Assembly (NCBI GenBank): GCA_964573345.1 | Contig: CAZNJP010000002.1 | Span: 9,916 to 41,915 of the forward strand | Reading direction: 5' to 3' | DNA from: an uncultured Syntrophobacter sp. | GTDB taxonomy: Bacteria > Desulfobacterota > Desulfofervidia > Desulfofervidales > DG-60 | DNA length: 32,000 nucleotides | In this document: positions 1-32,000 of the stretch, piece after piece | Position numbering within the stretch: the first letter of the stretch is position 1 | Layout: the number at the start of each line of letters is the position of its first letter | Program-made: the position numbers and the translations under genes | The notes under the pieces: model-generated | Seen by the model: the letters and a program-made list of their open reading frames with translations, nothing else | What the model was told of the DNA's origin: nothing | The model's database searches: none

Positions 1-932
1 AAAAAGAGTTGGTTTGTGGTAAATCTGGAAATATCTCCTTAAGAGTGAATAATGACAAGATTCTTATTACTGCCCATGATGCCTATTTAGGGTTTTTAGA
101 AAAAGATGACATTTTATTGATAGATATAAATGGTAAAATTATAGAAGGAAAAAAAGGACCTACCTCTGAAAAAGCACTTCATCTGAAGATTCATAAGGAA
201 TTCCCTGAAAAAAAGGTAATAATTCATGCCCATTCCCCTTATACTGTGTATTTCTTTCACTTTTTCCAAACCCTTGAACCTGTAAGTTTTGAGGAAAGGT
301 TTTATTTGGGAAGGCTAAGAGCTATTCCACAATACACACCTACGGTGATAGATGTAGTACCAGTAACAGATGCCTTAAAGACCAGTAATATTGTGGTGTT
401 AAAAGATCATGGAGTAGTGGCTATTGGAGAAGATTTTAAATCCACCTTTTCATTGATTGAGCTTCTAGAGACACAGGCAAGGCTAAATCTGCTTGCTCAT
501 TCTATAATGCCAAGGCCAGAAATCGGTTTTATACAAAAAGAAATCTTGAAGAAATATAAGCTCTTTTCTAAAGAGCATATGTCTTGTTTAGTTGATTTGG
601 TGAATAGCGACGAAGTTGCTCAATCCTTAGGAGAGAAATTTAATCTTACTACCATCCTGGGCATAAAAGAAACAGGCGGAAAAGAAGTATTTTGTTTTCA
701 TTATGACCATGGAAAGATTATAAAACTTACCAAAAATAAAGAAGAAAATGCAGAATTTATCATTTCTGGAAAAAGGGATGTATGGAGTAAAATCTTTAAT
801 AGAGAAATTGACCCATTTGTGGCTTCAACCCAGGGAAAGATAAAAATAAAAGGCGATTTTAATAAGCTTTCTCAGTGGTTTCCTGTGTTTGAAAGGACTT
901 TTAAGCTCTGGGGAGAAATTTCTGTGGAGTGA
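1..932 (+). CDS. Class II aldolase/adducin-domain protein with C-terminal SCP2-like lipid-binding domain (5' end outside window)
   Basis: ORF 9..932 remains open upstream to base 3 (KELVCGKSGNISLR), so the N-terminus is cut by the window edge. GKSGNISLR and IIHAHSPY fit class II aldolase (FucA/MtnB-type) motifs. The C-terminal ~100 aa (FIISGKRDVWSKIF...QGKIKIKGDFNKLSQW) resemble the SCP2 sterol-carrier fold. Confidence 0.7.
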   Translation, partial: KELVCGKSGNISLRVNNDKILITAHDAYLGFLEKDDILLIDINGKIIEGKKGPTSEKALHLKIHKEFPEKKVIIHAHSPYTVYFFHFFQTLEPVSFEERFYLGRLRAIPQYTPTVIDVVPVTDALKTSNIVVLKDHGVVAIGEDFKSTFSLIELLETQARLNLLAHSIMPRPEIGFIQKEILKKYKLFSKEHMSCLVDLVNSDEVAQSLGEKFNLTTILGIKETGGKEVFCFHYDHGKIIKLTKNKEENAEFIISGKRDVWSKIFNREIDPFVASTQGKIKIKGDFNKLSQWFPVFERTFKLWGEISVE

Positions 933-936
933 GAAT

Positions 937-2361
937 ATGAAAGCATATCAGATGTATATTGGAGGTGAATTCAGGGATAGGGAACAAAAAATCATGGTAG
1001 AAAATCCAGCTACTGAAGAGGTATTTGCTCAGATACCTCAAGCTAATAAAGAAGATTTAGGATTTTGCCTGAAAAAGGCCAAATTGGCTCAGAAAGAATG
1101 GGGAAATACACCATTTAAACAAAGAAAGGGATTATTGTCAGGTATTTCTAAGGTTATTCTTGAAAATTTAAGAACCTTAGCAGATTTAGAGACAAATGAG
1201 ATAGGGAAACCTATAAAAGAGACACTTCTTGTTGACATTCCCTTATCAGCCCAGTGTTTTGAGTATTATGCCTCATTAGTTGACACTATTCACTCACCTA
1301 TCTCTGTTAATCAAGATACTATAGATATTGTTCAATATGTGCCATTTGGCAGTGCCGGGGTGTTTCTACCTTATAATACACCCTTAATGATATTTGGTTT
1401 TAGTTGTGCCGCGGCCTTGGCAGCAGGAAATGCTGTAATTATAAAGCCTTCAGAATATGGGAGTTTATCTTTGTTAGAAGTGGCAAAATACCTAAATGAA
1501 CTGGATTTTCCAAAAGGACTAATTAATGTCATTACTGGGGAAGGTTCTGTCATTGGAAAGGCATTGGCCTCATCAGATATAGATATCATTTCTTATACTG
1601 GTTCAAGTACTCATTTTAAAAAGATGTTTAAGGAGATGAAACCAAAAAAGGTAATCTGTGAATTGGGTGGAGCCAATCTGGCCATTGTATTTTCTGATGC
1701 AGACTTGGAAGAGGCAACAGAAAATATCATAGCCTCATCTTTTATGAAACAAGGTCAAATGTGTATTGGTACAAGTATAGCTCTAATCGAAGAAGGTATT
1801 TATGAAAATTTTTTAGAAACACTGATAAAAAAGACAGAAAAAATAAAGGTAGGAGACCCTACATCGGCTTTAACTGGTATGGGGCCATTGAGATCAAAAT
1901 TGCATTTAGATGGACTTATAAATAAAATTGAAGGGTTAAAAGCAGAAGGTGCAAGAATTCTTATAGGAGGAGAGAAAATAGATACTAGGGGTTATTTTTA
2001 TGCCCCTACTATTATAGAGGTTAAAAAACTAGTTTATGAGGAGTTCTTTTCTCCAGTATTGTTAGTAAAGGCATTCAAGAAAGAAGAAATAGAAGACTTA
2101 ATATCAGATAACCCTACAGGATTGGCATTACAGATTTGGTCAAAAGACATAAAAAAGGCAAAAAAAATAGCCTTAAGTGTCCATTGTGGAGCGGTATGGA
2201 TAAATACATTTGCCCAGATGGATGCCTCAATACCATTTGGTGGATTTAAAAGGAGTGGCTGGGGGCGTGAATTAGGAAAATGGGGCCTATTTGAATACCT
2301 TCAGCCAAAGCATATAGGAATTTCTTTTAAGAAAAGCCCAGTTTCAGGCTGGTTTGGGTGA
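937..2361 (+). CDS. NAD(P)+-dependent aldehyde dehydrogenase family protein
   Basis: ORF 889..2361. Start placed at ATG 937 (GGAG 926-929, 5 nt after the upstream stop). ALDH hallmarks are VICELGGAN (catalytic Glu region) and KQGQMCIGTS (catalytic Cys), at full ALDH length. Confidence 0.9.
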   Translation: MKAYQMYIGGEFRDREQKIMVENPATEEVFAQIPQANKEDLGFCLKKAKLAQKEWGNTPFKQRKGLLSGISKVILENLRTLADLETNEIGKPIKETLLVDIPLSAQCFEYYASLVDTIHSPISVNQDTIDIVQYVPFGSAGVFLPYNTPLMIFGFSCAAALAAGNAVIIKPSEYGSLSLLEVAKYLNELDFPKGLINVITGEGSVIGKALASSDIDIISYTGSSTHFKKMFKEMKPKKVICELGGANLAIVFSDADLEEATENIIASSFMKQGQMCIGTSIALIEEGIYENFLETLIKKTEKIKVGDPTSALTGMGPLRSKLHLDGLINKIEGLKAEGARILIGGEKIDTRGYFYAPTIIEVKKLVYEEFFSPVLLVKAFKKEEIEDLISDNPTGLALQIWSKDIKKAKKIALSVHCGAVWINTFAQMDASIPFGGFKRSGWGRELGKWGLFEYLQPKHIGISFKKSPVSGWFG

Positions 2362-2429
2362 TTTATAAGAGGAAAAAGAACAAAAAACTCGTACTATAAA
2401 CCATAGGTTTACGCAGATAAATGTAATTA

Positions 2430-2452
2430 TTCACCGCAGAGTGCGCAGAGAG
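2430..2452 (+). repeat. Copy of the ttcaccRcaRag REP-like family (family A)
   Basis: aattattcaccgcagagtgcgcagagag resembles aataattcaccgcaaagagcgctgag at 21141 and both arms of the palindrome at 20454-20518. Confidence 0.6.
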
Positions 2453-2476
2453 TCAGGAAAATTATTAACGCTCAAG

Positions 2477-2514
2477 GCTCTAAACTCAAAGCTCTAGAGT
2501 TTTGAGTTTAGAGC
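2477..2514. repeat. 38-nt near-perfect palindrome
   Basis: gctctaaactcaaa g ctctagag t tttgagtttagagc. The 14-nt arms are exact reverse complements and the centre ctctagag is itself palindromic. Confidence 0.7.
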
Positions 2515-2543
2515 TAAACAATAACACTTTCTCTGTACCCTCC

Positions 2544-2643
2544 CCGCCTGCTAACGCCTGAGCGTAGCGACCCGCCCGCCTCGCAAGCGAGCTTGCTCGC
2601 GTTGCGGGCAGGTGGCGGGCAGGTGCGGTAATATCTTTTTTTT
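2544..2643 (+). terminator. GC-rich compound hairpin followed by T8: probable intrinsic terminator of the aldolase/ALDH unit (GC-rich palindrome family B)
   Basis: cccgcctgcta...cccgcccgcctcgcaagcgagcttgctcgcgttgcgggcaggtggcgggcaggtgcgg has nested complementary arms (cgcaagcgag/ctcgcgttgcg; cccgcc/ggcggg; ccgcctgc/gcaggtgcgg). It is followed by taatatc + tttttttt (about 2636-2643). It stands out in otherwise AT-rich DNA. Confidence 0.45.
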
Positions 2644-2742
2644 CAATCCAAGACTTTGACACGGTCCTGGATTACACCATTTTATGCTTGATATTTTTTT
2701 AGAATTATATTAAAAGTTTTGTTAAAATTTTACTATTAAAAA

Positions 2743-5064
2743 ATGAGGACTGAAAAGCTAGCTAGTTTTATAGTAAGGCATAAATATCTATTTTTAATCC
2801 TACCTATTATATTGAGTATTGCCTCTTTTTATTTCATTAAGGATATAAAGATTGTCACTAGAAGCACAGATTTTATGCCTACAAGGCATCCATTTGTTGA
2901 GGTTCAAGGAGAATTAAATAAACACTTTGGGGGTCTGAATCGAGTAAATATTGCCATTGAGGTAAATAAAGGTAATATTTTAAATCCTGTTACCTTAGAA
3001 AAGCTCTATGGAATATTTGATGAGCTTTCTTATCTAGATGAGATAAATCCAAGGCGTATCCTTTGCCTTTTCTCTCGGCAGATAAAGCATATTGAAATAC
3101 ATAAAGAAGGTTTTGATGTCAGGAGGCTTTTAAGGGATATCCCCGAGACCAAAGAAGGGTGGCGGGCATTAAGAAAAAAAATTTTAAGAAATCCCTTAGT
3201 TTATGGCCCACTTGTCTCAAAGGACTTTAAGGCCACTTTAATCCAGGCAGGATTTAAAGAAGAAGTCCCTTCTAAGATCATCTATGAAAAAGTAAATGAA
3301 ATCATCAGAAAATATAAAGACAAAAATCATCATATTTATGTAAGTGGACGTCCTACATTAGAAGGTTATATCGAAACCCATTCACATTTTATCCTTTATA
3401 TATTTGCTATTAGCTTAATTATCACTTTTCTTTTATTATTTCTGGCCTTCAACAAAAACAAAAGGGCCATTATCTTACCATTTTTTTCAGGCATTATGTC
3501 TGTTCTCATAGGTCTTTCTATTCTTAGGATTTTAAATTATCCCATAAATCCATTTACTATCCTCATCCCATTTATGGTCTTTATTGTTACCCTTAATCAC
3601 TCTGTTCAGTTTATGCAAAGATACTTTGAAGCCAGCAAAAAATATAGCAATAAAGAAGAAGTTTCTAAAGAGGTATTAGTTGGTTTATTAAATCCTGTAA
3701 GGGCCTCAATTTTTACAGATTTTTTGGGATTTGCCTCTCTTTTTCTTATTCCTATACCATCTATAAGAGGCATTGCTATTTTAGGGGGATTTGGCATATT
3801 AAGCCTCTTTTTGACTTTAGTAGGATTTATGCCAGCTTGTTTTGCTATTTTCCCGCTTCCTAAATTTAAAAAGGATAAAGAAAATATAGGATTTGCTTAT
3901 AGATTTTTGGAAAAATTAGCTGGTATTTATACAAAAAAGAGAAATATTGCTATCATTATGTGTTCTTTTATAGCTGTTTCAATCCTTTCACTTTATGGGA
4001 TTAAGCACATTACAGTGGGTGAAACAGAGCCAGGTACTTCTATTCTTTATAGAGATGCCCCTTACAATATAGCAGAAAGAAAGATCAATCATTATTTTTC
4101 TGGTTCAAATCCCTATTATATATTGGTAAAAGGAAAGAAAGAAAATGCCTTAGTAAGGGCAGATGTAATGAAGGAGATGGATGGGCTTGAGACTTATCTG
4201 AGAGAAAATTCCCCTGCTGCAGGATATGGCCTTTCTTTGGCTGATTATATGAAATTAATGAACTTGGTAATGTTTGGAGGAGATAAAAGTCATTTCTACA
4301 TTCCAGATAATGATAAAGCCATAGGTGAATATCTATTTCTCTATGAAAACAATGCATTTCCAGGGACATTTTCTGGCCTTTTTGATTATTCCCATAAATA
4401 TGCCAATATCCGTTTAGACCTAAAAGACTGTAAAGGGAGCACTATAAAAGAAATTATTTCAGAGACAAAAGATTGGATAAAAGAACACCATAAGACAAAA
4501 TGGGTAGATTTTGAATTTGCAGGTGGGCCAATTGGCATTTTAGGTGCCACCAATGACATTATGAAAGAAGGTCTGTTATTAAATATGGCTGTTCTTTCCA
4601 TACTTATTATTCTTCGTGTCTGCCTTGCATTACGTTCCATAGTTGGAGGGCTTTTGCTTTTTATTCCTCTGCTTTTTAGCATTATCTTAACCTTTGGTAG
4701 CTTTGGTATCTTAAATATCCCATTTACTCTATCTACCCTGCCTGTAGCTGCCATGGGAGCCGGGCTTGGCATTGATTATAGTATCTATTTGGCCTCAAGA
4801 GTCAAAGAAGAAACAAAAAGACAAAAATCTTTAGATAAGGCTATATTTTGTGCAGTGACTACCTGTGGTATGGCAGTATTATTTGTTGGCACTATACTCT
4901 CTATTGGTAGCTTTTCTTGGATATTTTCTAATCTAAAACTTCAGGCAAAGTTAGGAGGTGTCTTTGCATATTTAAAATTTTTAAACATGCTTTCTGCCTT
5001 AATCCTTTTGCCTACATTTTTACTTTTAATAAAACCAAAATTTTTGTTTAAGGAGGGAAAATGA
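2743..5064 (+). CDS. MMPL/RND-superfamily exporter (HpnN-like architecture)
   Basis: 773 aa. The order is TM1, a ~190-aa soluble loop, a TM cluster (aa ~205-375), a TM, a second ~190-aa loop, and a second TM cluster (aa ~610-765). This is the pseudo-twofold MMPL/RND layout. The stop overlaps the next start (ATGA 5061-5064). Confidence 0.85.
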   Translation: MRTEKLASFIVRHKYLFLILPIILSIASFYFIKDIKIVTRSTDFMPTRHPFVEVQGELNKHFGGLNRVNIAIEVNKGNILNPVTLEKLYGIFDELSYLDEINPRRILCLFSRQIKHIEIHKEGFDVRRLLRDIPETKEGWRALRKKILRNPLVYGPLVSKDFKATLIQAGFKEEVPSKIIYEKVNEIIRKYKDKNHHIYVSGRPTLEGYIETHSHFILYIFAISLIITFLLLFLAFNKNKRAIILPFFSGIMSVLIGLSILRILNYPINPFTILIPFMVFIVTLNHSVQFMQRYFEASKKYSNKEEVSKEVLVGLLNPVRASIFTDFLGFASLFLIPIPSIRGIAILGGFGILSLFLTLVGFMPACFAIFPLPKFKKDKENIGFAYRFLEKLAGIYTKKRNIAIIMCSFIAVSILSLYGIKHITVGETEPGTSILYRDAPYNIAERKINHYFSGSNPYYILVKGKKENALVRADVMKEMDGLETYLRENSPAAGYGLSLADYMKLMNLVMFGGDKSHFYIPDNDKAIGEYLFLYENNAFPGTFSGLFDYSHKYANIRLDLKDCKGSTIKEIISETKDWIKEHHKTKWVDFEFAGGPIGILGATNDIMKEGLLLNMAVLSILIILRVCLALRSIVGGLLLFIPLLFSIILTFGSFGILNIPFTLSTLPVAAMGAGLGIDYSIYLASRVKEETKRQKSLDKAIFCAVTTCGMAVLFVGTILSIGSFSWIFSNLKLQAKLGGVFAYLKFLNMLSALILLPTFLLLIKPKFLFKEGK

Positions 5065-5939
5065 AAAAGATTTTATCTGTAATGGCTATTTTACTTTTAT
5101 TGGCTAGCTTCTGTTGGGCTGAAACTATTTGTCATCCACCAAAGATACCTGAAAAACCTACTGCTGATGAATTAATGAAGGCCTGTTTTGATATAAAGTT
5201 TACCAGATATGCTGATGATGCATACTATCCACATGTTGAAACTGTCTTCATAGATAAATCAGGTTTTAAGAGACACAAAAAGGCAGTAAGAAAGAGGATT
5301 GTCTTGCATGGAGAAAGAGGGCTTGATTATAAGGATGTGATTTGGCTTACCTATCCTGAATATACAAAGGGATTAGCAGTCCTTACCTGGGCCTATATGG
5401 ATGTAAATAAGGAAAATGATATCTGGATCTGGCTGCCTGCCTGGAAAAAGATAAGGAAGGTTTCTCAGACAGAAGAGGATGATTCATTTATGGGAAGTGA
5501 ATTTACAGTAGAAGAGATTACTACCAGAAGATATGGCTATGAAACATATAAACTTATAGGTGAAGATGTATTTTCTGGCTATAAAAGTGGACTGGATGGA
5601 AAGACCTATTGTAAAGGGGTTCCTTGTTACAAAGTGGAGTGCTATCCCAAAAAGAAGCGCTGGTATTATGAAAAAAGGATTGTGTGGATAGATAAAAAGA
5701 CAGGGGCATCTGTTTATGAGGAATATTATGACAAAAAAGGTAGAAAATATAAGGAAATCTTTCGCACTTATGTTTATCCAGAAAATGGCTGCTACTATCC
5801 CATTTTTTATGAGGTCTATAACTTCAGGACAGGCCATAGGGATATTATTGTAATAGGTGGTAAAGCCGAACCTACCTTTAATATGGGTATAAGTGAGAGG
5901 TTCTTTACAGAAAAGACATTAGAAAGGCAAGAATGGTAA
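5061..5939 (+). CDS. LolA-like outer-membrane lipoprotein-sorting protein (DUF1329/PF17131-type), paralog 1
   Basis: Signal peptide MKKILSVMAILLLLASFCWA. The block DIWIWLPAWKKIRKVSQTEEDDSFMGSEFTVEEI matches the W.YLP...RRI...F.GSDF.YED signature of LolA-like proteins that accompany MMPL exporters. Confidence 0.75.
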   Translation: MKKILSVMAILLLLASFCWAETICHPPKIPEKPTADELMKACFDIKFTRYADDAYYPHVETVFIDKSGFKRHKKAVRKRIVLHGERGLDYKDVIWLTYPEYTKGLAVLTWAYMDVNKENDIWIWLPAWKKIRKVSQTEEDDSFMGSEFTVEEITTRRYGYETYKLIGEDVFSGYKSGLDGKTYCKGVPCYKVECYPKKKRWYYEKRIVWIDKKTGASVYEEYYDKKGRKYKEIFRTYVYPENGCYYPIFYEVYNFRTGHRDIIVIGGKAEPTFNMGISERFFTEKTLERQEW

Positions 5940-6011
5940 AAAACACAGGTCAGTGGATCAGTGTGTCAGTTGATCAGTTAACTGACTAACTGATCTGAGG
6001 AGTAAGAAGTT

Positions 6012-6896
6012 ATGATGAAGAGAATTTTATTTGTAACAACCGTCTTAGTTTTATTTTTTATAAGCTTCTGTTGGGCTGAAACTATTTGTCATCCACCTAA
6101 GATATCTGAAAAACCCACTGCAGATGAACTTATGAAGGCATGGTTTGATATTAAGTTCACCAGATATGCAGATGATGTGACATATCCATACATACCTCTG
6201 TTAATGATAGACAAATCAGGCTTTAAAAGAAAAAAGGTAGCTGCAAGAAAAAGGATTGTCTTACATGGAGAAAGGGGACTTGATTATAAGGATGTGATTT
6301 CAATCACATATCCTGAATACACAAAAGGTCTAGCCATACTTACCTGGGCCTATATAGATGTAAACAAAGAAAATGATATCTGGCTCTGGCTCCCTGCCTG
6401 GAAAAAGATAAGGAAGGTCTCCCAGGCAGAAGAGGATGATTCATTTATGGGAAGTGAATTTACAGTAGAAGAAATTACCACCAGAAGATATGGCTATGAA
6501 ACCTATAAACTTATAGGAGAAGGTATATTTCCTGGCTATAAAAGTGGGGGGGATGGGAAGACCTATTGTGAAGGGGTTCCTTGTTACAAAGTGGAGTGCT
6601 ATTCCAAAAAGAAGCCCTGGTATTATGAAAAAAGGATTATCTGGATAGACAAAAATACAGGGGTTTCTGTCTATGAAGAGTATTATGATAAAAAAGGTAA
6701 AAGATTCAAAGAAATCTTCCATTATTATGTCTATCCAGAAAATGGCTGCTACTATCCCATTTTTTATGAGGTCTATAACTTCAGGACAGGCCATAGGGAT
6801 ATTATTGTAATAGGTGGTAAAGCCGAACCTACCTTTAATATGGGTATAAGTGAGAGGTTCTTTACAGAAAAGACATTAGAAAGGCAAGAATGGTAA
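6012..6896 (+). CDS. LolA-like outer-membrane lipoprotein-sorting protein, paralog 2 (tandem duplicate)
   Basis: 294 aa, identical to the 5061..5939 product at most positions by eye. The last 167 nt are nucleotide-identical to paralog 1. Confidence 0.75.
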   Translation: MMKRILFVTTVLVLFFISFCWAETICHPPKISEKPTADELMKAWFDIKFTRYADDVTYPYIPLLMIDKSGFKRKKVAARKRIVLHGERGLDYKDVISITYPEYTKGLAILTWAYIDVNKENDIWLWLPAWKKIRKVSQAEEDDSFMGSEFTVEEITTRRYGYETYKLIGEGIFPGYKSGGDGKTYCEGVPCYKVECYSKKKPWYYEKRIIWIDKNTGVSVYEEYYDKKGKRFKEIFHYYVYPENGCYYPIFYEVYNFRTGHRDIIVIGGKAEPTFNMGISERFFTEKTLERQEW

Positions 6897-7007
6897 AAGG
6901 CATAGGTAAAGGTAAACGATACACGATACAAGATATAAAAATGACAAATGACAAAGCTCAAATGCCAAATGAAGCCCAGAATTCAAAGTAAAAAGTAAAA
7001 GGGCTAG

Positions 7008-7070
7008 GGTTACGAAGCCCGTATCGAAGCCCGTCAGACGTAAAACGATACGGGCATCGTTGCCGTAACC
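7008..7070 (+). repeat. ORF-less hairpin copy of the element that carries the four-helix-bundle gene at 8686-9188
   Basis: The left arm ggttacgaagcccgtatcgaagcccgt (7008-7034) is identical to 8686-8712. The right arm aaaacgatacgggcatcgttgccgtaacc (7042-7070) matches 9160-9188 at 25 of 29 positions. The arms pair as ggttacg/cgtaacc and gcccgtatcg/cgatacgggc. Confidence 0.75.
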
Positions 7071-7139
7071 AATTGACAAGAATTTTGGATTTCAATTGAG
7101 ATTTGGGATTTGAGATTTTTAAAAGGGAGGAGGGAAATT

Positions 7140-8663
7140 ATGAAAAAATGGGTAATTGTTTTGTTGGTGGTCTTTTTACCAAGTTTAGGTCAGGCAACTA
7201 TTTTTAAAAAGGGTCCAGTTACAGTAGAGGGTTATATTAAAAACGAAACTGGCGTTTATCCTGATTTTACAAAGTGGATCAAGATTATGAACATCGTTGA
7301 TTTAAGGGGACAGTATAAACCAAGACCATGGCTCTCATTCTATGGCCATCTCTATAAGTATTGGGACCATGCCTATAATCAGGAGGATGAATATGCACCT
7401 GCTCATCAGGCTATGTATACAAATAGAGAGACCTGGCAGGGAATCTCCTGGGTAAGGGAACTTTATGTAGACTTCTTCTCTGACTATTTGGATATCAGGG
7501 CAGGAAAACAAATGGTTACCTGGGGCACAGCGGATGGTATAAGGGTCTTAGATAAATATGTAAATCCATTGGACTGGCGAGAATTTAGCCTTAAACCTTG
7601 GAATGAGATAAAAATTCCCCTTTGGACATTAAAAATGGAATTTCAACCTACATTAAATGGCACATTTCAATTTTTATTGATACCAGACTTTGAGCCAGAC
7701 TATTGGCCAGCGGTAGGGGCACCTTTTGCTATTGGTACAAGTAAAGAAGGGGCTAAGATGATGGAGGATTTAAAGGATTTCAGCCGCACAGGTATCGCAG
7801 GGGTCCCCTTTGATTATCGAATAATCTCTAAAGAAGGAAGGCCTGGCGAAAAGTGGGGAAACTCAAAGTTTGGTGTAAGGTGGAGGGATATTTTAGGTAA
7901 CTTTGAATATACCTTAAATTATATTTATTCCTGGGAAACTGAATCGCCGGAAAGAATTACTATTGTGGATACAAGCACTATGGATCCACAAAAGCTTAGG
8001 CAACTTTGTATGCGTATGCATATGAGCCCTGGGGAGCTGCAAAATTTCTTACATTCAAATGGAATTGCTCCCCCTGGTAGCACTTTTCGTTTTACCCAGA
8101 AATATCACCGTATAAATGTCTGGGGAGGCACATTTTCAAAGACATTTGTAGGTCGCTATCCGGCTTTTATAAATTGGTTTTTTAAAGGTTTGACCTTAAG
8201 AGGTGAATTTGCCTATGTAAGAAATGATTATAGAGCTTATCGTACCAAGGATGGTAGATTTGGGTGGGCACCAACAGATTGTTACAACTATGTCATTGGT
8301 TTGGATAAATGGGTTGTTAGCAATTGGTTGGCTAGCTTTCAGTTCATTCAACTTATCAATTCAAAAAAGGATGTAAATGGACAAAAATTTGTATGGCCAT
8401 CAGCCGGGCCTATGGATAAAGTAGAGACCATATTGACGTTAAAAGTCTCTACAGATTTCTTTCATGAGAGGTTTAAACCCGATATCTTGATACTTTATGG
8501 AGATGATAATGATTGGAGAATAAGCCCCTCCTTTCCCTTTGAATGGGGAGACCATGTAACCACTACTTTAGGTGCACATATTTTAGAGGGGAAGGAAAGC
8601 GGCCTTCATGGTGAATTTAATGACAGTAAAGAAATATACTTTGAGGTGAAATATAGTTTTTAA
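7140..8663 (+). CDS. DUF1302-like outer-membrane beta-barrel protein
   Basis: ORF 7110..8663. Start moved to ATG 7140 (GGGAGGAGG upstream). Signal peptide MKKWVIVLLVVFLPSLGQA. The N-terminal VEGYIKNETGVY and the C-terminal ...YFEVKYSF (terminal Phe) fit an OM barrel. The genomic partners (LolA-like + MMPL) are typical of DUF1302. Confidence 0.6.
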   Translation: MKKWVIVLLVVFLPSLGQATIFKKGPVTVEGYIKNETGVYPDFTKWIKIMNIVDLRGQYKPRPWLSFYGHLYKYWDHAYNQEDEYAPAHQAMYTNRETWQGISWVRELYVDFFSDYLDIRAGKQMVTWGTADGIRVLDKYVNPLDWREFSLKPWNEIKIPLWTLKMEFQPTLNGTFQFLLIPDFEPDYWPAVGAPFAIGTSKEGAKMMEDLKDFSRTGIAGVPFDYRIISKEGRPGEKWGNSKFGVRWRDILGNFEYTLNYIYSWETESPERITIVDTSTMDPQKLRQLCMRMHMSPGELQNFLHSNGIAPPGSTFRFTQKYHRINVWGGTFSKTFVGRYPAFINWFFKGLTLRGEFAYVRNDYRAYRTKDGRFGWAPTDCYNYVIGLDKWVVSNWLASFQFIQLINSKKDVNGQKFVWPSAGPMDKVETILTLKVSTDFFHERFKPDILILYGDDNDWRISPSFPFEWGDHVTTTLGAHILEGKESGLHGEFNDSKEIYFEVKYSF

Positions 8664-8685
8664 TCCAAAGGGATAAAAAGGTTAA

Positions 8686-9188
8686 GGTTACGAAGCCCGT
8701 ATCGAAGCCCGTTAAATAGTTGGAGAATTAAAATCGAAAATAGAATAAAACAGAAAAATCCAATAAGGAGTTTTCATGATCTAGAAGTTTATAGAAATAC
8801 TTATGAGGCTTCAATTATAGTTATGACACAGATAGTTCCAAAGTTACCCCAATCTGAAAAGTATGATTTAAAAGATCAATTGGCTCGTTCCTGTAAAGCC
8901 ATACCAAGGCTAATTGCTGAAGGTTATGCTAAGAAGCATCAGAAACACGGGTTTCAGAAATACCTTGACGATGCTATGGGAGAATGCAACGAGACAGTGG
9001 TTAGTCTAAGTCACTGCAGGGATATTTATTCCCAATATGTTGATCCGAAAACATGCGATAAGCTAATAGATGTTTATGATAAATCAGGTAGGCAGCTCTA
9101 TAATTTATCTAAAGCATGGACTGATTTTAAGACTAAGGGGAAACAATTAACGTAACCCGAAAACGACACGGGCATCGTAAACGTAACC
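8686..9188 (+). other. IVS-like structured element: two complementary arms enclosing the four-helix-bundle ORF
   Basis: Left arm 8686-8712 and right arm 9160-9188 are the same arms that sit only 7 nt apart at 7008-7070. Here they are separated by 447 nt containing the ORF. Confidence 0.65.
8823..9155 (+). CDS. Four-helix-bundle protein (23S rRNA intervening-sequence protein family, TIGR02436-like)
   Basis: SEKYDLKDQLARSCKAIPRLIAEGYAKK matches the E.FGLTSQLRRAA.SIP.NIAEGY core of the family. Family similarity continues upstream in frame (SFHDLEVYRNTYEASIIV, 8769-8822) where no ATG/GTG/TTG exists, so the true 5' end is uncertain. Confidence 0.8.
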   Translation: MTQIVPKLPQSEKYDLKDQLARSCKAIPRLIAEGYAKKHQKHGFQKYLDDAMGECNETVVSLSHCRDIYSQYVDPKTCDKLIDVYDKSGRQLYNLSKAWTDFKTKGKQLT

Positions 9189-9199
9189 GATAGACAGAG

Positions 9200-9838
9200 A
9201 TGCGTTGCCGCTTATTTAATTTAATTATACCCCGTTTTCTTCCTTCGTTTCTTTATGCACTCTATGGAAGTTGCAAAATAGAAACCAGGGGAGAGGAATA
9301 TTTAAAGGAAATTTCAGGTCCTGTTATCTATGCAGGCTGGCATGGAATGCTTCCTTTTATCCTTTATTTTGGTAGGAAGGTGAAAATGGCGACTATGGTG
9401 AGCCAAAGTGAGGATGGAGGATTAGTTGCGCCTGTTTTTGAAAGATTTGGCTTGGAGGTAGTAAGGGGCTCTAGTGGAAAAGGAGGGGCAAGTGCCATTA
9501 AGCAGCTTTATAAGCTTTTAAAGAAGGGGCATAATGTGGGCTTTGCTGTAGATGGCTCAAGGGGCCCTGCCAGAAAGGTGCAAGGGGGAATTTTATTTTT
9601 GGCACGTTATAGTGATAGTCCAATTATTCCCATAAATGCAGTTTATAGCCATAGCCTTAAATTCAATAGCTGGGATAAGATGGAATTGCCACTTCCCTTT
9701 TCCAAAGTACTTCTGTTTTATGGCCCTCCTATTTATGTACCAAAGGATGTAAGCGAGCAAGAATTTGAGGCAATAAGATTAAATTTAGAAAAGACACTTT
9801 ATCAACTTTATAGGGAAGGGAGTGAAATAGTGAGGTAA
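9200..9838 (+). CDS. DUF374 / lysophospholipid-acyltransferase-like protein
   Basis: VIYAGWHGML, VSQSEDGGLVAPVFERFGLEVVRGSSGKGG, AVDGSRGPARKVQGG and SWDKMELPLPFSKV follow the DUF374 pattern along the whole length. Confidence 0.8.
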   Translation: MRCRLFNLIIPRFLPSFLYALYGSCKIETRGEEYLKEISGPVIYAGWHGMLPFILYFGRKVKMATMVSQSEDGGLVAPVFERFGLEVVRGSSGKGGASAIKQLYKLLKKGHNVGFAVDGSRGPARKVQGGILFLARYSDSPIIPINAVYSHSLKFNSWDKMELPLPFSKVLLFYGPPIYVPKDVSEQEFEAIRLNLEKTLYQLYREGSEIVR

Positions 9839-9840
9839 AA

Positions 9841-10124
9841 GATTGGTGAATGGGTGAACTTGGTCATTCCCTGTAGCTTGCTAGAGGGTTACCTTTACTC
9901 ATATCTTCCCTCCCCTGGTGGGAGGGATTGAGGGAGGGGGTAAAAAGGGCTTTTTCACCCCCATCCCCCATCAAGGGGGAGGAATTTGTGGGTAAAAAGT
10001 TAGCCCCTTTGGGAGGGGGCTAGGATGAGGGCAAGAAAAGGGTATACCTTATGATACCCTAGAATTTAGGGATAAATTGCCAAAGACTTCTTTAGGAAAG
10101 ATTAAGAAGATGGAGTTGACTTAG
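9841..10124 (+). pseudogene. Decayed relic of a third acyl-CoA (ANL) ligase gene
   Basis: 10044-10124 translates to IPYDTLEFRDKLPKTSLGKIKKMELT-stop. In the aligned 21 residues, 13 are identical to the C-terminus of the 12454..13920 ligase (LVEFKKDLPKTPLGKVKKLEL). 9853-9900 retains GELGHSL and, after a frame change, EGYLY (gagggttaccttta, identical to 11437-11450) corresponding to GDLGYLDEEGYLY. It contains stops and frameshifts, has no 5' part, and its middle is replaced by G/C-tract hairpins. Confidence 0.6.
9908..10021. repeat. Cluster of four G/C-tract hairpins
   Basis: ccctccc-ctggt-gggaggg (9908-9926). gggggtaaaaagggctttttcaccccc (9936-9962). ccccc-atcaa-ggggg (9965-9979). agcccc-tttggga-ggggct (10002-10021). 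Confidence 0.65.
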
Positions 10125-10263
10125 ATAAGAATAGTTAAATAGTTGAACCAAAAATTGGAGAATCGTTGAATGGTTAAATCGTAGAATTATGGAACCGTCA
10201 AACCGAATCAACGAATTAACTAATTAACGAGTTTACTAATTTGGATAATTAGGGGGTCATAAA

Positions 10264-11757
10264 ATGGATGTCTATAAATTATTTTCTCAAACGGCCAAGC
10301 AGCAACCAGAAAAGCCAGCCCTTGTTTTTGAAGGGAAGGTAACCAGTTTTTCTCAGGCCTTGGAAAAGGTAAACCAAATAGGACATACCTTACAGGCACT
10401 TGGCCTAAAACAAGGAGAAAAACTAGCCATCTGGCTGCCAAATTGCCCTGAGTTCATAATGGCCTATTTGGCTGCCTTTGGCCTTGGGGCAACAGTTATT
10501 CCAATAGATGCCATGGCTGCAAAAGAAGAGGTGATCGGGATTCTTAATCATGGGGAGGCTTCTATTCTTATAACCACATTCAATGAAGCATTTGAGATTA
10601 AAAATTACATACCAAGCCTCAAACATATCATTACTAATTTAGATGAATTAGCCACTTCTGACAAAACACCCCTGCCCCGTGGAGTAAGGTTTACTACTCA
10701 ACGGGGACTGCCCGCTATTATAGACGAAGAAGATACAGCACTGATCATTTACACATCTGGCACTACCGGGCAGCAAAAAGGGGTAATGCTTACTTACAGA
10801 AATCTGGACTCGCCTATAAAGACCTTTGCGTATTTTGGTTTAAAATATGACTGCGTACTCTGTGCAGTTCCCTTTTCCCATGAAGCAGGTTCGCTGCATA
10901 CCCTATTTCAGGCATCTATGGGCAGTACTCTGGTCATTATGGAAAGATTTGCCCCTGGCAAATTCTTAAGATATATAGAGAAATATCAAGCCGACCTCGT
11001 ATTTGCCCCTCCAGCCATCCTTGAGGCATTATTAAAAACCAGCGAAATAGAGACAATATCTCTTAAATCACTAAAATATGTTGCACCTTTTGGCGCACCC
11101 TGTCATCCTAGAATCTTTCAGGCATTTATACAAAAATTCCCCCATATAAATGTTATAACAGCTTATGGTCTGACCGAATCCACTGCTCCAAATGTTGTTT
11201 TATCTCCGGATACACCTACCTTTAAGAGGGTCAAAAAGGGCATCCTGGGTAAGCCTGCCCCCTGGGTAGAGATAAAAATTGTAGATGATAAAGGAAATGA
11301 GCTTCCTTCTGGTAGCATAGGGGAAATACTACTTAAGGGCTGGTTTGTTATGAAGGGGTATTATAAAGAACCAGAGCTTACAAGAGAGGTCCTAAGGGAT
11401 GGCTGGCTCTATACTGGGGATTTGGGTTATCTGGATGAGGAGGGTTACCTTTATATTACAGGACGTAAGAAAGACGTGATTATTACTGGCGGCCTTAGTG
11501 TTTATGCAAATGAAGTAGAATTTGTTATCTCTGAACATCCAAAGGTAAAAGAGGTAGCAGTAATAAGCACACCAGATAAACTAAGGGGAGAATTGGTCAA
11601 AGCTGTAATTGCCTTAAAGGAAAAAGGCACAGCTCAAGAAATCACTAATCATTGCCGTAAAAGGCTTGCTAGTTACAAAATCCCCAGGGTCATAGAGTTT
11701 AGGGAAAGTTTGCCTAAAACAAGTGCTGGTAAGATTAAAAAGGCGGACTTGATTTGA
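10264..11757 (+). CDS. AMP-dependent acyl-CoA/acyl-carrier ligase (ANL superfamily), paralog 1
   Basis: ANL core motifs IIYTSGTTGQQKG (A3), AYGLTEST (A5), YTGDLG (A7), GRKKDVIITGG (A8), PKTSAGKIKK (A10). Confidence 0.9.
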   Translation: MDVYKLFSQTAKQQPEKPALVFEGKVTSFSQALEKVNQIGHTLQALGLKQGEKLAIWLPNCPEFIMAYLAAFGLGATVIPIDAMAAKEEVIGILNHGEASILITTFNEAFEIKNYIPSLKHIITNLDELATSDKTPLPRGVRFTTQRGLPAIIDEEDTALIIYTSGTTGQQKGVMLTYRNLDSPIKTFAYFGLKYDCVLCAVPFSHEAGSLHTLFQASMGSTLVIMERFAPGKFLRYIEKYQADLVFAPPAILEALLKTSEIETISLKSLKYVAPFGAPCHPRIFQAFIQKFPHINVITAYGLTESTAPNVVLSPDTPTFKRVKKGILGKPAPWVEIKIVDDKGNELPSGSIGEILLKGWFVMKGYYKEPELTREVLRDGWLYTGDLGYLDEEGYLYITGRKKDVIITGGLSVYANEVEFVISEHPKVKEVAVISTPDKLRGELVKAVIALKEKGTAQEITNHCRKRLASYKIPRVIEFRESLPKTSAGKIKKADLI

Positions 11758-12006
11758 ATGCCAGTTTATAAATTTAGAAGCTTTGATGATTTGCAAAGTT
11801 TTGAAAGGCAAGGGAAAGGAATAACTTGGTATTTTAAACCTACTAAGGATTATTTCAAAAAAGCACTTAAATTTAAAGTTAAGGTACCATTTCCACCTGG
11901 CGTTTATAAATTTAAGAGCTTTAAGGAGTCACAAAGGTGGGAAATGGATTGGTGGATAAAGAGTGGAGTTAATAAGCATATTAACAAAACTTTGCAAAGA
12001 GTTTAA
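11758..12006 (+). CDS. Hypothetical 82-aa protein with internal repeat (VYKFRSFDDLQSFE / VYKFKSFKESQRWE)
   Basis: The ATG abuts the ligase stop (TGAATG). No family recognised. Overlaps the next ORF by 44 nt. Confidence 0.35.
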   Translation: MPVYKFRSFDDLQSFERQGKGITWYFKPTKDYFKKALKFKVKVPFPPGVYKFKSFKESQRWEMDWWIKSGVNKHINKTLQRV

Positions 12007-12445
12007 CACAGTGGGGGTCAAGTATATAGTTATAGGGGGATGTGCAGTTATCCTTCATGGCTATTATCGAACGACACATGATATAGATCTTCTTGTAGAT
12101 CCGTCTCCTGAGAATATAGCTAAAATTAAAGAGGTTTTCTATAAAATATTTCAGTCAGATGATGCCTTTCGGATTAATGATTCAGATATAATGCATTATA
12201 CAGTTGTCCGTTTTGCTCCAGAAGGCACAGAGGCAGCAATAGACCTGGTAGGAAGGATAGGGGATGTCAGTTATGAGAAGGCCTCTGAAGACATAGAAAA
12301 AATGAAATTAGAAGAGATAGAGGTCCCCTTATGCGGCCTTTCTACTTTAATAGAGACAAAAAAAGGAGTAAGACCAAAAGATAAAGAAGATTTATTGTTT
12401 CTTTTAGGTAAGAAGGATTACCTTGAAAAACAAAGAAATGAGTAA
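11963..12445 (+). CDS. Nucleotidyltransferase-fold protein (possible toxin-antitoxin-type module component)
   Basis: GTG start. VKYIVIGGCAVILHGYYRTTHDIDLLV fits the GG.A...HG..R.T.D.D nucleotidyltransferase signature. Confidence 0.5.
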   Translation: MELISILTKLCKEFNTVGVKYIVIGGCAVILHGYYRTTHDIDLLVDPSPENIAKIKEVFYKIFQSDDAFRINDSDIMHYTVVRFAPEGTEAAIDLVGRIGDVSYEKASEDIEKMKLEEIEVPLCGLSTLIETKKGVRPKDKEDLLFLLGKKDYLEKQRNE

Positions 12446-12453
12446 GTTATGAG

Positions 12454-13920
12454 ATGGATGTTTATAAAACATTTTTAGACGCAGCAAATAAGCAGCCGAA
12501 CAAAACAGCCCTTATCCATAAGGATAGGGAGGTCAAATTTTCTGAGGCAGCAAAGGATGTAAATAGACTTGCAAATGCATTTAAAGAAATGGGGATGAGA
12601 AAGGGTGAAAAATTGGCTATTTTTTTGTCAAATTCTATAGAATATGTTTATTCTATGATAGCCTCCCTTGGTCTTGGTGTTACAGTAATCCCATTAGATA
12701 TGTCTCTTAAAATGGAAGAATTAAAAAATATCCTATCACATGCTGAAGCAGATTATTTGATTACAAAGGAAAATTTAGATTTTGATTTACCCCATTTAAA
12801 AGGGATAATCTATGATATAGAAGATTTAATTAATAAATCAGAAAAATCGCCTATAGATGAGAAAATAAGTGAAGAAGATATAGCGTTCATCTTTTATACC
12901 TCAGGCACTACAGGGAGGTCAAAGGCGGTTCCTTTAACTTACAAACAATTAGATTCTCCTATAGCTGTCTATGATTATAATAAAATTTTAGAAGATTGCT
13001 TAGTGGTAGTTTGTTATGTACCACTTTCCCATACAGGTGGGCTTTCTTATCTTTTAATGTTTGTAAAAATAGGAAGCACTTTAATACTGGGTGAAAGGTT
13101 TAGCCCATCTCGTTTTTTAGATGATATTGAAACTTATAAAGTCACTGCTACTTGGGTTCCTCCTTCTATTTTAGAAGCTATTTTAAGGTCAAGGGAAATA
13201 GACAAATTTTCACTTAAATCATTAAAAATAATTATTTATTTCGGAGCACCTGCTAGCCCTGAATTTATTAAAAAAGTTAAAGAAAAATTCGGCTGTCCTT
13301 GGGTTACTGGTTTAGGATTGACTGAAACCGCCGGGCCATTTGTAGTTTATTGCTCAAAAAATGCCCCAGAAAAGCAATTTAAAAAAGGCATTATGGGAAA
13401 AGTTCCCCCTTGGGTAAAAGTAAAGACTATAGATGAAATGGAAAAAGAACTTCCACCTGGGGAAATAGGCGAAATATTAGTTAAAGGCTATTTTGTTATG
13501 TCTGGCTATTATAAAGAGCCAGAGCTTACAAGAGAGGTTCTAAGGGATGGCTGGCTTTATACAGGTGATTTAGGCTATTTAGACGAGGAAGGCTATCTTT
13601 ATATTACAGGTAGAAAAAAGGATGTAATCATCACAGGTGGCCTGAGTGTCTATGCTAATGAAGTAGAGTTTGTTATCTCCCAACACCAAAAGGTGAAGGA
13701 AGTGGCAGTAATAGGTACACCTGATAAGCTAAGGGGAGAGGTGGTTAAAGCGGTGGTGGTTTCTAAAAATGGCACAAGATTATTTCCTAGAGAGATTATT
13801 TCATTTTGCAAAAAGAGGCTTCCGGGCTATAAAGTACCAAAACTTGTTGAATTTAAAAAGGACTTGCCCAAAACCCCCTTAGGAAAGGTTAAGAAATTGG
13901 AGCTTGAGCGAATTAAGTAA
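12454..13920 (+). CDS. AMP-dependent acyl-CoA/acyl-carrier ligase (ANL superfamily), paralog 2
   Basis: FIFYTSGTTGRSKA (A3), GLGLTETA (A5), YTGDLG (A7), GRKKDVIITGG (A8), PKTPLGKVKK (A10). Confidence 0.9.
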   Translation: MDVYKTFLDAANKQPNKTALIHKDREVKFSEAAKDVNRLANAFKEMGMRKGEKLAIFLSNSIEYVYSMIASLGLGVTVIPLDMSLKMEELKNILSHAEADYLITKENLDFDLPHLKGIIYDIEDLINKSEKSPIDEKISEEDIAFIFYTSGTTGRSKAVPLTYKQLDSPIAVYDYNKILEDCLVVVCYVPLSHTGGLSYLLMFVKIGSTLILGERFSPSRFLDDIETYKVTATWVPPSILEAILRSREIDKFSLKSLKIIIYFGAPASPEFIKKVKEKFGCPWVTGLGLTETAGPFVVYCSKNAPEKQFKKGIMGKVPPWVKVKTIDEMEKELPPGEIGEILVKGYFVMSGYYKEPELTREVLRDGWLYTGDLGYLDEEGYLYITGRKKDVIITGGLSVYANEVEFVISQHQKVKEVAVIGTPDKLRGEVVKAVVVSKNGTRLFPREIISFCKKRLPGYKVPKLVEFKKDLPKTPLGKVKKLELERIK

Positions 13921-14002
13921 ATGGATGTATTTTGGCAAAACAAAAAATTTTTATGATATCCTTCACCACTCTTTGATATCCCTAAAAAGTCTAAAAAAGT
14001 GC

Positions 14003-14031
14003 TTGACATTTTATTTTCATTGTGGTATTTA
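14003..14031 (+). promoter_or_regulatory. Sigma70-type promoter candidate for the 14078 operon
   Basis: TTGACA (14003-14008), 17-nt spacer, TATTTA (14026-14031) with tgg just upstream. It lies 47 nt before ATG 14078 in a 157-nt gap. Confidence 0.45.
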
Positions 14032-14058
14032 ATATTAAATTTTTAATATTAAATTTTT
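14031..14058 (+). repeat. Perfect tandem duplication of a 14-mer (aatattaaattttt x2) overlapping the -10 / 5'-UTR
   Basis: Read directly: 14031-14044 and 14045-14058 are identical. Confidence 0.8.
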
Positions 14059-14077
14059 TATATCCACAGAGGACGTT

Positions 14078-15301
14078 ATGGTTTCTAAAGCGAAGATTGC
14101 TATTGTAGGTGGGGGGATTGCTGGTTTGTCTTGTGCTTACTTTCTGAAAAAGCAAGGTCTGGATGCAGTTATCTATGAAAGAAAAAGAGAAGTAGGAGGT
14201 AGGTTTTCTACCTTGAAAATCGATGGAGTTTATATTAATCGGGCCGCTTTGATGTTTTCTAAAAAGCTTAATCCCTGTTTTACTTCCCTTATTCATGAAT
14301 TAGAAATTCCTCACAGGGAGATAGATAAGTCAAAGTTTGCAGTGCAGATTGGGGATAAAATTATTCCTTTAAACAGGCAAGGACTTCTTGAAAGTGGATT
14401 GTTCAATTTAGAAGAAATCAAGTTGTGGGGGAAATTACAGGAGTTAGCACAATCGCTCAAATTTGATTATGGTGAGCCTGATGAACGATTACTTAAGTGG
14501 CATGAGATGTCCCTTTATGATTTTTGTAAAAAAGAGATGAAATTTACCGATAATATGATAAATTACCTGGCTCAACTTTATGCTAGCTTTCAGTATGTGG
14601 AACCACATGAGCTTGCCGCAGATAAAGGACTATTTTCTATTTCCTACTCTATAACACCTACCTTTACGCCTATAAAAGGTATGGGAGAAGTAGCATTGGA
14701 GTTAAAGAAAAGACTAGGGGATGAAAACCAAATAAATACCCATGTAACTGAGGTGCATTATGAGCCAGGAAAAGGCTTTATGTTAAAAGTGAAAAGAGAA
14801 GATAGATCTCCTACATTTGAAGGGCCTTATGAGTATTGTGTTTTTGCTACTGGCGGGAGGAGTGTAAAAAATATTATGCCAGAGGTGGATTTTGAGGTCC
14901 AGGCAGCTAAGACCAGGGGGTTTATCATAGAGGCCATCTGCCCCCAGTATCGTCCATATGAGCTAATAATCTTTCCTAAAGTAGACAATAAGCATGGTGT
15001 CCATGGTGGTGAAATGCAACATCTGCCTGATGGTCGTTCTATTTGCGCTATCCTTCTCTATCGCAGTGATGCAGATTTAGGGGCAGTTTTTAAGAAATAT
15101 AAAATCATTGAGCGCCTTGGTTGGTCACCTGCCCTTGGGGTAATGCCACCAGGGGGAAAGATTGTAGATGTTGCTACTAATGTAAAAAATGCTTTTGTGG
15201 TAGGTGACTTCTTTCGTTTTCCAAATCTTGAATCTTGTGTTTATACAGCCAAGAAGGTTGCTTCTATCATTGCCAAAGGCAAATTAGAGAAGAAAAAATG
15301 A
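14078..15301 (+). CDS. FAD/NAD(P)-binding oxidoreductase (amine-oxidase / phytoene-desaturase-like fold)
   Basis: N-terminal dinucleotide fold KIAIVGGGIAGLSCAYFLKKQGLDAVIYERKREVGGR. C-terminal FVVGDFF FAD-anchoring motif. Confidence 0.8.
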   Translation: MVSKAKIAIVGGGIAGLSCAYFLKKQGLDAVIYERKREVGGRFSTLKIDGVYINRAALMFSKKLNPCFTSLIHELEIPHREIDKSKFAVQIGDKIIPLNRQGLLESGLFNLEEIKLWGKLQELAQSLKFDYGEPDERLLKWHEMSLYDFCKKEMKFTDNMINYLAQLYASFQYVEPHELAADKGLFSISYSITPTFTPIKGMGEVALELKKRLGDENQINTHVTEVHYEPGKGFMLKVKREDRSPTFEGPYEYCVFATGGRSVKNIMPEVDFEVQAAKTRGFIIEAICPQYRPYELIIFPKVDNKHGVHGGEMQHLPDGRSICAILLYRSDADLGAVFKKYKIIERLGWSPALGVMPPGGKIVDVATNVKNAFVVGDFFRFPNLESCVYTAKKVASIIAKGKLEKKK

Positions 15302-16023
15302 AGATTTTAGGGATATGTGGGACAAATAAAAGAAAAAATAAAAAATCTGCCAGTGATTACTTTCTTAGAAAGGCCCTGGAAGCCACTGAAGAACTGGGGG
15401 CAAAGACAGAATTAATTAGACTTATAAATTATCGTATAAAACCATGTTTGGCATGTAATTTCTGCATTTGCGGCAAGTTATGTCCTTTGCTCGAAGATCC
15501 AAAAGATGATGCAAAAGAAATCTTTGAAAAGATAGATGAGGCAGAAGGTATAATCTTTTCCTTCCCTGTTTACGCATATCAGACACCTGCCGTTGTCATT
15601 AATTTACTTCAGAGGGTAAGGCCTTTTCATGAGCTTGAAAGGGCAAAGGCAACAGGCTTAGAAATTAAGGCCGTAAAAAGCAATCCCTTTTCTGGAAAAC
15701 CTATAGGAAATTTGGCAGTAGCGGCCGCTATTGGGTTAGAAGGGGCTTTATTTGGACCGCTCCATATCTTGAAGGCATTGGGGGCAACACCAGTTGCCTG
15801 TGCAGGTATTTCTCTTTTGGACCCAGAGATAAAAAATATTTATAGCATAAACGGTAAATTCTGTGTTCCTAATAAAGAAATAAAGGCATTTTTTGATAGG
15901 GATTTTCCAAGTTATGAAGAAAATGAATGTGCTATTGATATGGCGCGCTCAGTAGGGAAGTGGGTCTATATGGCTTACAACTCTGAGGTATTTCAGAGGA
16001 TAAAATATCGCACCAAACTTTAG
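15298..16023 (+). CDS. Iron-sulfur flavoprotein / NADPH-dependent FMN reductase-like protein
   Basis: ORF 15235..16023. Start placed at ATG 15298, overlapping the upstream stop (ATGA). Flavodoxin-like MKILGICGTNKRK...GIIFSFPVYAYQTP. The compact Cys cluster CLACNFCICGKLC contains the CX2CX2CX5C motif of Isf-type 4Fe-4S flavoproteins. Confidence 0.7.
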   Translation: MKILGICGTNKRKNKKSASDYFLRKALEATEELGAKTELIRLINYRIKPCLACNFCICGKLCPLLEDPKDDAKEIFEKIDEAEGIIFSFPVYAYQTPAVVINLLQRVRPFHELERAKATGLEIKAVKSNPFSGKPIGNLAVAAAIGLEGALFGPLHILKALGATPVACAGISLLDPEIKNIYSINGKFCVPNKEIKAFFDRDFPSYEENECAIDMARSVGKWVYMAYNSEVFQRIKYRTKL

Positions 16024-16025
16024 TT

Positions 16026-16094
16026 ACCCCCACACCAAAAATTGGTGTGGGGGACCTTTAACAATGCCCCACCCGGAAGGGTGGGGTGGTTTAC
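16026..16094 (+). repeat. 69-bp inverted repeat, left copy (two hairpins)
   Basis: acccccacaccaaaaattggtgtgggggacctttaacaatgccccacccggaagggtggggtggtttac. It is the reverse complement of 21199-21267 with a single mismatch. It contains an 11-bp-stem hairpin (cccccacacca/tggtgtggggg) and an 8-bp stem with a GGAA loop. Confidence 0.9.
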
Positions 16095-16125
16095 TATTAA
16101 GATTTTACTATACATGGAGGCTTAA

Positions 16126-17592
16126 ATGAAGACACTATTTGTTATGCCCAGTGTAGGTGCCTGGGCCTCACACGGAATACACAAGGCACCCAACCAGCTT
16201 TATGCCCAGCTTGGTGCATATTTAAGGAGCAAGAACATTTGTGATGTAAAAGTTTTGGATGCCCGTGCCTTTGATATGTCTACTGAAAAGATGCTAGAGA
16301 AAGTCAAGGAACATGGTCCTGATATAGTGATATTAGGAGATATGGTTCATTCTTACGGCGGATTTGCTGTGATGTGGTATTTTAATGAAACAGCTCGCTT
16401 GATAAAGGAAGTTTGCCCAAAGATAAAGATTATTGTTGGTGGTCTTTGGTATTCTGGATATTATAAACAAACCCTTGAGCAAAATCCATGGATAGACTTT
16501 GTCTATGTAGGTGAAGCAGAGCTTACAGTAGAAGAGTTGCTCCTTGCCCTAGATAGAGGTCGCAAAGATTTAGAAAATATTCCTGGGCTTGCCTTGAGAA
16601 AAGATGGTCAAGTTGTAATTGGGCCTCATCGAGAATTGATTAAAGACTTAGACAGCCTTCCTTTGCCTGCCTATAATTTGTTTCCTATGGATAGGTATGT
16701 AGGGCATACCTATTGGAAACCATTTGTAGAAATCATTACCTCCCGTGGTTGTCCTAATGCCTGTTCTTTTTGTTATGAATGGAGCCAATTTGACCCCCGT
16801 AGCCCAAAGGACTTTATAAGCTGGAGGGCCAAGTCTGCAAAACAGGTAGTGGATGAACTGGAGTTATTAGAAAAGAAATACGGTGTGAAGGTAGTGGTTA
16901 TCCAGGATGATACCTACAATGTGAATATAAATAGATTAAAGGAAACATGTGATGAAATCTTAAAAAGACACCTTTCTATAAAATGGGTGATGTTGGGTAT
17001 AGCCCGGGATTGGGTAAGGCAAAAAGAGATTATTCCTTTAATGAAAAAGGCTGGCATGTTTATGGGTGTATTGGGAATAGAGGTAGCAAGTGATGAAGAA
17101 CTGAAAAAGATTGGCAAGGGTATAACAATTTCTCAGGTCAAAGAAACTATTGATATTTTGAGGGAAAATGACGTTGCTACTGTAGGTACCCTTCTGGTGG
17201 GATTTGAGGATGACAATGAGGCAATAATTAAAAATAGGTGTGAATTTGCTAATAAAATTGACCCAGATATTATCTGGATAGGCTTTGTTACTCCCCCGCC
17301 TGGTTCACCTATCTGGAGGAGTGCCGTTAGAAATGGTCGGGTTGATCCCAACCATATAGACCTAAAACTTTGGGACTTCCAGCACCCAGTTATGCCTACA
17401 AAAAATTTATCAATAGAAAATATAGGGCGTCTAGCTGCATGGGGAATGAAGAAGTTTTATAGCAATCCTAAAAGGATTCAACGCATCATGAATAGCAGTT
17501 ATGACTCACTTGCAAAGCTGTGTTTTAAGGACCAATTGGATAATTTCATGCGTTTTGAAAAAGCTGCAGTTAAAGGAGAAATTTTGGTTTAG
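16126..17592 (+). CDS. B12-binding-domain radical SAM protein, paralog 1
   Basis: Rossmann-like N-terminal domain (DIVILGD...IIVGG) followed by the SRGCPNACSFC CX3CX2C radical SAM motif. The size and layout are those of class B (cobalamin-dependent) radical SAM enzymes. Confidence 0.8.
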   Translation: MKTLFVMPSVGAWASHGIHKAPNQLYAQLGAYLRSKNICDVKVLDARAFDMSTEKMLEKVKEHGPDIVILGDMVHSYGGFAVMWYFNETARLIKEVCPKIKIIVGGLWYSGYYKQTLEQNPWIDFVYVGEAELTVEELLLALDRGRKDLENIPGLALRKDGQVVIGPHRELIKDLDSLPLPAYNLFPMDRYVGHTYWKPFVEIITSRGCPNACSFCYEWSQFDPRSPKDFISWRAKSAKQVVDELELLEKKYGVKVVVIQDDTYNVNINRLKETCDEILKRHLSIKWVMLGIARDWVRQKEIIPLMKKAGMFMGVLGIEVASDEELKKIGKGITISQVKETIDILRENDVATVGTLLVGFEDDNEAIIKNRCEFANKIDPDIIWIGFVTPPPGSPIWRSAVRNGRVDPNHIDLKLWDFQHPVMPTKNLSIENIGRLAAWGMKKFYSNPKRIQRIMNSSYDSLAKLCFKDQLDNFMRFEKAAVKGEILV

Positions 17593-17601
17593 GAGGAAGC
17601 A

Positions 17602-19467
17602 GTGCTCCCACAGAAGATTGCCTATTTAAACTTAGACACCACGGATGTTGAAATTAAAGAAATCCCCAAAAAAATAACCAAAAAATTTCTAGGTGGACGC
17701 GGGATAAATATGTATTTGCTTTATAATCATGTCAAACCTGAAACAGACCCCTTGTCTTCAGAAAATCCACTCATTATCGGACCAGGGCTTTTAACAGGAT
17801 TAAAGGGCATAAGTGCTAGTAGATGCAATATTTCTGGAAAATCTCCTGAAACAGGGCTTTTGGGGGATTCAAATATAGGTGGTTATTTTGGGGCATTCAT
17901 GAAAAGGACAGGCATTGACTATTTATTTATTACTGGTGCCTCAAAAAGGCCCGTTTATATCTATTTAGACGATGAGGGAATCAGTATAGAAGATGCCAAG
18001 GATTTATGGGGAAAATGTACTACAGAAACTAATACTATCTTAAAAAAACGCTATGGCCCATCAAGTCAGTCTATTTCTATTGGAATAGCAGGGGAGAATT
18101 TAGTACGCTTTGCCTGCATTATTAACAGGAAGAAGAACGCTGCTGGCAGGACTGGCATGGGTTGCCTTATGGGGGCCAAAAAGATAAAGGCCATTGTAGC
18201 AAATGGTAAAAAGGTCTTAAAGCCAAAAGATGAACCCAGATTTAATGAATTAATAAAAGACCTTCATCAAAAATTAGATAAAGAACCTTTAGTTAAAGTA
18301 CTCAGCGAATTTGGTTCTGTCCATCTTTTTAAGCTTATTAATGAGCAGATTGGTATGGGAAGGGTCTACAATGGACTTTCTATGACATTTCCAGAAAACA
18401 AAGATATTTCACCTGATATATTGAAAGAAAAATACTATACAGGAAAGGCAGGTTGCTTTTCCTGCCCTGTTGCCTGCCAGCATAGATACAAAGTTAATGA
18501 GATAAAAAGTGAAGGGCCAGAATATACCATTCTTGCTAGTTTTGGTCCTGTTGTAGGAATAAAAAGATTAGAAACAGTTCTTTATATAAACGACCTAATA
18601 AATAGCTATGGCCTGGATGCTAGTTCCACATCAAACCTTATTGCCTGGGCCATCGAACTATTTAAGAAAGGTCTAATAGATGAAGAGATAACCAATGGAC
18701 TGAAACTCGATTGGGGAGATGAAGAAGCAATTATAGAGTTGATTCACCAAATTGCCCATAGGAAAAGCTTTGGTGACATTTTGGCTAATGGGGCAAAAGA
18801 GGCAGTAAGGCAATTGGGTGAAAAAACAAGCAAATATATTATTTGGACAAAGTATCTACCCCAATCAGACCCAGTGGATTTAAGGTACCTTCCAGCTTAT
18901 GCCTTAGGTAATTCAGTGGCTTCAAGGGGTTCTGACCATTTAAGAAGTCGACCTACCTGGGAGGCCTATGGCCTTTCTGAGGAACAGTTAAAGGCCATTT
19001 ATGGTGGACATGTTTCTCCAAATCCCTGTAGCTATGAAGGAAAAGGAAGAGTTATCTGGTGGTGGGAAACTTATCTTTCCCTTTTTGATGCCTTGGGCCT
19101 TTGTAAGCTTATTGCCTTCCATTGTCGGCCTGGCTTGCTCAGTTTTGAATTTTTCTCAGAGTTGATTCGCTATGCCACTGATCTTGATCTAACACCTCAA
19201 GAAATCTTTGAGGTAGGGGAAAGAATCGTAAACCTAGAGAGGATGTTTATTGTAAAGAAGGAAATAAAAAGGCAGGATGACTTTCCACCTCAAAGGTACT
19301 TTGAACCACTAGTTTACCAGGAAGGCCTAACCCCTGAGAAAAAAGATTTAAAGCTGGATAAGGCAGGCTTTCATCAAATGCTTGATGAATACTATCAACT
19401 TCGTGGATGGGATAAAGAGGGTAGGCCTTTAGATGAAACAAAAGTGCGTTTGGGTTTAAGCCAATGA
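17602..19467 (+). CDS. Aldehyde:ferredoxin oxidoreductase family (tungsto/molybdopterin) enzyme
   Basis: GTG start after AGGAGG. AOR N-terminal domain (KIAYLNLDT...FLGGRG). 4Fe-4S ligands GCFSCPVACQH plus DALGLCKL. Full AOR length (621 aa). Confidence 0.9.
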   Translation: MLPQKIAYLNLDTTDVEIKEIPKKITKKFLGGRGINMYLLYNHVKPETDPLSSENPLIIGPGLLTGLKGISASRCNISGKSPETGLLGDSNIGGYFGAFMKRTGIDYLFITGASKRPVYIYLDDEGISIEDAKDLWGKCTTETNTILKKRYGPSSQSISIGIAGENLVRFACIINRKKNAAGRTGMGCLMGAKKIKAIVANGKKVLKPKDEPRFNELIKDLHQKLDKEPLVKVLSEFGSVHLFKLINEQIGMGRVYNGLSMTFPENKDISPDILKEKYYTGKAGCFSCPVACQHRYKVNEIKSEGPEYTILASFGPVVGIKRLETVLYINDLINSYGLDASSTSNLIAWAIELFKKGLIDEEITNGLKLDWGDEEAIIELIHQIAHRKSFGDILANGAKEAVRQLGEKTSKYIIWTKYLPQSDPVDLRYLPAYALGNSVASRGSDHLRSRPTWEAYGLSEEQLKAIYGGHVSPNPCSYEGKGRVIWWWETYLSLFDALGLCKLIAFHCRPGLLSFEFFSELIRYATDLDLTPQEIFEVGERIVNLERMFIVKKEIKRQDDFPPQRYFEPLVYQEGLTPEKKDLKLDKAGFHQMLDEYYQLRGWDKEGRPLDETKVRLGLSQ

Positions 19468-20537
19468 AGGTAGCAATAATTGGGGCAGGGGCAATAGGTA
19501 GTTTAGTAGCTGGTTATCTTAGCAAAGAAGGTATGGATGTCACTTTAGTTGGTAAAAGGCGGGATGTTTTAGCTATCAAGGAAAATGGCCTTATCATAGA
19601 AGGAGTAAGAGGGAGAATAGTTATTCCAGTTAATGTTACGAATAAATTAGGAAATGCGGATTTTATCATCTTGGCCGTTAAGACACAAGACATTGTTTCG
19701 GCCTTAAACGAGAATATCCAGGTCTTAAAAGATGCCCCTATCCTTACGGTGCAGAATGGGGTTAGGGCCGAAGAGATTCTTTTGAAGTTTGTTCCCAAGG
19801 AAAGGATTATTGGCAGCATTATCATGTTTGGAGCAACATACCTTGAACCAGGAAGAATTCTACACAATTTTGAAGGGGATTGGATAATTGGAAAAGTATT
19901 TGTTCAGAATGATGAAAAGGTTGAAACAATAGTAAATCTTTTAAACAAGGCATTTCCTGTCCACACAACAGAAGAAGTAAGGGAAATGAAATGGCTAAAG
20001 CTCTTTTTAAACCTAAATAATTGCCTTCCTGCCTTAGTAGGGAAAAGTATGCAAGAGACATTTTCTGATTTGGAGACCTGTAAGTTAAGTATCCGCCTCT
20101 TGTATGAGGCATTGATGGTGGTTGATAAGGCAGAAATTAAATTAAAATCCCTACCAGATTTTCCTGTAGAAAGGGTTCGGGCATTGACAGAGATGTCGCT
20201 AGAAGAAGCAAGCAAGATATTTTCAAAAATAATGACCAACTTGAGTGAGACGCCTCTTTATGGCTCTATCCTTCAAAGTATAAAGAGAAAAAGACCATCA
20301 GAAATTGACTATTTTAACGGAGAGATAGTCTCTTTAGGAAAAAAGCTAGGGTTGTCTGCACCTCTAAATAAAAAGGTAGTTGAGATGGTGCACGAAGTGG
20401 AGAGGAAAGGTGAGTTTTTTAGGCCAAAAGATATTTTAAATAAATTTAACTGTTTACCACAGAGAACGCAGAGACCACAAAGACGTCCCTCTGCGAGCTC
20501 TGTGAGCTCTGTGGTGAACGATCACAAACAAATTTAA
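19464..20537 (+). CDS. 2-dehydropantoate 2-reductase (PanE/ApbA) family oxidoreductase with repeat-derived C-terminal tail
   Basis: MKVAIIGAGAIGSLVAGYL dinucleotide fold, ILAVKTQD, SILQSIKRKRPSEIDYFNGEIV family motif. ATGA overlap with the AOR stop. The last ~25 codons (LPQRTQRPQRRPSASSVSSVVNDHKQI) run through the palindromic repeat at 20454-20518. Confidence 0.8.
   Translation: MKVAIIGAGAIGSLVAGYLSKEGMDVTLVGKRRDVLAIKENGLIIEGVRGRIVIPVNVTNKLGNADFIILAVKTQDIVSALNENIQVLKDAPILTVQNGVRAEEILLKFVPKERIIGSIIMFGATYLEPGRILHNFEGDWIIGKVFVQNDEKVETIVNLLNKAFPVHTTEEVREMKWLKLFLNLNNCLPALVGKSMQETFSDLETCKLSIRLLYEALMVVDKAEIKLKSLPDFPVERVRALTEMSLEEASKIFSKIMTNLSETPLYGSILQSIKRKRPSEIDYFNGEIVSLGKKLGLSAPLNKKVVEMVHEVERKGEFFRPKDILNKFNCLPQRTQRPQRRPSASSVSSVVNDHKQI
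20454..20518. repeat. Palindromic pair of family A (ttcaccRcagag) units
   Basis: The forward arm is ttaccacagagaacgcagaga. The reverse complement of tctgcgagctctgtgagctctgtggtgaa is ttcaccacagagctcacagagctcgcaga. The two arms can form a long imperfect hairpin. Confidence 0.65.
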
Positions 20538-20548
20538 GGGGGTTAAAG

Positions 20549-21124
20549 ATGGAATTAAAGTTTCCTAAGCTTCTGGTCAGTATAAGCAAGATTAGAGAAA
20601 AATGCTATCAGGGATATAAAGAAGGGGATAAATTTATCTTTCAAGACTTTACTAAAACCCCTCAAGGCTTTTGTCAAGGGGCCGCCACCGTGCTTTTCCC
20701 CTGTCTTTATGCCTTAACCTTTGGGGCAGAGTTTCCCTTTGAGGAAAATCCCCGTTCTATCCATACCAGTTGTCCTGATGGAGGGAGGGTAGAGTTTTTT
20801 ACCCAAGTGCTGACTGAAGCAGGGGAAATAGAAATCGGAAAAAAACAGGAACAAATAGGGCCAAAACCAAAGAAGATGATTCTCAGTGTAGAGGAAGTAA
20901 GAGGAAGGTGTTTTTATGGCTATAAGGCAGGAGATACCTTTGAAATAACCGGACTTAGCACTCCAAAGAATTTTTGCGGTGGTGCCTATAATGCCCTGTT
21001 CCCTGTGTTTTTTGCCTTAAATTTTGGGGCAAAATATCCATTTACTGAAGATGGAGGAACAATTTCTCGTGTGACCTGCCCAGATGGGGCAAACATTAGG
21101 TTTAAAGTAAGGAGAATGGAATAA
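20549..21124 (+). CDS. Tandem-domain TIGR04076-like protein (unknown function)
   Basis: Two ~90-aa halves share the pattern C..GYK.GD.F......P..FC.GA...LFP...AL.FGA..PF........CPDG..(V/I).F, which I recognise as the TIGR04076 small Cys-rich family. Confidence 0.55.
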   Translation: MELKFPKLLVSISKIREKCYQGYKEGDKFIFQDFTKTPQGFCQGAATVLFPCLYALTFGAEFPFEENPRSIHTSCPDGGRVEFFTQVLTEAGEIEIGKKQEQIGPKPKKMILSVEEVRGRCFYGYKAGDTFEITGLSTPKNFCGGAYNALFPVFFALNFGAKYPFTEDGGTISRVTCPDGANIRFKVRRME

Positions 21125-21140
21125 TAAAAAATGGCAATAA

Positions 21141-21161
21141 TTCACCGCAAAGAGCGCTGAG
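21141..21161 (+). repeat. Copy of family A REP-like unit
   Basis: aataattcaccgcaaagagcgctgag; compare 2430-2452. Confidence 0.55.
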
Positions 21162-21198
21162 TTAAGTTATTTTTTGTTTTCCGCTGAGAAGGCGGAAA

Positions 21199-21267
21199 GT
21201 AAACCACCCCACCCTTCCGGGTAGGGCATTGTTAAAGGTCCCCCACACCAATTTTTGGTGTGGGGGT
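21199..21267 (-). repeat. 69-bp inverted repeat, right copy
   Basis: gtaaaccaccccacccttccgggtagggcattgttaaaggtcccccacaccaatttttggtgtgggggt. This is the reverse complement of 16026-16094 except for one base (gggtaggg versus gggtgggg). Confidence 0.9.
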
Positions 21268-21282
21268 GAACGCTTGCAAAAA

Positions 21283-22545
21283 ATGAGGAAAAGGGTGGTA
21301 GTTACAGGTATAGGGGTGCTTTCCCCAAATGGTATTGGAAAAGAGGCATTTTGGGAAGGGATGATTTCAGGCAAATCAGGGGTAAGGCGTGTAACGGATT
21401 TTGATGTTTCTCAATTTCATTCCCAGATTGCTGCAGAAGTAAAAGATTTTGACCCATTTAGCTTTGGCTTGACGGCTGAGGAAGTAGAAAGGATGGATCG
21501 TTATGTCCAGTTTGCCGTTGTAGGAACAGAGATGGCAATAGAGGATGCAAAAATTCTTTTAGATAAAGAAGAAAAGGAGAGAGTGGGTGTTTGTTTGGCC
21601 AATGCCATCTGTGGCACAAGGTATATGGAAGAGGAATTTGTTAGGGTAACAAATGGTGGAAAAGAACCTATAGACCCGAAAAAAGTAAGACCATACCTTT
21701 ATGATGCCTCTATGTTTAATACCCCTGCGAGTGAAATATCGGCACGCTATCGATCAAAGGGCATTTGCACCACAGTTTCTACTGGTTGCACCGCAGGCAC
21801 AGATGCTGTGGGCTTTGCTTATGAAGTCATTCAAAATGGAGAGGCAGATATTATGATTACTGGTGCCTCTGAAGCGCCCCTTTGTGCCATTACCTTTGCT
21901 GCATTTGATGTCTTAAAGGTAATATCGGCCAGAAATGATGAGCCAGAAAGGGCATCAAGGCCCTTTGATAAAGAAAGGGATGGTTTTGTGCTCTCTGAGG
22001 GTTGCGGCATCTTAATCTTAGAAGAATTGGATCATGCCTTAAGGCGAGGGGCTCATATCTATTGTGAAATCACAGGTTTTGGCACCTGCTGTAATGCCTA
22101 TCATATGACAGATTTACCATCAGATGGTGATAGTATGGTTGTTTCTATAAATTTTGCCTTAAAAGATGCAGAATTGTCTCCTGAGGACATAGGTTATGTC
22201 AATGCCCATGGTAGTTCTACTAAACAAAATGATATATTTGAAACCAATGCCTATAAAACAGTCTTTGGCAAAAAAGCCTATGAGACCCCTATAAGTTCTC
22301 TTAAATCCATGATTGGCCATCCTTTGGCTGCGGCCAACAGCATAGAACTTATTGCCAGTGCCCTTATTTTTGAAAGGGACATTTTACCACCCACCATAAA
22401 TCAAGAGGCGCCTGACCCTGTATGCGATTTGGACTACATTGCTAATAAGGCCCGAGAAAAACGCATCAATCACATACTTAAAACCAGCAGTGGCTTTGCT
22501 GGTGTCCATTCCTCAATGGTATTGAGCAGACGGAATTCAAAATGA
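21283..22545 (+). CDS. Beta-ketoacyl synthase, KS-alpha type (active Cys-His-His)
   Basis: ORF 21229..22545. Its first 18 codons lie inside the inverted repeat, so the start is placed at ATG 21283 (MRKRVVVTGIG). Active-site VSTGCTAG (Cys codon tgc 21787-21789), AYHMT and VNAHGSST histidines, SLKSMIGH. Confidence 0.9.
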   Translation: MRKRVVVTGIGVLSPNGIGKEAFWEGMISGKSGVRRVTDFDVSQFHSQIAAEVKDFDPFSFGLTAEEVERMDRYVQFAVVGTEMAIEDAKILLDKEEKERVGVCLANAICGTRYMEEEFVRVTNGGKEPIDPKKVRPYLYDASMFNTPASEISARYRSKGICTTVSTGCTAGTDAVGFAYEVIQNGEADIMITGASEAPLCAITFAAFDVLKVISARNDEPERASRPFDKERDGFVLSEGCGILILEELDHALRRGAHIYCEITGFGTCCNAYHMTDLPSDGDSMVVSINFALKDAELSPEDIGYVNAHGSSTKQNDIFETNAYKTVFGKKAYETPISSLKSMIGHPLAAANSIELIASALIFERDILPPTINQEAPDPVCDLDYIANKAREKRINHILKTSSGFAGVHSSMVLSRRNSK

Positions 22546-23759
22546 AAAATATAGCTATTACAGGGATAGGTATAGTAGCTCCTCCTGGAATTGGAAAAGA
22601 GGTATTTTGGCAAAATATTAAAGAAGGAAAAACCTTTATTTCTCCAATTACAAGGTTTGATGCCTCAAACTATCCTTTACAAGTAGCAGGCCAAATCGAA
22701 AATCTAAACACAGACCATCTTTCTCGCCGCCTCTTAAAAAAGATAGACAATTTTTCGGTTATGGCCTTGACTGCTACAGAAGAGGCCTTAAAAGACGCAT
22801 CTTTGGATTTAACCAAAGAAGACCCTTATAAGATTGGAATCTTTACAGGAAATGCCTTAGGGGGATGGCTCTATGCCGAGACTGAATTGCGTGACCTTTA
22901 TGTAGAAGGCAGAGAAGGGGTAAGCCCATATCTGGCCAGTGCCTGGTTTCCAGCGGCCCCTCAAGGTCAAATCTCTATCTATTATGGCATAAAGGGATAC
23001 AGTAAGACAATGGTGGCAGACAGGGCAAGTGCTCTAATAGCCATTGCCTATGCCGCTCAGGTAGTTGGAAATAGAAAATTAGACATTGCCTTAGCTGGAG
23101 GTACTGAGGCACCGGTTACCCCTTATGCATTACTTTGCTGCAGCACAGAGGGCTCACTTTCAAAAGGTCCTTATCGCCCCTTTGATAAAGAAAGGGATGG
23201 ATTTGTTATCGGTGAAGGAGCAGGGATCGTAATCTTAGAAAATGTGGAAAATGCCTTAAAAAGGGGAGCGACAATTTATGGGTTGATTGCAGGTTATGGG
23301 AATTCTTGTGATGGTACTGATCGCATAATGCCAGATCCTAACGGCAAAGGGCTGTCTCTGGCGATAAACATTGCTTTAGATATGGCTGGTTATAAGCCCA
23401 GAGATATTGATTATATCTGTGCCGATGGGACAGCAACAAAATTAGGAGATATTAGCGAAACAAGAGCAATAAAAGAGGTATTCGATAATTATGCCAAAAA
23501 GATACCTGTCAGTGCACCAAAATCCATGTTTGGGCATTTACTGGGGGCATCTGGTGCAGTAGACCTCATCATCACCCTTTTGGCGATGCAAGATGGGGTT
23601 GCCCCTCCTACTATAAATTATCAAACAGAAGACCCTGAATGTAACTTAGATTATGTGCCTAATGAAAGCCGGTCTAAAGAAATTAAAAGGGCCCTTATTA
23701 CATCTCGTGGTCGAGGGGGCATAAACGCAGTTTTGGCTATAGAAAGGCCCGCCTGCTAG
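22542..23759 (+). CDS. KS-beta / chain-length-factor-like partner lacking the catalytic triad
   Basis: ATGA overlap with KS-alpha. Same fold (RPFDKERDGFVIGEGAG, APKSMFGH). However, Arg161 (agg 23022-23024) aligns with the KS Cys / CLF Gln, and ICADGTAT replaces VNAHGSST. Confidence 0.85.
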   Translation: MKNIAITGIGIVAPPGIGKEVFWQNIKEGKTFISPITRFDASNYPLQVAGQIENLNTDHLSRRLLKKIDNFSVMALTATEEALKDASLDLTKEDPYKIGIFTGNALGGWLYAETELRDLYVEGREGVSPYLASAWFPAAPQGQISIYYGIKGYSKTMVADRASALIAIAYAAQVVGNRKLDIALAGGTEAPVTPYALLCCSTEGSLSKGPYRPFDKERDGFVIGEGAGIVILENVENALKRGATIYGLIAGYGNSCDGTDRIMPDPNGKGLSLAINIALDMAGYKPRDIDYICADGTATKLGDISETRAIKEVFDNYAKKIPVSAPKSMFGHLLGASGAVDLIITLLAMQDGVAPPTINYQTEDPECNLDYVPNESRSKEIKRALITSRGRGGINAVLAIERPAC

Positions 23760-23781
23760 CTTGCACAGCTAAGCGGGCGGG
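23748..23781 (+). promoter_or_regulatory. GC-rich hairpin (family B) spanning the KS-beta stop, immediately before the ACP ribosome-binding site
   Basis: cccgcctgctagct-tgcac-agctaagcgggcggg. It shares cccgcctgcta with 2544-2554. No T-run follows, so it is not called a terminator. Confidence 0.5.
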
Positions 23782-23797
23782 TTTGGGAGGTGAAATT

Positions 23798-24049
23798 ATG
23801 GAAGGTATTGAAGGAAAAATAAAAAACTTATTTGTCAAACTCTTTGATGTTAGGCCAGATGAGGTAACAAAAGAGGCAAACCTTAATGATGACCTAGGAA
23901 TGGACTCAACAGAGATGGTAGAATTGACAGTAGCTTTAGAAAAGGAGTTCAAGGTGAAGATTAAAGATGGTGAGATTACAAATGAACACTCTGTAGGTGA
24001 CGTCCTAAGGATTGTGGAGAATAAGCTTAACCCTGTTGATTTGTCCTAA
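23798..24049 (+). CDS. Acyl carrier protein
   Basis: ORF 23783..24049. Start placed at ATG 23798 after GGAGGTG. The phosphopantetheine site DLGMDSTEMVEL is in an ~83-aa helical protein. Confidence 0.85.
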   Translation: MEGIEGKIKNLFVKLFDVRPDEVTKEANLNDDLGMDSTEMVELTVALEKEFKVKIKDGEITNEHSVGDVLRIVENKLNPVDLS

Positions 24050-24106
24050 AGGACACCTAATCAACAGGGTGAATCTCCATTAAATAGGGATTTAACAGGG
24101 CAAGCA

Positions 24107-24913
24107 ATGAAGATTATAGACCTGAGCCTTCCTATTGATGATAGCATATTTGAACCTATTCCAGTAAAAATAAAGCGATGGAAACACAAAAGAGGCGGAA
24201 ATCGCTTTGGTTTGAGGTGGGCCGCCTCTAAAGGTATGAGAGGTATTTTAAATTATATTACAGGGAAAGAGAGGATTACGCATCGCTCCTTTAAAGATGG
24301 GGTCTTTTTGGCCTTGGAGCAAGTTACTGCAACTGTGCACACAGGCACCCATCTTGATGCCCCATATCATTATGGACCTCTTTCTGAGGGAAAAGAGGCA
24401 AAGAAGATAGAAGAGATTCCTTTAGAATGGTGTTATGGTAATGGCGTTGTCTTAGACCTTTCTCACAAAAGGCCAGGAGAATTTATCACCAAAGAAGACA
24501 TAAAAAAGGCGCTTGATAAAATAAAATATGAGATAAAACCCTTTGACATTGTGCTTATTCACACTGGGGCAGATAGATTTTGGGGAGGAAAAGAATATTT
24601 TTCTCATTTTCCAGGGATGAGTAGGGAGGCAGTGGCCTATATTTTGGAATTTAAAGTAAAGGTCATTGGAATTGATGCCTTTAGTTTTGACCGCCCATTT
24701 TACACTATGTTAAGAGATTTTTTAAAGACAAAAGACAATCGTTATCTCTGGCCGGCCCATTTTTATGGAAGAGAAAAGGAGTATTGCCATATAGAAAGAC
24801 TGGCTAATCTGGATAAGATTCCAGAACCTTATGGCTTTAAAGTGGCCTGTTTCCCTATAAAGATAAAAGGGGCAGGCGCGGGCTGGATAAGGGCTGTAGC
24901 CATCATTGAATAA
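24107..24913 (+). CDS. Cyclase-family protein (PF04199, kynurenine-formamidase-like / putative polyketide cyclase)
   Basis: The metal-binding signature HTGTHLDAPYH (H.GTH.D.P.H) is diagnostic of this family. Confidence 0.8.
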   Translation: MKIIDLSLPIDDSIFEPIPVKIKRWKHKRGGNRFGLRWAASKGMRGILNYITGKERITHRSFKDGVFLALEQVTATVHTGTHLDAPYHYGPLSEGKEAKKIEEIPLEWCYGNGVVLDLSHKRPGEFITKEDIKKALDKIKYEIKPFDIVLIHTGADRFWGGKEYFSHFPGMSREAVAYILEFKVKVIGIDAFSFDRPFYTMLRDFLKTKDNRYLWPAHFYGREKEYCHIERLANLDKIPEPYGFKVACFPIKIKGAGAGWIRAVAIIE

Positions 24914-24931
24914 AAAAAAGGAGGAAAAAAA

Positions 24932-25378
24932 ATGGGACACACAGTAAATTCTATTATGATTGAGGCACCTTATGATTTGGTGTTTGATATTTCAAATGAT
25001 ATTGAAAGATGGACAGAGCTATTTGGTGGGGAATACAAAGAGGCAAAGATATTAAAAAAAGAAGAAAACAAAATTACCTTTCAGTTGACCGATGCCAATG
25101 GTAATTCCTGGCAATCCTTTCGTCTTTTATTTAAGGATTACTACTTTACTTATGCCCAAAAACTTGAGCCAGCATTTCCTTTTAAGTACATGAAGATTAT
25201 CTGGCTCTATACCCCTATGTCTGACAGGATACTCATGACCTGGATTCAGGATTTTACGATGGCAGATGGAGCAAAATTTAATGATGAGCAAGTTGAAGGT
25301 TTTATTAATAAGCATTCAAGGGATAATCTAAAGATATTTAAAGAGGTAATAGAGAAAGAGGCGAAGAATAAGAAGTAA
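24932..25378 (+). CDS. SRPBCC-fold polyketide cyclase/aromatase-like protein
   Basis: 148 aa. The N-terminus SIMIEAPYDLVFDISNDIERWTELFGG follows the Polyketide_cyc2 / ARO-CYC pattern (S..V.AP...V.....D.ERWPELFP). Confidence 0.7.
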   Translation: MGHTVNSIMIEAPYDLVFDISNDIERWTELFGGEYKEAKILKKEENKITFQLTDANGNSWQSFRLLFKDYYFTYAQKLEPAFPFKYMKIIWLYTPMSDRILMTWIQDFTMADGAKFNDEQVEGFINKHSRDNLKIFKEVIEKEAKNKK

Positions 25379-25395
25379 GGAGAGTGGGGGTAAAA

Positions 25396-26169
25396 ATGGA
25401 TAATTTAAAAGGTAAAATGGCTATAATTACAGGGGCTAGTAGAGGGATTGGCAAGGCAATTGCTGAAATACTGGCAAAAGAGGGGATGAATCTTGTGATT
25501 GCGGCCCGTGGTAAAGAAATGCTTGAAGAAACTGCAAAAGAACTATCTGAAAAATATAATGTAAAAGCATTGTCTGTGTCCTGCGATGTTTCAAAGCAAA
25601 AGGATTTAGAAAATCTGGTAAATGTCTCTGTTAAAGAGTTTAAAAAGATAGATGCATTAATCAACAGTGCCGGCATAAGCAGCCAATATCCTTTTCATGA
25701 GCAACCATTAGAAGACATTCCAAGGCTTATGTATACAAATTACTTTGGTGCAGTGATGCTTATACGTTTAATCATAAATCACTTTATAGAAAATAAAGGT
25801 GGGGCCATCATAAATGTTGTCTCTGGCTCTACCTTAGTAGACCCCCCACCAAGAAACTTTATTATCTATACCTCGCTTAAGCAGGCATTAAGGGCCTTTG
25901 GAAAGGGGCTTTTTTGGGAATTGCGGGATTTTGGCATAAAGGTGACTTCAATCATGCCTGGGGTAACAGATACAGCCTTAACCCAGGGGTTAAAGGAGGT
26001 TTCTGTAGACAAGTCCCGTCTTATAAATACCAAGGCTATAGAGGATGCAGTGAAGTTTGCGCTCTCTGTGCCGGCAAATGTCTGTCCTTTAGAGATTTCG
26101 GTTATCAATCAGCGCACGCCTTGGATAAGGCCAGTCATTCCATACAAGCAGGAGCACCCCGTTAAATAA
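25396..26169 (+). CDS. Short-chain dehydrogenase/reductase (ketoreductase)
   Basis: ORF 25384..26169 (GTG). ATG 25396 is preferred. TGASRGIG cofactor motif, NVVSGS and YTSLK (YxxxK) catalytic residues. Confidence 0.85.
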   Translation: MDNLKGKMAIITGASRGIGKAIAEILAKEGMNLVIAARGKEMLEETAKELSEKYNVKALSVSCDVSKQKDLENLVNVSVKEFKKIDALINSAGISSQYPFHEQPLEDIPRLMYTNYFGAVMLIRLIINHFIENKGGAIINVVSGSTLVDPPPRNFIIYTSLKQALRAFGKGLFWELRDFGIKVTSIMPGVTDTALTQGLKEVSVDKSRLINTKAIEDAVKFALSVPANVCPLEISVINQRTPWIRPVIPYKQEHPVK

Positions 26170-26195
26170 AAATTTAACAAGGCAAGTCCAAAAAA

Positions 26196-27104
26196 ATGAT
26201 TTTTGATGCCCATACACACTGGCTTCCAAAAGAGATTATTGAAAATGCCCAGTTTTTTTCCAATGTTTGGGGTGATATTGAAAGGCAATTGGTCATAATG
26301 GATGAATTTAAGATTGACAAAGCACTTTTGGTCTATCCTACAACTGATGCTTATAAAAAGATGGGTCTAAAGGAAGTAGCAAGGGTTTATAATAATTCCA
26401 TTGCTGAAATAGTAAATAAATACCCTGAAAGACTTGTTGGGGCAGCCATCTTACCCATAGATGACCCAAAGGAGATAATAAAAGAATTTGACCGTGCGAT
26501 TGAAGTATTGGGATTTAAGGCCATTTCTCTTGCCACAAGTTTTGATGATATGTATTTAGATGATGAAAAATTTTATCCACTTTATGAAAAGGCAGAGGCA
26601 TTAAGCATTCCTATTTTTGTCCATCCACAAATCATAAACCCGATAGGTTATGAGCGGGTAAAAGACCCTTTGCTTACCCCGGTGATTGAATTTGTGTTTG
26701 ATACCACGATGTGCATTGGGAAATTGATGGTAGCAGGCATATTTAAAAAATTTCCAGATTTAAAATTTGTCTTTGCCCACTTAGGGGGGGTGATACCATT
26801 TATTAAAGAAAGATTTGACAGCATATACAAAATGCTTAGAGAAAGAAATATAGTCAAAGACCTCTTTGCCCTCCCTAGCGAATATTTGAAACAGATATAT
26901 GTAGATACAAGTGGGGCTGTATCCCATTCTGCCCTTATGGGCACTATTGAGATGGTAGGGATAGAGCATATTTTATGGGGTAGCGATTACCCTGGAAATC
27001 CCAATATATCAGCATCGATCAAGGCCATAGAGGAATTAAAGATACCTGAAGAAGAAAAGAAAAAAATATTGGGTGAAAATATGGTTAGATCGTTGATTCG
27101 TTAA
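26196..27104 (+). CDS. Amidohydrolase_2 (PF04909) family metal-dependent hydrolase/decarboxylase
   Basis: FDAHTHW (HxH), VHPQ, FAHLGG and WGSDYP metal ligands in TIM-barrel order. The family includes non-oxidative aromatic-acid decarboxylases. Confidence 0.8.
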   Translation: MIFDAHTHWLPKEIIENAQFFSNVWGDIERQLVIMDEFKIDKALLVYPTTDAYKKMGLKEVARVYNNSIAEIVNKYPERLVGAAILPIDDPKEIIKEFDRAIEVLGFKAISLATSFDDMYLDDEKFYPLYEKAEALSIPIFVHPQIINPIGYERVKDPLLTPVIEFVFDTTMCIGKLMVAGIFKKFPDLKFVFAHLGGVIPFIKERFDSIYKMLRERNIVKDLFALPSEYLKQIYVDTSGAVSHSALMGTIEMVGIEHILWGSDYPGNPNISASIKAIEELKIPEEEKKKILGENMVRSLIR

Positions 27105-27208
27105 ATCGAAAATTGGTTAGATCGTTAAATTTAAGAAGAAGCACTTAACGATGAACGGTTTTACTATTTGACGAATTGACGAATTAACTATTTAACAAGT
27201 ATTTTCAG

Positions 27209-28117
27209 ATGAAAGGGTTGATATTTAATGTCCAACATTACTCTATTCACGATGGTCCAGGTATAAGGACCACTGTATTCTTGAAAGGATGTCCTCTAAG
27301 GTGTATATGGTGTTCCAATCCAGAAGGACAAAAAGCGATTCCCGAGATTCTTTATAACAAGAATATGTGTAATAAGTGTTATAAGTGTATAGATGCTTGC
27401 CCATATAGGGCCATTAGTATTACTCAGGAAGGATTTATCGCTATTAATGGAGGTATCTGTAAGAGATGTAAGAAGCATGTATGTGTAAGCGCATGTGATG
27501 AAAACGCTCTTAAATCGGTGGGGCAATTTATTACCATAGGAGAATTAATGCAAGAAGTCCAAAAAGATAGCTTATTTTACCGTAATTCCAATGGTGGGGT
27601 CACTTTATCTGGGGGAGAACCAACAAATCAAGCTGAATTTACTTTGGAGTTTTTTAAAAAGTGCAAAGAAAAGGGGATTCACACTGCATTAGATACATGT
27701 GGACATACACCATGGGAGTCTTTAAAAAGGGTCTTAGAATATACTGATTTGGTTCTATATGACATCAAACATATGGATCCTGAAAAACATAAAAAAATTA
27801 CGGGAGTATCTAATGATATTATCCTAAAAAATGCGGAGGCAATATTTAATAAAAGCAAAGTGCGTACAATTATCAGAATTCCTATAATACCCAGGTACAA
27901 TGATTCAAAACAGAATATCAATGCCATTGCAAAATTTGTAAAAGAAATAGGAGGAAAGGAAGTCAATCTTCTTCCCTATCATAAGTTGGGTATAGGCAAA
28001 TATGAAAGATTGGGTATGAATTACTCTGTTAAAAATTTTCAGCCACCTTCTAAACAGACCCTTGAACAAATGAAAACAATCTTTGAGGCTCAGGGCCTTA
28101 GGTGTCTGATAATTTAG
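27209..28117 (+). CDS. Glycyl-radical enzyme activating enzyme (radical SAM)
   Basis: IFNVQHYSIHDGPGIRTTVFLKGCPLRCIWCSNPE (CX3CX2C). It also has a ferredoxin-like insert, CNKCYKCIDACP and CKRCKKHVCVSAC, typical of activases of non-PFL glycyl radical enzymes. Confidence 0.9.
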   Translation: MKGLIFNVQHYSIHDGPGIRTTVFLKGCPLRCIWCSNPEGQKAIPEILYNKNMCNKCYKCIDACPYRAISITQEGFIAINGGICKRCKKHVCVSACDENALKSVGQFITIGELMQEVQKDSLFYRNSNGGVTLSGGEPTNQAEFTLEFFKKCKEKGIHTALDTCGHTPWESLKRVLEYTDLVLYDIKHMDPEKHKKITGVSNDIILKNAEAIFNKSKVRTIIRIPIIPRYNDSKQNINAIAKFVKEIGGKEVNLLPYHKLGIGKYERLGMNYSVKNFQPPSKQTLEQMKTIFEAQGLRCLII

Positions 28118-28125
28118 GAAGTAAC

Positions 28126-30510
28126 ATGAAACACATAGTTTCAATAGAAGCTATTTTGACAGAAAGGGTGAAGAGGCTCAGAGAAGAAATCAGAAAACAA
28201 CCTGTTTATGGAGATTGGGAAAGGGATAATCTCCTAACCGAATACTGGAGGCAATCTGATGGCGAGTACATTTATTTAAGACGGGCTAAGGCGTTTCATA
28301 AAATATTGACAGAGAAAGATATAAAGATTTTTGATGGTGAACTTATTGTCGGAGCACCCACAAAATATCTTTCAGGTGGCGCATTTTACCCAGAATATAG
28401 CTGCGACTGGATAGAAAAAGAATGGGGTAAATTTACCTCAAGAGAAGGGAGTAAATTTATCCCTGTTGGTGAAAAGGAAGTAATTTTAGAAGATATCCAA
28501 TTCTGGAAAGGCAAATCTTTATTAGACAAGATATTACCTTTATTTTATGAAAAATGGAATTTATTACAAAATATGTTTGATTCTAGAATAACTGCTGGTG
28601 ATAGACCTTGTGCCCATGGGCGTCAAATAATAGATTTTGCTAAAGTGCTGAATAAAGGATTGAGAGGAATTATTGAGGAAATAAAGCAGACAAAAGAAAT
28701 CGCACCTCTGAATACCACAGAAGATTTACATAAACATTATTTTTGGGATGCCTGTATTATTGCCTGTGAGGCAGTAATTAATTTTGCTAAAAGGCATGCC
28801 GAACTTGCTAGAAAAATGGCCAAAAGTGAAATGGATAAATCAAGAAAAGTAGAACTCAAAAAGATTGTAAAGATTTGTGAATGGGTACCTGAAAATCCTG
28901 CAAGGACATTTCATGAAGCCTTGCAATCTCTATGGTTTACCCATTTGTGCGTAGAGATAGAAAACAACTCCTTTGGCTATTCTCTAGGGAGGATGGATCA
29001 ATATCTATATCCTTTTTACAAAGAGGACATAGAGGAAAGAAGAATTACAAGGGAGCAAACGGCTGAATTACTTGCATGTCTATGGCTTAAATTTAATACC
29101 ATTCATTGGATAACAAAGTGGTCAATAGCAGCGATTATCCAAACTAGTAATTTCCAAAATATTACCATAAGTGGAAGAGATAGTGAGGGAAGTGATGCTT
29201 CTAATGAGCTATCTCGCCTTATTGTAGAGGTAGATACAGCCCTAAAGTTGCCACAACCCACTCTTTCACTTAGGTATCATGATTGCATAGACGAAGATTT
29301 CCTATTTAAATGTGGTGAGGATATTGCTACAGGCGGTGGGAAACCTGCTATTTTTTGTGAGAATTATGCATATTCTGTTTTGCCTTTGTATGGGGTTCCA
29401 TTAGAAGATGTAATTGAGTTTGCACCCATTGGATGTGTAGAGATGGGAATTCCTGGGAAAACTGCTTTGTTTGCTGGCTGCTTTGTAAGCCTTCCTCATT
29501 GCCTTGAGTTAGTCTTTACAAACGGTATTCATAGAAAGATGGGTAAAAAAATAGGCATTGAAACAGGGAATGTTGAGGGTTTTTCTAGCTTTGATGAGTT
29601 TATGGATGCCTTCCTACACCAATTTGAGTTTGTTCATCACATCATAGTAAGCTATAGTAAGATTAATCAGGTAGCCATGCGGCCATATTTTGTTCCCTGT
29701 CCATTTAACTCAAGTCTGATTTCTGATTGCATTACCAAAGGTAGAGATATCCATAGTGGTGGAGCTAGGTATAACCAATTTTTCGCCTCTTATCCAGTTG
29801 GAATGGTAACCACGGCAAATTCACTCTATGTTCTTAAGAGATTGGTATATGAAGATAAAAAAATTGGCATGAAAGAACTTAAAGATGCATTGGCCGCGAA
29901 TTTTGAAGGAAAATACTGTAAGATAAAAAAGTTATGTCTAGAGGTTCCTAAGTATGGAAATGATATTGATGAAGTAGATAATATGCTTAGGGATCTATTT
30001 AAAGAAATCAGCAAGATTGTGATGCAAGAAAAGAATGCCTTTGACCATCCAATGGCCCCTGCTTACCTTGGTGTTACAGCACATTACTTTCATGGTGTAG
30101 GTTGTGGGGCCACACCTGATGGGCGCTTGGCCTATACACCTTTTGCCGATGGTTCTCTATCTGCATACCCTGGCACAGATAAAAAAAGTCCAACAGCGCT
30201 TATAAAATCAGCTACCAAGGCAAACACTACCCCAGCTGTAGCCACGCTTTTTAATATAAAATTGAATCCTTCTGTCCTAAAATCAGCAGAAGGTATGAGA
30301 AACTTTTGGAGTCTTATTAAGACCTATTCCGATCTTGGTGGATATCATGTTCAGTTTAATGTAATTGATAAAAAGACATTGCTTGAAGCAAAAAGACATC
30401 CTGAGAGATATAGAGATTTACTAATAAGGGTTGCAGGATTTAGTGCCTATTTTGTGGATTTGGCACCTGCTGTTCAGGATGAGATTATTGCCAGAACAGA
30501 ACACAAGTAA
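28126..30510 (+). CDS. Glycyl radical enzyme, Cys-x-Glu (PFL2 / dehydratase-lyase) class, substrate unknown
   Basis: ORF 28102..30510. Start placed at ATG 28126 (after the activase stop, AGGAAG upstream). Glycyl radical motif LIRVAGFSAYF (Gly codon 30436-30438). Thiyl loop PIGCVEMG (Cys 29434-29436, Glu 29440-29442). Confidence 0.9.
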   Translation: MKHIVSIEAILTERVKRLREEIRKQPVYGDWERDNLLTEYWRQSDGEYIYLRRAKAFHKILTEKDIKIFDGELIVGAPTKYLSGGAFYPEYSCDWIEKEWGKFTSREGSKFIPVGEKEVILEDIQFWKGKSLLDKILPLFYEKWNLLQNMFDSRITAGDRPCAHGRQIIDFAKVLNKGLRGIIEEIKQTKEIAPLNTTEDLHKHYFWDACIIACEAVINFAKRHAELARKMAKSEMDKSRKVELKKIVKICEWVPENPARTFHEALQSLWFTHLCVEIENNSFGYSLGRMDQYLYPFYKEDIEERRITREQTAELLACLWLKFNTIHWITKWSIAAIIQTSNFQNITISGRDSEGSDASNELSRLIVEVDTALKLPQPTLSLRYHDCIDEDFLFKCGEDIATGGGKPAIFCENYAYSVLPLYGVPLEDVIEFAPIGCVEMGIPGKTALFAGCFVSLPHCLELVFTNGIHRKMGKKIGIETGNVEGFSSFDEFMDAFLHQFEFVHHIIVSYSKINQVAMRPYFVPCPFNSSLISDCITKGRDIHSGGARYNQFFASYPVGMVTTANSLYVLKRLVYEDKKIGMKELKDALAANFEGKYCKIKKLCLEVPKYGNDIDEVDNMLRDLFKEISKIVMQEKNAFDHPMAPAYLGVTAHYFHGVGCGATPDGRLAYTPFADGSLSAYPGTDKKSPTALIKSATKANTTPAVATLFNIKLNPSVLKSAEGMRNFWSLIKTYSDLGGYHVQFNVIDKKTLLEAKRHPERYRDLLIRVAGFSAYFVDLAPAVQDEIIARTEHK

Positions 30511-30560
30511 GTCAGTGAGTCAATTGATTAACTGACAAACTAAAATAGAGGGGAAGAAAA

Positions 30561-32000
30561 ATGATAGTTTTATTTTTACAACCTCCACTTGGGAATTGGG
30601 TTAGCTGGGGAAAACATGTAGCCATTAATGTAAATCATGCCCAATTGGCTGCAAATTTACGTGAATGGCATCCAGAGATAGAGATAAGGATTTTAGAGTG
30701 TAAAGCATTAGATATAGATGAAAGAAGAATGCTTGATGCTATTAGAGAAATAGAACCTGACTTAGTTTATATGGGAGATGCCTTGCAGACTACGGGAGTT
30801 GCCGCCATTGCTCCTCGCTACAAAAGGGCAGCCAGTTTAATTGAACAGCAAAATAAAAATATAAAGATATGTGTAGGTGGATTCTATTATGGGGCAAATG
30901 CCCCTCAAATATTAAAGAAAACAAAAGAATTTGACTTTATCATTTATGGAGAGACGGAGGTAACACTGCCTGAATTAGCTAAAGAGCTAAGTAAAAAGGA
31001 GCCTGACATTCCTTCAATAAAAGGGCTTGCATATTGGGATAATGATGAATTAAAAGTTACTCCTTATCGCCCTTTATTTGAAAATTTAGATGACTTACCA
31101 CTCCCTGCATATGATTTATTTCCAATGGGAAAATACAAATATATGGAGACATATCATTCCAGAGGTTGCCCAAATGGATGTAAATTTTGTGTAGGTTGGA
31201 CAAATTACGATCCTCGTGGGAATAAAGATTGGATGCATTATCGCATAAGATCAGCTAAAAGGGTAGCTGATGAATTAGAGCTTTTAGAAAAAAGATTTGG
31301 TGTAAAATATGTGGTAATGATGGATGAGGACTTTAATGTATATCGCTCAAGGATTGAAGGATTAATAGAGGAGTTATTTAAGCGAGGACTTAAAGTGAAA
31401 TATTTCTTTATGGGGAGGGCCCCTTATTTTTTGAGAGATAAAGATTTACTCATAGACTTAAGAAAATCAGGCTTTATTCAATGTTTATTTGGCCTTGAGG
31501 TAGTAGATGAAAAAACATTAAAGAAGATTGGAAAAGGGATTACTGTTGATGAAGTAGAAGAAACAGTAGCAAGATGCAGGGAAAACAATATTGGTACCAT
31601 AATATCCTGGATGGTAGGTTTTCCTGATGACAATGAAGAGACCATCAAAAAACGTTTTGAAAGATTAGATAAGATTGACCCAGATATCTCTTCTCTTCAA
31701 ATATTAACACCACTTCCAGGTATTCCTATGTATCCTGAGATTGAGCCTTACATTGAAGAAGAAGATTTAAGTAAGTGGGATTTTTTCCATCCTGTTATAA
31801 GAACAAAATATTTAACTAGAGAAGAATTAGGAAGGCTGGCTGCTTGGTGTAATTGCGAATTCTTTAATAATCCAGAAAGGATGCATAGAATATTATTCAA
31901 TAAAAATTTAGATCCGTTCTGTAGGCTTTCTGCTAAAATTTATATAAAGACAGTAAATGCTTATACTAGAGCAGCTACTAAAGGGGAGGTATTTGTATAA
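30561..32000 (+). CDS. B12-binding-domain radical SAM protein, paralog 2
   Basis: Colinear with 16126..17592 (LPLPAYDLFPM, SRGCPNGCKFC, LKKIGKGIT, DPDI, C-terminal KGEVFV). The stop codon is the last three bases of the window. Confidence 0.8.
   Translation: MIVLFLQPPLGNWVSWGKHVAINVNHAQLAANLREWHPEIEIRILECKALDIDERRMLDAIREIEPDLVYMGDALQTTGVAAIAPRYKRAASLIEQQNKNIKICVGGFYYGANAPQILKKTKEFDFIIYGETEVTLPELAKELSKKEPDIPSIKGLAYWDNDELKVTPYRPLFENLDDLPLPAYDLFPMGKYKYMETYHSRGCPNGCKFCVGWTNYDPRGNKDWMHYRIRSAKRVADELELLEKRFGVKYVVMMDEDFNVYRSRIEGLIEELFKRGLKVKYFFMGRAPYFLRDKDLLIDLRKSGFIQCLFGLEVVDEKTLKKIGKGITVDEVEETVARCRENNIGTIISWMVGFPDDNEETIKKRFERLDKIDPDISSLQILTPLPGIPMYPEIEPYIEEEDLSKWDFFHPVIRTKYLTREELGRLAAWCNCEFFNNPERMHRILFNKNLDPFCRLSAKIYIKTVNAYTRAATKGEVFV

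Follow-up and report, generated by a model that had tools for sequence, protein, structure and literature searches.

The stretch of DNA analyzed here, hereafter called the window, comprises 32,000 nucleotides (nt). In it, a gene for a four-helix-bundle protein of family PF05635 is located in the loop between two complementary arms, and the same arms are found 1.6 kb upstream with no gene between them. The question raised by this arrangement is whether the gene-carrying ("filled") and the ORF-less ("empty") locus represent a mobile or processed RNA element related to the intervening sequences (IVSs) of 23S rRNA, as proposed in the initial annotation, or a duplication of purely local meaning. 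We hold with moderate confidence that the filled locus probably is a complete copy of an IVS-type selfish hairpin element transcribed with its host operon, and that the empty locus is a derivative that has lost its interior.

Two Loci in the Window Share a Pair of Arms

The features of the region are listed in Table 1. The positions, identities and spacings of the arms that had been read from the sequence beforehand were all confirmed, as was the position of the stop codon. The 27-nt left arm, GGTTACGAAGCCCGTATCGAAGCCCGT, was found in two exact copies in the 32 kb window, at 7008-7034 and 8686-8712 (27/27), where none is expected from 100 shuffles. The similarity between the left arms reaches 39 nt with 92% identity (6996-7034 and 8674-8712). 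The right arms at 7042-7070 and 9160-9188 are identical in 25 of 29 nucleotides, and this repeat extends to 37 nt with 84% identity. Only these two repeat pairs were found in the region. The arms are separated by 7 nt in the upstream copy (7035-7041) and by 447 nt in the downstream copy (8713-9159). The DUF1302 gene between the two loci has a right arm on its upstream side and a left arm on its downstream side, and these two are complementary to each other (25 nt, 84%). The 7-nt tandem repeats in the spacer holding the empty hairpin are ACGATAC (6916-6935), AAATGAC (6939-6972), AAAGTAA (6985-7000) and TTGAGAT (7096-7118).

Table 1. Features of the two hairpin loci and of the surrounding host operon in the window.
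Feature	Position	Strand	Remarks
Enlarged spacer between LolA-like gene and DUF1302 gene	6897..7139	+	Holds empty hairpin and 7-nt tandem-repeat blocks; alignment with L103
ORF-less (empty) hairpin element	6995..7078	+	Repeats D1, D2 and I1; fold
Left arm of empty element	7008-7034	+	Outer GGTTAC unit and core ACGAAGCCCGTATCG at 7012-7026, followed by 7-nt spacer
Right arm of empty element	7042-7070	+	Core CGATACGGGCATCGT at 7046-7060
Host gene, DUF1302 family	7140..8663	+	Between the two elements; Pfam; inverted repeat I2
Left arm of gene-carrying (filled) element	8673..8712	+	GGTTAA-GGTTAC units, core ACGAAGCCCGTATCG at 8690-8704, repeated GAAGCCCGT
Putative Shine-Dalgarno-like GGAGA	8722..8726	+	6 nt before ATC 8733; from reading the sequence
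Four-helix-bundle ORF (PF05635 / TIGR02436)	8733..9155	+	140 codons if read from ATC 8733; stop TAA 9153-9155
Inner right motif CGTAACC	9151..9157	+	Contains the stop codon; flanks of 79 loci, pairing test, folds
Right arm of filled element	9160..9196	+	Core CGACACGGGCATCGT at 9164-9178, then CGTAACC
Host gene, DUF374, lysophospholipid-acyltransferase-like	9200..9838	+	Starts 4 nt beyond the extended right-arm repeat, which ends at 9196

Both copies were found to pair their arms when folded. The upstream copy, described initially as a two-stem hairpin, formed one long imperfect hairpin with a small apical stem (-34.6 kcal/mol, z = -5.4), and none of 200 shuffles folded as well. In the downstream copy (542 nt) the MFE and the centroid structures both have the arms paired around the ORF (z = -2.3). 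The window elements had no match in Rfam at gathering or permissive thresholds, no rRNA was found in the window, and PADLOC gave no match. The empty hairpin is not an intrinsic terminator, and the region 6800-9400 contained no terminator and no excess of promoter-like sites; terminator and promoter readings of the hairpins were therefore rejected.

The Four-Helix-Bundle ORF Lacks a Canonical Start Codon at the Expected Position

The ORF of the filled element matched PF05635 with E = 7e-18 (65.2 bits, cut-off 33.8) and TIGR02436, "four helix bundle protein," with E = 1e-15 (57.5 bits, cut-off 24). The protein also matched PDB 2GSC (E = 1.6e-5) and has 3,439 homologues. The sole canonical start codon of the ORF is ATG 8823, which would result in a protein of 110 amino acids. 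The family match begins upstream of this codon, and a start here would cost approximately 30 N-terminal residues that are conserved among homologues. In an alignment of 18 homologues the annotated start coincided with ATC 8733 of the window in nine, and was located 2-3 codons further downstream in the others. The reading frame is open and the invariant residues are all kept, yet the window has an ATC at the position where the homologues start.

Both Elements Are Absent from a Relative with the Same Gene Order

The relative L103 (GCA_029933935.1) has the same gene order as the window, and its DUF374 protein is 80% identical to that of the window. Its two spacers are 26 and 49 nt compared to 243 and 536 nt in the window, with both elements missing, and the gap between the DUF1302 and DUF374 genes was found to be only 49 nt or 106 nt in relatives. 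Since a relative with the same operon lacks both elements, those in the window represent insertions or losses, and this absence supports the earlier suggestion of a mobile element. No clean junction or target-site duplication was visible in the comparison with element-free relatives. Neither a transposase, an integrase nor a reverse transcriptase was found among the ORFs of the window, and none was found regularly beside the gene in the loci examined.

The Arms Are Conserved as Pairs Among Homologous Loci

Arm cores were identified by fuzzy match to a consensus, which inflates their apparent conservation and excludes loci without arms; among 79 non-redundant loci of close homologues from metagenomes the left core was found upstream of the gene in 70, the right core downstream in 59, and both in 55 (~70%). 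By a stricter motif scan 45 left-right pairs were found to enclose a gene, the commonest loop lengths being 430-443 nt. A third flank class of about 10 loci (e.g., L074, L085, and L093) had no clear enclosure. No rRNA motifs were found in 80 related loci, and the viral contigs searched contained no relatives.

In the aligned stems 84.4% of the cells were paired, compared to 24-43% when the partner column was slid, and 12 of the 23 stem pairs had changes on both sides. The covariation score was 0.152 relative to 0.088 for shuffles, with 0 of 500 shuffles reaching 0.152, and three matched double changes are common to an entire variant class (AGGAAGCCGGTATGG with CCAAACCGGCTTCCT). When the ORF was replaced by a tetraloop, the closing helices were found to span 30-41 bp. 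Non-Watson-Crick stem cells of the G.U type (30) and the A.C type (33) were equally common. As a stem selected purely as RNA should favor G.U, this test for an RNA-only stem is neutral, and the covariation could equally be explained if the arms were a pair of binding sites (terminal inverted repeats) evolving in concert with a protein.

The related loci also contain 20 ORF-less copies. Contig L080 has a tandem array of 119-nt units with 94% identity, in which one unit carries the gene while the empty units still contain the GTG start and the final ~17 nt of the ORF.

When 185,579 reference genomes were searched for a 20-mer from the left arm, 14 matches were obtained, 13 of which were chance-like and located inside GC-rich coding sequence. 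The remaining match, in a KSB1 MAG (L010), resembles a related repeat. The expectation that the arms occur elsewhere was borne out: dozens of homologous genes on independent metagenome contigs have them on their flanks. The initial reading needs correction in one detail, as the exact arm is not a genome-wide repeat in any reference genome. The exact arm sequence travels with the PF05635 gene subfamily of the window. A local duplication or a chance similarity with no wider meaning would agree with the window having just two copies of each arm, and with the chance-like matches of the exact 20-mer. This reading is refuted by the arms shared, and the pairing conserved, in homologue loci on dozens of independent contigs, and by the recurrence of the architecture with unrelated arm sequences described below; its probability is practically negligible.

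Genes of Other PF05635 Subfamilies Are Enclosed by Unrelated Inverted Repeats

If the arrangement in the window is typical, other four-helix-bundle genes should have flanking complementarity as well, as anticipated in the initial annotation. This was found for nine genes from metagenome or MAG contigs and for 10 of 13 genes on plasmids of cultured cyanobacteria, e.g., Nostoc punctiforme PCC 73102, where the arms of NPUN_RS35280 on plasmid pNPUN02 are located at about 15603-15637 and 15219-15253 of NC_010632.1. The genes of other subfamilies are enclosed by inverted repeats of 23-42 nt that are unrelated in sequence and built of short tandem units. The outer units of the window family are hexamers (GGTTAC), whereas those of other families are mostly 7 nt and in one to two families 8 nt. 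RNAduplex on flanks of 150 x 110 nt discriminated poorly, as shuffled flanks also gave about -40 kcal/mol, and motif-anchored and ungapped inverted-repeat scores were used instead. An alignment spanning the PF05635 subfamilies was too diverse for seeding a locus search. The flanking inverted-repeat scores of PF05635 genes were higher than those of 260 control ORFs (Mann-Whitney p = 6e-15). Three top-scoring "controls" turned out to be PF05635 genes. The 10 enclosed genes on isolate plasmids scored at least 12, compared to 4.6% of the controls, and the other three (L114, L115, and L117) had no clear enclosure. In the papers searched we found no description of free-standing PF05635 members enclosed by inverted repeats.

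PF05635 genes were also found between tightly linked genes, e.g., carA-carB, cmr2-cmr3 (in Picosynechococcus PCC 7003) and cas6-cas4. They have been reported as CRISPR-associated (PMC3936711, PMC10910872). Together with the imperfect inverted repeats beside a small ORF and the regularly spaced repeats of L080, these reports could suggest that the element is an integron cassette carrying an attC site, or else a CRISPR-like array. We consider both highly unlikely. There is no integrase, and the arms end in GGTTAC...GTAACC, which is the reverse of the attC order RYYYAAC...GTTRRRY and does not fit that consensus. The units of L080 share 94% identity over their full length and lack variable spacers, and the gene in cas operons is located between cas genes as any other insertion would be.

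A 23S rRNA Intervening Sequence Is Built in the Same Way

The proposal that the window contains an IVS-type stem-plus-ORF architecture within a protein-coding operon agrees with the structure of a real 23S rRNA IVS. On plasmid AZO_p2 of Azospirillum lipoferum 4B a PF05635 ORF was found inside an LSU rRNA match. The arms of this IVS are 36 nt long, 86% complementary, 397 nt apart and made of 7-nt units, and the product of its ORF shares 33% identity with the window protein. Other 23S rRNA IVSs with a PF05635 ORF are those of Leptospira, Coxiella burnetii and Xanthomonas. In the Coxiella IVS the stem is 28 bp long and is cut internally by RNase III, heptamer repeats precede the start codon, and the ORF is decaying (PMC4990558).

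The rRNA IVSs and the window element have in common a homologous ORF in the loop, terminal inverted repeats of ~28-36 nt with few mismatches, a size of ~0.43-0.5 kb, short tandem units in the 5' part, and an apparent tendency of the ORF to lose its start signals. The window element differs by being located in an intergenic spacer of a protein-coding operon and not in a 23S or 16S rRNA helix, and by having an ORF-less twin 1.6 kb away and tandem arrays in other contigs. RNase III processing has been demonstrated for rRNA IVSs (PMC4990558), whereas for the window element it would follow by analogy; the length of the closing helices is compatible with such cleavage. Cutting an mRNA has consequences that cutting an rRNA has not.

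Pairing Between the Start and Stop Regions Does Not Apply to the Window Copy

In most homologues the inner motif CGTAACC has a pairing partner, GGTTACG or GGTAACG, immediately before the start codon. This inner stem was stronger within a locus than when sequences were paired across loci (p = 9e-4). Shine-Dalgarno-like motifs were found to recur in the left-arm units, and in L059 the start codon is preceded by an AAGGAG that pairs with CTTCCT at the stop. These observations, together with a well conserved protein sequence, would be in agreement with an ordinary host gene having its own translational operator. In such a gene the hairpin would mask the ribosome-binding site, perhaps bound by the gene product, and the empty copy would be the remnant of a lost paralogue. 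However, an operator of this kind does not explain the arrays of ORF-less units, the insertions inside rRNA or between carA-carB, cmr2-cmr3 and cas6-cas4, or the absence from the same operon in relatives. The window copy, moreover, has no canonical start codon at its 5' end and no GGTTACG or GGTAACG to serve as left partner of CGTAACC. Since it is without the inner stem, the masking of the ribosome site in typical copies is not applicable to it. We therefore find a translational operator quite unlikely. Having ATC where a start codon would be expected and lacking the inner left motif, the gene copy of the window may be in decay, a state also described for the ORF of the Coxiella IVS.

Strand-Specific Signals Point to the Transcript

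The upstream neighbor was co-directional with the gene in 63 of 65 loci compared to 110 of 131 background gene pairs (Fisher p = 0.005). In 20 of 21 cases the 5' arm was richer in purines than the 3' arm (p = 1e-5). The family of elements is widespread, paired changes keep its arms complementary, and it occupies spacers downstream of co-directional genes.

These signals bear on whether the element is mobile at the level of DNA. The arms would then be terminal inverted repeats or single-strand DNA hairpins recognized in transposition, the protein a mobility factor or a passenger, the ORF-less copies MITE-like, and the RNA hairpin a by-product. This would account for the presence and absence between relatives, the ORF-less copies and tandem arrays, and an arm sequence that is conserved over diverse contigs whose ORFs are on average ~68% identical at the DNA level. 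It would also agree with the equal frequency of G.U and A.C mismatches, with many homologues being located on very short contigs, as is seen for repeats, and with the transposition origin proposed for IVSs in the older literature (PMC4990558). On the other hand, the window contains no transposase, integrase or reverse transcriptase, and none occurs regularly beside the gene. There is no visible target-site duplication or clean junction, no known catalytic motif in the PF05635 family, and no relative in the viral contigs. The strong upstream co-orientation, and the purine-rich 5' arm over unrelated arm families, point to a strand-specific constraint at the transcript level. We regard a DNA-level element as somewhat unlikely, but it is compatible with the explanation that we favor, and may be its other half.

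Discussion

According to the favored explanation, a selfish hairpin transcribed with its host operon, the element is a unit of ~0.5 kb with the PF05635 gene in the loop of a long imperfect hairpin. The arms are built from short tandem units, which for the window family are GGTTAC hexamers and the in-phase core GAAGCC-CGTATC. The element would have no promoter or terminator of its own and would depend for its expression on read-through transcription of the host operon. Once transcribed, the arms are predicted to pair into a helix of ~30-40 bp, thereby looping out the whole cistron, and in typical copies this helix would bury the ribosome-binding region against the stop-codon region. RNase III would cut the helix by analogy with rRNA IVSs, dividing the operon transcript at the element and setting the four-helix-bundle message apart or silencing it. 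Of all this, the ORF-less copy would retain the helix only.

Several known systems resemble parts of this arrangement. The Correia/NEMIS elements of Neisseria are short intergenic inverted-repeat elements that are co-transcribed and form hairpins, and they reportedly undergo RNase III cleavage that influences mRNA stability. They are not known to have a coding partner, and are flanked by TA target duplications. On the best reading the ORF-less copy of the window would work like such an element. The window family shares terminal inverted repeats and the presence in several copies with MITE- and Correia-like elements, but it differs in having a gene-carrying version and in that no target-site duplication was seen. 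In REPtrons a RAYT gene, encoding an HUH tyrosine transposase, is flanked by inverted copies of a repeat that is also found gene-less, intergenic and clustered. The window element is similar in that its gene is flanked by inverted copies of a repeat also found without the gene, between genes and in clusters. Unlike the REP/RAYT system, its sole ORF encodes a PF05635 four-helix bundle with no known catalytic motif, and no HUH transposase.

The window ORF belongs to the same protein superfamily as Avd of diversity-generating retroelements (DGRs), which has been described as a pentamer made up of four-helix bundles that acts together with a reverse transcriptase and its RNA (PMC10053308). A gene of another PF05635 subfamily matched bAvd (PF22296) and the PHROG "Avd protein of DGR," and the window protein matched no Avd model. 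In contrast to DGRs, neither the window nor the examined loci had a reverse transcriptase or a template/variable repeat. It is conceivable, though we consider it unlikely, that PF05635 proteins and short-repeat hairpins make up a self-contained class of mobile or self-propagating elements. A pentameric protein would then recognize the repeating units in the arms of its own element, in the form of RNA or DNA, and drive copying or insertion, perhaps with a borrowed reverse transcriptase as Avd does. The 23S IVSs would be just those members that had inserted into rRNA, with the ORF-less hairpins as non-autonomous riders.

The function of PF05635, which is a very common gene family, and the origin of rRNA IVSs have been standing questions since the 1990s. 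The IVS-type family turns out to live mostly between ordinary genes. If the pattern holds, the rRNA IVSs would be no more than the conspicuous part of a far larger family of hairpin elements located there, and this would explain why PF05635 genes occur between cas genes and have been scored as CRISPR-associated (PMC3936711, PMC10910872). As the same architecture is found on plasmids of cultured cyanobacteria, RNase III processing and the binding of protein to hairpin are directly testable. The hairpins are likely to be transcript-processing or stability points inside operons.

Two copies of one hairpin in the operon

The initial annotation described two hairpins with shared arms, the downstream one enclosing a four-helix-bundle ORF. 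The 27-nt left arm indeed occurred exactly twice, with no occurrence expected by chance, and its similarity extended to 39 nt (92%). The right arms were identical at 25 of 29 positions within a repeat of 37 nt (84%). As described, the arms were 7 nt apart in the upstream copy and 447 nt apart in the downstream copy, with the stop codon of the ORF inside the extra CGTAACC motif. On folding, the upstream copy formed a long imperfect hairpin (-34.6 kcal/mol, z = -5.4), and the MFE and centroid structures of the downstream copy both had the arms paired around the ORF.

Complementarity (25 nt, 84%) also exists between the right arm of the empty hairpin and the left arm of the filled one, so that long-range pairing could loop out the whole DUF1302 cistron. 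The spacer around the empty hairpin is a mosaic of differing 7-nt tandem repeats (ACGATAC, AAATGAC, AAAGTAA, and TTGAGAT), and similar repeats, GGAATTTGGATT and TAGAGATT, adjoin elements in three other loci (L080, L091, and L099).

The window stems from a metagenome assembly (ENA ERZ27248455) and has a G+C content of 38%. All its large genes lie on the + strand and make up a cluster of lipid or secondary-metabolite-like type. The window contained no rRNA, reverse transcriptase, transposase or integrase, and region 6800-9400 contained no terminator-like site, no Rfam match and no excess of promoter-like sites. The two LolA-like/DUF1329 lipoprotein genes just upstream of the elements are near-identical and represent a recent tandem duplication. 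Further intergenic short-period tandem repeats in the cluster have 8-nt and 16-nt units, e.g., CGAATTAA and TTAACGAT.

Positions of elements, genes and repeats in the window and in the loci compared
Feature	Locus	Position	Strand	Remark
Left/right arm, empty copy	Window	7008-7034/7042-7070
Left/right arm, filled copy	Window	8686-8712/9160-9188
Stop codon TAA	Window	9153-9155		CGTAACC, 9151-9157
ATC/ATG of ORF	Window	8733/8823
Cross-copy complementarity	Window	7046-7070/8680-8704
Repeat mosaic	Window	6897-7139
LolA-like/DUF1329 pair	Window	5061-5939/6012-6896	+
DUF1302	Window	7140-8663	+
DUF374	Window	9200-9838	+
Aldolase, aldehyde dehydrogenase, MMPL transporter	Window		+	Cluster genes
Acyl-CoA ligases, ketosynthases	Window		+	Cluster genes
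Radical-SAM and B12 enzymes, glycyl-radical enzyme	Window		+	Cluster genes
Other tandem repeats	Window	10204-10241, 27084-27196
Hairpin array	L080	2718-3773
Repeats adjoining element	L080	2607-2650
ORF-less hairpins	L023	97-166, 1180-1249, 6071-6146
Match of arm 20-mer	L010	4560-4700		KSB1 MAG
Element-free spacer	L104	1395-1500
Further-subfamily gene 1				Upstream of large acetyl-CoA-carboxylase-like gene
Further-subfamily gene 2	L110	9969-10365		Planctomycetota MAG; between carA and carB, 17-nt gaps
Further-subfamily gene 3				Parcubacteria MAG; adjoins ORF-less hairpin
cas-neighbouring genes, cyanobacteria	L114, L121, L116	1492-1851, 701-1069, 1501-1857
23S rRNA (Rfam LSU match)	AZO_p2	292-3345

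The ORF matches PF05635 and TIGR02436, and its protein has 3,439 homologues, the best 120 of which are 61-81% identical. Gene callers annotate a 110-aa version, and the family match begins 5' of the sole canonical start codon, an ATG; starting there would drop about 30 N-terminal residues conserved in homologues. When 18 homologues were aligned with it, nine had their annotated start exactly at an ATC of the window ORF, which is preceded by GGAGA, and the others had theirs 2-3 codons downstream. The window copy therefore either uses ATC as its start codon or is in the course of losing its start.

In a MAG contig of a relative (L103, GCA_029933935.1) the order LolA-like, DUF1302, DUF374 is as in the window and the DUF374 protein is 80% identical, with spacers of 26 and 49 nt compared to 243 and 536 nt in the window. 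At the second of these sites, the spacer of another relative (L104) is 106 nt long. These short spacers indicate that both window elements reflect insertion or loss. Comparison of the window with these element-free spacers revealed neither a clean junction nor a target duplication. The L104 spacer contains AAGACTCGAAAC...TTAACACTTAA, which faintly resembles a decayed right arm; this would favor loss over gain there.

The arms accompany the gene

Absence of the arms elsewhere was one of the findings expected if their sharing were a local duplication only. They do recur with homologues: across 79 non-redundant metagenome loci, the left core (the inner part of the arm) was present in 70, the right core in 59 and both cores in 55. 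Two homologues on long contigs, one with fabZ and fabF on either side in an Omnitrophota genome and the other beside a Wzy-type gene, have arms of the window kind and a stop codon in ACGTAACC. The flanks of the 80 loci from the metagenome scan were strikingly uniform: upstream, GGTTAC/GGTAAC units are followed by ACGAAGCCCGTATCG and more units, often with GGTTACGT directly 5' of the start codon; downstream, ACG-TAA-CC is followed by a short spacer, CGAAACGGGCATCGT and AACCGTAACC. One 1,439-nt contig (L043) repeats the upstream sequence of the gene downstream of it, so that it represents either a tandem array or an artefact of circular assembly. Among the reference-genome matches of an arm 20-mer, only one (L010) resembles a related repeat region, GAAGCCCGTATCGAAGCCCGG ... 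CCGATACGGGTATC, and not coding sequence.

In an ungapped alignment of 36 arm pairs, 84.4% of cells paired compared to 24-43% when the partner column was slid, 12 of 23 stem pairs had changes on both sides, and the covariation score exceeded all 500 shuffles. Three matched double changes (AGGAAGCCGGTATGG with CCAAACCGGCTTCCT) mark one class of variants, and two A.A mismatches are conserved in the core. Folding with a tetraloop in place of the ORF gave a closing helix of 30-41 bp. The stop region paired with the 24 nt before the start better than cross-locus controls (p = 9e-4); in locus L059, CTTCCT at the stop is paired with AAGGAG before the start. Paired arm changes could also come from co-evolving terminal repeats, and G.U-type and A.C-type stem mismatches were equally common (30 vs. 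33), which indicates no RNA-specific filtering in the stem.

The arrangement is not confined to this subfamily; other four-helix-bundle genes, too, have flanking complementarity. In the homologous loci, three more distant PF05635 genes lie between repeats of 26-35 nt that are unrelated in sequence, and another subfamily added three genes with this pattern. In one of them (L110) there is overlap between the left arm and the end of carA (its last codons and stop), and likewise between the right arm and the stop codon of the four-helix-bundle gene. A blind flanking inverted-repeat score set PF05635 genes apart from 260 control ORFs (p = 6e-15), and three of the top-scoring "controls" proved to be PF05635 genes. 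Among 13 PF05635 genes carried by plasmids of cultured cyanobacteria, 10 scored at least 12, a value reached by 4.6% of controls; the other three lacked a clear enclosing repeat. The arms consist of short tandem units with mostly a 7-nt period (6 nt in the family of the window, 8 nt in one to two families).

ORF-less copies and arrays

ORF-less copies are a regular feature of the element family: 20 left-right arm pairs in homologous loci have a loop length of 19-71 nt. Locus L080 carries a tandem array of 119-nt hairpin units (94% identity), ordered as two empty units, one carrying the gene and at least three empty ones. In the empty units the ORF is reduced to its GTG start and final ~17 nt; these units appear to have arisen by internal deletion between purine-rich tracts at the two ends of the ORF. 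In the Omnitrophota fab operon that carries a filled element (L023), other spacers contain ORF-less hairpins belonging to different 7-nt-unit families (GTCAGCT, AGACCAG), and two of these hairpins flank plsX.

Relation to rRNA intervening sequences

On plasmid AZO_p2 of Azospirillum lipoferum 4B a homologous ORF (33% identity to the window protein) lies inside a 23S rRNA gene, about 1,150 nt into the LSU model, near the reported site of helix-45 IVSs. Its arms (36 nt, 86% complementary, 397 nt apart, GAGGACG-type units) have the same build as the window element. The 428-nt Coxiella IVS has a 28-bp stem, interrupted by a single mismatch and a single bulge and cut by RNase III, and tandem GACAGAT heptamers upstream of the start codon; its ORF is decaying and probably not translated (PMC4990558). 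The arms, the PF05635 ORF and the like-built Azospirillum IVS bear out the proposal of a stem-plus-ORF IVS architecture in a protein-coding operon. We consider it very probable that the window pair represents insertions of an IVS-type hairpin element in the operon, one copy complete and the other deleted.

The upstream neighbor was co-directional in 63 of 65 loci compared to 110 of 131 background gene pairs (p = 0.005); the downstream neighbor showed no orientation bias in the same loci. In 20 of 21 cases, unrelated arm sequences included, purines were more frequent in the 5' arm than in its 3' counterpart (p = 1e-5), and AGGAG, GGAG, GAGG or AAGG is frequent in left-arm units. Co-orientation and purine polarity are strand-specific and so fit action in the transcript; the equal frequency of G.U-type and A.C-type mismatches counts against it. 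By analogy with rRNA IVSs we tentatively suggest an RNA-processing mechanism: read-through transcription would include the element, its arms would pair in a helix of 30-40 bp with the cistron looped out, and RNase III would act on this helix. A role of the arms in DNA-level mobility may coexist with such RNA processing.

While rRNA IVSs with an ORF and the wide scatter of PF05635 genes are already known, our literature search found no description of the IVS architecture in free-standing PF05635 genes, of accompanying ORF-less copies and arrays, or of consistent arm polarity. PF05635 genes are present in cas operons (PMC3936711) and have been scored as CRISPR-associated (PMC10910872). Among cultured cyanobacteria, we observed such a gene between cas6 and cas4 (Pseudanabaena galeata and Anabaena sp. 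90) and, in Picosynechococcus PCC 7003, between cas10/cmr2 and cmr3, a placement that agrees with an earlier report for Pleurocapsa. Arrays like that of L080 could pass for CRISPR arrays, a possible reason why the PF05635 family has been reported as CRISPR-associated.

What the first reader, a model, noticed from the sequence alone, without database searches (positions are those of the whole stretch)
16026..21267. 69-bp near-perfect inverted repeats bracket a four-gene redox/radical cassette inserted between the flavoprotein and the PKS core
Seen: 16026-16094 and 21199-21267 are reverse complements with one mismatch in 69 nt. The left copy starts 3 nt after the flavoprotein stop. The right copy ends 15 nt before the KS-alpha start. 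The repeats enclose exactly B12-rSAM, AOR, PanE-like reductase and tandem TIGR04076, plus a family A repeat. Each copy folds into an 11-bp hairpin plus an 8-bp stem with a GGAA loop. The single mismatch gives a U-G wobble in the minus-strand reading of the right copy but a C-A mismatch in the plus-strand reading. Inference: there are three options. It could be a mobile insertion cassette or MITE-bracketed module that brought these genes into the locus. It could be an invertible segment. Or these could be two independent copies of a dispersed REP-like stabiliser/insulator. No recombinase or transposase is in the window.
Basis: partly seen in the sequence, partly recalled or inferred. Interest (0 to 1): 0.7.

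Follow-up and report, generated by a model that had tools for sequence, protein, structure and literature searches.

The report
Dispersed hairpin repeat, not a cassette
The two 70-base inverted repeats are real, but they are two separate copies of a small hairpin-rich repeat scattered through this Desulfofervidus-like genome, and the four genes between them are an old, conserved part of the polyketide cluster rather than an imported or invertible cassette.

Summary
Window 16026-16095 and 21198-21267 are reverse complements, 70 nt with 1 mismatch, and none is expected by chance. Each folds into a 12-bp hairpin plus an 8-9-bp GGAA-loop hairpin. The headline interpretation does not hold. Four orthologous loci (about 80% nt identity) have the same order, flavoprotein genes, then B12-rSAM, AOR, PanE-like, TIGR04076, then KS-alpha. 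None carries the repeat, and TIGR04076 and KS-alpha are 2-3 nt apart. More distant clusters also keep PanE-like (with B12-rSAM or AOR) directly upstream of KS-alpha. So the four genes are ancestral, and the repeats are later insertions into two spacers. Six further copies, 97-100% identical, lie in one JGI metagenome at unrelated housekeeping loci, in both orientations. Most are a 123-nt long form with 11-12-nt inverted termini. The window copies are its 3' 70 nt. The 42-kb source contig has no recombinase or transposase, and three assemblies show the same orientation. This is a new family of a known kind (REP/BIME- or MITE-like). Its mobilising enzyme is unresolved. One odd point remains: the 27-nt hairpin matches, with one loop base different, a perfect palindrome found in at least 25 Patescibacteria MAGs.

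The parts
16026..16095 (+). Left copy of the repeat (short form, 70 nt), in unit orientation hairpin 1 then hairpin 2. It sits in the 102-nt spacer after the FMN-reductase-like gene.
   Evidence: It is 100% identical to positions 53-123 of the 123-nt long form found in JGI contigs.
16027..16053 (+). Hairpin 1: CCCCCACACCAA-AAA-TTGGTGTGGGGG. This is the module that matches the Patescibacteria palindrome with one loop base different.
16067..16086 (+). Hairpin 2: CCCCACCC-GGAA-GGGTGGGG. With its tail GTTTACTATT it is flagged as terminator-like on the + strand.
21198..21267 (-). Right copy of the repeat (short form), in the opposite orientation, with one substitution (21223). It occupies part of a 158-nt spacer that is only 2-3 nt long in orthologues.
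21125..21197 (.). Other repeat material next to the right copy: a family-A-like motif (21136-21161) and the hairpin TTCCGC-TGAGAAG-GCGGAA. It is also absent from orthologues.
   Evidence: (D10)
20448..20537 (.). An insertion of about 88 nt of 'family A' palindromic sequence at the 3' end of the PanE-like gene. It replaces the last codons with a 28-aa tail. It is an independent small-repeat insertion in the same gene block.
15298..16023 (+). FMN-reductase-like flavoprotein gene. Its stop codon lies 2-3 nt before the left copy.
16126..21124 (+). The four enclosed genes: B12-rSAM (16126-17592), AOR (17602-19467), PanE-like (19464-20537) and tandem TIGR04076 (20549-21124). They are ancestral members of the cluster.
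21283..22545 (+). KS-alpha gene. In orthologues it starts 2-3 nt after the TIGR04076 stop, with the Shine-Dalgarno sequence inside the upstream gene. Here the two are separated by 158 nt.

Best explanation
The two arms are independent insertions of one small, non-coding, hairpin-rich dispersed repeat of a Desulfofervidus-like bacterium (Thermodesulfobacteriota).

The family has two forms. The 123-nt long form is TTTAC-CACCCCACCC...[hairpin A]...[hairpin 1]...[hairpin 2]-TGGTTTAC-T, with 11-12-nt inverted termini. The 70-nt short form is its 3' part, and both window copies are of this kind.

Each copy landed in an intergenic spacer of an already complete type II PKS cluster. One is at the flavoprotein|rSAM boundary, which is also an insertion hot spot in relatives. 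The other, together with a second kind of repeat, is in the formerly 2-3-nt TIGR04076|KS-alpha junction. Their opposite orientation, and the fact that they bracket four genes, is coincidental.

The following is inferred, not shown. Copies spread in trans through an enzyme encoded elsewhere. It could be a hairpin-recognising HUH (Y1/Y2) transposase inserting next to TTAC, or a DDE transposase using the inverted termini with a TTA duplication. In the mRNA each copy forms very stable stem-loops. These can act as barriers to 3' exonucleases or as partial terminators. The right copy has also uncoupled KS-alpha translation from the upstream gene.
For: SHOWN.
- The repeat is real and reproduced in independent assemblies.
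- Six further copies, 97-100% identical, lie in JGI metagenome Ga0190286 on six different contigs.
- Their neighbours are unrelated housekeeping genes: mnmE|rsmG, downstream of rny, upstream of ymdB-tyrS, and next to a multihaem cytochrome.
- They occur in both orientations relative to flanking genes (6 minus, 2 plus).
- The boundaries are sharp and shared. Three short copies start at the same base, and four long copies are 99-100% identical over 123 nt.
- The rny-linked copy also occurs in ENA sample ERZ27248455, the sample that holds the window's contig. Three assemblies break in or at the element, as expected for a multi-copy repeat.
- The tetranucleotide signature of the JGI contigs matches the window (r = 0.96-0.97) as well as the two window halves match each other (0.96).
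- Orthologous loci L119, L120, L125 and L126 have identical gene order and no trace of the element. The TIGR04076-to-KS-alpha spacer is 2-3 nt there against 158 nt here.
- Distant clusters keep PanE-like (with AOR in L121, with B12-rSAM in L123/L124) directly upstream of KS-alpha.
- The same gene block has a third small-repeat insertion at 20448-20537. The window's other spacers hold further repeat families. Small repeats therefore pepper this lineage's cluster.
- No transposase or recombinase is present in the 42 kb seen.
Against: Only 8-9 copies are known, not dozens, because the source genome could not be scanned as a whole. It is not among the GTDB representatives.

It is not proven that the JGI contigs come from the same genome as the window. 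The two share no other repeat family.

No empty site in a conspecific strain was found, so mobility, exact ends and any target duplication are inferred from borders only. No cognate transposase was identified.

The RNA-level effects rest on folding predictions alone. The copies are too alike for covariation analysis.
Confidence: 0.85

Rival explanations
1. The repeats are the ends of a composite mobile cassette that delivered the four redox/radical genes between the flavoprotein gene and the PKS core.
For: A 70-nt near-perfect inverted pair brackets exactly four genes. In relatives the flavoprotein|rSAM junction is variable.
Against: Four orthologous loci carry the same four genes in the same place without the repeat, with tight 2-3-nt coupling to KS-alpha. 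PanE-like, with B12-rSAM or AOR, directly upstream of KS-alpha is conserved as far as Omnitrophota-type clusters. Composition shows no step at the arms. No transposase is present. The same element occurs singly at unrelated loci.
Confidence: 0.03
2. The pair defines an invertible DNA segment. The 10-bp arms plus 7-bp asymmetric core of hairpin 1 resemble a tyrosine-recombinase core site, and switching would turn the four genes on or off.
For: The sites are in inverted orientation. Hairpin 1 has the arm-spacer-arm layout of a recombinase core site. Seventy base pairs of identity would also permit rare RecA-driven inversion (general knowledge).
Against: No recombinase lies in the 42-kb contig. 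The window and two independent assemblies show the same orientation. Inversion would put four conserved, co-oriented biosynthetic genes in antisense. Single copies at housekeeping loci would scramble the chromosome if they recombined.
Confidence: 0.03
3. Whatever their origin, the two copies now work together at RNA level. In one polycistronic transcript they could pair into a 70-bp duplex that loops out the four-gene segment and creates an RNase III site. Alternatively they act as paired insulators or stabilisers.
For: All genes lie on one strand. The predicted inter-copy duplex is -150 kcal/mol, against -78 kcal/mol for the two local folds. Hairpin 2 of the left copy is terminator-like on the sense strand.
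Against: Local hairpins form first during transcription, and translation would disrupt 5-kb-range pairing. Relatives do without any such element. Other copies occur singly. There are no expression data.
Confidence: 0.08
4. The repeat is an assembly or chimera artefact.
For: Contig L002 stops 17 nt before the right copy, and its first 128 nt do not match the window.
Against: Both copies and the mismatch are identical in the window and in L001, which comes from another assembly. The same element is present in JGI, ENA and Logan assemblies.
Confidence: 0.01

Closest known systems
REP / BIME elements of enterobacteria and pseudomonads (repetitive extragenic palindromes, mobilised by RAYT/TnpA-REP HUH enzymes)
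   Same: Short GC-rich palindromic units confined to intergenic spacers, often right after stop codons inside operons. They occur in both orientations and are combined in mosaics with other motifs. Hairpin A and hairpin 2 share a head-plus-palindrome layout (AATG-CCCCnnnn-GGAA-nnnnGGGG). The expected effects are mRNA 3'-end stabilisation or attenuation (general knowledge of REPs).
   Different: There is no sequence similarity. No RAYT was found. The copy number is unknown. The unit has fixed ends and a defined 123/70-nt length with inverted termini, which is more transposon-like than classical REPs.
MITEs (e.g. Correia/NEMIS of Neisseria, RPE of Rickettsia, Nezha of cyanobacteria)
   Same: Small and non-coding, with near-identical copies, sharp ends and 11-12-nt terminal inverted repeats in the long form. 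TTA lies on both sides. One insertion separates co-translated genes, and in this window a different small repeat extends an ORF.
   Different: A target-site duplication cannot be told apart from conserved element ends. No parent IS with the same termini was seen. The 70-nt short form has only imperfect (8/10) termini.
IS200/IS605-derived PATEs and IS608-type TTAC-specific insertion
   Same: Subterminal hairpins of similar sequence lie near both ends (hairpin A and hairpin 2). TTAC directly abuts the left border in long copies and in 2 of 3 short copies. The right end also finishes with TTAC. IS608 inserts 3' of TTAC (my own knowledge, not tested).
   Different: The two window copies lie in opposite orientations within one replication arm, where GC skew is uniformly positive. 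This is unlike the strand bias of IS200/IS605. No Y1 transposase was seen. An IS91-type Y2 transposase about 6 kb from one copy shares no sequence with it.
Double-hairpin elements of fungal mitochondrial DNA
   Same: A tiny unit made of two adjacent hairpins, found in spacers. The related Patescibacteria palindrome also occurs in an rRNA variable region (L056).
   Different: They belong to a different domain of life and share no sequence. This is an analogy only, drawn from my own knowledge.

Membership tests
MITE / non-autonomous TIR element | Small, non-coding, with multiple near-identical dispersed copies | tested here: met
   8-9 copies of 70 or 123 nt, 97-100% identical, at distinct loci
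MITE / non-autonomous TIR element | Terminal inverted repeats | tested here: met
   Long form: ACCACCCCACCC ... GGGTGGGGTGGT, 12/12. Short form: only 8/10.
MITE / non-autonomous TIR element | Target-site duplication flanking each copy | tested here: inconclusive
   TTA lies on both sides in the long copies and in 2 of 3 short copies (the third has TCA). The neighbouring bases are also invariant, and no empty site is available.
MITE / non-autonomous TIR element | Autonomous partner IS with the same ends | not testable with these tools
REP/BIME with RAYT | Imperfect palindromes with a conserved head motif, restricted to extragenic space | tested here: met
   All copies are intergenic. AATG precedes hairpin A and hairpin 2 (sequence).
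REP/BIME with RAYT | RAYT gene flanked by the REPs; hundreds of copies per genome | not testable with these tools
   No whole genome is available. There are 2 copies in 42 kb of source contig.
Composite transposon / mobile gene cassette | Cargo present only where the flanking repeats are present, and absent from the site in relatives | tested here: not met
   The four genes are present at the same site without repeats in L119, L120, L125 and L126.
Composite transposon / mobile gene cassette | Transposase within or beside the flanked segment | tested here: not met
   Pfam annotation of all genes in the window and the contig extension.
Site-specific invertible segment | Adjacent invertase or recombinase | tested here: not met
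   None in the 42 kb seen.
Site-specific invertible segment | Both orientations present in the population | tested here: inconclusive
   Three assemblies show one orientation. Reads could not be examined.
Intrinsic terminator | GC-rich hairpin followed by a U-tract on the transcribed strand | tested here: inconclusive
   Hairpin 2 plus GTTTACTATT passes the simple scan for the left copy only. The right copy passes on the antisense strand only.
Known RNA family (Rfam) | Match at or near the gathering score | tested here: not met
   No hit at gathering threshold. The best permissive hits have E of 0.1 or more to unrelated families.

The most novel reading that the evidence does not exclude
Hairpin 1 would not be merely one lineage's repeat. 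It would be a member of a cross-phylum palindrome family. CCCCCACACCAAAWTTTGGTGTGGGGG is a perfect 27-nt palindrome and occurs 57 times among the 109 fetched loci, spread over at least 25 Patescibacteria MAGs (Saccharibacteria, Falkow-, Nealson-, Giovannoni-, Harrisonbacteria and others). It has symmetric variants (TAAWTTA) and sits inside lineage-specific larger repeats. In one case it lies in a 23S rRNA variable region. The window's version differs by one loop base. This would imply that a bare hairpin module moves between phyla, or is recognised by a conserved, undescribed hairpin-specific enzyme or host factor.
Probability: 0.25. Interest if true: 0.5.

Novelty: new member of a known kind. 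Interest (0 to 1): 0.25.

Why it matters
The main value is as a correction. An eye-catching inverted-repeat bracket around four radical/redox genes does not mark a mobile or switchable module. Those genes belong to the conserved core of an anaerobe type II PKS cluster that is shared, in varying form, by Desulfofervidus-like bacteria, Dehalococcoidales/Syntrophaceae-labelled MAGs and Omnitrophota.

For anyone working on this cluster, the repeats matter in practice. They break short-read assemblies. One has separated KS-alpha from its translationally coupled upstream gene. A different repeat has rewritten the C-terminus of the PanE-like reductase.

The element is an apparently undescribed small-repeat family of a thermophilic syntrophic sulfate-reducer lineage. 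Its resemblance to a widespread Patescibacteria palindrome is an unexplained lead.

Tried and rejected
- Rfam, at gathering and at permissive thresholds, on the window and on a long-form copy: nothing meaningful.
- Full-text literature search for the palindrome sequence: only unrelated eukaryotic or aptamer hits.
- BLAST of the 123-nt element against the phage and plasmid collections: no match.
- IMG/VR scan for the hairpin stem: 24 hits, all of the Pseudomonas-type terminator with GC-rich loops, unrelated.
- Clustering of ORFs within 2.5 kb of the Patescibacteria palindromes, to find a recurrent transposase: no family recurs in more than 5 loci.
- Looking for the element next to the IS91-type Y2 transposase/integrase pair in L153: no shared sequence.
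- Covariation analysis among copies: impossible, because copies differ at 0-2 positions.
- Attempt to fetch a more than 90% identical JGI contig (P0121) as a possible empty site: not on record.
- Extra 10 kb of the source contig: no further copy.
- Other window repeat families searched for in the JGI contigs, to prove same-genome origin: none shared. Only composition supports a common clade.
Full report

Yes. The repeat finder lists arms 16026-16095 and 21198-21267 as a 70-nt inverted pair, 99% complementary, 5102 nt apart. It is by far the longest inverted repeat in the window. Each hairpin motif occurs only at these two places, and shuffles give 0.00-0.01 expected matches. The single mismatch is 21223 (A) against 16070 (C).

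The left copy begins 2-3 nt after the TAG stop (16021-16023) of the FMN-reductase-like gene. The right copy ends 15 nt before the KS-alpha ATG at 21283.

Folding gives a 12-bp hairpin, CCCCCACACCAA/AAA/TTGGTGTGGGGG, and an 8-9-bp hairpin, CCCCACCC/GGAA/GGGTGGGG. The left copy on the + strand folds at -43.9 kcal/mol (z = -4.8). The right copy gives -34.4 on the + strand and -42.2 on the - strand.

The enclosed genes are as described: B12-binding radical SAM, aldehyde:ferredoxin oxidoreductase, PanE/ApbA-like reductase and a 191-aa protein with two TIGR04076 matches. An independent ENA assembly (L001, sample ERZ27248455) is 99.98% identical over 13.8 kb and contains both copies and the mismatch. 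A second assembly (L002) contains the left copy and the interior in the same orientation.

**2. Are the four genes a cassette?**

No. I searched with KS-alpha and fetched the genomic context of its homologues. L119 is a 2.5-Mb contig, LR991655.1. It is 79-80% identical in nucleotides to the window across the block and has GC 38.6%.

Its gene order is amine oxidase, FMN-reductase, B12-rSAM, AOR, PanE-like, 190-aa protein, KS-alpha, KS-beta, ACP, cyclase and so on. A 65-nt AT-rich spacer follows the flavoprotein gene. Only 3 nt (TAA AGT ATG) separate the 190-aa gene from KS-alpha. No part of the repeat is present there, nor in L120, L125 or L126.

Those three loci (KS-alpha 85-86% identical) have the same four genes directly upstream of KS-alpha, with 2-nt spacers. 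More distant clusters keep the association:
- L121: AOR, PanE-like, a 205-aa protein, then KS-alpha.
- L123/L124 (KS-alpha 68% identical, its protein named as Omnitrophota by NCBI): aldolase, aldehyde dehydrogenase, B12-rSAM, two small proteins, PanE-like, then KS-alpha.

The four genes are therefore ancestral cluster members. The repeats are additions specific to the window's lineage.

The left junction is variable in relatives. L120 and L125 carry an opposite-strand ParE-like toxin pair there, and L120 and L126 carry an uncharacterised 150-aa gene. It behaves as an operon boundary that tolerates insertions.

The right junction was a translationally coupled one. The AAGGAG Shine-Dalgarno sequence lies inside the upstream gene in both genomes. 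In the window it is now 158 nt from the KS-alpha start.

**3. What is the repeat?**

A scan of JGI metagenomes for the two-hairpin pattern gave six hits. All are in one metagenome (Ga0190286, contigs L112-L117), and all have the same 44-nt spacing. They are 97-100% identical to the window unit and have sharp, shared ends.

Four copies, plus one cut by a contig end, extend to the left into a 123-nt long form:

TTTACCACCCCACCCAGAATG-CCCCGTGC GGAA GCACGGGG-ATGAAGGGGTATA-[hairpin 1]-ACCTTTAACAATG-CCCCACCC GGAA GGGTGGGG-TGGTTTACT

Its ends, ACCACCCCACCC and GGGTGGGGTGGT, are perfect 12-nt inverted repeats. Hairpin A and hairpin 2 are paralogous modules, each AATG + CCCCnnnn-GGAA-nnnnGGGG. The two window copies and L112 are a 70-nt short form equal to long-form positions 53/54-123. 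All three start at the same base, so the short form is a unit in its own right and not a set of random truncations.

The contexts are unrelated housekeeping spacers:
- between mnmE and rsmG (L112; the mnmE stop codon lies in the element's last bases);
- 27 nt after rny (L113);
- upstream of ymdB-tyrS (L117);
- after an ATPase gene next to a multihaem cytochrome gene (L115).

Relative to flanking genes, the orientation is minus in 6 copies and plus in 2. No other copy is paired around a gene block.

The rny copy is also present in ENA sample ERZ27248455, the sample that yielded the window's contig. Three assemblies of that locus all terminate in or at the element. The tetranucleotide signature of the JGI contigs correlates with the window at 0.96-0.97. 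This equals the correlation between the two window halves. It compares with 0.6 and 0.05 for the distant loci L121 and L123.

Source-given protein names place the lineage near Candidatus Desulfofervidus (Thermodesulfobacteriota). The type II PKS cluster of Ca. D. auxilii is already known from genome mining (PMC6638757). The extra 10 kb of the source contig holds no further copy, which gives 2 copies in 42 kb.

**4. How it most likely works**

Shown: this is a dispersed, near-identical, intergenic, hairpin-rich element with defined ends. It is absent from orthologous sites in related species.

Inferred: it is a non-autonomous mobile repeat supplied with an enzyme in trans. The borders allow two readings that I cannot separate without an empty site.
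- (a) A DDE-type MITE with 11-nt inverted termini (CCACCCCACCC/GGGTGGGGTGG) and a TTA duplication. TTA lies on both sides of the long copies and of 2 of 3 short copies. The window's right copy has TCA.
- (b) A hairpin-dependent HUH mechanism (REP/RAYT, IS200/IS605 or IS91-like) inserting next to TTAC. TTAC abuts the left border of both forms, although the adjoining element sequence differs between them, and the right end also finishes with TTAC followed by T in all 8 copies.

Against (b), the two window copies face opposite ways in a region of uniformly positive GC skew.

For expression, predictions only:
- The left copy places two strong stem-loops 2-3 nt after a stop codon. Its hairpin 2 with the GTTTACTATT tail passes a simple terminator scan on the sense strand.
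- The right copy passes that scan only on the antisense strand, but it buries the G-rich stretch just upstream of KS-alpha in hairpin 1.
- A 70-bp duplex between the two copies in one transcript is thermodynamically favoured (-150 against -78 kcal/mol). It is kinetically unlikely and remains speculative.

**5. Other small repeats in the same block**

Compared with orthologues, the window has an insertion of about 88 nt of palindromic 'family A' sequence at 20448-20537. It replaces the last two codons of the PanE-like gene with a 28-aa tail. The 158-nt right spacer is composite: family-A-like material plus a hairpin (21125-21197), followed by the 70-nt unit. Other spacers of the window carry further repeat families. 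This lineage's copy of the cluster is peppered with small repeats, which makes a chance bracket unremarkable.

**6. Comparison with known systems**

Functionally and architecturally the element is closest to REP/BIME mosaics and to MITEs. PATE/IS608-like behaviour is a possibility, and fungal mitochondrial double-hairpin elements are a loose analogy. It matches no Rfam family. It has no relative in the phage or plasmid collections. It was not found by a sequence search of the literature.

It fails the defining tests for a composite transposon, because the cargo is present without the repeats and there is no transposase. It also lacks the recombinase expected for an invertible segment, and no second orientation was seen. 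I file it as a new member of a known kind.

**7. An unexplained side observation**

The GTDB-representative scan for the hairpin-1 stem returned 109 loci. About 30 are unrelated GC-loop terminators of Pseudomonas, Streptomyces and others.

Fifty-seven instances have the loop AAAWTTT, which makes a perfect 27-nt palindrome, CCCCCACACCAAAWTTTGGTGTGGGGG. Six have the symmetric variant TAAWTTA, and about eight have one-base variants. They come from at least 25 Patescibacteria MAGs of many lineages. One Falkowbacteria MAG holds 16 or more copies, embedded in its own larger multi-hairpin repeats. One copy lies next to 23S rRNA sequence in what looks like a variable-helix position (L056). Many copies show the asymmetric flanks CTTG...TGAA.

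The window's hairpin 1 (loop AAAAATT) is a one-base variant of this palindrome. Similarity beyond hairpin 1 is only a few adjacent bases (27-36 nt matched). No recurrent neighbouring protein was found. I cannot say whether this reflects transfer of a hairpin module, a shared recognising factor, or convergence on a stable C/G-rich stem. It is the most novel reading left open.

**8. Verdict**

The cassette and inversion interpretations are rejected. The dispersed-repeat interpretation is supported. Interest is low to moderate.

Noticed in passing
window 6995-7077, 8674-8712, 9160-9196, with gene 8823-9155: The four-helix-bundle ('23S rRNA intervening sequence protein', PF05635) gene sits between the two split arms of a palindromic repeat. 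An intact, gene-less hairpin version of that repeat lies 1.6 kb upstream at 6995-7077 (-34.6 kcal/mol). This is a genuine single gene bracketed by inverted repeats in the same window.
   Followed up: partly
window 20448-20537: An insertion of about 88 nt of palindromic 'family A' sequence (TTTACCACAGAGAACGCAGAG...CTCTGTGAGCTCTGTGGTGAAC), absent from orthologues. It replaces the last two codons of the PanE-like gene with a 28-aa tail.
   Followed up: yes
loci L003-L111 (GTDB genomes), e.g. L007, L011, L014, L020 (Falkowbacteria MFFV01), L019/L024 (Saccharibacteria), L056: A perfect 27-nt palindrome, CCCCCACACCAAAWTTTGGTGTGGGGG, recurs in at least 25 Patescibacteria MAGs. It often lies inside lineage-specific larger repeats, often has CTTG...TGAA flanks, and in one case lies next to 23S rRNA sequence. 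No explanation was found, and no paper was found that mentions it.
   Followed up: partly
window 2362-2742, 5940-6011, 9839-10263, 27105-27208, 30511-30560; L151 18647-18797: Several other intergenic repeat families are present. One is a GC-rich palindrome (CCCGCCCGCCTCGCAAGCGAGCTTGCTCGCGTTGCGGGCAGGTGGCGGG) that recurs inverted about 5 kb beyond the window's end, on the same contig. Others are GTCAGT/GATCAGT heptamer-like runs and ACGAATTAAC runs. None is present in the orthologous loci checked.
   Followed up: partly
window 1-32000 and loci L119-L126: The whole cluster is conserved in varying subsets across Desulfofervidus-like genomes, Dehalococcoidales/Syntrophaceae-labelled MAGs and Omnitrophota. 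It comprises aldolase II, aldehyde dehydrogenase, MMPL/LolA-like export genes, two AMP-ligases, flavoproteins, B12-rSAM, AOR, PanE-like, TIGR04076, KS-alpha/beta, ACP, cyclases, SDR, amidohydrolase, and a glycyl-radical enzyme with its activase. Its product is unknown to me.
   Followed up: partly
loci L120 2628-4702, L125 519-1015, L126 3635-4807: In relatives the flavoprotein|rSAM junction holds opposite-strand insertions: a ParE-like toxin pair and uncharacterised small genes. This is the same junction that holds the left repeat copy in the window.
   Followed up: no
L002 1-128; L002 end; L153/L154/L155 ends: Contig L002 begins with 128 nt that do not match the window inside the flavoprotein gene, which may be a chimera or a variant. 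It ends 17 nt before the right copy. Three assemblies of the rny locus all end in or at the long-form element. The repeat fragments short-read assemblies.
   Followed up: partly
L153 2628-4775: An IS91-family Y2 (HUH) transposase gene, paired with a phage-integrase-family gene, lies about 6 kb from the rny-linked copy of the element. It shows no sequence similarity to the element.
   Followed up: partly
window 5061-5939 / 6012-6896 and 10264-11757 / 12454-13920: There are tandem gene duplicates: two LolA-like/DUF1329 genes (87% nt identity over the repeated stretches) and two AMP-ligase genes (78%).
   Followed up: no

Follow-up and report, generated by a model that had tools for sequence, protein, structure and literature searches.

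One system described from an anaerobe, that of the dendrubins, has an "ancestral" KS-CLF-ACP-TcmN-OxyN architecture and a terminal decarboxylation (PMC7693217). The ketosynthase (KS) pair of Candidatus Desulfofervidus auxilii was catalogued earlier by genome mining, with no mention of its product or of radical enzymes, and the pairs reported to be soluble in E. coli do not include it (PMC6638757). In a 2023 catalogue, many such KS pairs were placed under "type II KS - type II FAS" (PMC10132072). The literature that we searched yielded no report linking a polyketide synthase (PKS) of type II with a glycyl radical enzyme (GRE), in agreement with the preliminary description of the present locus, which knew of no such characterised pathway.

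We analyzed a stretch of 32,000 nucleotides, hereafter the window, from an oxygen-free-sediment bacterium; the gene cluster in it is real and uncharacterised. We assign a probability of roughly 0.6 to the following explanation, taken as a whole: the window is most of a ~37 kb biosynthetic gene cluster in a Desulfofervidus-like strict anaerobe (Thermodesulfobacteriota), and the cluster builds an aromatic polyketide with an ancestral-type synthase and tailors it without O2 by radical enzymes, with the GRE as a lineage-specific component. The cluster extends far beyond 21283-32000, occupying the whole window and ~4.8 kb more downstream, and further biosynthetic-type genes lie 3′ of the GRE module. 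As first claimed, the Pfam results contain no oxygenase domain in the 32-kb window.

The polyketide synthase core

The ten genes of the preliminary description are all found on the + strand with the domains assigned to them (Pfam), while the gaps between them, given as 18-104 nt, are smaller at the activase/GRE (8 nt) and SRPBCC/SDR (5-17 nt) junctions. The PKS genes are:

21283-22545, + strand: KSα, active ketosynthase of a type II PKS, in which Cys/His/His are all retained (motifs TGCTAG, HGSST and GHPL)
22542-23759, + strand: KSβ, condensation-dead FabF-derived partner subunit (ATGA overlap with KSα)
23798-24049, + strand: acyl carrier protein (Pfam PP-binding 8.1e-11; LGMDST motif, DS site)
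24107-24913, + strand: PF04199 cyclase (Pfam Cyclase 6.2e-38)
24932-25378, + strand: TcmN/WhiE-type monodomain aromatase/cyclase, ARO/CYC, of the SRPBCC type (PDB WhiE and TcmN ARO/CYC, E ~1e-25)
25384-26169, + strand: classical SDR oxidoreductase (Pfam adh_short 4.2e-49)
26196-27104, + strand: Amidohydrolase_2-family enzyme, predicted non-oxidative aromatic-acid decarboxylase (PDB LigW 7e-32)

Phylogenetically, KSα is a type II PKS ketosynthase. It scores 394 bits with AntD and 390 bits with Act KSα versus 376 bits with FabF, and in neighbour-joining trees, whose sequences included no CLF reference, it groups beside AntD and Act in one clade at 96% bootstrap, with FabF outside. An insertion of 5 residues is common to the three proteins, as are the motifs CNAYHMTDLPxDG and HGSSTxQND, and the catalytic triad is kept in 12/12 KSα orthologs. 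Orthologs of the KS pair are 61-87% identical, as against at most 45% for FabFs, and the pair is thus distinct from housekeeping FabF, as proposed. In all 12 KSβ orthologs, Asp-Arg/Lys replaces the Cys site and Asp/Glu replaces the first His. The copy in the window has Arg in place of the Cys (preceded by Asp) and Asp in place of the first His but retains the second, and the term "triad-less" is therefore apt for two of the three residues. In contrast to a canonical chain-length factor, which carries Gln at the Cys site, KSβ is rather FabF-like (321 bits with FabF versus 251 with Act CLF), and its orthologs form their own clade at 100% inside the FabF radiation.

In the ARO/CYC, the catalytic residues are intact: Tyr35, Trp65, Ser67, Arg69, Trp95, Gln110 and Asn136 are conserved, and Lys takes the place of Arg82. 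The PF04199 cyclase, with HTGTHLDAPYH for the family motif HxGTHxDxPxH, is one that we take to be OxyN-type, presuming a link between OxyN and PF04199. The SDR more likely starts at the ATG at 25396 than at 25384; neither ActKR nor HedKR matches it at 1e-25 in the PDB, where its best matches are generic SDRs. The other PDB matches of the amidohydrolase are ACMSD and the γ-resorcylate, 2,3-DHBA and salicylate decarboxylases. The preliminary interpretation is therefore right about the type II PKS and the ARO/CYC, and it needs revision with regard to a canonical CLF, an ActKR-type ketoreductase and, as described below, a conserved GRE.

The conserved cassette and the upstream genes

Four more genes lie directly 5′ of the KS pair:

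16126-17592, + strand: rSAM1, BchE/HpnJ-like B12-binding radical SAM enzyme (Pfam B12-binding and Radical_SAM)
17602-19467, + strand: AOR-family (tungsten-type) aldehyde:ferredoxin oxidoreductase (Pfam AFOR_N, AFOR_C)
19464-20537, + strand: ketopantoate-reductase-family (ApbA/PanE) oxidoreductase, KPR (Pfam ApbA, ApbA_C; TIGR00745 subfamily, 188 bits)
20549-21124, + strand: tandem TIGR04076-domain, Cys-rich protein (TIGR04076 95.7 bits, two stretches)

The conserved core comprises KPR, the TIGR04076 protein, KSα, KSβ, ACP, cyclase, ARO/CYC, usually the SDR, and the decarboxylase, often accompanied by a B12-radical SAM enzyme and a tungsten AOR. This association of B12-radical SAM, AOR, KPR and TIGR04076 with the PKS is a wider and more robust pattern, missed in the preliminary description, and occurs in anaerobes that carry the labels of five lineages in their MAG records (Dehalococcoidales, Syntrophaceae, Omnitrophota, Planctomycetia and Thermodesulfobacteriota); many of the contigs are short. 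KPR is found wherever the region 5′ of KSα is visible, and the TIGR04076 protein is likewise in strict synteny with the PKS. Each TIGR04076 repeat has three invariant Cys residues and a CPD motif, and the AF2 model (pLDDT 94) has no fold match in the PDB; the protein has only 178 relatives, many on contigs matching in size those of KSβ orthologs. Orthologs of rSAM1, which scores 242 bits on the BchE model (cut-off 481), occur in 11 related loci: ten fall in a clade with 100% split support, and the eleventh, at the L090 edge, is truncated. AOR is present in nine related loci.

The remaining genes lie further upstream:

9-932, + strand: fusion of a class II aldolase with an SCP2 lipid-binding domain (Pfam Aldolase_II 2.8e-32, SCP2 1e-06), its 5′ end probably outside the window start
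889-2361, + strand: aldehyde dehydrogenase (Pfam Aldedh 4.9e-125)
2743-5064, + strand: MMPL/HAE3-type RND transporter, putative exporter of a hydrophobic product (Pfam MMPL; NCBIfam HAE3 190 bits, under cut-off)
5061-5939 and 6012-6896, + strand: two tandem LolA-like/DUF1329 genes (Pfam LolA_like 2.4e-34 and 1.3e-33)
7110-8663, + strand: DUF1302 family protein (Pfam DUF1302 7.7e-13)
9200-9838, + strand: DUF374 protein, acyltransferase-like (Pfam DUF374 1.7e-24; weak Acyltransferase match)
10264-11757 and 12454-13920, + strand: two paralogs resembling genes of AMP-forming acyl/aryl-CoA ligases (Pfam AMP-binding, 1.6e-82 for the first and 1.2e-77 for the second)
11758-12445: small ORF and nucleotidyltransferase between the AMP-ligases
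14078-15301, + strand: CrtI/amine-oxidase-type flavoprotein (Pfam)
15235-16023, + strand: FMN reductase-like protein (Pfam)

Several of these genes are linked to the cassette elsewhere: the aldolase-SCP2 orthologs adjoin it in L011, L012, L094, L096 and L098, an MMPL transporter ortholog accompanies it in L013 and L098, and the flavoprotein/FMN reductase orthologs are linked to it in L013, L088, L091 and L098, while the aldehyde dehydrogenase and aldolase are co-conserved 5′ of rSAM1 in Planctomycetia-type loci. The LolA-like pair is a tandem duplicate (87% nucleotide identity), and the DUF1302 protein is presumably the outer-membrane partner of DUF1329/MMPL systems. The top NCBIfam match of the AMP-ligases is a long-chain-fatty-acid-CoA ligase subfamily, under its cut-off. 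The window, in which no oxygenase domain was found, contains one CrtI/amine-oxidase-type flavoprotein and an FMN reductase; a second CrtI/amine-oxidase-type flavoprotein lies just outside it (L001).

The glycyl radical enzyme module

The 3′ part of the window contains:

27092-27200, + strand: AT-rich tandem 8-mer (CGAATTRACKAATTAAC), 5′ of the activase gene
27209-28117, + strand: GRE activase (TIGR02494 371 bits, cut-off 174; CxxxCxxC plus ferredoxin-like clusters)
28126-30510, + strand: GRE of an uncharacterised Cys-x-Glu clade (Pfam PFL-like 2.5e-181, and Gly_radical)
30561-32000, + strand: rSAM2, B12-binding radical SAM enzyme, 479 aa, complete (Pfam; GCPNGCKFC motif)

The GRE starts at the ATG at 28126, with an AGGAAG Shine-Dalgarno sequence, rather than at the longest-ORF GTG at 28102, and its database record holds only the 28126 product. 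It carries the RVAGFS and GCVEMG motifs; judged from its residues, it belongs to the uncharacterised Cys-x-Glu clade without the diol-dehydratase residues, as His166 and Asp452 of propanediol dehydratase are replaced with Arg and Ala. An X-succinate-synthase identity was rejected: BSS and MasD score 270-277 bits versus ~500 for eliminases, and no small subunits of that type are present alongside the GRE. The activase-GRE-rSAM2 trio stays together down to 72% GRE identity, and in L171 it is preceded by Methyltransf_2/Dimerisation O-methyltransferases, a phenol-methylating family. GRE homologs with at most 66% identity occur in non-PKS contexts, on contigs without KS, beside DUF1329, MMPL, Mo-hydroxylase or other GRE paralogs.

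How firmly is the GRE tied to the PKS? GRE and activase stand beside the PKS core in four of the 16 assessable loci and are missing from 12, close relatives such as L100, L087 and L092 (84%, 81% and 79% KSβ identity) among them, and the GRE would therefore be dispensable for the core product. All four GRE-containing loci form one Desulfofervidus-like clade with 100% support, so the linkage amounts in effect to one evolutionary event. Co-occurrence of PKS, GRE and B12-radical SAM elsewhere thus holds for the full clusters of L002, L088 and L090, where L090 is a MAG of Ca. D. auxilii, but the GRE is an add-on in one lineage rather than part of the conserved system. In that clade, activase and GRE stand between the decarboxylase and rSAM2, and L002, L088 and L090 each show a 4-nt overlap of the activase gene with the amidohydrolase gene. 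Since the radical SAM gene immediately 3′ of the decarboxylase in the GRE-less L011 and L094 belongs to the rSAM2 clade (100% split support), the pair sits within the operon. This position between cassette genes and the 4-nt overlap argue for recruitment of the pair into the operon. No terminators were found in the gaps 27105-27208 and 30511-30560.

It is possible, though doubtful, that the PKS cassette is real while activase, GRE and rSAM2 form a separate neighbouring module, which could act on a hydrophobic substrate, either imported or of the membrane, that MMPL, DUF1329 and DUF1302 handle. The absence of the GRE from most PKS loci and its confinement to one clade are consistent with such a module, as are the GRE homologs of 57-66% identity that sit by DUF1329 and MMPL genes and the MMPL/DUF1329/DUF1302 set in the window itself. 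Moreover, the activase may have its own promoter, because the 104-nt gap before it bears the distinct AT-rich repeat. However, the same motif recurs at 10204-10240, 5′ of AMP-ligase 1, which suggests co-regulation; it has five matches versus zero expected and is confined to this genome. The gene overlap, the embedding of the pair between genes that partner the cassette without a GRE, and the continuation of cluster-type genes 3′ of the module likewise argue against separation, and MMPL and LolA-like genes also accompany the GRE-less PKS loci L013 and L098.

Product class and proposed pathway

A specialised non-aromatic lipid (a modified or cyclised fatty acid, ladderane- or aryl-polyene-like), with the KS pair in FAS-like elongation, is an unlikely product. 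The gene content does resemble that of proposed ladderane clusters, in which B12-radical SAM enzymes and CrtI-like desaturases occur together with AMP-ligases and a KS pair, and the MMPL, LolA-like, SCP2 and acyltransferase-like genes fit a lipid-like product. KSβ falls in the FabF radiation, the FabF profile model gives KSα 472 bits, and the FAS class of the 2023 catalogue takes in many such pairs (PMC10132072). Against this stand the grouping of KSα with AntD and Act and their common PKS-specific motifs, the intact TcmN/WhiE-type ARO/CYC and the aromatic-acid decarboxylase homolog; Pfam detected neither a FabZ/FabA-type dehydratase nor an enoyl reductase in the cluster, and the ladderane radical SAM model TIGR04072 yields only 88-93 bits (cut-off 360).

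A catabolic cluster for anaerobic aromatic or hydrocarbon breakdown, through GRE activation, CoA ligases, AOR and a reversible (de)carboxylase, is very improbable: anaerobic aromatic catabolism does employ GREs and AMP-ligases as well as AOR-family enzymes and (de)carboxylases of the amidohydrolase_2 type, MMPL, DUF1329 and DUF1302 could form an uptake system, and the host lineage is Thermodesulfobacteriota, but degradation pathways are not known to use an ACP, a KS heterodimer or a TcmN-type cyclase, the GRE falls outside the X-succinate-synthase type, the AOR is unlike BamB (191 bits versus 335 for Pyrococcus AOR, its nearest solved structure), and the core is a compact unit between housekeeping genes in L087 and L089.

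We therefore favor an aromatic polyketide made by an "ancestral", non-actinomycete type II PKS, in parallel with the architecture and terminal decarboxylation of the dendrubins (PMC7693217). KSα, the dead KSβ and ACP would produce a poly-β-keto chain, which the TcmN/WhiE-type aromatase/cyclase and the PF04199 cyclase would fold into an aromatic ring system. The LigW/ACMSD-type amidohydrolase would then remove the terminal carboxyl group. By analogy with the sister AntD clade and the dendrubins, the scaffold is probably a ~C16-C20 anthrone- or naphthol-like polyphenol.

We infer that radical enzymes substitute for oxygenases in the tailoring. The candidates for O2-free tailoring and redox steps are the two BchE/HpnJ-like B12-radical SAM enzymes, the tungsten-type AOR, the ketopantoate-reductase-family reductase, the SDR, the cassette-specific Cys-rich TIGR04076 protein and the CrtI-like flavoproteins. 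The AMP-ligases and the DUF374 acyltransferase-like protein suggest acyl activation, and the MMPL/LolA-like/DUF1302 set suggests export of a hydrophobic product. Only in the Desulfofervidus-like lineage would GRE and activase have been inserted between the decarboxylase and rSAM2; from its gene context, the GRE most likely adds one radical step on a polyketide intermediate, either an elimination (dehydroxylation) or a decarboxylation.

A 70-nt dispersed repeat is present in two copies, which are 99% complementary to each other:

16026-16095: copy 1, with a GC-rich palindrome inside
21198-21267: copy 2, in an unusually long gap 5′ of KSα

The repeat before KSα is absent in all relatives, and the gap that holds copy 2 has a folding z of -6.2.

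Gene content of the cluster and identity of its ketosynthase pair

The gene cluster in the window is best read as an orphan, ancestral-type type II PKS of a Desulfofervidus-like anaerobe. The window has a GC content of about 38%, and all of its substantial ORFs lie on the + strand. The ten same-strand genes that the preliminary description listed between 21283 and 32000 are all present, and Pfam confirms their domains. The cluster exceeds this interval, as same-strand genes extend upstream of it.

Genes of the cluster within the window (coordinates, strand, description)
9–2361, +, class II aldolase–SCP2 fusion and ALDH; upstream part of the cluster
upstream, +, MMPL/HAE3 transporter (profile match)
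5061–6896, +, two LolA-like/DUF1329 genes; tandem duplication, 87% identical
upstream, +, DUF1302 gene (profile match)
upstream, +, DUF374 acyltransferase-like gene (profile match)
upstream, +, two AMP-ligases (profile match)
upstream, +, CrtI-like flavoprotein and FMN reductase (profile match)
upstream, +, first B12-binding radical SAM enzyme, rSAM1 (profile match)
upstream, +, tungsten-type aldehyde:ferredoxin oxidoreductase, AOR (profile match)
upstream, +, ketopantoate-reductase-family gene, KPR (profile match)
20549–21124, +, tandem TIGR04076 protein (profile match)
21283–22545, +, ketosynthase KSα (Pfam; Cys/His/His readable)
22542–23759, +, partner subunit KSβ (Pfam; ATGA overlap with KSα)
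23798–24049, +, ACP (Pfam PP-binding, 8.1e-11; LGMDST motif)
24107–24913, +, PF04199 cyclase (Pfam; HTGTHLDAPYH motif)
24932–25378, +, SRPBCC protein (Pfam)
25384/25396–26169, +, SDR (Pfam)
26196–27104, +, Amidohydro_2 protein, a predicted decarboxylase and hereafter called so (Pfam)
27209–28117, +, glycyl radical enzyme (GRE) activase (Pfam; CxxxCxxC; TIGR02494 at 371 bits against a cut-off of 174)
from ATG 28126, +, GRE (Pfam; RVAGFS and GCVEMG motifs)
30561–32000, +, second B12-binding radical SAM enzyme, rSAM2 (Pfam; CxxxCxxC, read as GCPNGCKFC)

The GRE starts at ATG 28126, with an AGGAAG ribosome-binding site upstream, and not at GTG 28102; the only GRE product on record elsewhere is the 794-aa protein with the ATG 28126 start. 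The claim that the 32 kb hold no oxygenase stands, as Pfam found no oxygenase domain in the window. Its redox flavoproteins are one CrtI/amine-oxidase-type flavoprotein and one FMN reductase, and a second such flavoprotein lies just past the window end. On L001, a metagenome contig carrying the same locus, the downstream region encodes this CrtI-like flavoprotein, a third AMP-ligase and two unknowns, followed by opposite-strand housekeeping genes. The window differs from the otherwise identical L001 by a 1-nt indel in the gap between the cyclase and the SRPBCC gene (24914–24931), as deduced from the shift in the coordinate offset. A small ORF and a nucleotidyltransferase of the DUF6036/AbiEii-like type (11758–12445) separate the two AMP-ligase genes, and a related nucleotidyltransferase family occurs inside the Omnitrophota version of the cluster (locus L010, 6655–7248). 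The pair could be a toxin–antitoxin-like passenger or a genuine component of the pathway.

Does the ketosynthase pair belong to a polyketide pathway or to housekeeping fatty acid synthesis? The Cys-His-His triad of KSα is intact (TGCTAG, HGSST, GHPL) in the window copy and in each of the 11 orthologs. Among solved structures, KSα scores best with AntD (6SMO, 394 bits, 47% identity) of the Photorhabdus AQ-256 anthraquinone PKS (AntA-I), followed by the actinorhodin KSα (1TQY_A, 390 bits) and Bacillus FabF (376 bits). It shares a 5-residue insertion and the motifs CNAYHMTDLPxDG and HGSSTxQND with AntD and the actinorhodin enzyme, while FabF lacks these features. In a bootstrapped neighbor-joining (NJ) tree of 60 sequences and 407 columns, the 12 KSα orthologs form a clade with 100% support, which joins AntD and the actinorhodin KSα at 96%, with AntD as the sister at 90%.

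KSβ behaves differently. Its orthologs form their own 100% clade within the FabF radiation of the same NJ tree, which includes no CLF reference, and it scores 321 bits with FabF versus 251 bits with the actinorhodin CLF. AntE is not among the best 60 PDB matches for KSβ. In 12 of 12 orthologs the Cys site reads Asp-Arg/Lys and the His1 site is Asp or Glu; the canonical CLF Gln at the Cys position is absent from all 12, which carry Arg or Lys instead. The identity among KSβ orthologs is 61–87%, with an abrupt drop to at most 45% for genuine FabFs. The FabF models of NCBIfam are the top matches for both subunits, at 472 bits for KSα and 404 bits for KSβ versus an equivalog cut-off of 494. We rejected a housekeeping FabF on the basis of these sub-cut-off scores, the dead KSβ, the identity break from 61% to 45% and the placement of KSα in the tree. 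The proposed type II pair thus stands as far as KSα groups with PKS KSα proteins and its partner lacks the Cys, but KSβ is FabF-like and devoid of the CLF Gln. Taken together, the PKS affinity of KSα, the dead sites of KSβ and the identity break indicate that the pair is a dedicated system of a KSα and a dead partner. It matches the “type II KS – type II FAS” pairing of a 2023 catalogue (PMC10132072).

The remaining core proteins were assigned by their closest relatives. The ACP is discrete and carries the phosphopantetheine Ser (LGMDST). The SRPBCC protein matches the WhiE and TcmN ARO/CYC proteins with E ~1e-25, and keeps the catalytic residues Tyr35, Trp65, Ser67, Arg69, Trp95, Gln110 and Asn136, with Arg82 replaced by Lys. 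The decarboxylase matches LigW, ACMSD, and the γ-resorcylate, 2,3-dihydroxybenzoate and salicylate decarboxylases. The SDR had been taken for the PKS ketoreductase, an assignment that did not hold for the ActKR type: its best PDB matches are gluconate and glucose dehydrogenases, no ActKR/HedKR match appears at E <=1e-25, and it is a generic SDR.

A conserved cassette and its relation to known clusters

We mapped the window proteins onto the loci of KSβ orthologs, which were collected from genomes, metagenomes and exact-protein look-ups. The conserved cassette comprises KPR, TIGR04076, KSα, KSβ, ACP, the cyclase, the ARO/CYC protein, usually the SDR, and the decarboxylase. By the taxon labels of their MAG records, its carriers belong to Dehalococcoidales, Syntrophaceae, Omnitrophota, Planctomycetia and Thermodesulfobacteriota. 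Its partners include rSAM1 in 11 related loci, AOR in nine, the aldolase–SCP2 and ALDH pair in five, and the MMPL and LolA-like genes in two (L013 and L098). The block of ten genes that runs from AOR to the decarboxylase is bordered directly by housekeeping genes in L087 and L089, which indicates that the core is self-contained.

The PKS family itself has been catalogued before. Cummings et al. (2019) reported antiSMASH type II PKS clusters in 11 Omnitrophica genomes and three Deltaproteobacteria, one of them Ca. D. auxilii. They also produced the D. auxilii pair DauA/B in E. coli, and the three pairs that proved soluble did not include it (PMC6638757). The 2023 catalogue describes a largely non-actinobacterial clade (PMC10132072), and Omnitrophota, Planctomycetes, Chloroflexi and Deltaproteobacteria appear in both papers. 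The window cluster almost certainly belongs to the same family as these orphan D. auxilii (DauA/B) and Omnitrophica clusters; its species differs from D. auxilii, at ~80–88% protein identity. Both papers list only the KS/CLF pair, and glycyl-radical, radical-SAM and anaerobic tailoring terms occur in them 0 times (PMC6638757, PMC10132072). A 2026 preprint on KS evolution does not mention these lineages, and no paper in the searched literature links a type II PKS, or a chain length factor, with a glycyl radical enzyme. The conserved partnership with radical and tungsten enzymes, as well as the GRE insertion, is not described in the literature searched.

Among characterized systems, the ant cluster is likewise non-actinomycete and encodes a TcmN-type aromatase and a further cyclase. 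Its host is a facultative aerobe, and we know of no B12-binding radical SAM, AOR, TIGR04076 or GRE genes in it. Dendrubin (den) and clostrubin (clr) are also products of aromatic type II PKSs from obligate anaerobes. The den cluster has the “ancestral” architecture KS-CLF-ACP-TcmN-OxyN, operates in an anaerobe with a terminal decarboxylation, and carries neither oxygenase nor methyltransferase genes (PMC7693217), which leaves den tailoring unexplained. The window cluster has the “ancestral” architecture and, as predicted from its gene content, the terminal decarboxylation in common with den. The den and clr clusters are compact, however, and radical enzymes are not reported in either, whereas the window PKS is embedded with two B12-binding radical SAM enzymes, AOR, the KPR-family reductase and TIGR04076, and in one lineage with a GRE.

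Two other cluster types were considered and rejected. A ladderane-type cluster, suggested by the B12-binding radical SAM enzymes, the CrtI-like flavoproteins, the AMP-ligases and the KS pair, is contradicted by the TcmN-type cyclase and by TIGR04072 scores of 88 and 93 bits versus a cut-off of 360. An aryl-polyene cluster shares the LolA-like, MMPL and AMP-ligase genes with the window only at the family level; the window contains no FabZ/FabA-type dehydratase domain, and KSα is of the aromatic type.

Two associations were observed next to the cassette in related loci. In the Dehalococcoidales-like, GRE-less L087 (16221–20979) and L089 (14930–19658), the cassette adjoins a pyrrolysine gene set consisting of a PylS-like tRNA synthetase, a PylB-like radical SAM enzyme, a PylC-like ATP-grasp protein and PylD. 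In L013 (17443–19706), L098 (20042–20968) and the related locus L100 (4033–4266), genes for a PNP/MTA-phosphorylase-family protein and an MtnA-type isomerase come after the cassette, and a class II aldolase lies nearby. The “DHAP shunt” removes 5′-deoxyadenosine, an inhibitory by-product of radical SAM enzymes. These genes and the aldolase/ALDH pair of the window (9–2361) resemble this shunt, and could plausibly serve a housekeeping role in a cluster with so many radical SAM enzymes; all scores are below the equivalog cut-offs, and the window aldolase is an SCP2 fusion.

The glycyl radical enzyme and its probable recruitment

The GRE has the features of its class, namely the C-terminal RVAGFS motif, the Cys loop GCVEMG and an adjacent radical-SAM activase. 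It aligns over its full length, at ~500 bits, with the uncharacterized GRE 8ID1, the propanediol and glycerol dehydratases and CutC. Its similarity to the arylacetate decarboxylases is lower, and that to the X-succinate synthases and PFL far lower. With the GREs of the Cys-x-Glu type (diol, glycerol and hydroxyproline dehydratases, CutC and arylacetate decarboxylases) it has 35–40% identity, the Gly-radical motif, the Cys-x-Glu loop and the adjacent activase in common. The difference lies in the diol-binding His and Asp of the propanediol and glycerol dehydratases: in the alignment to 5I2A, His166 and Asp452 of the propanediol enzyme are replaced by Arg and Ala, respectively. The Arg, within the motif G-R-Q-[IV]-[VI]-[DN]-F, is kept across an uncharacterized clade down to 46% identity. 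No equivalog model of NCBIfam was reached by the GRE.

These replacements led us to reject a B12-independent diol or glycerol dehydratase. An X-succinate synthase was rejected because BSS and MasD score 277 and 269 bits versus ~500 for the eliminases, and no ORFs resembling the small accessory subunits of the X-succinate synthase type lie between the genes. The putative reaction is an elimination or a decarboxylation, which would act on an anionic or phenolic intermediate.

How did the GRE come to lie in the cluster? A GRE and its activase accompany the core only in the window (identical to L001), in two related loci (L002 and L088), and in L090, a MAG of Ca. Desulfofervidus auxilii with KSβ and GRE proteins 82% and 83% identical to those of the window. 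The pair is absent downstream of the decarboxylase in 12 assessable loci, including L100 (KSβ 84% identical), L087 (81%) and L092 (79%); in L100, a nucleoside-phosphorylase-like gene takes this place. The expected co-occurrence of the GRE and the PKS genes in other genomes was therefore found in L002, L088 and L090, but not in these 12 PKS loci. In an NJ tree of five concatenated proteins, the four GRE-plus loci and L091, a GRE-less and rearranged locus, form a 100% clade in which L091 is nested at 89%. This nesting suggests that the GRE module was gained once and later lost in L091, and the four GRE-plus loci are not independent of one another. In L091 (KSβ 84%), the decarboxylase is followed at 11133–12415 by a duplicated fragment of its own 3′ end and a small opposite-strand ORF, and the locus looks rearranged exactly where its sister genomes carry the GRE module.

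The main rival explanation is that the GRE module is functionally separate from the PKS, which we consider rather unlikely. The GRE homologs on L171 (77%) and L172 (72%), two contigs of 5 kb, keep the activase and an rSAM2 ortholog, and on L171 the activase–GRE–rSAM2 genes stand behind two Methyltransf_2/Dimerisation O-methyltransferases. Homologs of 66% identity or less lie with tandem GRE paralogs and DUF1329 genes on L003, with DUF1329, Mo-hydroxylase, flavoprotein and MMPL genes on L004, and alone with an activase on L006; no KS is visible on these three. Many of the contigs compared in this analysis are short. On the side of the PKS, the decarboxylase and activase genes of L002, L088 and L090 share an overlap of 4 nt. 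In the window, no terminator was detected in the 104-nt decarboxylase/activase gap or the 50-nt GRE/rSAM2 gap, in line with the contiguity claimed for this region; overall, the search found nine terminators versus 11 expected. No Rfam family reached the gathering score in the gaps. Moreover, cluster-type genes continue beyond the GRE module in the window locus.

The gene order around rSAM2 bears on the same point. An NJ tree of the B12-binding radical SAM enzymes separates the rSAM1 and rSAM2 types with 100% support. In L011 and L094, which lack the GRE, the enzyme encoded directly after the decarboxylase is of the rSAM2 type. The ancestral order was therefore decarboxylase followed by rSAM2, and the activase and GRE stand between two cassette genes. 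The GRE–activase pair is an insertion specific to this lineage and probably contributes one radical step.

A separate observation concerns L003, a 10.9-kb metagenome contig. Its positions 1–10892 encode three full tandem paralogs of the GRE clade, 60–66% identical to the window GRE, together with a C-terminal GRE fragment and interleaved DUF1329/LolA-like genes, and no activase is visible. L003 is an unusual expansion of one GRE family.

Candidate oxygen-independent tailoring and intergenic elements

Nearly all that is understood of aromatic type II polyketide pathways comes from aerobic actinomycetes, in which oxygenases perform most of the tailoring. The few products known from strict anaerobes, such as clostrubin and the dendrubins, leave open how rings are oxidized, methylated and trimmed without O2. 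The B12-binding radical SAM enzymes, AOR, the reductases and the TIGR04076 protein are likely to form an O2-independent tailoring and redox set, and the cassette, which occurs in anaerobes of five lineages, supplies the radical SAM enzymes, AOR and TIGR04076 as concrete candidates for O2-free tailoring. The product of the cluster, its chain length and every tailoring role named here are putative.

Both radical SAM enzymes have the class B organization, with an N-terminal B12-binding domain (46.2 bits in rSAM1, and 32.1 bits, exactly at the cut-off, in rSAM2), a CxxxCxxC core and a Radical_SAM match. BchE and HpnJ, which have the same organization, are their best NCBIfam matches. The scores of 242 bits (rSAM1) and 193 bits (rSAM2) with the BchE equivalog TIGR02026, versus a cut-off of 481, identify them as relatives and not orthologs. 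BchE is the anaerobic Mg-protoporphyrin monomethyl ester oxidative cyclase, which needs no O2 to install a keto group and close a ring. AOR is closest to the Pyrococcus AOR; a dearomatizing reductase of the BamB type was ruled out, as the classical AOR scores 335 bits versus 191 for BamB. The TIGR04076 protein is a tandem repeat with three invariant Cys residues and a CPD motif per repeat, and is strictly syntenic with the PKS. Many of its 178 relatives lie on contigs equal in length to those bearing KSβ orthologs. Its AF2 model has a pLDDT of 94, and no solved structural relative was found with Foldseek (best E = 0.1). The protein may represent a new metal- or cluster-binding fold, and could act as redox partner to the neighboring AOR or KPR.

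What might these enzymes achieve together? Tentatively, with a probability of about 0.3, the GRE would directly decarboxylate or dehydroxylate the aromatic scaffold, the BchE-like radical SAM enzymes would replace the anthrone and ring oxygenases or the C-methylases, and the product would be an anaerobic compound of the quinone or phenol type. If so, this would be the first GRE-tailored polyketide, and the conserved BchE-like enzymes would be the long-sought O2-independent substitutes in type II pathways. The product would then occur in the sulfate-reducing partner of methane- and alkane-oxidizing archaea, and a redox-active molecule might be important there for the transfer of electrons between species. 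The host group comprises syntrophic partners in anaerobic methane and alkane oxidation and is ecologically important, which would give an aromatic metabolite from it an interest beyond enzymology. The Desulfofervidus lineage offers a natural plus/minus experiment for the GRE step.

Several repeats were observed in the non-coding regions of the window. A 70-nt element at 16026–16095 recurs in inverted orientation at 21198–21267 with 99% identity; both copies are intergenic, and they bracket the rSAM1–AOR–KPR–TIGR04076 block. The element holds the palindrome CCCCCACACC-W7-GGTGTGGGGG. Of the 175 loci retrieved, only the identical L001 has it, and it resembles an insertion of the REP or MITE type. 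Upstream of KSα, the 158-nt gap has a folding energy of −64 kcal/mol (z = −6.2), and the same junction measures 2–6 nt in relatives. In addition, the AT-rich tandem 8-mer CGAATTRACKAATTAAC occurs five times versus 0 expected and is genome-specific. Every copy stands in the gap preceding either AMP-ligase 1 (10204–10240) or the GRE activase (27092–27200). The motif could be an operator or promoter common to both genes, or else a small repeat. Two more intergenic repeat families (6996–7078, 8674–8712 and 9160–9196) flank the DUF1302 gene and a gene of the 23S-rRNA-IVP family.

Follow-up and report, generated by a model that had tools for sequence, protein, structure and literature searches.

Glycyl radical enzymes (GREs) of the type described here are normally used by anaerobes for breaking down nutrients. 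What, then, is the function of such an enzyme, encoded together with its activase, in a conserved operon for an aromatic polyketide? The tailoring of aromatic polyketides is understood almost wholly through O2-dependent enzymes, and the arrangement hints that such molecules can be finished without O2. The locus is part of a 32,000-nucleotide stretch of DNA (the window) from an uncultured Syntrophobacter sp. (contig CAZNJP010000002.1, positions 9,916 to 41,915). All coordinates given below are those of the window and all features are on its + strand. A sequence-only reading had described the GRE as an orphan embedded in a biosynthetic cluster and had inferred that its substrate may be a hydroxylated or carboxylated cyclic polyketide intermediate and not a nutrient. 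On balance, the evidence tilts towards the GRE being a tailoring enzyme of the adjacent polyketide synthase (PKS) pathway. This role has no biochemical or expression data behind it, its substrate and product are inferred, and the degree of confidence refers to the role and not to the type of reaction. The literature searched contained no account of a GRE encoded in a cluster for a polyketide or any other natural product.

The GRE gene (28102..30510) encodes 802 residues if translated from the GTG at 28102, or 794 residues from the ATG at 28126. The lengths of the homologs, 803-807 residues, favor the upstream GTG. Residue numbers are those of the 794-residue version, whose start is used by the public assemblies. 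The protein matches the Pfam families PFL-like (PF02901, E=2.5e-181, 605 bits) and Gly_radical (PF01228, E=2e-27, 96 bits), and therefore its assignment is not a chance match. The Cys loop, G436-C437-V438-E439 (29431..29442), aligns with C433/E435 of glycerol dehydratase (GDH), with propanediol dehydratase (PD) and with CutC. C437, which is unchanged across 64 relatives, is taken to be the thiyl-radical cysteine, and E439 the general acid/base. The glycine loop RVAG771FSAYF (30427..30453) aligns with the RVAGY of GDH, PD and 8id1, and we take the stable glycyl radical to reside on Gly771. The AF2 model has a pLDDT of 94.3 and TM scores of 0.89-0.95 against all solved GREs. Three attributes of the superfamily are present: the PFL-like ten-stranded barrel with a C-terminal glycyl radical domain (Pfam and AF2 model), the RVxG glycine and Cys-loop cysteine, and a radical SAM activase of its own, encoded close by at 27209-28117. 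The catalytic apparatus appears intact and conserved, as judged from sequence alone; radical formation and catalysis are inferred. Pyruvate formate-lyase proper can be ruled out, as the loop has a single cysteine (GCVE) and not a Cys-Cys pair, and the score against TIGR01255 is 90 bits with a cut-off of 994.

The activase gene (27209..28117, 302 residues) ends 8 nucleotides before the ATG start of the GRE gene, or overlaps its GTG start. The protein matches Radical_SAM, Fer4_12 and Fer4 of Pfam and scores 371 bits against the NCBIfam GRE-activase model TIGR02494, which has a cut-off of 174. It contains the CX3CX2C motif CPLRCIWC (27290-27313), the GGE SAM motif and two auxiliary four-cysteine ferredoxin-like motifs, CNKCYKCIDAC (27368-27400) and CKRCKKHVCVSAC (27458-27496). 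The sequence-only reading had listed RVAGFSAYF, the single cysteine of GCVE and the two extra cysteine clusters of the activase, and all of these were found where it had placed them. Its emphasis on the two clusters has to be corrected, however. They are not distinctive, because the activase also matches the NCBIfam activase models for IAD, HypD, HpsH, HPAD and CutC with 315-376 bits. Activase orthologs are encoded immediately 5' of the GRE at the related loci L002, L099, L100, L014, L015 and L020.

Identity of the GRE to the solved GREs is 26-36% throughout, and among 1.84 billion library representatives the nearest is 44% identical. Its scores are under the cut-offs of all NCBIfam equivalogs: HpsG (567, cut-off 1000), HypD (565, 1100), IAD (545, 1100), CutC (506, 1050), HpfG (460, 1000) and HPAD (444, 1150). 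The GRE lies outside every characterized clade, and its description as an orphan has held. That description would have been refuted by a place within a characterized clade with the substrate residues conserved. This is not the case, and the substrate-binding residues of GDH/PD are not conserved.

The genes neighboring the GRE constitute a genuine type II PKS, the aromatic product itself being inferred. The minimal PKS (21229..24049), identified by Pfam and by inspection of the active sites, consists of KS-alpha, a chain-length factor (CLF) and an ACP. KS-alpha has a complete Cys-His-His triad. The triad is absent from the CLF, where the cysteine is replaced by arginine and both histidines by aspartates. 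The KS and CLF genes overlap by 4 nucleotides, and the ACP carries the DS motif. The CLF also lacks the glutamine; this residue is associated with decarboxylative priming. Two cyclases follow. One is a PF04199 'putative cyclase' (24107..24913; Pfam E=6e-38) with the kynurenine formamidase / isatin hydrolase fold found among its PDB matches. The other is a monodomain aromatase/cyclase (ARO/CYC) of the TcmN/WhiE type with the SRPBCC fold (24932..25378), which a phmmer search of the PDB matches to TcmN ARO/CYC and the WhiE polyketide cyclase with E of about 1e-25 to 2e-25. The presence of the KS-alpha triad, a CLF without it, a discrete ACP and an ARO/CYC meets the gene-level criteria for a type II PKS.

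A short-chain dehydrogenase (SDR)/ketoreductase (25384..26169; adh_short E=4e-49, KR domain) comes next, followed by an Amidohydrolase_2 (Amidohydro_2) protein (26196..27104). The latter resembles the non-oxidative aromatic-acid decarboxylases LigW, ACMSD and gamma-resorcylate decarboxylase (E=7e-32 against 5-carboxyvanillate decarboxylase, PDB phmmer) and has candidate metal ligands in H6, H8, further histidines and WGSDYP. Downstream of the GRE is a BchE-like B12-binding radical SAM protein of 479 residues (rSAM2, 30561..32000), identified by Pfam and scoring 193 bits, which is under the cut-off, against the BchE model. The neighbors named in the sequence-only reading, an amidohydrolase_2 upstream and a B12-rSAM downstream, all after cyclases, were thus confirmed by Pfam. 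No bacterial-microcompartment shell domains were found in the window with Pfam.

The conserved block begins further upstream (16126..21124) with a BchE-like B12-rSAM (rSAM1), a tungsten-type aldehyde:ferredoxin oxidoreductase (AFOR), a ketopantoate-reductase-like reductase and a 191-residue double TIGR04076 protein. The intergenic gaps from rSAM1 to rSAM2 are -4 to 104 nucleotides, and this stretch shows no excess of terminator-like sites. Two other lineages, including Candidatus Desulfofervidus auxilii, share the 14-gene block from rSAM1 to the rSAM2 gene 3' of the GRE, with per-gene protein identities of 73-92%. The Ca. Desulfofervidus auxilii contig, L099, has the full block, rSAM1 being truncated at the border of the retrieved sequence; the identities are 83% for the GRE, 73% for the activase, 88% for rSAM2, 85% for KS and 88% for ARO/CYC. 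In L002, whose contig starts within the oxidoreductase gene, only rSAM1 is missing from the block. The divergence of the block proteins is similar, and therefore co-inheritance is favored over recent insertion. With a genuine type II PKS and synteny in two further lineages, the claim that the GRE is embedded in a biosynthetic cluster has held.

The activase-GRE-rSAM trio is found in five other lineages, and rSAM2 orthologs (61-89% identity) adjoin the GRE in L002, L099/L100/L019, L014 and L015. The L014 trio, with a GRE of 77% identity, lies 3' of a natural-product-type O-methyltransferase, and in L015 (GRE 72% identical) the trio genes are in a rearranged order. GRE relatives of 57-66% identity occur as 2-4 tandem paralogs interleaved with LolA-like/DUF1329 carriers and an MMPL transporter, near flavoprotein and molybdenum-hydroxylase (xanthine-dehydrogenase-family) genes. 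No PKS genes are present on these contigs; at 11-12 kb, however, the contigs are not long enough to rule out a PKS in the vicinity. A relative of 49% identity is also near an AFOR. The co-directional genes upstream of the block (9..16023) encode an aldolase-SCP2 fusion, an aldehyde dehydrogenase, an HAE3/MMPL transporter, two LolA-like proteins, DUF1302 and DUF374 proteins, two acyl-AMP ligases, an amine-oxidase-like flavoprotein and an FMN reductase; a third acyl-AMP ligase is just past the downstream edge of the window. LolA-like, MMPL, flavoprotein and FMN-reductase genes recur beside GRE relatives. It is possible that the genes at 9..16023 share the PKS pathway, an inference made solely from their orientation and this recurrence.

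A comparison with the active-site residues of known GREs, which the sequence-only reading had proposed, matched Arg166 and Phe343 to HPAD and found the diol-dehydratase residues replaced. Arg166 belongs to the motif H164-G165-R166-Q167 (28615..28626). In pairwise alignments, it is at a substrate-contacting position occupied by His164 in GDH, His166 in PD, Gln193 in IslA and Arg223 in 4-hydroxyphenylacetate decarboxylase (HPAD). G165-R166 is unchanged in 12 relatives with at least 57% identity and is retained by most relatives down to ~44%. His164, His281, Ser282 and Asp447 of GDH correspond to Arg166, Phe283, Gly284 and Ala450, respectively, and Tyr640 to a leucine. A diol dehydratase (GDH/PD) was rejected on the replacement of His164, Ser282 and Asp447, and the loss of these three residues extends across the clade.

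According to the alignment coordinates, Arg166 and Phe343 correspond to residues 223 and 405 of HPAD, and Arg223 and Phe405 are both among the active-site residues of that enzyme (PMC4979209). The active-site residues of IAD include Arg226 and Phe401 (PMC13232127); Arg226 is essential and stacks on the aromatic ring (PMC13232127, PMC9248008). The equivalence of Arg166 and IAD Arg226 comes from conserved spacing alone, without a direct alignment. In the arylacetate decarboxylase AAD, the positions of Phe283-Gly284 and Phe343 of the window GRE are taken by an aromatic-Gly pair and a phenylalanine. The pocket is hydrophobic and aromatic (Phe283, Tyr285, Phe343, Phe449, Tyr647, Leu648), and Ala450/Gly451 are at the estimated position of IAD His514, which takes part in recognition of the distal OH/NH. 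No equivalents of the phenol-recognizing His536 and Glu637 of HPAD could be mapped onto the GRE, and there is no ORF for an HPAD-type small Fe-S subunit between 30510 and 30561. The signature G-R-Q, aromatic-G-Y and His458, unchanged within the clade, has no match among characterized GREs.

How might this enzyme act? The activase and GRE would form a functional pair and, with the BchE-like B12-rSAM, would make up a module of three genes for radical tailoring with which the type II PKS operon ends. The operon is one of thermophilic, strictly anaerobic sulfate reducers of the Candidatus Desulfofervidus kind. By analogy with the GRE family, the activase would cleave SAM and take an H atom from Gly771, and the glycyl radical would then give a thiyl radical on Cys437 that attacks the substrate, with Glu439 in an acid/base role. 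The substrate is inferred to be an aromatic intermediate formed by KS/CLF/ACP, the TcmN-like aromatase and the second cyclase, and not a nutrient. The proposal of a hydroxylated or carboxylated cyclic polyketide is still an inference without experimental evidence. It has been strengthened because the operon is conserved and the hydrophobic pocket has an arginine at the arylacetate-decarboxylase position.

The reaction we favor, without going so far as to call it probable, is a redox-neutral Kolbe-type decarboxylation of an aryl-acetic-acid-type carboxylate to a methyl-arene, because the pocket is hydrophobic and Arg166 takes the place of the active-site arginine of arylacetate decarboxylases. 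Second comes the possibility that the adjacent SDR reduces a ring, on which the GRE then carries out a radical 1,2-elimination or dehydration. As regards a decarboxylase, several observations point the other way. The match to IAD is by spacing only, and the phenol-recognizing residues of HPAD were not mapped. Overall similarity to the dehydratases, at 34-36%, slightly exceeds that to AAD (33%) or HPAD (26-27%). A LigW-type decarboxylase is encoded next door, so that another decarboxylase would require a further or different carboxylate to act on.

Could the GRE serve another purpose? It might supply the starter unit: as a 1,2-eliminase, it would turn a vicinally substituted alcohol into an aldehyde, which the AFOR or aldehyde dehydrogenase would oxidize to an acid and an acyl-AMP ligase would load as the PKS primer. 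The Cys-x-Glu loop is an eliminase hallmark, dehydratases are the best overall matches, and the cluster contains the AFOR, the aldehyde dehydrogenase and two ligases, with the third just outside the window. Furthermore, a CLF without the glutamine fits a non-acetate starter, given the role ascribed to that residue, and the 49%-identical relative is also near an AFOR. However, diol dehydratases use His164, Ser282 and Asp447 to bind or protonate the leaving group, and all three are absent; the pocket is strongly aromatic and hydrophobic, the GRE is at the tailoring end of the operon, 3' of the cyclases, and in L014 and L015 it accompanies a B12-rSAM and not an AFOR or ligases. This explanation is thus unlikely. 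A still more remote one, for which no positive evidence exists, is another redox-neutral radical reaction on the polyketide (C-C lyase, rearrangement or hydroalkylation), possibly in tandem with the B12-rSAM. The unmatched signature and the obligatory pairing with a BchE-like rSAM, for which no precedent was found, would suit it, whereas the known chemistry of Cys-x-Glu GREs is elimination or decarboxylation.

The GRE clade might alternatively degrade or transform imported hydrophobic aromatic acids or alcohols of hydrothermal sediments, its proximity to the PKS being due to shared regulation or chance. The context of the 57-66% relatives, with LolA-like/DUF1329, MMPL, flavoprotein and molybdenum-hydroxylase genes, also fits uptake and catabolism of hydrophobic compounds, and their tandem paralogs are on contigs without a PKS. 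The window itself encodes an MMPL transporter, two LolA-like proteins and DUF1302; DUF1302/DUF1329 proteins act in alkane uptake in Marinobacter (AupA/AupB). The characterized GREs of the same branch belong to primary, mostly catabolic metabolism (PMC8264950). Against this, the PKS-to-GRE block is tight and uniformly diverged across three lineages, the L014 trio adjoins the O-methyltransferase, and the contigs with tandem paralogs cannot exclude a PKS. The same transporter set could equally serve the export of a lipid-like product, as a comparable set does in aryl-polyene clusters. A catabolic enzyme in a mixed locus is therefore considered unlikely, and a tailoring role remains the preferred reading.

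A bolder version of the tailoring reading, taken as one joint claim, could as easily prove wrong as right. The GRE would be the first one dedicated to a natural product and, with the BchE-like B12-rSAM, would form a portable 'anaerobic tailoring cassette' replacing oxygenase-dependent or chemically inaccessible steps on an aromatic polyketide, for instance by removing the carboxylate of an aryl-acetate terminus in a radical reaction. The aromatic product could be redox-active and reside in the envelope, because the cluster is carried by Ca. Desulfofervidus-type partners of methane-oxidising archaea and the flanking MMPL/LolA-like/DUF1302 set is for envelope transport. If true, a conserved GRE and B12-rSAM module in a strict anaerobe would show how such scaffolds can be finished without oxygen, and GRE chemistry would be widened to large aromatic substrates. 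The cluster also draws attention to an uncharacterized metabolite of the bacteria that take part in thermophilic methane-oxidising consortia. The tailoring hypothesis is open to direct testing, as the proteins are defined; Ca. Desulfofervidus auxilii can be obtained in enrichment culture.

The cluster belongs to the same family as the uncharacterized type II PKS cluster of Ca. D. auxilii, which is listed together with that of 'Desulfobacterium sp. 4572_20' by Cummings et al. 2019 (PMC6638757). A polyketide cyclase fragment of the latter and the window ARO/CYC fall into one 90%-identity cluster. That study concerned only KS/CLF solubility: three other pairs were soluble in E. coli, but the Ca. 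Desulfofervidus pair was not. It reports no product and does not mention the GRE, activase or radical SAM genes; 'glycyl' and 'radical SAM' are absent from its main text, and 'glycyl' and 'formate lyase' from its supplements.

The arylacetate decarboxylases HPAD/CsdB, IAD and AAD share with the window GRE the fold, the Gly loop, the Cys-x-Glu loop, a hydrophobic pocket and an activase with two auxiliary clusters. Their arginine (HPAD 223, IAD 226) and phenylalanine (HPAD 405, IAD 401) are matched by Arg166 and Phe343, for IAD by spacing only, and the aromatic-Gly pair of AAD is also present. However, they are only 26-33% identical to the GRE, their phenol- or indole-recognizing His or Glu has no mappable counterpart, and they function in amino-acid fermentation, whereas the window GRE is in a PKS operon that has no small Fe-S subunit gene. 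The B12-independent glycerol/1,2-propanediol dehydratases (1r8w, 5i2a, 9rco) are the top overall matches (34-36% identity, TM 0.93-0.95) and have the Cys-x-Glu loop. They differ in His164, His281/Ser282, Asp447 and Tyr640, which are Arg, Phe/Gly, Ala and Leu in the window GRE; the window has no microcompartment genes, and the subfamily model TIGR01774 gives 625 against a cut-off of 678. The choline TMA-lyase CutC, the hydroxyproline dehydratases (HypD, 8id1, 8iof) and the sulfonate lyases/dehydratases IslA/IseG and HpsG have the eliminase architecture and Cys-x-Glu loop in common with the window GRE, at 29-36% identity and with every equivalog model far under its cut-off. The specificity position sets them apart, being Gln193 in IslA, His in HypD and Glu in 8id1, in contrast to Arg166 in the GRE of the polyketide operon.

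The activase and the glycyl radical enzyme (GRE) are encoded together at positions 27209-30510. The activase is a radical SAM protein of 302 residues (27209-28117, + strand) with the sequence CPLRCIWC at nt 27290-27313, a GGE motif and two additional four-Cys ferredoxin-like motifs at nt 27368-27400 and 27458-27496. It scores 371 bits with TIGR02494, the NCBIfam GRE-activase model, and so passes the cut-off of 174. None of the substrate-specific NCBIfam activase models is passed, with several reached to 80-90%. Its auxiliary clusters are not distinctive, as the models for the activases of indoleacetate decarboxylase (IAD), HypD, HpsH, 4-hydroxyphenylacetate decarboxylase (HPAD) and CutC likewise match the protein with 315-376 bits. 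The GRE gene ends at 30510 on the + strand and encodes 802 residues from a GTG start at 28102 or 794 residues from an ATG start at 28126; the latter numbering is used here. Pfam assigns the PFL-like domain with E=2.5e-181 and the Gly_radical domain with E=2e-27. The Cys loop, GCVE (Cys437 and Glu439), is located at nt 29431-29442 and the glycine loop, RVAGFSAYF (Gly771), at nt 30427-30453, both on the + strand. The sequence-only reading had named both motifs, and they are exactly as claimed; the two extra activase Cys clusters that it reported are present, but do not set this activase apart from others. Its overall observation, an orphan Cys-x-Glu GRE in a biosynthetic cluster, is thus confirmed. 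Since the family signatures are intact, the two proteins are inferred to form a functional GRE system, for which radical formation is undemonstrated.

Comparisons of sequence, of a structure model and with curated models show that the GRE lies outside every characterised GRE clade. In a phmmer search against solved structures, many GREs were about equidistant from the query (E 1e-150 to 1e-116), namely N-methyl-hydroxyproline dehydratase (8id1), propanediol dehydratase (PD), glycerol dehydratase (GDH), CutC, HypD, IseG, arylacetate decarboxylase (AAD), YbiW/PflD, HpsG and IslA. The AF2 model (pLDDT 94.3, pTM 0.93) superposes on all of these with TM scores of 0.89-0.95, yet the identity is just 26-36%. 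The NCBIfam equivalogs are all widely missed (score/cut-off: HpsG 567/1000, HypD 565/1100, IAD 545/1100, CutC 506/1050, HPAD 444/1150), and the subfamily model TIGR01774 is missed as well (625/678). Among 5.8 billion clustered proteins about 12 clusters are at least 57% identical to the GRE, none of them informatively named. In a library clustered at 50% identity, which contains 2,148 GRE clusters at E<=1e-30, the top representative is 44% identical. A scan of genome contigs with the single GRE protein returned only relatives of 35-38% identity from Ignavibacteria and Bacteroidota, which were of no use for context. Scanning metagenome contigs with the clade alignment gave 80 loci, of which only two contigs (L019 and L020) were close, the remainder being generic GREs.

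Several known assignments were considered and rejected. A PFL is excluded by the single Cys and a score of 90 bits; membership of the diol dehydratases, CutC or HypD, by unmet residue requirements and cut-offs; and a fumarate-adding enzyme, by 28% identity and the lack of accessory subunits. The published limonene GRE is a fumarate-adding enzyme and was set aside as irrelevant. Because its catalytic residues are both intact and conserved, the GRE gene is neither a pseudogene nor a chance ORF.

About 28 genes, running one after another on the + strand, make up the window, and the GC content is 34-42%. Sequence features show that the genes upstream of the GRE constitute a bona fide type II PKS, for which no product has been demonstrated. 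The KS has its Cys-His-His residues. The chain-length factor (22542-23759, + strand) has Arg rather than Gln where the KS has its active-site Cys; its orthologues have Arg there or, in one case, Lys. Both catalytic His residues are replaced by Asp. These genes are followed by those for an ACP, a PF04199 cyclase, a monodomain aromatase/cyclase matching TcmN and WhiE (E ~2e-25), an SDR and an amidohydrolase_2 protein. The best solved relatives of the last are non-oxidative aromatic-acid decarboxylases, LigW (E=7e-32) being followed by ACMSD and gamma-resorcylate decarboxylase. Farther upstream, the same tight operon encodes a BchE-like B12-rSAM, an aldehyde:ferredoxin oxidoreductase, a ketopantoate-reductase-like enzyme and a Cys-rich double TIGR04076 protein of 191 residues (20549-21124, + strand); the gene for the latter directly precedes that of the KS, also in the Logan contig L002 and in L099, a contig of a Candidatus Desulfofervidus auxilii MAG. 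A second BchE-like B12-rSAM, rSAM2, is encoded downstream of the GRE. Intergenic gaps across this 14-gene block range from -4 to 104 nt. No microcompartment shell genes were found in the window, and Rfam, promoter and terminator scans gave nothing above background.

The 5' half of the window encodes an aldolase-SCP2 fusion, an aldehyde dehydrogenase, an HAE3/MMPL transporter, two LolA-like paralogues, DUF1302 and DUF374 proteins, two acyl-AMP ligases, an amine-oxidase-like flavoprotein and an FMN reductase. Judging from the gene families, the transporter, the LolA_like/DUF1329 pair and the DUF1302 protein, in this order, would form a set that transports hydrophobic molecules in the envelope. 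The fusion (9-932) consists of class II aldolase/adducin and SCP2 lipid-binding domains, and its ORF overlaps that of the aldehyde dehydrogenase by 44 nt. The tandem LolA_like/DUF1329 paralogues (5061-5939 and 6012-6896) are 85% identical, and each contains a 117-residue antisense ORF, probably a duplication artefact. A gene for a four-helix-bundle protein of the 23S rRNA intervening-sequence family (8823-9155) lies between those for DUF1302 and DUF374. The two acyl-AMP ligase paralogues, 52% identical to each other, are separated at 11758-12445 by an 82-residue ORF that matches no family and, overlapping it, a DUF6036 nucleotidyltransferase-like ORF, possibly a toxin-antitoxin-like insertion. 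Downstream of the window, the cluster goes on in the source contig, an ENA metagenome contig (14036-18646 of L001). This part has another amine-oxidase-like flavoprotein, a third acyl-AMP ligase that shares 55-59% identity with those in the window, a GNAT-like protein of 372 residues and a 111-residue ORF. In Ca. Desulfofervidus (L099 and L019) it stops directly after the B12-rSAM, and L019 has a phage-type integrase gene nearby.

The 14-gene block recurs in L099, where the GRE is 83% identical and the proteins are 72-88% identical gene by gene. L002 begins within the oxidoreductase gene and has everything except the first B12-rSAM (GRE 89%, proteins 80-93% identical). The divergence is uniform across the block, which argues that the GRE was inherited together with the PKS. 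The trio of activase, GRE and rSAM2 also occurs elsewhere: in L014 it follows an O-methyltransferase with a dimerisation domain (GRE 77% identical), and in L015 its order is rSAM2-activase-GRE (72%). Clade members at 57-66% identity are arranged in tandem, with two to four GRE paralogues per array, neighboured by LolA-like/DUF1329 proteins, an MMPL transporter, flavoproteins, FMN reductase and molybdenum hydroxylase; their contigs are too short to reveal whether a PKS is nearby. One such contig, L003 (1-10892), has three complete and one truncated GRE paralogues, 60-66% identical to the query, with LolA-like/DUF1329 genes between them; of two tandem GREs in L018, one is just 39% identical. Relatives at <=53% identity (L006-L008, L021, L022 and L037) are found in unrelated, heterogeneous contexts, including TctC and benzoyl-CoA-reductase-like genes, NMT1 binding proteins, DUF169 and flagellar genes, and offer no clue to the substrate.

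In pairwise alignments with GDH, the diol-binding and catalytic residues are swapped, whereas the Cys, Glu and Gly are retained. His164, His281, Ser282, Tyr339, Asp447 and Tyr640 of GDH correspond to Arg166, Phe283, Gly284, Phe343, Ala450 and Leu648 of the query. Three features persist among 117 relatives down to about 44% identity: G165-R166, an aromatic-G284-Y285 triplet and F/Y343-Q344. Dehydratase-like relatives at <=39% have Gly-His at 165-166. By alignment coordinates, Arg166 corresponds to His164 of GDH, His166 of PD, Gln193 of IslA, approximately His160 of HypD and residue 223 of HPAD, and Phe343 to HPAD residue 405. Arg223 and Phe405 are both listed as active-site residues of HPAD (PMC4979209). 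The HPAD mapping rests on coordinates alone, and a search with a 39-residue fragment for a direct HPAD or IAD alignment gave no match. In IAD, the essential Arg226 stacks against the indole ring, and the residues lining the pocket include Phe401 and Leu730 (PMC13232127, PMC9248008). The Arg-to-Phe spacing is 177 in the query compared to 175 in IAD and GDH, and the Gly-to-Leu spacing is 123 in all three. Such spacing, without direct alignment, suggests that Arg166, Phe343 and Leu648 are the equivalents of these IAD residues. In AAD, the counterpart of Phe283-Gly284-Tyr285 is Tyr-Gly-Met and that of Phe343 is Phe. The pocket thus looks hydrophobic and aromatic, and by this residue comparison would be closer to arylacetate decarboxylases than to diol dehydratases. 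Overall identity runs counter to this, since it does not favour the decarboxylases.

The balance tips, by a modest margin, towards a GRE that acts on the aromatic product of its own operon, an inference drawn from the conserved synteny, the portability of the trio, the aromatic pocket and the lack of any catabolic signature. The sequence-only reading had proposed a hydroxylated or carboxylated cyclic polyketide intermediate as the substrate, and this inference is supported. The favoured reaction would be a Kolbe-type decarboxylation in which a carboxylate resembling an aryl-acetate loses CO2: two-electron chemistry achieves this only with difficulty, and the query shares the Arg/Phe/Cys-x-Glu set with HPAD and IAD. 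A radical dehydration, acting on a ring that the SDR has reduced, would be nearly as likely.

Other explanations fit less well than action on the operon's product. The GRE might supply the starter unit by making an aldehyde that is passed on by either the aldehyde:ferredoxin oxidoreductase or the aldehyde dehydrogenase, and then by an AMP ligase. Genes for all these enzymes are in the window, but the pocket and the synteny point to the aromatic product, and this route is improbable. It is similarly doubtful that the GRE belongs to a catabolic clade acting on imported hydrophobic aromatics and merely adjoins the PKS. The transport genes, in the window and beside the 57-66% relatives, would suit such a role; the missing catabolic signature and the shared inheritance with the PKS speak against it. 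Least credible is a different redox-neutral radical reaction carried out jointly with the rSAM.

The catalogue of Cummings et al. (2019) names Ca. D. auxilii and 'Desulfobacterium sp. 4572_20' among the carriers of type II PKS clusters, and a cyclase fragment of the latter organism clusters with the window ARO/CYC. The Ca. D. auxilii KS/CLF was tested for solubility in that study, the soluble ones being three other pairs, and the GRE is not mentioned. The literature searched for a GRE with a polyketide or biosynthetic cluster offered no example in which such an enzyme takes part in making a natural product, and a 2021 account describes GREs as enzymes of primary metabolism. Thus the PKS cluster has been catalogued previously yet remains uncharacterised, the biosynthetic context is without a precedent that we could find, and the GRE represents a new functional variant inside a well-known superfamily.
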